DNA of 29,562 nt. Origin: Candidatus Methylomirabilis sp. (GTDB taxonomy: Bacteria; Methylomirabilota; Methylomirabilia; Methylomirabilales; Methylomirabilaceae). The translations under genes and the position numbers were made by a program. The notes beneath the pieces are model-generated. The model saw only the letters and a program-made list of their open reading frames with translations. It was not told the origin of the DNA and ran no database searches. The stretch is taken from positions 1 to 29,562 of the forward strand of contig JBGQJI010000014.1 in assembly GCA_041498975.1 (NCBI GenBank). The letters are read 5' to 3'. Below are positions 1 to 29,562 of this stretch, piece after piece. Position 1 is the stretch's first letter, and each line of letters opens with the position of its first letter.

Positions 1-39
1 ACCGGGGTGCCCATGGCCTCCTGGAGGATCGCCTGCGCG

Positions 40-444
40 TCACAGACCTCCGCCCGGAGGCGGGGGGGCATGGGGGTGCAGAGTCGCTTCCGTCTCGTGG
101 TCAGAAGCCGCATTTAACACATTACCCCGGGCTTTGCCCTCCCTGCGGTCCGCGAACCAGTTGTACATCCTCGCGACGAAGTATCCGCCGGCAAACCCGT
201 ACACAAACGCGTACGCGAACCCGATCAGGCTCCCCACGAACGTTACCCGATATCCAATGAAGAACTGGCTCAGGAGAGAGAGATGCGGGCCCACGACCTC
301 GCCCCCCTTGAGGACGAGCCAGTTTGTGGCGATGAAGACTCCGAGCCCTGCCACGATCCCCGTGACGATGCCTTGAACCATTGCGTTCAGGCGCAGCAGT
401 CTGGTGAGCACGATTTCTTCGAGGGCCTTTTGATCCTCCGCCAT
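40..444 (-). CDS. Small membrane protein, paralog of the C-terminal membrane domain of the adjacent flavoprotein
   Basis: 134-aa ORF with two Gly-rich hydrophobic segments around LKGGEVVGPHLSLL. It aligns by eye with LKGGDVVGPHLELL in the 461..2248 protein. The C-terminal ~25 aa are low-complexity. Confidence 0.8.
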   Translation of the reverse strand: MAEDQKALEEIVLTRLLRLNAMVQGIVTGIVAGLGVFIATNWLVLKGGEVVGPHLSLLSQFFIGYRVTFVGSLIGFAYAFVYGFAGGYFVARMYNWFADRREGKARGNVLNAASDHETEATLHPHAPPPPGGGL

Positions 445-460
445 GGTCGGGTCTCTCCTA

Positions 461-2247
<1,787 letters not shown>

Positions 2248-2248
<1 letters not shown>

Positions 2249-3375
2249 CAGCGCAACTCCGGGCCGCTCTCCGTGTCGGACCACTGCCTCGGAGCTTTTG
2301 CGAGGCCCACGCCGCGAGATCTCCTCCTGTGGAACAAGTGGCGAACTGCGCCGATGGCGAACGCGATGCTGCTGTAGAGATAGTACAACCAATGCCACGC
2401 GATGGCCTGCAGCGCGAACCGCAGACCGCGTTTGCGCCGGAAGAAGAGGTAAAGGTCTGCATTGAGTGCCAGAAGGGCCAGGCTGATCGCAGCGGCGACC
2501 GCGAGCGACCCGCGCCACCAGCGCGCTCCGACCAAGGCCCCCAGGAGCCCACAGGTCAATAGCACGCTGACACGGCTGGAGTGTCGCAGATTGAGATCAT
2601 CGATGAATCCGTGGTCCCGTAGGATCAGCTCCGTCCAGGGGATGGCGCGATGGAGGAAATCGGATTTCAGCAACGACGCGACGCCCCAGCGTTTCAGATG
2701 CTTGACCTGTAATGCCTTGCAGAGTCGAATCCTATGCCCGGCCTGCTTCAGCCGATAGCCCAGCTCGACATCTTCGATCGAAGGCCAGCGATACCCTTCG
2801 TCAAACCCCCCCAATGCGAGGAAGACCTCACGTCGGATGGCCCCGCAAGCGCCCCAGAAGGTGGACGCCTCCTCGCGGCCTGTCTGGTGAACATAGTGGT
2901 GGAGGAGGTTCTTGTACTGCGACAGGAAATTCGTGGCGGCCGGCTCGTCATCATACGTCCCGAACACGGCAGCCAGGCCCGGCTCACCCCTGAAGGCGGC
3001 CGCAACCCGACCCACGGCGTCACGGGGAATGGTCACATCGGCATCAACGAAAAAGAGGATCTCGCCCCTGGCGGCAAGCCCCCCGAGATTACGGGCCCTG
3101 GCGGGCCCCCTTGATGCGGGCTCCCTGAGCACCTGCGCGCCAGATGCCTCCGCCAGACGCCAGGAGCCGTCCGTGTCGCCATCAGACACGACAATGACTT
3201 CAGTGGGAGGAGGCACGGCTTCGGCTACGCTCGACAGGCATCGGCGGAAGTTCGCCCCCCCGTTGTACACCGGGATGACAACCGAGATGGTCAACTCAGG
3301 GGGCGGCGGAATGTCCATCTGCAATCCACAGGACTGTTCCTCTCCTTGCCCGGGCACCCTATCCGATCTAGCCAT
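2248..3375 (-). CDS. Glycosyltransferase family 2 with C-terminal transmembrane helices
   Basis: Motifs SVVIPVYN, DGDTDGS, GPARARNLG, FVDAD (DxD) and SIEDVELG; hydrophobic C-terminus. Start uncertain: ATG 3375 has a GAGG upstream; 3318 and 3438 are alternatives. Confidence 0.88.
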
Positions 3376-3482
3376 CGGAGCCTCGCAACGGCGCAGAGGA
3401 CCCATCTCCCTGGAACCTGGTGGGCGGCGGCATCTCATGCCGAGGATGTAAGCCCGATCTCACCAAGGCTGGAAAGACGGCC

Positions 3483-5009
3483 TCAGGTACTTTTGCGTTG
3501 CACCAGATACAGATAGTAGGTTTCATCGGGAATGATGCTATGGCTGAACTCCGACAGTTTAGAAATGGTCAGGTCAGGTCTATGAGCGAGAAGTCTATAG
3601 TTCAAGACCAACAGAACATCCTTTTTCTCGTGTGTGATGAGTTGACCCACCTTTTCCAGAACTTCAGGGGCATCCAGCCTCTTCCGCTTTCTGTTCCAGA
3701 CGATGAAGCTACCAAATCTGTCACTTTCGGGGTAGTAAATTTTGCTGTTCAGGTAAGCCGATAGAGGGGAGACTGGAGAATCTCTGCTTCCCGCGATGAG
3801 CATATCCCCTGACTGTCGGCTCGCGATGAATCTGGAAGCCTCTTTACTCGCAGAGAAGGGATGCAACACGTCCGTGCCGAATGCAATGAGTCCCGCAGCG
3901 AGATCAGCGTACAGCATCACCATGACGAACTTCTTTCCAACCCGATCGGCGGCTTCGGCAATCGTTGTTGCCAATCCATGAACGAGCCGTGTTTCCGTGT
4001 AGTACTGTGAAATCCACAACGAGGCGACAAACAGGATAAATAAGTGTCCATGATGTGCCAACTTTCCGAAGACCACGGCATATATAAAAGCCAGAAGGCC
4101 AAGGGTTCCGGAAAGGTATAAGAACAACACAACCGGTTTACGGACGAACAGTCCAACCGAGATTGCCAGAAGCCCGAGAGAAATGCCCGCACAAATGTTC
4201 ATTTGTGATCCCAGCGAACCGTCCAGGAGGATGTTGGTATTCCAGAACTGATAGCTCGAAAGGCTTGGTATCGGAATGTAACTCATCCAAACGGTCATGA
4301 GCGTCTTCACCACACTGAATCTATCGGGCCGCGTGACCCAGGTGCCCACAACAGCTCGGTCCGCTGGTGGTAGAATCTGCGCGATGGAGGTCACAATGCC
4401 CAGAGCGAACACAAGGACACTGATGATGAGATCCGATTTCCTCGCGGGTAAGGATCTCCGCATTCCTCCGTCGATCATGCATTCAAATAGCAATGTCAAC
4501 CCGAAACACATGGCCAGAATCAGACCGTACACGCTCGTATTGGCCAACACGAAAAGAATGGACGAGAGGAAAAGGTAACGCTTCGTGCGTGTCTGAAATA
4601 ACGCACAGAAGGAAAAAATGCACAAGATCCCTATCGCATAATTTCTACTGATCACTGCATATTCGTAAAAGGGGAAGTACCCGAAGGAGAATAAGACCTT
4701 CTGGGCGTTCGTGAAAGGTGAGAATCTTGCGAAGATGAAGATGACGGCGGCGGCAATAATCAGATGAGAAACCTGCATCGCTGCCGGATTACGCGTGAAC
4801 CTGGTCAGCAGATACAGAATCGCAAACCACACTCCGGGATGGCTTTCGTATCTGTAGTTGGCGAAGAGGTCCCTAAGAGACGGACTGTCTCTCCCGATGA
4901 GCCATGCCTGGAGTTCGTCTCGCCACATTTCGTGGGTCACGAGACCCAGACAGCCAAGAGACAGGAACACCGAGACCAGCAGCGCCGTGAAGACAGCATC
5001 ATTTCTCAT
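3483..5009 (-). CDS. Multi-pass membrane protein, probable GT-C-fold glycosyltransferase
   Basis: 508 aa with about 10 hydrophobic segments. WRDE acidic motif after TM1 followed by ESHP, typical of GT-C first loops, and a soluble C-terminal domain. Visibly more AT-rich than its neighbours. Confidence 0.7.
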   Translation of the reverse strand: MRNDAVFTALLVSVFLSLGCLGLVTHEMWRDELQAWLIGRDSPSLRDLFANYRYESHPGVWFAILYLLTRFTRNPAAMQVSHLIIAAAVIFIFARFSPFTNAQKVLFSFGYFPFYEYAVISRNYAIGILCIFSFCALFQTRTKRYLFLSSILFVLANTSVYGLILAMCFGLTLLFECMIDGGMRRSLPARKSDLIISVLVFALGIVTSIAQILPPADRAVVGTWVTRPDRFSVVKTLMTVWMSYIPIPSLSSYQFWNTNILLDGSLGSQMNICAGISLGLLAISVGLFVRKPVVLFLYLSGTLGLLAFIYAVVFGKLAHHGHLFILFVASLWISQYYTETRLVHGLATTIAEAADRVGKKFVMVMLYADLAAGLIAFGTDVLHPFSASKEASRFIASRQSGDMLIAGSRDSPVSPLSAYLNSKIYYPESDRFGSFIVWNRKRKRLDAPEVLEKVGQLITHEKKDVLLVLNYRLLAHRPDLTISKLSEFSHSIIPDETYYLYLVQRKST

Positions 5010-5185
5010 CTATGATCGCCTGTTTCCCTGCCTGAGGCACCACACCGGTCTCCTGGCATACGGCATAATATATCGCTGCGCCTGGTGCCGTTCCAACTTG
5101 TTCGGACCTATGGCACAATTATGCGACGGCCGATCCAGATGGCCGCGCGTCATCTTTTCGTTTGGCGGATAAAGTTCGAACGGCA

Positions 5186-5671
5186 CTAGTGGGCCGATCC
5201 CCTGGGTTGAGGTTGCTTGGGTGGCGGGGCGAGGCTTCGGATGTAGATGACGAGCTCACGGATCTCCTGGTCAGTGAGCTCATGGCCCCAGGAGGGCATT
5301 CCCGGCTTTCCAAGGCTCGCCCCTCCGTGCTTGATGATCTGAAAGAGGGAGTCGTCGGAGAGGGCCTGAGTGGAGGACGGATTGGTGAAGTCACCCGCCT
5401 TGAGACGAAAAAGCCATGCGGTCCACCCATCACCCCTCCCGCGATCGCCGTGACAGGTGGCGCACTTCCACAGGTAGTTCGAACGGGCCGATGCACGACT
5501 TCCCCCTTCTGAGCCTGCCGCGAAGACGGCGCCCACGGTTGAGGTCGCGTCGGCGGGGATCGGTCGAAACCGCAACGCCATGGCGGAGGCGAGATCGTGC
5601 ACGATATACCCCACGGCGAGCGACGATATGACCACGAATAACAACCGGCATCGGAAGAGGCTATTCATCAC
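5186..5671 (-). CDS. Monoheme c-type cytochrome (class I)
   Basis: N-terminal hydrophobic segment, CATCH heme-attachment motif, GDG...GDFT, and GMPSW distal Met ligand. Start is GTG 5671 or ATG 5668. Confidence 0.88.
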   Translation of the reverse strand: MMNSLFRCRLLFVVISSLAVGYIVHDLASAMALRFRPIPADATSTVGAVFAAGSEGGSRASARSNYLWKCATCHGDRGRGDGWTAWLFRLKAGDFTNPSSTQALSDDSLFQIIKHGGASLGKPGMPSWGHELTDQEIRELVIYIRSLAPPPKQPQPRGSAH

Positions 5672-5820
5672 TCATCAGTCGGTTGCCCTTTGTCTGTTCG
5701 GCCACGCAACAGCCGTCGGTGACAATTCTCCCGACGAAAGAGCGTCACGCGTACTCGACCCCGAAATGGAGGGCCGGTTCTCAAGCCATAGGGGTGGCGG
5801 GGGTCCGACCGGGAGAGCTT

Positions 5821-7113
5821 CTAACGGCTACGCAGCGCTGCGAAGGCGGCCTTTGCCGCCAGGAGGGTCGCTTCGATCTCGGCGGTGGAGTGGGCATCAG
5901 AAAGAAAGCCTGCCTCGAACTGGGAGGGGGCGAGGTTCACCCCGCCATCGAGCATTGCCCGGAAAAAGGCGGCGTACCGACCGGTATCGGCAGCCCGAGC
6001 GGTCTCACAGTCGATGACCGCCTGCGGGGTGAAGAACCCGGTAAACATCGACCCGACGCGCTGACACTGCAGCGCGATTCTCGACTGCGCCGCCAACTCG
6101 CGAAGCCCTTCTTCCACGAGTTTCGCCTTGGCCTCCAGTCGTTCGTAGAACCCAGGCTCTTCAAGGAGGCGAAGGGTCTCGATGCCAGCCCTCATGGCGA
6201 GGGGATTCCCGGAGAGCGTCCCGGCCTGATAGACTTGGCCCAACGGCGCCACCTGCTCCATGATCGATCGGGAACCCCCGTAGGCCCCGACCGGCAGCCC
6301 GCCGCCGATGATCTTCCCGAGACAGGTCAGATCGGGCCTGATGCCGTACAAGGCCTGGGCGCCGCCCCTGCCCAGCCGGAACCCGGTAATCACCTCGTCG
6401 AAGATCAGGAGGGATTGATAGGCCGAGGTGATCTCCCGCACCGCCTCCAGAAATCCCGGCTTCGGCGGGACCACACCCATGTTGCCCGCGACCGGCTCCA
6501 CGATCACGCAGGCGATCTCACAGCCCACCGCCTGGAAGGCCGCGCGAACGGCGTCGCTGTCGTTGTACGGAAGCGTGATCGTCTGGCGGGCGAGGTCTGG
6601 CGGGACGCCGAGGCTGTCCGGAATGCCGAAGGTCATGGCACCGGAGCCGGCCTTGACCAGGAGGCTGTCGGCGTGCCCGTGATAGCATCCTTCGAACTTT
6701 ACGATCCGACTGCGACCGGTGACGCCCCGCGCCAGCCGGATCGCGCTCATGGTCGCCTCGGTGCCGGAGTTGACGAACCGGACCATCTCGATCGAGGGGA
6801 CCGCCTCGACCACCATCCTGGCCAACTCGACCCCCCAGGGGGTGGGGGCGCCGTAGCTGACCCCCTGCGCCGCCGCCTCCTGGATCGCCTTCACCACAGC
6901 GGGGTGGGCATGGCCGACGATCATCGGACCCCACGATCCAACATAGTCGATGTAGACATTGCCATCGACATCATAGATGTGGCAGCCCGACGCCCGCTCG
7001 ATCACCAGGGGATCCCCACCCACGGCGAGGAAGGCCCGCACCGGGCTGTTCACGCCTCCCGGCATGAGTCGCTTTGCCTCCTCAAAGAGCGCTTTCGAGC
7101 GAGGACCGGTCAC
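5821..7113 (-). CDS. hemL: Glutamate-1-semialdehyde 2,1-aminomutase
   Basis: Motifs [51 protein letters not shown] (PLP lysine) and [13 protein letters not shown] start overlaps the hemB stop. Confidence 0.97.
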
Positions 7114-8090
7114 GGTCTGTTTTCCAGGAGGCGCGCGGCCTCTCTCGCGGAGTAGGTCAGGATCAGGTCGGCTCCAGCCCGCTTGATCGAGGTCAGAGTC
7201 TCCATCAGCACCCGCTCTTCATCGATCCAACCGAGCCGCCCAGCCGCCTTCAGCATGGCGTACTCCCCGCTGACGTGGTAGGCTGCCACAGGGCCGCCGA
7301 ACTCCTGTTTCACCCGCCAGAGGATATCCAGGTACGGGAGCGCCGGCTTCACCATCACGATGTCCGCTCCTTCTTCCAGGTCGAGCCCGACCTCACGAAG
7401 CGCCTCATCGCCGTTCGCCGGGTCCATCTGATACGACCGCCTGTCCCCGAACTGTGGAGCCGATTCGGCCGCCTCGCGGAACGGGCCGTAGAAGGCGCTG
7501 GCGTACTTGGCCGAATAGGCCATGATCGGCGTCTCCTCGAACCCCTCCTCGTCGAGCGCCTCGCGGATGGCCGCCACTCGGCCGTCCATCATATCTGAGG
7601 GCGCCACCAGGTCAGCGCCCGCCTCAGCATGGGAGAGCGCCGTCCTGGCCAGCAACTCCAGGGTGGGATCGTTCTTGACCTGACCCCGCTCCACGACGCC
7701 GCAGTGGCCGTGACTGGTGTATTCGCATAAGCAGACGTCCGTGATCACCAGCAGGTCCGACACGGTGTCCTTCACCGCCTTGACCGCCTGCTGGATGATC
7801 CCATCTTCGGCGTAGGCCTCGGAGCCAACCGCATCTTTCGCGGCGGGCAGGCCAAAGAGAATGATCCCCGGGATACCGATCGCGGCGACCTCTTTCGCCT
7901 CCTTGGCCAGCTCATCCACCGAGAGGTGGTAGCAACCCGGCATCGAGGAGATCTCCTGACGCACTCCCCGTCCGTGGACGACAAAGAGGGGCTGGATCAG
8001 ATCTTCGACATGCAGGTGGGTCTCCCGAACCAACCGGCGGAGGGTCTCATTCTGGCGCAAGCGCCTTGGGCGAAACACCGGATAGTACAT
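7110..8090 (-). CDS. hemB: Porphobilinogen synthase (ALA dehydratase), Zn-dependent type
   Basis: Motifs [20 protein letters not shown] (Zn ligands), [22 protein letters not shown] and MVKPA. GAGGAGG Shine-Dalgarno upstream. Confidence 0.98.
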
Positions 8091-8150
8091 GCGTCCTCCT
8101 CGAAGGCGCGATGAGCGTGGACAGTCGCCTTCTGCATTCAGGTAGTGGCT

Positions 8151-8179
8151 ATTCTACCTGCGGCATGGATTTCGGTCAA
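8151..8179 (-). promoter_or_regulatory. Sigma70-type promoter for hemB-hemL
   Basis: Minus strand TTGACC-17 bp-TAGAAT, about 60 bp upstream of the hemB ATG. Confidence 0.7.
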
Positions 8180-8185
8180 CCGATC

Positions 8186-10477
8186 TCAACGCCGCAAGTA
8201 GCGTGCTCCACGCTCCGGAGGCGGCGCCACCCCGCCGGTCAGCAGTTCGAAAAATAAGTTGACGCTGTTCTCTGACGCCCTCACCCCGGGGATTTCCGAC
8301 AGATTGATGAAATGGACGCCGATCATCCAGCAACAGGTGGCATAGGTGACGACCACATTGTTTTCCAGGCTGACATCCCTGAGAGAATCGTAACGGCCGA
8401 GGTAGTTGATCGCGAGGTTCTTGATCGGCGTGAGAAGAAGGCGGCCCACCACCCCGGAGGTCTCGCGATCGCTGAACGGGCCAGGAAGGCCCATAGTCTC
8501 CCCACCGCGGATGAAACTGTGGGCCAGCTCCACCCGCCCGTACTCGGGATAGGCAACCCGTACCCCCGCCTCGATCCCATCAACCCGATCCTCCTCGGTG
8601 TTGATGGCGACGACTCCATAGAACGCGAGATTCTGAATGGGGGAAGCGCTGAGATCGGCCACCAGGTTCGAAAAGCGGCGCTCCTGAACCCGCGAGAACC
8701 CTGTGGAGAGCCCATTGCGCAGGATCGGGATCGTTGTCGGCTCACGGACCGCCTGGTCGATCCGCTCCGGGGTCAGGGCGTTCAGATAGATATCGGAGAA
8801 TGTCCGCTCTTGGGGGTTCAGGTTGTAACTCTGGCTCAGCGAAAGGGAGAAGACTTCGTTGGTCCGGACGGAGCCATCGGACTCTTTGATCTTGGCCAAC
8901 AGGCGGTTGTTCAGCGAATAGGTGACCCTGTTCTGGGGGCTGATAAAATCGATGCTGTCGAACTGTGGGAGCCCTTCCTGATCGACCGGATTGATGTACC
9001 AGTAGCTCACCCGCGGCTCCACCAGGTGAATCAGCCGATCGACACGGGTGCCCCCGACCTCAAACCTCCTGAAGAATCGAGCCTCCAGGGAGTCCCGAGC
9101 CTCAAAGAGTTCGCGGGTGATCCCACTCTCCTCTCCATCTCCACGCTTCGTGTACGCGGTCTCACGGAAGCCGACCGAGGGGGTCATCGTCGCCCAGGGA
9201 AGCAGGCGCAACGGGGCGGAGAGCTTCGGCGACAGATCCGCGCGGCCACCGTCCGGGACCTCTTTACGTTCCAGGTAGACACCGGACAGGTTCATCTCCA
9301 GAAGGACCGGCAAGCCGAACAGGCGCTGGGGAAATGCCGAAAAACTCAACTCCGGCAGACGGCTGAGGCGGCTATCGCTGGTGTCGGTGGTCAGGGCCCG
9401 GGAGTGATCCGCCATGAGCTGCAGGCCGTAATTCTGCCACAGTTGAGCGAGAAACACTCTTGAGTTGCTGAAGCTCGCCGTCCTCAACGCAGGCGGGGTC
9501 TCGGCGAACTCCCGCTGGATGGTCCGGTCGCTGACGTAGTTGATGTCGGCCTTCAGGCTGAGCTCCGGATTGAATTGCTGATCGTGTTGGGCATAGATAG
9601 TGCCGCGCAGCTCGTCTCCTGGCGCATTCAGCCGATCCTGGATTATCCTGGCATCGATCCATCCCCTCGCCTCGGGCCCCAGGATATACCGGTAGTTGGC
9701 CTCCCCCTCGAAGCCGCGCCTGCCACGGTAGACACCGGTAATGGTGAGGTCCTGGGATTCATCGATGGCCCAGAAGAAGGGCTGCTTGTAGGTGACGCCA
9801 TCCCTGTTACTGTAGCCGACCCGCGGGATCAGGAAACCCGTCCGCCTCGGCCCGAGAGGGTAGAGGAGATAGGGGGCGACGAGCGACGGCAGGCCGCGGA
9901 CCCAGAACGACGCCCATTTCGCCTCGAGATACTCGTCCTGCTCGAGCACCACCTCCTTGGCCCGGACCTCCCAATCAACTCCACCGGGTTCAGGCTGGCA
10001 GATGCGGCAGGTGGTGAAACTCCCCTCGACCAGCCGATAGGTGCGCTCTCCATCCTTGTGGATCTCGACGCCCCGAAACGCGGTGGCCGGAGGGATCGCC
10101 CCCTTGCCCTGGTACATGACGCCGGTGTTGCTCCGGTAGTGATACTCGAACCGTTCACCCTCCAGCCGGCTCGCCCCTTCGATGAGCTGGACCCTTCCTG
10201 TGGCCCTCAGTACCTCTTGGATCTGGTCCAGCTCGACCTCATCGGCGATGAGGGTGCGGTTCTCCATCTGGATGTGGACATCGCCCCTCGCGATCGTGAG
10301 CTTGTCCCGCTCCCGCCGCTCGAGCTCGTTCGCCTCCACCCGAACAGCCGACTTCAGTTCTGTGACGCGGTCGAGCAGATCACGGGATCCGGTGTCCTGG
10401 GCTGAAACCACAGCAATGGAGGACGAGCATGAAAGGAGGAGCAGCGTCAGAAGGATGCGCGGAAGCTGGCGTAGCAT
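8186..10477 (-). CDS. lptD: LPS assembly outer membrane protein LptD
   Basis: Likely start ATG 10477 followed by a signal peptide. OstA-like N-terminal region, FTTC, RRTGFLIP, QPFFWAI and C-terminal CCW, with beta-barrel-like alternation. 763 aa. Confidence 0.9.
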   Translation of the reverse strand: MLRQLPRILLTLLLLSCSSSIAVVSAQDTGSRDLLDRVTELKSAVRVEANELERRERDKLTIARGDVHIQMENRTLIADEVELDQIQEVLRATGRVQLIEGASRLEGERFEYHYRSNTGVMYQGKGAIPPATAFRGVEIHKDGERTYRLVEGSFTTCRICQPEPGGVDWEVRAKEVVLEQDEYLEAKWASFWVRGLPSLVAPYLLYPLGPRRTGFLIPRVGYSNRDGVTYKQPFFWAIDESQDLTITGVYRGRRGFEGEANYRYILGPEARGWIDARIIQDRLNAPGDELRGTIYAQHDQQFNPELSLKADINYVSDRTIQREFAETPPALRTASFSNSRVFLAQLWQNYGLQLMADHSRALTTDTSDSRLSRLPELSFSAFPQRLFGLPVLLEMNLSGVYLERKEVPDGGRADLSPKLSAPLRLLPWATMTPSVGFRETAYTKRGDGEESGITRELFEARDSLEARFFRRFEVGGTRVDRLIHLVEPRVSYWYINPVDQEGLPQFDSIDFISPQNRVTYSLNNRLLAKIKESDGSVRTNEVFSLSLSQSYNLNPQERTFSDIYLNALTPERIDQAVREPTTIPILRNGLSTGFSRVQERRFSNLVADLSASPIQNLAFYGVVAINTEEDRVDGIEAGVRVAYPEYGRVELAHSFIRGGETMGLPGPFSDRETSGVVGRLLLTPIKNLAINYLGRYDSLRDVSLENNVVVTYATCCWMIGVHFINLSEIPGVRASENSVNLFFELLTGGVAPPPERGARYLRR

Positions 10478-10512
10478 CGATAAAGACCCCGGAACAAGTC
10501 CAGAACAACTTT

Positions 10513-10566
10513 GTGGGGGCAGGCTCTTGCGCTGCCCAAGAGACGCCCAGCAAGCAGCGCCCCTTC
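10513..10566. repeat. Degenerate GTAG-type REP doublet (REPIN-like)
   Basis: GTGGGGGCAGGCTCTTGCGCTGCCC followed by an inverted copy reading GAAGGGGCGCTGCTTGCTGGGCG on the minus strand. The latter shares AGGGGCGCTGCTTGCTG with the REP at 14125. Confidence 0.6.
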
Positions 10567-10841
10567 GGGATCCATGCGAGGCAAGTCGCCCTCGCCTTAT
10601 ATCAGACGGGCGCGCCAAAGGCAAGGGGTTTTAGAGAGGCACGGGGAGGCTTCGGACCGCACCCACCGGGTTTACCTCATGTACAGTGTGCTAGAGGGGA
10701 GATTGACGTGGCGAAGAAATCCAGACCAGATATTCTCGTATACTGGACTCTGCGTGAGGGACAGAGAGACCTTTGGTCAATCATCAGGTCCGCGGACGTC
10801 GAGGACATCTGGCCCACGACGAGGGTCATGCGAGCCCGTCC

Positions 10842-11537
10842 CTACGAGATCATCTTTGCGATAGCGAAGGCCGCGGCCGCTGCGAGGCCGCCAATCAGCA
10901 TAGTTTGTAGAGCACCTCGCAAAGGCGCCGCGCCCGTGAAGCGGCCCTTGAAGTAGCCAAATGCAGCCAATGCTGCGAGGGTGACGATCACCGAGAAGAG
11001 CAGCGCCACGCGCGCGCCCGAGAAAACGATGTACGGCCCCAGCGGGATGAATCCTCCGGCGATATAGGCGCCGGCGATCGTCAGCGCACTTGTGAGCGCG
11101 CGCCTCGGATCGGGCTTTTCGAGGCCTAACTCAAAGCGCATCATGAAATCGACCCATGCCTCCGGGCGCCTACACAACGCGTCGACAACGGGCGCGCTTT
11201 CTTCTTCAGTAAGCCCGTAGGACCGAAACACTTCCATCACCTCTGTCGTCTCCTGCGCGGGCCTTTCGCTCACCTCCAGTTGCTCGCGCTCCCGCTCGGA
11301 TTCGTAGTGCTCCGCGTCGTTCCTTCCTGCGAGGTAGCCGCCCAAGCCCATGGCGATCGAACCGGCAGCGACCTCAGCCAGGCCCGCAGTGACGATAATG
11401 CCCGTTGACTCAACGGCGCCGGTGAGCCCTGCCGCGAGCGCAAAGGGGACCGTCAGCCCGTCTGACATCCCGATGACGATATCTCTTACCATATCGCTGG
11501 CGGTGAAGTGCCGCTCAATGTGCGGTGTCTGTGGCAT
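10842..11537 (-). CDS. VIT1/CCC1 family iron/manganese transporter
   Basis: Motifs RDIVIGMSDGL, AGSIAMGLGGYL, Glu-rich cytoplasmic segment, MMRFELGL and GGFIPL. Confidence 0.93.
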   Translation of the reverse strand: MPQTPHIERHFTASDMVRDIVIGMSDGLTVPFALAAGLTGAVESTGIIVTAGLAEVAAGSIAMGLGGYLAGRNDAEHYESEREREQLEVSERPAQETTEVMEVFRSYGLTEEESAPVVDALCRRPEAWVDFMMRFELGLEKPDPRRALTSALTIAGAYIAGGFIPLGPYIVFSGARVALLFSVIVTLAALAAFGYFKGRFTGAAPLRGALQTMLIGGLAAAAAFAIAKMIS

Positions 11538-11617
11538 CGCTACCCTCCCCCTTTACGCTTCTCTTGCGCCTTGTCCATCGGGCGCCAGAATGCCTGCAAG
11601 CTAGACTGCAATGTCGA

Positions 11618-11645
11618 TTGACAACTCACAATGCATATGCAATCT
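11618..11645 (+). promoter_or_regulatory. Putative TA promoter with palindromic operator
   Basis: Perfect TTGACA at 11618, palindrome TGCATATGCA at 11632-11641, and a weak -10 (CAATCT) ending 7 nt before the toxin GTG. Confidence 0.5.
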
Positions 11646-11652
11646 TATATGC

Positions 11653-11952
11653 GTGTATGTGATACGCTTTGCCGTGTCGGTTGTGAGGGACTTGAAAAGG
11701 GTCTCACCATATCATCGAAACATTATCCTAGATGCCATTGAGGCGCAACTTTCTCACGAACCGACGTCGCCAGCGAAGCACAGGAAGTTATTGATAAACT
11801 TGGTACCGCCTTGGGATGCCGTGCCGCCGGTATGGGAGTTGCGCGTTGGGGAGTTTCGAGTGTTTTACGACGTCGCGGAGGCTGAACAGATAGTTGATGT
11901 CCGGGCAATTCGGAAAAAGCCCCCGGGCAAGAGGACGGAGGAGATTCTATGA
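11653..11952 (+). CDS. Type II TA toxin, RelE/ParE family
   Basis: Motif WELRVGEFRVFYDV...VRAIRKK. Likely GTG start at 11653 (99 aa); the ORF extends upstream to 11611. Confidence 0.88.
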   Translation: MYVIRFAVSVVRDLKRVSPYHRNIILDAIEAQLSHEPTSPAKHRKLLINLVPPWDAVPPVWELRVGEFRVFYDVAEAEQIVDVRAIRKKPPGKRTEEIL

Positions 11953-12197
11953 AAACTGTTCCAGTACGCGATCTACAGAAAAAGCTGAAACGATGCATCG
12001 ACGAAGCGCAAGAAGGCCGCGTGCTCATCACCCGTCGAGGAAAGCCTGCAGCGCTCCTTGTTGGGGTTGAGGGCAAGGACTGGGAAACCGTCATTCTCGA
12101 GACCGACCCCACCTTCTGGAAGCTCATCGAGGAACGCCGCAAAGAACCCACCATCTCTTTCAAGGAGCTGAAGGCCCGCCATAACCGAAAGCGCTGA
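11949..12197 (+). CDS. Type II TA antitoxin, Phd/YefM family
   Basis: MKTVPVRDLQKKL...VLITRRGKPAALLV, the Phd/YefM N-terminal signature. ATGA overlap with the toxin. Confidence 0.9.
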   Translation: MKTVPVRDLQKKLKRCIDEAQEGRVLITRRGKPAALLVGVEGKDWETVILETDPTFWKLIEERRKEPTISFKELKARHNRKR

Positions 12198-12281
12198 GCA
12201 ACTTTTTATTGATTAACGCGAGCCTCTCAAAACTCGTTAAAGGGGCCGAGCCCCTCAACGTCGTAAAGTTGGGCCACGGCC

Positions 12282-12968
12282 CTACACGGGATGAGCGGGT
12301 GTCGGCTGCAAGGGTCTAGTCTCAACGAGGTGGAAGATGCCAAAAAAGAGTCGCTGGGCGGCGATCAGGTTCAGCCCGGCTTGGCGGACGAGGTCGAGCG
12401 GCTCACGGTTCCAACGACAGCCGAGCGTCTTCGCATGGCGATCGGCCCTGCGATCCTGCCAGCGTCCGAGCCACTCCAGGTCGCTGCGACCATGCTCCAG
12501 GAGGAGGATGCGGCCATCTGCCCGACACACGCGGACCATCTCGCGGAGCGCCCCCGCCGGATCGCGAAACGTACACATGGAAAGGGAGGAAACGACCGTG
12601 TCGAAACACTGGTCGGGAAAGGCGAGCCCTTCAGCGTCCATTACCAGGAACGGGATGGTCATCCCCAGGCGAGCCGCCCGCTTGCGGGCGACTTCTAACA
12701 TCGCCGGACTGAAGTCCACGGCGGCGATCTTACAGGTGCTGGGGTAGTGTCGAAGGTTCCTCCCCGTTCCGGCGGCAATTTCCAGCACCTTCCCTGATGC
12801 TCGCTCCAGCAGTCTGCGCCGGAGTCTTCTCATGCCCAGGACCTCAGGGATCCCATCCATCAGATCATACCACCGGGCGAACCTCTCATACTTTTGCCTG
12901 ATCTCCTCCTTGAGAGCCGGCGAAGCTTCACGAACCTTATTCAAGATCGAACTTTCCTTTCCTGACAT
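12282..12968 (-). CDS. Class I SAM-dependent methyltransferase (PmtA/UbiE-like)
   Basis: Motifs VLEIAAGTG, DFSPAML, DAEGLAFPDQCFDTVV and RVCRADGRILLLEH. Confidence 0.9.
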   Translation of the reverse strand: MSGKESSILNKVREASPALKEEIRQKYERFARWYDLMDGIPEVLGMRRLRRRLLERASGKVLEIAAGTGRNLRHYPSTCKIAAVDFSPAMLEVARKRAARLGMTIPFLVMDAEGLAFPDQCFDTVVSSLSMCTFRDPAGALREMVRVCRADGRILLLEHGRSDLEWLGRWQDRRADRHAKTLGCRWNREPLDLVRQAGLNLIAAQRLFFGIFHLVETRPLQPTPAHPV

Positions 12969-13015
12969 GGCAGCCTACAACACAGAATCGAACGGGGATG
13001 TTTGCTGTGTGTGAA

Positions 13016-13693
13016 CTACGATTTGTTTGATATTCCTAAATTGCATTCAGAACACAATGTCTGTAAGTTTTCGCTCTTAGTTTCTCCGCCCTGGGCCCAA
13101 GGTAGAATGTGGTCGATCTGTAATTCAACTCCAATCCCAGTAGCTGGAGAGCGACCACACCTGCTACACCGAAATCCATCTCCTTTCAAAATCTCATATC
13201 GAAGTCCCAAAGAGATTCCACGTTTAGTTTTTCGTTCATTAGGAGGAAGAAGAAGGTTTACAGGTATGCTTCTTGTCTCCGCTTTGATATCTTCTATCGA
13301 CAACCCCGATTTCCGGGATAGAAACTCCAGGCAAGCCTGATACCAGCTATCGAACTCGTTCAGATATCGGGAGGATGATATCGGAGATAGCGGCTGCTTC
13401 ATCTCCTTGGCACGAGGTTGTCGACCGAGTTTCTCCCGGACCATTTCAAGGTTCTCAAGCAGTAAGTATTTGTCGTTGGTTCTATTGTATCTGGAACCTG
13501 ATCCTGCTTCCTTGCAGAGATTTGACCAACTTCCGAAATGACGGCCAATCGTCGTTTAAGAAATCCTAAACCATTTGCAGAAATCTCTGGCGGCCACATA
13601 CTTAAGTTTTTTCCGCAATGCATATGCCTGCAGTGCAGTAAGGACCTCCTCTTTCGTATATGGATTAAACCTCTTTATTGTGTAATCAGTCAC
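13016..13693 (-). pseudogene. HNH endonuclease with two N-terminal homing-endonuclease-associated repeats, interrupted by an in-frame TAA
   Basis: GTG 13693 reads MTDYTIKRFNPYTKEEVL...FRIS*TTIGRHFGSW and continues in frame into the 13016..13444 ORF (CSRCG, DHILP, NLQTLCSECN). The stop is at 13556-13558, codon 46. Confidence 0.8.
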
Positions 13694-14118
13694 AGGCTAT
13701 CCATTTCAAGCATTGAGGACAGCTTGAGGTGACCTAAAACGGGTGGATGAAATCGTTGATTCACGACATACGGCACGGGCGATTGAGAGGAATCTCTCCC
13801 ACCGTTTATGAAAGACACTCTCCCGTTCGTGTTTACGTTTGACCCGAGGTCCGAGATGGCCTGCTCACGAATATGGCCAGCCAACGGTCAAATTCGTCTT
13901 CACCCTCACGCCAGGGATTTTCCCGGTCAAGCTCCCAGCGTAGGGGATTGGTTGCAATATATTCCCGAATTCGGTTAAATGATTCTTCGCTTCGGATGAC
14001 ATGTTCGTAATAGCCCCTCTGCCAGAGGGGCTGCCCCGAACGCGACAAGAGCCGGTTCACTTGGATCGCGGATATCGATTTGAACGCACGCAGCACCTTG
14101 GACAACGTGGTGGATCCG

Positions 14119-14177
14119 AACCCTGTAGGGGCGCTGCTTGCTGCGCCCTTGACGGGCGGGGCAAGCCCTTCCCTTGC
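14119..14177. repeat. REP doublet inside the RAYT coding sequence
   Basis: AACCCTGTAGGGGCGCTGCTTGCTGCGCCCTT followed by a degenerate inverted copy (minus strand GCAAGGGAAGGGCTTGCCCCGCCC). Confidence 0.75.
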
Positions 14178-14448
14178 GATAACAAGAATCCCGTGGATGT
14201 GGTTCGGCATTACTACCAAAGCATCCAACTCAGCCGTTGGAAACCGCTCAGGAAACCCATCCCACACTGTCTGCACTACTCGACCCACATTGCTCACGCG
14301 CATCTTCCCATCCACCACATCGCCAAACAGACACTCTCGGTTCTGGGTACATATAGTTACAAAATAGGAACCTTCGCTGGAATAATCGAATCCCCGCAGG
14401 CGAAGGGGCCGGCGGCGGAACGCAGAGAGGCGACTTGGCTTCCTCCTG

Positions 14449-14480
14449 AGGGGCGCAGCAAGCGGCGCCCCTACAGGGTT
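14449..14480 (-). repeat. GTAG-type REP at the 5' end of the RAYT
   Basis: Minus strand AACCCTGTAGGGGCGCCGCTTGCTGCGCCCCT, 30/32 identical to the plus-strand copy at 14119-14150. Forms an AGGGGCG/CGCCCCT hairpin. Confidence 0.82.
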
Positions 14481-14527
14481 GACCTGTTGCCTGGTTCCAC
14501 GGATGGGAAGAAGCTGGAGCATTTCAA

Positions 14528-16000
14528 TTAGATGTTGGTGGGGAGGGCTTCGCCGGCGGAGCCGCTCATCGCCTTCTCCGACGCTTCGGTGAGGGCCTTG
14601 ACGTGCCGGCGGTCCGTGGTAAAAACGCGGTAGTGCGCCACTTTGGGGGGGATGTCGCGGAACAGCTCCTTGAGCGGCCTCGGCGATACCTCGCCTGTGG
14701 CCGGATTATACATGAAGATCTTTTTGCTTCCCTCCGCCAGAGGGTTGATGGGCCGCGGATCCAGCGCGGCCATGTCCACCTTGAACTCTACGCCCTGGAG
14801 CCGTCTGGGGAGATGGCGACGGATCTCGTCCTCGAGGTGTTTCGCGCTCTGAAACCTGACCATCCGCTGGGACTCCTCGATGGTGGACACGAAGTCATAC
14901 GCCATCTTCCACCTGATCTTCCGGCCCAAGATCTTCCCCCACTCCGCTCCCAGCGCGCGCTCGTGCGGATCCTTTGAGGTGGCCCACTCCCTCACCCGTT
15001 CGAGCAGGAACCAATCGGTCAACTCCAGATACCGATCCAACTCTTCGTAGGGATTGTACGGCGCAACCCGCGCCATCGTCTCCTTAAAGACCTCCTGGAG
15101 GTGCAGGTCGATGGCCCGGGTCGTCCGGTGATGATAGACGTGGGCGTAGAGGGCCAGCTTGGCGTTCAGGAATCGGATGAGGGCCGACTCCCCGGCTTTA
15201 TGCAGGGTCAGCCCCCTCGGCGTGAAGAACGAGTAGAGGAGGAGGCGCTCGACGTCGATGATATCCAGCGAGAAGCCGGTCATGTAGGCGTCACGCTGGA
15301 CGTAATCGAGGTTGTCCACCGTGTAGATCCCTGAAAAGAGCGGACGGAGCGCCGGCAGCCACGGCGGGAGCCCCGCCGCCGAACCTGCCTCCGGCTTCTT
15401 GATGAGGAAGGCGATGTGCTTGGGATCGAGTCGCTCGTGCCTCTGGAACGGGCCGCTCGGGCTCCGGCGGATCGCCCTGATCGTTCCGACCAGCTTCTTC
15501 GTGATGATGGCCATACCAAGGATCTCGTGGTTCAGCCGCTCACCACGGACCCGGAACTGTTGGAGGAAGTGGTCGTCGAAGAAGTGCCCGAAGGGCCCGT
15601 GCCCGACGTCGTGGAGGAGCCCGGAAATCCTTAGGAGCTCTTCGATGAAGGGAGCGGACGGAAGATCCTTGCCGAACGTCTCCTTCAGGCTAGGATAGAG
15701 GTGCCGGGCGAACGCGCCGGCCATGTGCATGGTTCCCAGGACATGCTGGAACCGGCTGTGCTCGCCGGACGGGTAGACCCACCAGGTGCTCTGCAGCTGA
15801 TGGATCCGGCGCAATCGCTGGACCCATGGGGTATCGATGATGTCCTTCTCGGTCCGCTCCGACCGATCCCCCTTCGGGACTGTGAAGAGGATGTAGCGGT
15901 GGATCGGGTCCGCCAGCAGGGCAAGCCCTTCGTAGGGGGAGGCGAGTGGGCCCTCCTCCCTTCTCATCGAATGCTGTGTCGTGGCGGCAGGAATGGCCAT
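14528..16000 (-). CDS. HD-superfamily phosphohydrolase (SAMHD1/dNTPase-like)
   Basis: Motifs DPIH, QRLRRIHQL, HSRFQH, LLHDVGHGPFGH, DNLDYVQRD and VYHH. Confidence 0.92.
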   Translation of the reverse strand: MAIPAATTQHSMRREEGPLASPYEGLALLADPIHRYILFTVPKGDRSERTEKDIIDTPWVQRLRRIHQLQSTWWVYPSGEHSRFQHVLGTMHMAGAFARHLYPSLKETFGKDLPSAPFIEELLRISGLLHDVGHGPFGHFFDDHFLQQFRVRGERLNHEILGMAIITKKLVGTIRAIRRSPSGPFQRHERLDPKHIAFLIKKPEAGSAAGLPPWLPALRPLFSGIYTVDNLDYVQRDAYMTGFSLDIIDVERLLLYSFFTPRGLTLHKAGESALIRFLNAKLALYAHVYHHRTTRAIDLHLQEVFKETMARVAPYNPYEELDRYLELTDWFLLERVREWATSKDPHERALGAEWGKILGRKIRWKMAYDFVSTIEESQRMVRFQSAKHLEDEIRRHLPRRLQGVEFKVDMAALDPRPINPLAEGSKKIFMYNPATGEVSPRPLKELFRDIPPKVAHYRVFTTDRRHVKALTEASEKAMSGSAGEALPTNI

Positions 16001-16059
16001 CAGTTAGACCCTAACCAGATCCGTGAAAGATCGCCTGCAATAAGACCCGTCCAGGTTGA

Positions 16060-16147
16060 TCCTTCGACGCGCTCAGGATGTCGAAGCTTGTCGTGAGCAT
16101 TGCCGAATGGTCGGTAGTCGCGCCCTTCGACAGGCTCGGGACGAACG
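16060..16147. repeat. Palindromic element cluster (CCTTCGACxxGCTCAGG family)
   Basis: Three units in alternating orientation: CCTTCGACGCGCTCAGGA, inverted GTCGTGAGCATTGCCGAATGG, and CCCTTCGACAGGCTCGGGAC. Confidence 0.65.
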
Positions 16148-16177
16148 TGATAGCGACACCCACTTCGAGTCATTCCG

Positions 16178-18667
16178 CTATATCAGCGCCGACTCGAGCA
16201 CGATACCCCGGTCCAGCATCTTGACGGCCAGCGACAGCGTCTGCTGAAGCCCCGCCGGCAGCACCGGACTTTCCTCGAGCTGCCGGCACAGATCGATCAG
16301 CCGCCGGAAGGCCCGGATCAGGTCGCCTTCATGCCCTCCGAAGCTCTGTTCCACCAGCGCCAGCCAGTCGTCCTCCCCTGAGGCCCAGCGATGGGTGGCG
16401 GCAAGGTAGGTGGTGTGCATCGAGACCGGGAGCGGAACCTGATACGACCGCTGAACCCTCTCCACCTCCTGGCTCAGCTCCTCCAGCATCTTCACGCGGC
16501 GACGAAGGTGGGTCTGCTCCCGGAGAAACACCCGTGCGATGAGGCCTTCCCTCGCCCGAGGCTCCTCCACCAGACATGAGAGGAGGGCCGCCAGCTCCTC
16601 CGGCGAGAGCCCTTGAAGAAGACCGGAGAAGGCGACCCGGGCCACCAGTAACTCGTTATCGTGCCGCAGCGAGGCGATCAGCCGGCCCTCGGGACTCAAC
16701 CGCCCTTCCTCGAGATACCCGAAGTGTTGCAGGACCGCGACCACCTGGAGAAACTGCTCCCAGTAAGAATCCTGAAGCTGCTGCAGCGTCTTGCGATGGC
16801 CCTCCAGCGCCTGCCCCAGCCGTCTCGACTGCTTGAGCTGCCGCTCCCTCAGCCCCCGTTTGGGACAGCGGTGGCAGGGCATCTGGGACAGGGCAAGCGC
16901 CAACGCATCGAGCTTCGCCTTCCCCTCCTCAGCGGCCTCGCCCCAGAAGAATGCCAACGAAGAATTCTCTCGTCCGCGGCTATTGCGTCCTTTGCCCCGT
17001 CCGCGGCCGGCCCGCGCTGTTGCCACTCGCAGGTTCCTGAGCCGTTCCCGCTCCTGCTCGACGGCGGCGCGCCGCTCCCGATAGTCGATCAGGGTCGCCA
17101 GCTCGCAGCAGGGCGACGCCATTCCCTCTGCCTCGGCCAATCGGCGGATCAGCCCCTCCTGCTCCTTCCTGATGGCCTCGATCTTTCGCCGGTTCTGAAA
17201 CTGGCCGAAGCTCTTCTCGATGGTCTTGCGGATCGCCCCCGGTTCTCGATGTGCCTCGATCAAGAGAGCGGCGCTGCTGTATCCGATCCGAAACCGGCTC
17301 ACGATCGGCTCCGGTTCGCCCTGCGCCAGGTGGACCGCCTCCTCGACCGCCTCGGGGGAGTCCAGGGCCAGCAGGCAAGTCCCTTCAGGGTCGATCCCGC
17401 GCCGGCCCGCCCGCCCAGCCATCTGAGTCAACTCGCCAACGGTCAGGCCTCGAAACCCGGAATCGCTTCGCTTCCGGAGCCCGCCGATCACCACGCTCTT
17501 GGCAGGCATGTGGATCCCCAGGCTCATCGTCTCGGTGGCGAAAACCACCTGGACCAACCCCCGCTCGAACAGGACCTCGGTGAGGCGTTTCAGCGCCGGC
17601 AGGACGCCGGCGTGATGCAAACCCATTCCGCGACGGAGCCCGCCCAGGATCAACCGATTCAGGTCGCTTTCAGGGACGATGCTCGGGTAGTCGAGGAGCG
17701 TCCGCTGGATAGCCTCCTCCACCTCCCCGCCTCGCTCTGGGTCCAGGAGCGGCTCATTCCGCTCCAGGTAGCGTGAGAGGGCTCGCTCGCAACCGGATCG
17801 ACTGAAAATGAAGTAAATGGCCGGCAGCCAACGCCGGGCCTCCAAGACCTGGATGGCAACGCTCACATCAAGAGGGGTACGACGAAAGGGACGATGTCCG
17901 CGGTCCCGACGTCGCTCCCACGGGCGGGCGATCCGATCGTCGGAGGTGGAGCGACGCGAGGACGCTCTTCGCAAGATCCGCTGAGCCGAAGCCGGCTCAG
18001 CAGGCCAGAGTTGCCCTTCGTTATCGCAGAGCAGATACTGCAGGGGAACCGGCCTGGTCGGATGGTGGATCGCCCGGATCGGACGATGGGTTTGCCCGAT
18101 CCACTCCGCGATCTCGCCGATGTTGCTCACTGTGGCCGAGAGGGCGACGAGCTGCACTTGGGGAGGGCAGTTGATGATGATCTCTTCCCAGACCGTACCC
18201 CGGCCTTCGTTGCCCATGTAGTGACATTCATCCAAAACCACGTAGGCAAGCCCCTCAAACTGACCCGCGTAGAACTTGTTTCGGAGGATCTCTGTGGTCA
18301 TGACCACCAGCGGCGCGCGGGAGTTCACCTTCACGTCGCCTGTGAGGATGCCGACCATGCTCTCGCCCCACTGACGGGTGAAGTCGGCATACTTCTGGTT
18401 GCTGAGGGCCTTCAGGGGGGTGGTGTAGGCGATGCGATGCTGGTGGGCCAAGGCTCGGTAGATGGCGAACTCAGCGATGAGGGTCTTGCCCGCGCCGGTG
18501 GGCGCGGAGACGATCACGGAGCTTTCCTCCGCCGTCAGACGGATGGCCTCCTCCTGGAACGGATCGAAGGAGAAGGGATACCTGTCGCGGAACGATTCAA
18601 TGAGTGCTTCCTCGTCCCGCGGGAGGGCCGATGAAATGGGCTCGATAGGACCTGCTCCTTTCGCCAT
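16178..18667 (-). CDS. Ski2/HelY-like DEAD/DEAH-box RNA helicase with C-terminal DSHCT-type domain
   Basis: Motifs FQ (Q-motif), APTGAGKT, TPLKALSNQK, TTEILRN, DECH, LSAT, HHAG, ATET, QMAGRAGRRG and C-terminal EGDLIR...DLCRQL. Confidence 0.93.
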   Translation of the reverse strand: MAKGAGPIEPISSALPRDEEALIESFRDRYPFSFDPFQEEAIRLTAEESSVIVSAPTGAGKTLIAEFAIYRALAHQHRIAYTTPLKALSNQKYADFTRQWGESMVGILTGDVKVNSRAPLVVMTTEILRNKFYAGQFEGLAYVVLDECHYMGNEGRGTVWEEIIINCPPQVQLVALSATVSNIGEIAEWIGQTHRPIRAIHHPTRPVPLQYLLCDNEGQLWPAEPASAQRILRRASSRRSTSDDRIARPWERRRDRGHRPFRRTPLDVSVAIQVLEARRWLPAIYFIFSRSGCERALSRYLERNEPLLDPERGGEVEEAIQRTLLDYPSIVPESDLNRLILGGLRRGMGLHHAGVLPALKRLTEVLFERGLVQVVFATETMSLGIHMPAKSVVIGGLRKRSDSGFRGLTVGELTQMAGRAGRRGIDPEGTCLLALDSPEAVEEAVHLAQGEPEPIVSRFRIGYSSAALLIEAHREPGAIRKTIEKSFGQFQNRRKIEAIRKEQEGLIRRLAEAEGMASPCCELATLIDYRERRAAVEQERERLRNLRVATARAGRGRGKGRNSRGRENSSLAFFWGEAAEEGKAKLDALALALSQMPCHRCPKRGLRERQLKQSRRLGQALEGHRKTLQQLQDSYWEQFLQVVAVLQHFGYLEEGRLSPEGRLIASLRHDNELLVARVAFSGLLQGLSPEELAALLSCLVEEPRAREGLIARVFLREQTHLRRRVKMLEELSQEVERVQRSYQVPLPVSMHTTYLAATHRWASGEDDWLALVEQSFGGHEGDLIRAFRRLIDLCRQLEESPVLPAGLQQTLSLAVKMLDRGIVLESALI

Positions 18668-18679
18668 CTGTCTGTCCCA

Positions 18680-18708
18680 ACAATAACAGATCGGGCCTCC
18701 TGTTTCAA
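18680..18708 (-). promoter_or_regulatory. Putative sigma70 promoter for the helicase
   Basis: Minus strand TTGAAA-17 bp-TATTGT with a TGn extension; the -10 ends 12 nt before the ATG. Confidence 0.5.
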
Positions 18709-18733
18709 CAAGCGAGACTGCCCTGCAGGTGAT

Positions 18734-18766
18734 TCCCTTGTCAAGGGATCAGACCTCGTGTAAGCT
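18734..18766 (+). promoter_or_regulatory. Putative promoter of the four-gene operon with a palindrome over the -35
   Basis: TTGTCA-17 bp-TAAGCT, with the inverted repeat TCCCTTG-T-CAAGGGA at 18734-18748. Confidence 0.5.
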
Positions 18767-18817
18767 GGTTGCAGAGATAGAGCAGGTCGCTTCAACCCAC
18801 AGATCAAGGAGCCGGAG

Positions 18818-19105
18818 ATGGTTGAGGAGTTAACTCGGAAGCTGCTGAAGGTGTTCGGCATGGCAGTCACGGATTTCGAGGACCGGTGCAGGGAGGCGGC
18901 GCAACAGGCCCGGGACGAGGTCGGTCGCGGCGTCGATCCAGCCGCCGTCCTCCCGGTGCTGGAGGGGCTGGTGCGATCGACCCTCGATGTCACGGGACGG
19001 TGGATGGAGGTTACGCAATTGATCGTCGAACAGCACCACCGGACCTGTACCGAGGTACTGGGCCTGCTCGATGAGCTGAAGAAGCGGAAGGGCCTGTCCA
19101 CATGA
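18818..19105 (+). CDS. Hypothetical alpha-helical protein
   Basis: 95 aa, SD-like AAGGAG upstream, ATGA overlap with the next gene. Confidence 0.75.
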   Translation: MVEELTRKLLKVFGMAVTDFEDRCREAAQQARDEVGRGVDPAAVLPVLEGLVRSTLDVTGRWMEVTQLIVEQHHRTCTEVLGLLDELKKRKGLST

Positions 19106-19332
19106 TGGAGGGGCTGGCAGGGGCGAAAGAGGCGGCACGGGAGCAGATACGGGCGGCCATGGAGGCGATCGACGGGGCCCTGCGGGGAATCGTGAGCTTT
19201 CTCGCCCCGCTCAAGCCGACACTGCGGAATGAGCTGATCCAACTGCTGGGCGAACACGTGGAACGAGCCAGGGCCGCCAAGGACACCCTGGAAAAGCTCC
19301 TCGCGGAGCTGGAACGGAAGGAGGCACAATGA
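19102..19332 (+). CDS. Hypothetical helical-hairpin / coiled-coil protein
   Basis: 76 aa, Ala/Glu/Leu-rich, ATGA overlaps on both sides. Confidence 0.75.
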   Translation: MMEGLAGAKEAAREQIRAAMEAIDGALRGIVSFLAPLKPTLRNELIQLLGEHVERARAAKDTLEKLLAELERKEAQ

Positions 19333-19877
19333 GCTCGCCGCAGACGATAGCCGACCTGTTGCAGATGTTCGCCGGATTCGAGCAGCGCGCTCTCGATCTG
19401 TACCGGCACCTCGCTCAGGTTTTCGCCGGCCACCCTGCACTCGGAACAATCTGGCGAGCCATGTCGGACGCAGAGGCGGGACACTTCGCGATCCTCTGCC
19501 TGGCCGAAGATCGCCTTCCCGCAGGTAGCATGGCAATAGCGGAGAGCCTTGGCGTTGACGAGAACCGTCTCGCTGAATGGAAATCCAGGCTCGACCAACT
19601 CGAGGCAAAGGGGAGGCGACCCGGAATCGCTCCGGCAGAGGCGGCGGAGGTCACCTTGGCGTGGGAGCTGGAGGAGATGCCCCGGTTGCTCACCCTGTTG
19701 TCAGCCCTCCCGGAGAAGGCGCGGCGGCTTACCGCCGCGGGCTTCATAGAGGGAGCCGAAGAGCACCTGCGGTGCTTGAGGGAACTCCTGACGGCGGTAG
19801 GTCGTGACCCCCGCGTGTCAGACGTCTCCCGTTTGGAGGAATCGGTCGCATCCCTGAGGCTGCTCGCGTCTGGGTAG
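19329..19877 (+). CDS. Ferritin-like (rubrerythrin-like) domain protein
   Basis: Pattern FEQRALDLY...EAGH...WELEE...EEH of a four-helix diiron bundle. GGAGG SD upstream. Confidence 0.72.
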   Translation: MSSPQTIADLLQMFAGFEQRALDLYRHLAQVFAGHPALGTIWRAMSDAEAGHFAILCLAEDRLPAGSMAIAESLGVDENRLAEWKSRLDQLEAKGRRPGIAPAEAAEVTLAWELEEMPRLLTLLSALPEKARRLTAAGFIEGAEEHLRCLRELLTAVGRDPRVSDVSRLEESVASLRLLASG

Positions 19878-19899
19878 CCCTTCCTCCCGAATCACTCCC

Positions 19900-20106
19900 A
19901 TGAATCCCATCATCGAGCGCTTCAAAGACCAGCGCGTGACGATCCATCTGGCTGCCAATTGGCGAATTGTGGGGACCGTCATCGGGCTCGAAGACGATGT
20001 CGTTGAGCTCGCGGATGAGGAAGGAGCTTCCATCTTCGTGACCCTGGCGTCGATCGTCGCCATCGAACCGTATCGCGTCAAGGGCGGCTCCGGGCATTAT
20101 ATCTGA
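19900..20106 (+). CDS. Small Sm/Hfq-like-fold protein (putative)
   Basis: 68 aa. Short helix followed by VTIHL..WRIVGTVIGLEDDVVEL..IFVTLASIVAI, resembling the Sm1/Sm2 strand pattern. No clear SD. Confidence 0.6.
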   Translation: MNPIIERFKDQRVTIHLAANWRIVGTVIGLEDDVVELADEEGASIFVTLASIVAIEPYRVKGGSGHYI

Positions 20107-20296
20107 ATCTATCTGGGTCGGGGGCAAGGGTGGAAGAAAGTGAAGCTTGTTAAGACAGGCAAGCGGAACTACGTCAGGGAAGGGAGCGACCGAAGGCGAG
20201 CGGATCGAAGTGGTGAAAGGGAGGCTGACAGAAGGTCCGAATGACGCAATGCTCTACGATGTCACCGGGAACGAGCACTTCAGGGCGGGCAAGTGT

Positions 20297-20881
20297 CTAT
20301 TGGTAGATCTCCTTCAGCTTCTTCAAGATCGCTTTACCCCGGACCACCACCTCATCATGCTGGTTTTTGCACTGCAAGCCGACCGTGAGCACGCCCTTGT
20401 CGTCGATCTCCTCGACCACGCCGACAGCCGTGATCCGGTCCCCCGCGCGGACGGGGCCTGTGAACTCCATCTCCTGGCGAAGGTAGACGCACCAGGGGCA
20501 CAGCTCGGCGAGGACCCCGGAGAACAGGCTCGCGGTGTGGAACCCGTGGGCGATCCGTCCCTTGAAGCGGGTCTTCTGGGCAAGCGCCTCATTGAAGTGC
20601 AGCGGGTTGAAATCGTTGGAGAGGAAGCCGAAGTAGAGGGTCCCGGATTCGGTCATCGTCTTCGTGTGCGCGAGCGTCTTGCCCACATACAGATCGGAAG
20701 ACTTGGGCGACCGGGTCCCCTTGCCGTACCCGTTCAGCTCGATGCCGTAGAGGGATGCGAACAGCCGTCCGACGGCCTCTGGGCTCTCCCGGTGCCAGTC
20801 GAGCATCCCGCTCATCATCTTGTCGAACAGGTACATCGGCCCGAACGCCCAGTTCGACCACACCTCCGCGAACTGCCTCAT
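20297..20881 (-). CDS. MaoC family dehydratase / (R)-specific enoyl-CoA hydratase (PhaJ/CroR-like) with N-terminal extension
   Basis: Catalytic DFNPLH motif, plus FKGRIAHG and FTGPVRAGD. GGAGG SD upstream. Confidence 0.88.
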   Translation of the reverse strand: MRQFAEVWSNWAFGPMYLFDKMMSGMLDWHRESPEAVGRLFASLYGIELNGYGKGTRSPKSSDLYVGKTLAHTKTMTESGTLYFGFLSNDFNPLHFNEALAQKTRFKGRIAHGFHTASLFSGVLAELCPWCVYLRQEMEFTGPVRAGDRITAVGVVEEIDDKGVLTVGLQCKNQHDEVVVRGKAILKKLKEIYQ

Positions 20882-21013
20882 TCAGCCCCTCCTTTTTGAA
20901 GGACCATCGGTGCCCTCTACCTCAAGACCAAGCGAGACAGGTCGGGGGGAGTCTATGCGGGCCCCGCCTTCGCGTCAAGTGAAAAATGGCGGCCACCAAA
21001 CCATCGGGCGATC

Positions 21014-21247
21014 TCAGAACTCGGCGGCGACCAGCGTTTCGGTAGCCTGGACCCCTTGAATCCCGCGAATCTGGCCGATCACCATTCGAGAAAGAGCCGG
21101 GATGGTTTTGGCCTCGACCTGCACGATCGCGTCCCAGCGGCCGAAGACAGTGATCACATCCTTCACGCCCGGGATCCCCCGAACCTGAGACATCGCGTTT
21201 GATTCCAAGCCGGGGATCAATCGAACCAGGATATAGGCGCTAACCAT
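21014..21247 (-). CDS. Stand-alone Lrp/AsnC ligand-binding (RAM) domain protein
   Basis: 77 aa with AYILV, IPGV, VFGRWDAIVQVEA and IRGIQGVQATETLV; no HTH. Confidence 0.88.
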   Translation of the reverse strand: MVSAYILVRLIPGLESNAMSQVRGIPGVKDVITVFGRWDAIVQVEAKTIPALSRMVIGQIRGIQGVQATETLVAAEF

Positions 21248-21273
21248 CGGCCACCCCCTGACCTGTCGGCCGC

Positions 21274-21474
21274 TTAGCCCTGCCCTGCCTTGATGGCCGA
21301 TACCGTCCGCACATAGCCCAATGTCCGCAAGAGCTTCTCCCCTTCAGAGGATTTGAGGAAATTCAGCAGATAGTCGCTGAGGTTTCGGGCCATTTCTGTC
21401 GAGAGATATGCCGGGTGACCCGTCGCGCACCAGATCGTGATCTTGTGATAGAGGCTCTGGACATTTCCTTCCAT
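21274..21474 (-). CDS. Hypothetical small protein
   Basis: 66 aa from ATG 21474 with a purine-rich SD region. Co-oriented, with its stop 26 nt before the Lrp/AsnC start. Confidence 0.55.
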   Translation of the reverse strand: MEGNVQSLYHKITIWCATGHPAYLSTEMARNLSDYLLNFLKSSEGEKLLRTLGYVRTVSAIKAGQG

Positions 21475-21591
21475 GGCTCCGTCCCGTCTCCTCTCTTCTG
21501 AGTTCTGTTCCGCGGCGCCCGCGCCGTCAAGGTGAACCACGCTTCCGGCTATGCGGGCGGGCAGTCAAGCAGGGGACATGCGGCTTCAATC

Positions 21592-21620
21592 GGTATAACG
21601 CATTGCAGCATCGCTGTCAA
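21592..21620 (-). promoter_or_regulatory. Putative sigma70 promoter
   Basis: Minus strand TTGACA-17 bp-TATACC, downstream of the mutase terminator. Confidence 0.5.
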
Positions 21621-21786
21621 GCCTTTTTGCACGCATCGCGTTATCTTGCAGCATTCGTGTTAAATCGTTCCCTTTTCTGATGACCTTGGACCTGATGACA
21701 GATCGGCTCGTCATAACGTGGCTCGCCCGTCGGCGGGCCTCTCCGCTCAAGAGGATTCTGGGTCGAATGGGGCATACTCGGTAACG

Positions 21787-21831
21787 CAACAAAAGGCGCC
21801 CCGGCGAAATGGGCCTTACCGCACGGGGCGC
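21787..21831 (-). terminator. Putative Rho-independent terminator after the mutase
   Basis: Minus strand stem GCGCCCCG...CGGGGCGC with a large loop, followed by CTTTTGTT. A second hairpin, GCGTATCG/CGATACGC, lies at 21840-21860. Confidence 0.55.
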
Positions 21832-21860
21832 ATCCCATCGCGTATCGGGCTTCGATACGC

Positions 21861-23531
21861 CTACAGTCCCGTCGGCGATTTGTACTCGCCGAACACTTCC
21901 CGAAATACGCCGCAGACTTCGCCTACGGTCGCGTACGCCTTGACGGCATCGAGGATCGGCGGCATCAGGTTCTCATCACCAAGAGCAGCCTCCCGCAACC
22001 GTTGGAGAGCCGAAGACACGGCACGATTGTCCCTCTCACGACGGAGAAGCTGCAGACTCCTCACCTGTGCAGTCTCCGCTTCCGGATCAGTTCGATAGAG
22101 CTGCAAAGGCTGGGGTTTACCCTCGTCCTGGAATCGGTTGACCCCAACAACGACCCGTGTGCCGGCCTCGACCTCTTGCTGGTGCGCGTACGCCTCTTCT
22201 TGAATCGCCCGTTGCATGTAGCCACGCTCGATCGCTTCCACGGCTCCCCCGGTGGTCTCGATCGCCTCGAGTTCGTCGGTCGCCCGGCGCTCGAGCTCGT
22301 CGGTGAGAGCCTCCACATAGTAGGAGCCGGCCATCGGGTCCACCGTGTCCGCCGCCCCGCTTTCATGGGCGATGATCTGTTGAGTCCGAAGCGCGATCCG
22401 CTGGGCCCGCTCCGTCGGGATCGCCAGCGCCTCATCGAAGCAGGAGAGCGCCATCGACTGAACGCCGCCCAGGACTGCGGCCAGCGCCTGGACCGCCGCC
22501 CGGACGATATTGTTCTCCGGCTGCTGGGCAGTCAGCGTGGAGCCGCCGGTCTGGGTATGGGTCCGGAGCATCCAGGATCGTGGATCCTTCGCGCCGAAGC
22601 GCCCTCGCATGATCTTGGCCCACATTCGACGTAGCGCACGATACTTGGCGATCTCCTCGAAGAAGTGGTTGTGGGTGTTGAAGATCCAGGAAATCCGTGG
22701 CGCAAAGGCATCGACGGGCAAGCCGCCGCGTCTGGCAGCCTCGACATAGGCGATGGCGTTGGCAAAGGTGAAAGCGATCTCCTTCACGGCCGAGGCCCCG
22801 GCCTCCCTGATGTGATAGCCGCTGATGCTGATCGGGTTCCAGCGCGGAACCTGGTCTGCACAGTAGGCGATCAGGTCGGCTGCCAATCGGAGGGAAGGGC
22901 GCGGTGGAAAGATGTAGGTGCCCCTGGCCACGTACTCTTTCAGGACATCGTTCTGGACGGTCCCGGAGATCTTCGAAAGCCGCACCCCCTGCATCTCTGC
23001 AACAGCCACATACAGCGCCAGCAGGACCGCCGCCGGCGCGTTGATGGTCATGGAGGTGGTGACCCGATCCAGAGGGATGCCGTCGAAAAGCACTTCCATG
23101 TCCCGGAGGGAGTCGATCGCGACCCCCACCTGTCCAACTTCCCCGGCAGCCAGAGGGTGGTCGGAATCGAGCCCCATCTGCGTCGGCAAGTCGAAGGCAA
23201 CGGAGAGGCCGGTCTGGCCCTCCTTCAAGAGGTATCGAAATCGCTCGTTCGACTCCTTCGCGGTGCCGATCCCCGCGTACTGCCGCATTGTCCAGAACTG
23301 TCCCCGGTACATGGTTGGGTAGATGCCCCTGGTGTAGGGATACTGGCCGGGGAAGCCCACCGCTTCGAGATAATCCCTAGCCTCCGCGTCCTCCGGAGTG
23401 TAGAGCCGCTTCACCGGGAGACCCGAGGGCGTGGTGAACTCCGGCATTCGCTCTCCGGCCCGCTCAAGAGTGGGCTTCAGCGTCTGCTCCTCCCATGCTT
23501 CTCTCGCGGCCTGCAGCTTCTTTTTATCCAT
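21861..23531 (-). CDS. B12-dependent acyl-CoA mutase, substrate-binding large subunit (methylmalonyl-CoA mutase family)
   Basis: Motifs [47 protein letters not shown] and QQPENN. No DxHxxG B12-binding domain. Confidence 0.93.
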
Positions 23532-23598
23532 CTGGTGTTCCTCTTTGAACGAGGGGGTTCAGTGTATAGCGCAAAAAGAATGCAAGAAGGCGCTCTCT

Positions 23599-23633
23599 TA
23601 GACCCTCTACCCTATACCCTATTCCCTACACCC
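23599..23633 (+). repeat. Heptamer tandem repeat (TAnACCC-like, 5 units)
   Basis: TAGACCC TCTACCC TATACCC TATTCCC TACACCC. Confidence 0.7.
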
Positions 23634-23640
23634 TGTCTCT

Positions 23641-24804
23641 TCAGCCTTCGAGCAGTCGCTTCGCGATCACGTCTCGCTGGATCTCGCTCGTTCCCTCAAA
23701 GATGCGAAAGACCCGGGCGTCCCGCCAGTAGCGCTGAACCGGGAACTCCTGAGAGTAGCCGTAGCCGCCGAATACCTGCATCGCCTCCGAGGTGACGCGT
23801 TCGGCCATCTCGGCGGCGAACACCTTCGCCATCCCGGCCTCGAGATCACAGCGCGCCCCGCGGTCTTTCATCTCGCACGCGTAATAGGTGAGACGTCTCG
23901 CCGCCTCGATCTCGGTGGCCATATCGGAGAGCTTGTGCCGAATGGCCTGGAAGGAGGCGATCGGCTGGCCGAACTGCACGCGCTCCTTTGAATACTTCAA
24001 CGCCGCCTCGAAGGCCGCCTGTGCGACGCCGACCGCCCTGGCCGCCGTCTGGATCCTGGCCGACTCGTAGGTGGCCATCAACTGGTAGAATCCCTTGTTC
24101 TCGACGCCGCCGATCAAGTTCTTGGCCGGCGCCGGGCAGTCCTGAAGGCTCAGCGAGAAGGAGCGCATCCCATGGTAGCCGATCGTCTTGATCGGCTCGC
24201 CGGAGATGGCCGGGGGGTTGAATCCATCGCCCGGCTCCTTCTCCACCAGAAAGATGCTCAGCCCCTTGTGTCGTTTGGCAGTGTCGGGATCGGTCCTGGC
24301 CATGAGGGTGAGGACGTGCGCCCGGTTGGCGAAGGTGCACCAGGTCTTGGCCCCGCTTATCAGGTAGGTGTCGCCATGCCGTCTCGCCCGTGTCTTGATC
24401 GAGGCGGTGTCCGATCCCGCGTCCGGCTCCGTAAAGGCCGCCGCTGTGAGTATCTCCCCCGATGCGATCTTTGGCAAGAATCGCTGCTTCTGTTCCTCGG
24501 TCCCGTGGGCCAGCAGGAGCGTCCCGGTGATGAGGCTGCGGGTTGCGACAGAGCCAACGCTCAACCACCCGCGCGACAGCTCCTCGGTCACGATCGCCAG
24601 GCTGACGTAGTCCATCCCCGCCCCGCCGTACTCGGGGGGGAAGGTCAGGCCGAAGTAGCCCAGGTCGGCCATTTTCTTGATGAGGCCGGGCGGGATCTCC
24701 TTGTTATCCTGATCGTACGGGTCGGCGATGGGAACGACTTCTTCTTCGGCGAACTGGCGGACCGCCCGCCGTACCTCTTCATGCTCTGATGACAGTGAAG
24801 ACAC
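23641..24804 (-). CDS. Acyl-CoA dehydrogenase, probably (2S)-methylsuccinyl-CoA dehydrogenase-like
   Basis: Motifs EELSRG, FTEPDAGSD, ESARIQTAARAVGVAQ and IFEGTSEIQ. GTG 24804 has an AGGAG SD; ATG 24837 is an alternative start. Lies between ccr and the mutase. Confidence 0.88.
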   Translation of the reverse strand: MSSLSSEHEEVRRAVRQFAEEEVVPIADPYDQDNKEIPPGLIKKMADLGYFGLTFPPEYGGAGMDYVSLAIVTEELSRGWLSVGSVATRSLITGTLLLAHGTEEQKQRFLPKIASGEILTAAAFTEPDAGSDTASIKTRARRHGDTYLISGAKTWCTFANRAHVLTLMARTDPDTAKRHKGLSIFLVEKEPGDGFNPPAISGEPIKTIGYHGMRSFSLSLQDCPAPAKNLIGGVENKGFYQLMATYESARIQTAARAVGVAQAAFEAALKYSKERVQFGQPIASFQAIRHKLSDMATEIEAARRLTYYACEMKDRGARCDLEAGMAKVFAAEMAERVTSEAMQVFGGYGYSQEFPVQRYWRDARVFRIFEGTSEIQRDVIAKRLLEG

Positions 24805-24905
24805 GTTGAAGTCTCCTGGACCAGATGAGAGCCGCATCGCCTCGACATCCTCGAGTGGCGGGGCGAGCGGAACGGCTACAAGCGAACTGAATGACGTGCC
24901 AGATA

Positions 24906-25022
24906 AGGTTCCAAGTTCCGAGTGCCGAGTTCCAGGTGGCTAAACCGGAGTTGAAGATCTCTCAAGGCAAGCTTCTAATTTGGAACCAGGAACTTGGAAC
25001 TGCAAAGCCGAACCTGGAAGTG
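24906..25022. repeat. Inverted heptamer tandem arrays
   Basis: AGGTTCC AAGTTCC GAGTGCC GAGTTCC, then the reverse-complement units GGAACCA GGAACTT GGAACTG. Confidence 0.7.
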
Positions 25023-25076
25023 CGCAGCTCAGTCGCCCGCAATGATCATGAGAAAGCGTCGTACGCAACCGTTTGC

Positions 25077-26333
25077 CTATGCCGCGACCGCGAACTTCCG
25101 CGTTTCCTCCAAGTTTCGCAGCCCTGTCGCCGGGGTGTTCACCAGGAGGGCCATGTTGCCTGGCGGATGCTGATTCTTCCACATCATGTCATGAGCTTTC
25201 GGAATGCCGTCAAACTCGAACACTTCAGACATGCATGGCAGCACCCGTCCGTCCATCACCGAGTGGTTCGCGGCATCCGCCTGCATCAGCGTGGCGAAGT
25301 GGCTGCCCTGTATCCGTTTCTGCCGCATCCAGACATACGCGGCATCAAAGGTCAGGTTGAACCCCGTCGTCCCCGCGCAGAAGACGACCATGCCACCTCG
25401 CCGGCAGACAAAAGCGCTGACGGGAAACGTCTGCTCACCAGGGTGCTCGAAGACGATGTCGGGATCCACTCCTTTGCCGGTGATCTCCCAGATCGCCTTC
25501 CCGAATCGCTGGACCTCCTTCAGGTAGGCACCGTAGGCGGTGCGATCCTTGGTAGATGGAAGCTGTCCCCAGCAGGTAAATTTCGTCCGGTTGATGTACG
25601 CCTTTGCCCCGATCTCCATGGACCACTTGCCCCGCTCTTCCGTGGAGACCACCGCGATGGCGTTGGCGCCCGCCGCCTTGATGAGTTGAACCGCCATCGA
25701 CCCGAGGCCGCCGGACCCGCCCCAGACCAGCACGTTCATGGCCGGCTGCAGCGTGTGAGGCGGGTGGCCGTACAGCATGCGGAATGCGGTCGCCAGGACC
25801 AGCATGTAGCATCCGGCCTGCTCCCAGCTCAGGTGCTTCGGCTTGGGAGCCAGTTGCTGGGCCTGGACGCGCGTGAACTGGGCGAAGGCCCCGTCGGGCG
25901 TCTCGTATCCCCAGATCTTCTGTTCACGACACAGCATCGGGTCGCCACCGTTGCAGTGGTGGCACTGTCCGCAGGTGTGGTTGCAGTGGACGACGACCTC
26001 GTCGCCGACGTTCCACCTCTTTACAGCGCTCCCGACCTTCCAGACGACCCCCGCCGCATCGCTACCGGCGACATGGTACACGCGCTTGTGCACGTCGATG
26101 GGCGACAGCGGCTGCCCCATGCCCGCCCATATCCCATTGTAGTTGACGCCTGAGGCCATCACCATCACCAGCACTTCATCGGGAGCGATCTCCGGAACAT
26201 CCACGATCTCCCGTTGGAAGGATTGCAAGGGCGGGCCGTGCCGCTCCTTCCGAATGACCCAGGCATGCATCTTCTTGGGCACGACGCCCAATTCTGGGAT
26301 CTGGCCCAGTTCGCAGAGCTCCGACGCTATCAT
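25077..26333 (-). CDS. ccr: Crotonyl-CoA carboxylase/reductase
   Basis: Motifs HAWVIRKERHG, GVNYNGIWA, HVAGSDAAG, IWGYETPDG, VWGGSGGLG, FEHPG and WMRQKRIQGSHFA. Confidence 0.93.
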   Translation of the reverse strand: MIASELCELGQIPELGVVPKKMHAWVIRKERHGPPLQSFQREIVDVPEIAPDEVLVMVMASGVNYNGIWAGMGQPLSPIDVHKRVYHVAGSDAAGVVWKVGSAVKRWNVGDEVVVHCNHTCGQCHHCNGGDPMLCREQKIWGYETPDGAFAQFTRVQAQQLAPKPKHLSWEQAGCYMLVLATAFRMLYGHPPHTLQPAMNVLVWGGSGGLGSMAVQLIKAAGANAIAVVSTEERGKWSMEIGAKAYINRTKFTCWGQLPSTKDRTAYGAYLKEVQRFGKAIWEITGKGVDPDIVFEHPGEQTFPVSAFVCRRGGMVVFCAGTTGFNLTFDAAYVWMRQKRIQGSHFATLMQADAANHSVMDGRVLPCMSEVFEFDGIPKAHDMMWKNQHPPGNMALLVNTPATGLRNLEETRKFAVAA

Positions 26334-26445
26334 CGCTAGTTCTCCACCTTCATAGAACGTGTTCAGCCCTTAGCCACAATGAGTGCAACCGCTCATCGTT
26401 TACACCCGCGAAACGCACCTGCAGGATCAGCACAAATCGCATAAA

Positions 26446-26474
26446 TCTCTATCAGAATTGAAACGTTGTGTCAA
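26446..26474 (-). promoter_or_regulatory. Putative sigma70 promoter for the ccr operon
   Basis: Minus strand TTGACA-17 bp-TAGAGA with TG upstream of the -10, in an AT-rich stretch. Confidence 0.45.
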
Positions 26475-26515
26475 TATCATCATACCGTTCATGGCAACAC
26501 CCCTGTTCTCAAGGC

Positions 26516-26545
26516 AAAAAAGCCACGGGGAAATCCCCCGTGGCT
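26516..26545 (-). terminator. Rho-independent terminator downstream of mlaC
   Basis: 10-bp stem AGCCACGGGG/CCCCGTGGCT followed by a T-tract on the minus strand. Confidence 0.72.
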
Positions 26546-26587
26546 CGCAAACCAAACCAGGTCTTGTACTAATACAGACGCACTAAG

Positions 26588-26764
26588 GAAGTGTCATTGC
26601 GAGGAGCGAAGCACCGAAGCAATCTGACCCGAAGGGTCATTCCGAGCGAAGCGAGGAATCTCACCGGGATTGCGCAGCCTGTCCCGAGCCTTGCCGAGGG
26701 AGCGGCGCCTCGCAACGACACTTCGTGTCGGATTGCCACGCCCCCGTTGGTCGCTCGCAATGAC
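26588..26764. repeat. Composite palindromic element (GTCATTGCGAG...CTCGCAATGAC family)
   Basis: GAAGTGTCATTGCGAGG (26588) pairs with CCTCGCAACGACACTTC (26708), 16/17. A second right arm CTCGCAATGAC is at 26754. Nested units GTCATTCCGAGCGAAGCGAGGAATCT and GTCCCGAGCCTTGCCGAGGG. Confidence 0.78.
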
Positions 26765-26889
26765 GATGTAACAACACTTAGTACGTTCGCTATAGCTACC
26801 GCAATCGTCGCCTGGCTCCGTGCAAGTCAAGAACAGGGATGCAGCATCGGATCGGACGTTCTGTCCGATCAACCGTCGCCGCGGCGTCT

Positions 26890-27555
26890 TCAGCGGACCT
26901 TTGGCTTGGGGGCGCCAATCTCCGCCCCCTCTTCACCCTCGAGCTTGGCCTGCATCTTCTTTACCAGATCCTCATAGGAGGAGGTCCGGATGATCTTGCT
27001 GAACTGGGCGCGATAGTTATTGACCAGGCTCACGCCCTCGATGACGATGTCGTAGACCTCCCAGTTGGAATCGTTGTTGATGAGACGATAGACAATCGGG
27101 ACCTCCTGGTTCTTCTTGGTCACGACCTTGCTTTTTACCTCAGAGTAATTCCCATCAACGGCCTCCCCCGGATAGAGGATCTTTTCCCCTGTGTAGCCTT
27201 CGACTCTGTCGATGTAGGCGCGTTCTAGTAGATCAGTATACAGCTTCACGAACTCCGTCCGCTCCTGGGCGGTCCGCTCGCTCCAGTGGACTCCCAGCGA
27301 GCGTTTCGCCATCTCATTGAAACCGAATCGTCGCAACACCACCTGACGGAGCTTCGCCCGACGCTCCTGAGTCTTCTGCTCGCCCTTGAGGGCTGGATCG
27401 GTCAGGATCTTTATGACCTGGTCAACCGTGGCTTTGACCTGATCTGTCGCCGGACCGGCAAGACTCTCCCTCGGCACCCATAGCATCGACAAGGCTGCCG
27501 CCACCAGCGCGAGTGCTCTCCAAGTGCGTCCCATGTCGGCGTCCCTCTTCCTCAC
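26890..27555 (-). CDS. mlaC: Phospholipid-binding periplasmic protein, MlaC/Ttg2D family
   Basis: Signal peptide, then MAKRSLG..W and WEVYDIVIEGVSLVNNYRAQF. Start is GTG 27555 or ATG 27534. Confidence 0.9.
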   Translation of the reverse strand: MRKRDADMGRTWRALALVAAALSMLWVPRESLAGPATDQVKATVDQVIKILTDPALKGEQKTQERRAKLRQVVLRRFGFNEMAKRSLGVHWSERTAQERTEFVKLYTDLLERAYIDRVEGYTGEKILYPGEAVDGNYSEVKSKVVTKKNQEVPIVYRLINNDSNWEVYDIVIEGVSLVNNYRAQFSKIIRTSSYEDLVKKMQAKLEGEEGAEIGAPKPKVR

Positions 27556-28943
27556 TTCATCTCCTCCTTGACATCTCGGCCCGTGGCATGTTCGATATTC
27601 GCGAGGGCAATGTTGTAGTTGTAGATGGCCTTGTAGTGCTCTGCTCGTAGTCTCGCATAGCTCTCAGCGGCTTGGCCCAAATCCCTGGCCTCCCCGACCC
27701 CAAGGTCGTAGTTGGCCTTTGCCGCGACAAGCCATTTCCGTGCACTCCGCCATCCGTCTTCCGTGGCCCGGATCGTCTCCATCGCCTCGGCCATCTCCCG
27801 CTGCGCCTTCCGCACCTGAAGCGGAATCCCTTGCTCTGCGAACTGCTTCGTCTCCTGGAGCTTGAAGTGCTCCCCCTGGGCCGCCCGGATCTTCCCCCTG
27901 GTGATGCCAAAGTCGAGGTTATACTTCAGGCCAAGGACCACTGCGACATACCGCTCATTCAGGGGATCGTAGGCGAAAGGGTTCTGCTGGCGGGTCCGGT
28001 TCCCCGCTTGGGCGAACACGCCGTTCACGGCAGCGAAGAACTGCGGATACAGGTTGCTCTCCTCCACCTGGACCAGCGCCTCTGTCGCTTTGAGGCCAGC
28101 CCGCACCTGAGCCATCTCGGACCGCAGGTCGAGGGCGGTGCCAATCGCCTGGTCTTCGGGCTCTACGTGTCTTGGCGTGGCATCCAGTCCCTTTGCATCA
28201 AGCTCCAGCGGCTGGCCTGGATCGAGGCCCGCAAATGTCCGCAGGGCGATGGTGGCGAGATCGAAGCCCTTCTGAGATTCGTTTCGGTTCCTCAGTGCCT
28301 CGCCCCGGAACGCCTTCAACTTGTACAGATCCACCTCATCCGCGCCTGGAGCGTCGGCCTTGATCTGTCGCTCCGTCTTATCGATCGCTTTGTCGAGATC
28401 CTCGGTGATTTCGTCGATCAGACCAAGGATGTCGCTGGCCAGGAGCCTGCTGTAGTACAGCTCCTTGATCCGCAGGATCACGTCACCAGCCTTCTCCTCG
28501 ACCTTCGCCCTCTCGACCCTCACCCCTTCGGTCGCGGCGTCGCGATAGCCGGTGATCTTCCCGAAGGTGTACAGCGGTTGGACCAGCGTCATCTCGACGC
28601 GCTCGAACACATTGTCAATGGTGGGGCTATCGTTGCGGTCAGGGGAGTCCACAACGGTCCCGCGGGCCCGAGCCGACGGGCCGACCACCGCAGTCAGTTC
28701 GATCTGCGCGAATCGGGCGGCATCGGCCTGGTCCTTCTTGGCCATGGCCACTTCCGCCCCTCGCTGGAACTGCCGGATCTCTGGGCTCGTGCTGAGAGCG
28801 CGTCGGATCAGATCTTTCAACGTGTACACCGGTTTCTCGCTAGGGGCTTGCGCCCACGCCAACTGTGGGACACCGACGGCTGGCATCAGGGCGAGGGCAA
28901 GGACCATCCAGCGCGCCCCCCTCGTCCGGCTAGCATCCTTCAT
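27552..28943 (-). CDS. TolC family outer membrane protein
   Basis: Signal peptide, TLKDLIRRAL..SP, QPLYTFG, two internal OEP-like helical repeats, and C-terminal ALANIEHATG. Confidence 0.9.
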   Translation of the reverse strand: MKDASRTRGARWMVLALALMPAVGVPQLAWAQAPSEKPVYTLKDLIRRALSTSPEIRQFQRGAEVAMAKKDQADAARFAQIELTAVVGPSARARGTVVDSPDRNDSPTIDNVFERVEMTLVQPLYTFGKITGYRDAATEGVRVERAKVEEKAGDVILRIKELYYSRLLASDILGLIDEITEDLDKAIDKTERQIKADAPGADEVDLYKLKAFRGEALRNRNESQKGFDLATIALRTFAGLDPGQPLELDAKGLDATPRHVEPEDQAIGTALDLRSEMAQVRAGLKATEALVQVEESNLYPQFFAAVNGVFAQAGNRTRQQNPFAYDPLNERYVAVVLGLKYNLDFGITRGKIRAAQGEHFKLQETKQFAEQGIPLQVRKAQREMAEAMETIRATEDGWRSARKWLVAAKANYDLGVGEARDLGQAAESYARLRAEHYKAIYNYNIALANIEHATGRDVKEEMK

Positions 28944-29108
28944 GACCTCCTCCTTTCCTCAAGTAGGAACGGTCCGGCGTCCGATCGGTTCTGGTGCCGT
29001 TCCAACTAATTGCGCCAAAATGGTAAGGCAGGGGAAAGCGATCGTTCTTTGCAGGACTCCTGTCGGCGATTAGCCACAACAAGTCGGAACGGCACCAGCT
29101 CGTGCCGG

Positions 29109-29549
29109 TTAAATCTTCCCGAAGATATAATTCGAGATGAGCTGCTCCATGTCAATGTGGTCCTCAGTGTCGCGGAGCCTGCCGCCCGGCTGGACCAGCT
29201 TGTCAGAGGCCCCGGGGGTGATCCTGATGTACCTCTCGCCGATCAGCCCCTTCGTCCGGATGGACACGATCGCATCGTCCTGGAGCTTGACACCCGGATC
29301 GATGCTCATGGCCACGACGGCCCGATAGTTCTTCAGGGTGATGTCTCTGACCCGACCCACCTCGACACCACCGATCTCAACCACCGACCCGTTCTTCAAG
29401 CCTGCGACCGAGTCGAATTCGGCTAGGACGGTGTAACCTCGGCCGCCGATCACCTCCAGCTTGCCGAGCTTGATCGCCAGGTAGCCCAGGCTAGCGACCC
29501 CCACTACCACGAATAGTCCAACCAGCGTTTCCATGGTCAGTCGCTTCAT
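29109..29549 (-). CDS. mlaD: MCE-domain lipid asymmetry maintenance protein MlaD
   Basis: N-terminal TM (VGLFVVVG), then FDSVAGLKNGSVVEIGGVEVGRV and IRTKGLIGERYI. Confidence 0.93.
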   Translation of the reverse strand: MKRLTMETLVGLFVVVGVASLGYLAIKLGKLEVIGGRGYTVLAEFDSVAGLKNGSVVEIGGVEVGRVRDITLKNYRAVVAMSIDPGVKLQDDAIVSIRTKGLIGERYIRITPGASDKLVQPGGRLRDTEDHIDMEQLISNYIFGKI

Positions 29550-29562
29550 CGATCTCGCCCCC

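Follow-up and report, generated by a model that had tools for sequence, protein, structure and literature searches.

The locus raises the question of which reaction is catalyzed by an acyl-CoA mutase large subunit that is encoded together with crotonyl-CoA carboxylase/reductase (gene ccr) and a methylsuccinyl-CoA dehydrogenase (Mcd)-like protein. The window, i.e., the whole stretch of DNA that was analyzed (29,562 nt), belongs to an NC10 MAG (Methylomirabilis-like, sediment, uncultured) that is 85% complete. The original prediction had placed the three genes in one orientation, and this was verified: ccr (25077..26333, 418 aa), the short Mcd-like acyl-CoA dehydrogenase gene (23641..24837, 398 aa) and the "C14-type" mutase gene (21861..23531, 556 aa) all lie on the minus strand. 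Identical window DNA was recovered in contigs from three other sediment metagenome runs. As these contigs spanned the mutase/mcd and the mcd/ccr junctions, this gene order did not arise through misassembly. The 556-aa protein is probably the catalytic large subunit of a non-canonical two-subunit AdoCbl-dependent ethylmalonyl-CoA mutase. If this is true, it would be a new, split form of the enzyme within the ethylmalonyl-CoA pathway, a known route of acetate assimilation whose genes this NC10 bacterium carries.

The gene identities were established by profile and structure comparisons. Ccr scored 562.8 bits against the equivalog TIGR01751 (cut-off 378.55), and its best solved structure was the crotonyl-CoA carboxylase/reductase 4gi2 (650.5 bits). 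The mutase gave 743.6 bits with PF01642 and 765.2 bits with TIGR00641, and a profile search of its 556 residues detected no B12-binding domain. As predicted, it is not a canonical ethylmalonyl-CoA mutase (Ecm): it has neither a fused B12 domain nor the Ecm motifs, and it falls outside the long-branched Ecm clade (100% support). RTYAGH and QVNSLGL were indeed present in fused Ecm genes beside ccr in Alphaproteobacteria and Myxococcota, and all motifs quoted for the window protein (RQYAG, HTQT, YVARGTY, YAGI, SWIFNTH, LRTHTQTGG) were found in it. LRTH had been listed as a distinguishing change, but it is not diagnostic, because the fused Mcm of Sinorhizobium has it too. Also the description of the changes as mostly Phe to smaller residues was too simple, as F282 is replaced by Trp. 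The original prediction did not mention the most marked change, in which the HTN immediately preceding the adenosyl-binding Glu is replaced by ALS.

The signature of the mutase clade consists of I88, W282, I283, L300, A361, L362 and S363. Among 146 columns that were invariant in 10 Mcm-type rows (fused and split forms), seven were altered in all 19 clade members and 34 in all nine canonical Ecm. Five of the seven were also altered in Ecm (hypergeometric P 0.008, with three adjacent columns counted as independent and with preset groups of few rows, 10 Mcm and 9 Ecm). Among the shared positions are the Phe that follows Tyr89-Ala-Gly and the triplet His-Thr-Asn, which lies four residues ahead of Glu370; the change of Thr to Leu is identical in the mutase clade and in Ecm. 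We take Tyr89, Arg207, His244, Gln330 and Asn366 to have active-site roles. According to the literature, Glu370 is the adenosyl-contacting residue. The mutase retains Tyr85, Arg203, Tyr239/His240, Gln327 and Glu367. A remodelled active-site signature is established.

A PF01642 search of the genome revealed three genes only, the window gene and two paralogs on contigs C48 and C20; the window protein is 59-61% identical to the paralogs and 41-48% to canonical Ecm. The C48 paralog has the signature RQYAGF, ARGTY, FFF and HTN, is encoded beside propionyl-CoA carboxylase subunits and an epimerase, and is of the Mcm type as judged by these motifs, in line with the separate Mcm that had been envisaged. 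The C20 paralog is by its signature Icm-like (RMFAGF and AQKEY, i.e., Phe/Gln and no carboxylate Arg), and its neighbors are ACADs, EtfAB, MeaB and the sole B12 small subunit. In the window protein, Tyr/Arg/His/Gln/Glu are kept and other positions differ. A single B12 small subunit gene was found for the three large subunits, which counts against the preferred reading. As anticipated, no canonical fused Ecm was found: a canonical Ecm query gave no match above 45% identity, neither in the source genome G000 (85% complete, so that an unseen gene is possible there) nor in the four relatives G046, G044, G009 and G053 (94-99% complete).

The genomic linkage was analyzed next. The mcd gene lies directly 5' of the mutase gene in 17 of 17 ortholog loci, and ccr is adjacent in only four of them, so that mcd and not ccr is the constant partner. 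The expected linkage of the orthologs to ccr was therefore seen as co-occurrence, but rarely as adjacency. In the 11 loci of the sister family f2, ccr is located elsewhere or was not found, which counts against the preferred reading; in this family a thiolase and a PhaC-like gene come after the mcd-mutase pair, and genes for a crotonase and a 3-hydroxyacyl-CoA dehydrogenase lie close by. In G053 a single cluster comprises, in this order, ccr, KASIII, mcd, the mutase and a 1128-aa HpcH/MaoC fusion, and contig C79 of the source genome encodes a malyl-CoA-lyase/CitE/MaoC fusion of 1058 aa.

Within the genus (18 genomes) the mutase ortholog was present in six genomes, ccr in six, the fusion in five, and mutase and ccr together in five. 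The two genomes with only the mutase or only ccr are 81-82% complete, and their contigs are broken at mcd. All three genes are absent in 11 of the 18 genomes, including all seven that are 99-100% complete. The mutase is, thus, present or absent jointly with ccr and the giant fusion. The ccr orthologs in five other genomes of the genus are 92-93% identical. Of 14 f2 genomes with the mutase, seven have a close ccr (72-77% identity) and three only a 53-55% homolog; in the other four (68-93% complete) no ccr was found at E<=1e-90. In family f5, three genomes with ccr (fragmented, 82-93% complete) yielded no mutase ortholog, which also counts against the preferred reading.

The constant partner was compared with solved structures. 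The dehydrogenase (four ACAD Pfam domains) matched 6es9 best (401.6 bits, covering 6es9 residues 157-551), which PMC5798300 describes as the (2S)-methylsuccinyl-CoA dehydrogenase of Paracoccus denitrificans (PdMCD). Equivalents of PdMCD Arg252, Arg421, Ala285, Phe287, Ser248, Thr418 and Glu535 are retained, whereas the position of Arg376 is occupied by His. The enzyme, thus, has the Ala/Phe of the methyl pocket and two of the three Arg that bind the carboxylate, all of which are absent from the other ACADs of the genome. In contrast to PdMCD, in which an N-terminal extension of about 170 residues makes the dimer (PMC5798300), the window enzyme lacks the extension (150-177 aa). The change of Arg to His and the missing extension also count against the preferred reading. 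The 398 aa represent the longest ORF; the orthologs start about 13 codons further in.

In the proposed route, Ccr would reductively carboxylate crotonyl-CoA to (2S)-ethylmalonyl-CoA, and the methylmalonyl-CoA epimerase homolog on contig C48 would yield the 2R form. The window mutase, paired in trans with the single B12 small subunit (contig C20, DxHxxG motif, beside MeaB), would then shift the thioester carbon and convert ethylmalonyl-CoA to methylsuccinyl-CoA, which the adjoining short Mcd would oxidize to mesaconyl-CoA. The 1058-aa fusion may hydrate and cleave mesaconyl-CoA to glyoxylate and propionyl-CoA, and the latter could reach succinyl-CoA via the separate carboxylase/epimerase/Mcm-type cluster. 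The substrate is read from context only, and the direction, the sharing of the small subunit and the steps assigned to the fusion protein are inferences.

Canonical Ecm/MeaA, reportedly described by Erb et al. in 2008, is that of Rhodobacter sphaeroides, Methylorubrum extorquens and Streptomyces. It has the proposed reaction, the partners (ccr, mcd, epimerase) and the superfamily PF01642 in common with the window mutase; both retain the equivalents of Tyr89, Arg207, His244, Gln330 and Glu370, and both are remodelled at Phe92 and His-Thr-Asn(366). In contrast, canonical Ecm consists of one chain (655-699 aa) that includes the B12 domain and carries RTYAGH, QVNSLGL and QLPAWNEA, whereas the unfused window mutase has YAG(I/M/A), SWIF, TQTGGS and ALSCFDEA. 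The architecture equals that of the two-subunit Mcm (large subunit about 555 aa, separate small subunit about 140 aa; archaeal/Firmicute-type), of which the C48 paralog and a Brevibacillus laterosporus gene by mce and a carboxyltransferase are 61-63% identical to the window mutase. All catalytic and carboxylate-binding residues are common, but seven otherwise invariant positions are altered in the window mutase, and it is encoded with mcd and ccr rather than with propionyl-CoA carboxylase and epimerase. The distribution of the window mutase is accessory, whereas genus members without the module still have the Mcm-type paralog. The best-scoring solved structure was the likewise split HcmA, 2-hydroxyisobutyryl-CoA mutase (PDB 4r3u; 572.8 bits, residues 3-552). 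HcmA keeps FFF and HTN and has Ile and Gln in place of Tyr85 and Arg203 of the window mutase, and, thus, the substrate class differs.

According to Leipoldt et al. 2017 (PMC5719088), MatB/ActD of matlystatin and actinonin biosynthesis are two-subunit mutases of the HCM subclass in an "EMC-like" route, in which a Ccr homolog and an epimerase precede them; the evidence there comes from gene deletions and labelling and not from an in vitro assay. A precedent for a two-subunit mutase in an ethylmalonyl-CoA-like route of secondary metabolism is published already. As in the window, the small subunit is encoded outside of the actinonin cluster. MatB/ActD belong to actinomycete secondary metabolism with hexylmalonyl-CoA as proposed substrate, and they were likened here by description, not by sequence.

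This precedent bears on an unlikely alternative, namely that the mutase acts on another carboxylated acyl-CoA or on longer 2-alkylmalonyl/alkylsuccinyl-CoA, in the manner suggested for MatB/ActD or in anaerobic alkane degradation, or that the same enzyme set runs catabolically and might channel methylsuccinate, mesaconate or itaconate via methylsuccinyl-CoA and ethylmalonyl-CoA to crotonyl- or butyryl-CoA. The family is highly diverse at these very pocket positions (dozens of residue combinations keeping Tyr and Arg among 150 library representatives), and the f2 pair lies beside thiolase, PhaC-like and beta-oxidation-type genes without ccr. The mutase reaction is reversible, so that its direction cannot be read from the genes alone. 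However, the window Ccr is of the primary-metabolism type (650 bits with the M. extorquens enzyme versus 248 bits with the octenoyl-CoA enzyme CinF), the dehydrogenase keeps the small methyl pocket and carboxylate arginines of Mcd, and the co-occurring lyase/hydratase fusion fits C5 chemistry. It is still less probable that the protein is a second Mcm isozyme of the propionyl-CoA branch, with the ethylmalonyl-CoA step left to another protein or a promiscuous Mcm. Such an isozyme would agree with the source annotation as methylmalonyl-CoA mutase, the 61% identity to the Mcm-type paralog and the retention of Tyr85, Arg203, Tyr239/His240, Gln327 and Glu367, which presumably bind the methylmalonyl carboxylate and serve catalysis. 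Yet an Mcm paralog with unaltered signature already lies beside propionyl-CoA carboxylase and epimerase, module-free genus members still carry two large-subunit paralogs (about 60% identity), the seven Mcm-invariant positions are altered throughout the clade, and the fixed neighbor consumes methylsuccinyl-CoA and not succinyl-CoA. As the carboxylate Arg is missing from the third paralog, a further protein that could catalyze the Ecm step was not found.

The original prediction had also proposed an independently evolved C5 mutase, which the phylogeny neither shows nor rejects. The mutase forms its own clade (SH-aLRT 99). An LG+C20 PMSF tree placed it on one side of a branch together with canonical Ecm, with weak support (UFBoot 76, SH-aLRT 48), and placement with the two-subunit Mcm/Icm/Hcm group was equally likely (delta lnL -0.29, p-AU 0.51). 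Concerning the origin only, the clade could be a slowly evolving unfused sister of Ecm, Ecm function having arisen once and the fused, fast-evolving form being derived; this is a tentative reading and somewhat doubtful. The PMSF tree and the five shared altered positions, one with the same residue, speak for it. Against it stand the higher identity to the paralogs than to Ecm, the ability of the long Ecm branch to attract others, and the result after removal of the seven signature columns: the join with Ecm was lost, and the best quick tree favored the two-subunit group (SH-aLRT 72); joining the clade with Ecm cost 3.7 lnL but was not rejected (p-AU 0.27).

Lastly, the flanks of the non-canonical ethylmalonyl-CoA mutase candidate were analyzed, for which a promoter and a terminator had been predicted. 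A terminator-like structure is present, i.e., a GC-rich hairpin with U-run 3' of the mutase stop codon (21784..21843, minus strand). The fold of 21775-21866 had -41 kcal/mol (z -2.62, matched by 2 of 200 shuffles), and the consensus scan did not call the hairpin because its loop is too long. A sigma-70-like promoter 5' of ccr was not found by consensus scan. TGGCAC-N5-TTGC, which we take to be one 10-base sigma-54 word, had no exact match in the window, but with 0.03 expected by chance its absence carries little weight. The sole hairpin 5' of ccr (26520..26546, minus strand; 12-bp stem, 8 G-C pairs, T-run) resembles an intrinsic terminator; it terminates the upstream mlaC and delimits the ccr unit on its 5' side. 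The ccr-mcd spacer contains an imperfect inverted repeat (24908..25000) with 24-nt arms (24908-24931 and 24977-25000; 79% complementary). In three DNA runs a contig joint omitting ccr, with its end at 24907, borders this repeat. About 1 kb downstream of the mutase lies a gene for a MaoC-like (R)-specific enoyl-CoA hydratase (20297..20881, minus strand, 194 aa; PF01575, E 3.7e-20) with its own promoter-like site at 20978-20950. It is possibly an accessory gene for the conversion of 3-hydroxybutyryl-CoA to crotonyl-CoA, and the stretch is kept 3' of the mutase in four loci of the genus, as detected via an opposite-strand ORF.

Three open reading frames, all on the minus strand, occupy positions 21861-26333 of the window. 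The first, ccr (25077-26333), encodes a protein of 418 aa, which exceeded the cut-off of the equivalog model TIGR01751 (562.8 bits vs. 378.55) and scored 650.5 bits against the solved Ccr 4gi2, but just 248 bits against the octenoyl-CoA enzyme 4a0s. The second (23641-24837) encodes an acyl-CoA dehydrogenase (ACAD) of 398 aa, which matched no NCBIfam equivalog model. Its best solved relative was 6es9 (401.6 bits, spanning residues 157-551 of that chain), a (2S)-methylsuccinyl-CoA dehydrogenase (Mcd; PMC5798300). The third (21861-23531) encodes the substrate-binding subunit of an acyl-CoA mutase (556 aa), which was matched over its full length by PF01642 (743.6 bits, cut-off 22.1) and TIGR00641 (765.2 bits, cut-off 303.8). 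The closest solved structures were the large subunit of 2-hydroxyisobutyryl-CoA mutase (4r3u, 572.8 bits) and, at a lower score, the Propionibacterium methylmalonyl-CoA mutase (Mcm; 1req, 478 bits).

The original prediction had placed the three genes between a putative promoter and a terminator. A terminator-like GC-rich hairpin with a U-run was found 3' of the mutase reading frame (fold of -41 kcal/mol, z -2.6). No sigma-70-like promoter was called 5' of ccr, and the sole hairpin called there ends the preceding mlaC gene. An exact search of the window for one 10-base sigma-54 word gave zero matches. Rfam and tRNA scans of the window returned nothing, and thus no cobalamin riboswitch was found in it. 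Identical DNA, with zero differences, was present in contigs of three more sediment metagenome runs, and these bridged the mutase/mcd as well as the mcd/ccr junction. Short contigs matching all three genes at 90-98% identity were also found in an RNA-library run (X24; soil, oligo-dT). They were discounted as evidence of expression, because DNA carry-over is possible and contigs cannot reveal transcripts.

About 1 kb downstream of the mutase, a gene with its own promoter-like site encodes a single-domain MaoC-like (R)-enoyl-CoA hydratase (20297-20881, minus strand), and this position is conserved in relatives from the genus. An unexplained ORF of 88 aa (21274-21540) lies between the two genes. 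In three DNA runs (X3, X4, X6), contigs join window position 26612 to 24907 with 19 other letters between. The reads were taken at 90% likeness, so these contigs may come from relatives rather than from the same strain, and the joint is that of a related population without ccr and its leader between mlaC and mcd. The joint abuts an inverted repeat with imperfectly paired 24-nt arms (24908-24931 and 24977-25000), which lies in the spacer between ccr and mcd.

The residues Y85, Y239/H240, Q327 and E367 of the mutase align to Tyr89, Tyr243/His244, Gln330 and Glu370 (P. shermanii numbering), and R203 aligns to Arg207 of the Propionibacterium enzyme. We take Tyr89 and Arg207 to be carboxylate-binding, and Tyr89, Tyr243/His244 and Gln330 to be catalytic or adenosyl-contacting positions. 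Glu370 contacts the adenosyl group in bacterial Mcm (PMC4413051). The mutase retains both Tyr and Arg and thus does not carry the Icm/Hcm signature. These two residues do not discriminate between Mcm and ethylmalonyl-CoA mutase (Ecm), because canonical Ecm has both.

Canonical Ecm was found beside ccr in other organisms. A fused mutase with its own B12 domain (655-699 aa), 41-48% identical to the window's mutase, adjoins ccr in 47 of 80 loci from named genomes; the majority of these loci are from Pelagibacteraceae and hence non-independent, and the remainder are from Rhodobacteraceae, Roseovarius, Hyphomicrobiales, Paremcibacter, Paracoccaceae and three Myxococcota. In the nine Ecm genes beside ccr that were aligned, QLPAWNEA is common to all, RTYAGH is replaced by RTYSGH in three, and QVNSLGL by QVNSLNL in one. 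RTYAGH and QVNSLGL, the two motifs named in the original prediction, were therefore right. The window's mutase has none of the three motifs and reads ALSCFDEA instead. A search of it with PF02310 and TIGR00640 gave no match, i.e., it is devoid of a B12-binding domain, and the Ecm clade (nine rows, support 100) excludes it. It is thus safe to say that the enzyme lies outside the canonical Ecm family, in agreement with the claim that it is non-canonical. The absence of a canonical ecm elsewhere in the genome, on which that claim also depended, was supported as well: a canonical Ecm query against the genome of origin (G000; 2.68 Mb, 241 contigs, 84.9% complete) and four relatives (94-99% complete) gave nothing above 45% identity, and the matches were known paralogs.

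A PF01642 profile search of G000 detected three genes and no others. The two paralogs, on contigs C48 and C20, are 61% and 59% identical to the window's mutase, respectively. On C48 the gene order is carboxyltransferase, biotin carboxylase, biotin carrier, mutase and methylmalonyl-CoA epimerase, and this cluster is the route from propionyl-CoA to succinyl-CoA. In the alignment, the C48 paralog agrees with both split and fused Mcm in its motifs (RQYAGF, ARGTY, SFFF, SLHTNS). A separate Mcm-type paralog, for which a search of the genome had been suggested, is thus present. On C20 the order is crotonase, ACAD, EtfB, EtfA, Fe-S oxidoreductase, mutase, B12 small subunit, ACAD and MeaB, with the Icm-like mutase gene at 10313-12007 and the small subunit gene at 12058-12474 of the contig. 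The C20 paralog has Phe and Gln (RMFAGF, IAQKEY) at the Mcm positions Tyr89 and Arg207, and HcmA shares this type of pattern in the alignment. Phe or Ile for Tyr89 together with Gln for Arg207 is presumably the pattern of isobutyryl- and hydroxyisobutyryl-CoA mutases. Since Tyr and Arg are kept in the window's mutase, the substrate of this enzyme should carry a free carboxylate, and that of the C20 paralog should not. The database sources would label the C20 paralog, too, as methylmalonyl-CoA mutase, despite its isobutyryl-CoA-type Phe/Gln signature.

The small subunit of G000 is 138 aa long, contains DGHDRG and is encoded on C20. One mutase-type small subunit (TIGR00640 or PF02310) per genome, always beside the Icm-like paralog, was found in five genomes, which encode three (G000, G046, G044) or two (G053, G008) large subunits; a sixth genome, G009, encodes four large subunits and two small ones. 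As the lone small subunit is encoded beside the Icm-like paralog, the window's mutase, and likewise the Mcm-type paralog, must, to judge from gene content, use a subunit encoded elsewhere in the genome. The actinonin cluster likewise relies on a small subunit encoded elsewhere (PMC5719088), and thus shares with the G000 locus the lack of its own small subunit gene.

For the analysis of the active site, 19 rows of the window's clade were compared with nine canonical Ecm rows and ten Mcm-type rows, i.e., four fused ScpA (plasmids), five split enzymes from a carboxylase/epimerase context and one split Streptomyces enzyme with Tyr/Arg. Of 146 columns invariant in Mcm, the Mcm residue was lost in all 19 clade members at seven, and in all Ecm at 34. 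The seven changes are F88 to I/M/A, F282 to W, F283 to I, A300 to L, H361 to A, T362 to L and N363 to S. Five of the columns, F88, A300 and the triplet 361-363, are changed in both the clade and Ecm (hypergeometric P 0.008, a value to be read with the small row numbers and the adjacency of three of the five columns in mind). Ecm has His for F88 and Gln-Leu-Pro for the triplet, so that the exchange of Thr for Leu is identical in both groups. F88 lies three residues after the Tyr89 equivalent, and the triplet lies four residues before E367, the Glu370 equivalent. In ethylmalonyl-CoA, the additional methyl group is attached to the carbon whose hydrogen is abstracted by the adenosyl radical, and therefore remodelling beside the adenosyl site would be expected. 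Three Icm/Hcm-type rows retain F, FF and HTN, and thus the changes are not general to split mutases. The full seven-residue signature was found in none of 150 representatives of a library clustered at 50% identity, although a fragment of 481 aa (P0269) shares its W-I-L. The best representative was 56% identical to the window's mutase; clustering at 50% merges the clade with Mcm types, and the library search is therefore uninformative about the spread of the clade.

Phylogenetic analysis revealed that the window's clade is monophyletic (SH-aLRT 99) and separate from the Ecm clade (support 100). Its position among the four main groups was less sharply defined. A careful tree joined it with Ecm (UFBoot 76, SH-aLRT 48), and a tree in which it was held with the split Mcm/Icm/Hcm group had an equal likelihood (p-AU 0.51). 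After removal of the seven signature columns, a quick tree favoured the split group (SH-aLRT 72), and the join with Ecm was 3.7 lnL worse, but was not rejected (p-AU 0.27). Both placements are compatible with the data. A join with fused ScpA, tried with the same columns removed, was rejected (p-AU 0.026). Of the claim of an independently evolved mutase, the distinct clade outside Ecm is therefore confirmed, but the independent origin is plausible and unproven.

The residues of the Mcd-like dehydrogenase were compared with those of PdMCD, for which PMC5798300 describes carboxylate binding by Arg252, Arg376 and Arg421, a methyl pocket formed by Ala285 and Phe287, the catalytic base Glu535 and, in place of the dimer-dimer interface, about 170 additional residues at the N-terminus. 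The window's protein and seven orthologs from candidate division NC10 retain the equivalents of Arg252, Arg421, Ala285, Phe287, Ser248, Thr418 and Glu535; those of Arg252, Arg421, Ala285, Phe287 and Glu535 are also retained in all four canonical Mcd rows. At the position of Arg376, His was found in all eight NC10 rows. The two other ACADs of G000 have none of the three arginines and neither Ala285 nor Phe287; they retain the catalytic Glu, as expected of any ACAD. The N-terminal extension is absent from the NC10 proteins, which are 385-398 aa long, vs. 546-563 aa for Mcd beside ccr in other phyla, the canonical proteins having 151-177 extra N-terminal residues. The dehydrogenase thus appears to qualify only partly as a member of the Mcd family and is best named a short Mcd-like enzyme.

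The distribution of the genes was studied in a phylum sample of 201 genomes. Orthologs of the mutase (at least 71% identity) were found in 6 of the 18 genomes of the genus, G000 counted, in 14 of 15 genomes of the sister family f2 (two partial matches included) and in 1 of 15 of family f5; outside those groups, the best matches had 58-64% identity. The f2 tallies of mutase, ccr and fusion gene include the unpublished genome G151, and the phylum tallies of mutase and ccr include the unpublished G047, G029, G100 and G057; no claim depends on any one of these alone. The 120 closest proteins listed for the window's mutase were 74-95% identical and all from metagenomes; the named entries among them are assigned to candidate division NC10, Methylomirabilis or Methylomirabilales, and named contigs concur.

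The Mcd-like gene lies directly upstream of the mutase in all 17 ortholog loci examined. The gene order in the f5 genome G053 is sigma-54 activator, ccr, KASIII-type condensing enzyme, mcd, mutase and a protein of 1128 aa combining an HpcH/CitE-type lyase with MaoC; in f2 it is mcd, mutase, thiolase and PhaC-like hydrolase, with crotonase and 3-hydroxyacyl-CoA dehydrogenase alongside. These neighbours are enzymes of steps before and after the mutase in the ethylmalonyl-CoA pathway. Within the genus, ccr (92-93% identity) was found in G000, G041, G046, G071, G097 and G121, the mutase in G000, G041, G046, G068, G071 and G121, and the fusion gene in G000, G041, G046, G068 and G121. The ccr/mutase mismatches G068 and G097 are 81-82% complete, and their relevant contigs end at or inside mcd. 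Eleven genomes, including all seven that are 99-100% complete, have neither ccr nor mutase nor fusion gene. Co-occurrence with ccr, which had been proposed as a check, thus held as a joint pattern in the genus, but it was looser elsewhere. Adjacent ccr was seen in only 4 of the 17 loci (three of the genus and G053); two more genus loci stop at or in mcd, and in 11 f2 loci ccr lies outside the stretch examined. In f2, ccr had 72-77% identity in 7 of 15 genomes, three had only a homolog of 53-55%, and a search of four mutase-bearing genomes (68-93% complete) found none. In f5, ccr was present at 82-86% in four genomes and the mutase was seen only in G053; in two of the other three, the ccr contig ends at or just after ccr or mcd. 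Related genomes are not independent, and all these counts are therefore a pattern and not a statistical test.

The window's mutase is probably an ethylmalonyl-CoA mutase by function, as far as residues and gene neighbourhood can tell. A second Mcm is quite improbable. It would agree with the database sources, which label these proteins 'methylmalonyl-CoA mutase', and with the retained Tyr/Arg pair; against it stand the seven lost Mcm residues and the Mcm context of propionyl-CoA carboxylase and methylmalonyl-CoA epimerase, which sits at the C48 paralog and not at the window's mutase. The NCBIfam Mcm equivalog NF006944, a model of the fused form of 721 aa, gave 632.2 bits for the window's mutase and 671 for the C48 paralog, both below the cut-off of 876. 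An enzyme that is related but acts on a different substrate or in a different direction is somewhat less improbable, yet still unlikely: the loci without adjacent ccr leave room for it, and the methyl pocket retained by the Mcd-like neighbour argues against a different substrate.

Apart from Ccr and the Mcd-like enzyme in the window, G000 has the epimerase, the carboxylase subunits and the Mcm-type mutase on C48, and homologs of thiolase, crotonase and 3-hydroxyacyl-CoA dehydrogenase are present. The sole candidate in G000 for the hydratase and lyase steps is an HpcH/CitE/MaoC fusion of 1058 aa on contig C79 (6987-10163, minus strand), with two lyase-type (HpcH/CitE) regions as well as MaoC regions. 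It is 34% identical over the full length to the 1128-aa protein of G053 (locus L048, 1161-4547, minus strand), and its best solved relatives are malyl-CoA/beta-methylmalyl-CoA lyases (weak, E 1e-8 to 1e-12) and (R)-enoyl-CoA hydratases. The phyletic pattern of the fusion matches the ccr/mcd/mutase module, and in f2 it was found in 14 of 14 genomes of the genus g2. It is a candidate for a protein that would combine beta-methylmalyl/malyl-CoA lyase, mesaconyl-CoA hydratase and possibly thioesterase. For the isocitrate lyase family, just a partial match of 58 bits in a 337-aa frame was found, too little to conclude that a glyoxylate shunt is absent.

It is a real possibility, held tentatively, that the ethylmalonyl-CoA pathway of non-methanotrophic Methylomirabilales relies on an alternative set of enzymes from end to end. 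Its Ecm would be unfused, would share a lone B12 small subunit with the Mcm- and Icm-type large subunits, and would gain its specificity via pocket positions that are also remodelled in canonical Ecm, i.e., the Phe that follows Tyr89 and the His-Thr-Asn triplet ahead of Glu370. The short Mcd, which lacks the dimerising extension, would presumably form tetramers as ordinary ACADs do, and the lyase and hydratase steps, possibly also the thioesterase step, would reside in one polypeptide of 1058-1128 aa.

To our knowledge, all known ethylmalonyl-CoA mutases belong to a single fused clade, so that automated annotation counts the pathway as incomplete in any genome without a member of it. If a second form exists, pathway assignments would change in Methylomirabilota, and perhaps in other groups. 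Neither the reaction nor the pathway is new, and HCM/Mcm-like split mutases serving Ccr-based routes are already known, with MatB/ActD as precedent (PMC5719088). A literature search, mostly at abstract level and with thin coverage of subscription journals, found no split or two-subunit Ecm in primary metabolism, and no ethylmalonyl-CoA pathway or such Ecm in Methylomirabilota, Methylomirabilis, NC10 or Rokubacteria. If the window's mutase is an Ecm, it would define a minimal set of residues that shift specificity on the well-studied Mcm scaffold; if the alternative enzyme set as a whole is real, about seven residues on that scaffold encode Ecm specificity, a direct handle for the engineering of acyl-CoA mutases. 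It would also be a natural case in which as many as three large subunits depend on a single B12 small subunit, and the enzymes are relevant to synthetic CO2-fixation designs built on Ccr and Ecm chemistry.

The module may mark a non-methanotrophic 'Methylomirabilis' lineage. This would set an EMC-bearing lineage without pmoA apart from the methane oxidisers of the genus, and it bears on the lifestyle of abundant sediment and groundwater bacteria. PmoA gave no match in the four module-bearing genus genomes tested (G000, G046, G121 and G041; 85-94% complete) and one match each in the two module-free genomes tested (G008 and G003; 99-100% complete). A RuBisCO large subunit was detected in each of the five relatives tested, but not in G000.

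Several further observations were made. In f5, ccr and mcd are separated by the gene of a FabH/KASIII-type condensing enzyme (L048, 7651-8703; L053, 7942-9009). NphT7 makes acetoacetyl-CoA from acetyl- and malonyl-CoA, and by analogy the f5 enzyme might, speculatively, do the same. Ccr-family homologs with 46-53% identity occur in 49 of 126 genomes of family f9; in three f9 loci (L056, L057, L063) such a homolog lies beside a luciferase-like monooxygenase with no mutase adjacent, and in two of them an AMP-dependent ligase is nearby. The closest ccr outside NC10 (71% identical) was found in a Myxococcota MAG (L074, 8001-12027), followed by canonical fused ecm and meaB; thus, the nearest relative of the NC10 ccr is one that accompanies the canonical mutase. 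Within the window, an ORF of 508 aa (3483-5009, minus strand) with zero Pfam matches lies in a stretch of 51% G+C with a strong AT skew of 0.24. The region 13001-14522 has 46% G+C, vs. about 61% elsewhere in the window, and borders an ORF of 229 aa with a weak match to an IS200-like Y1 transposase (E 3.6e-5).
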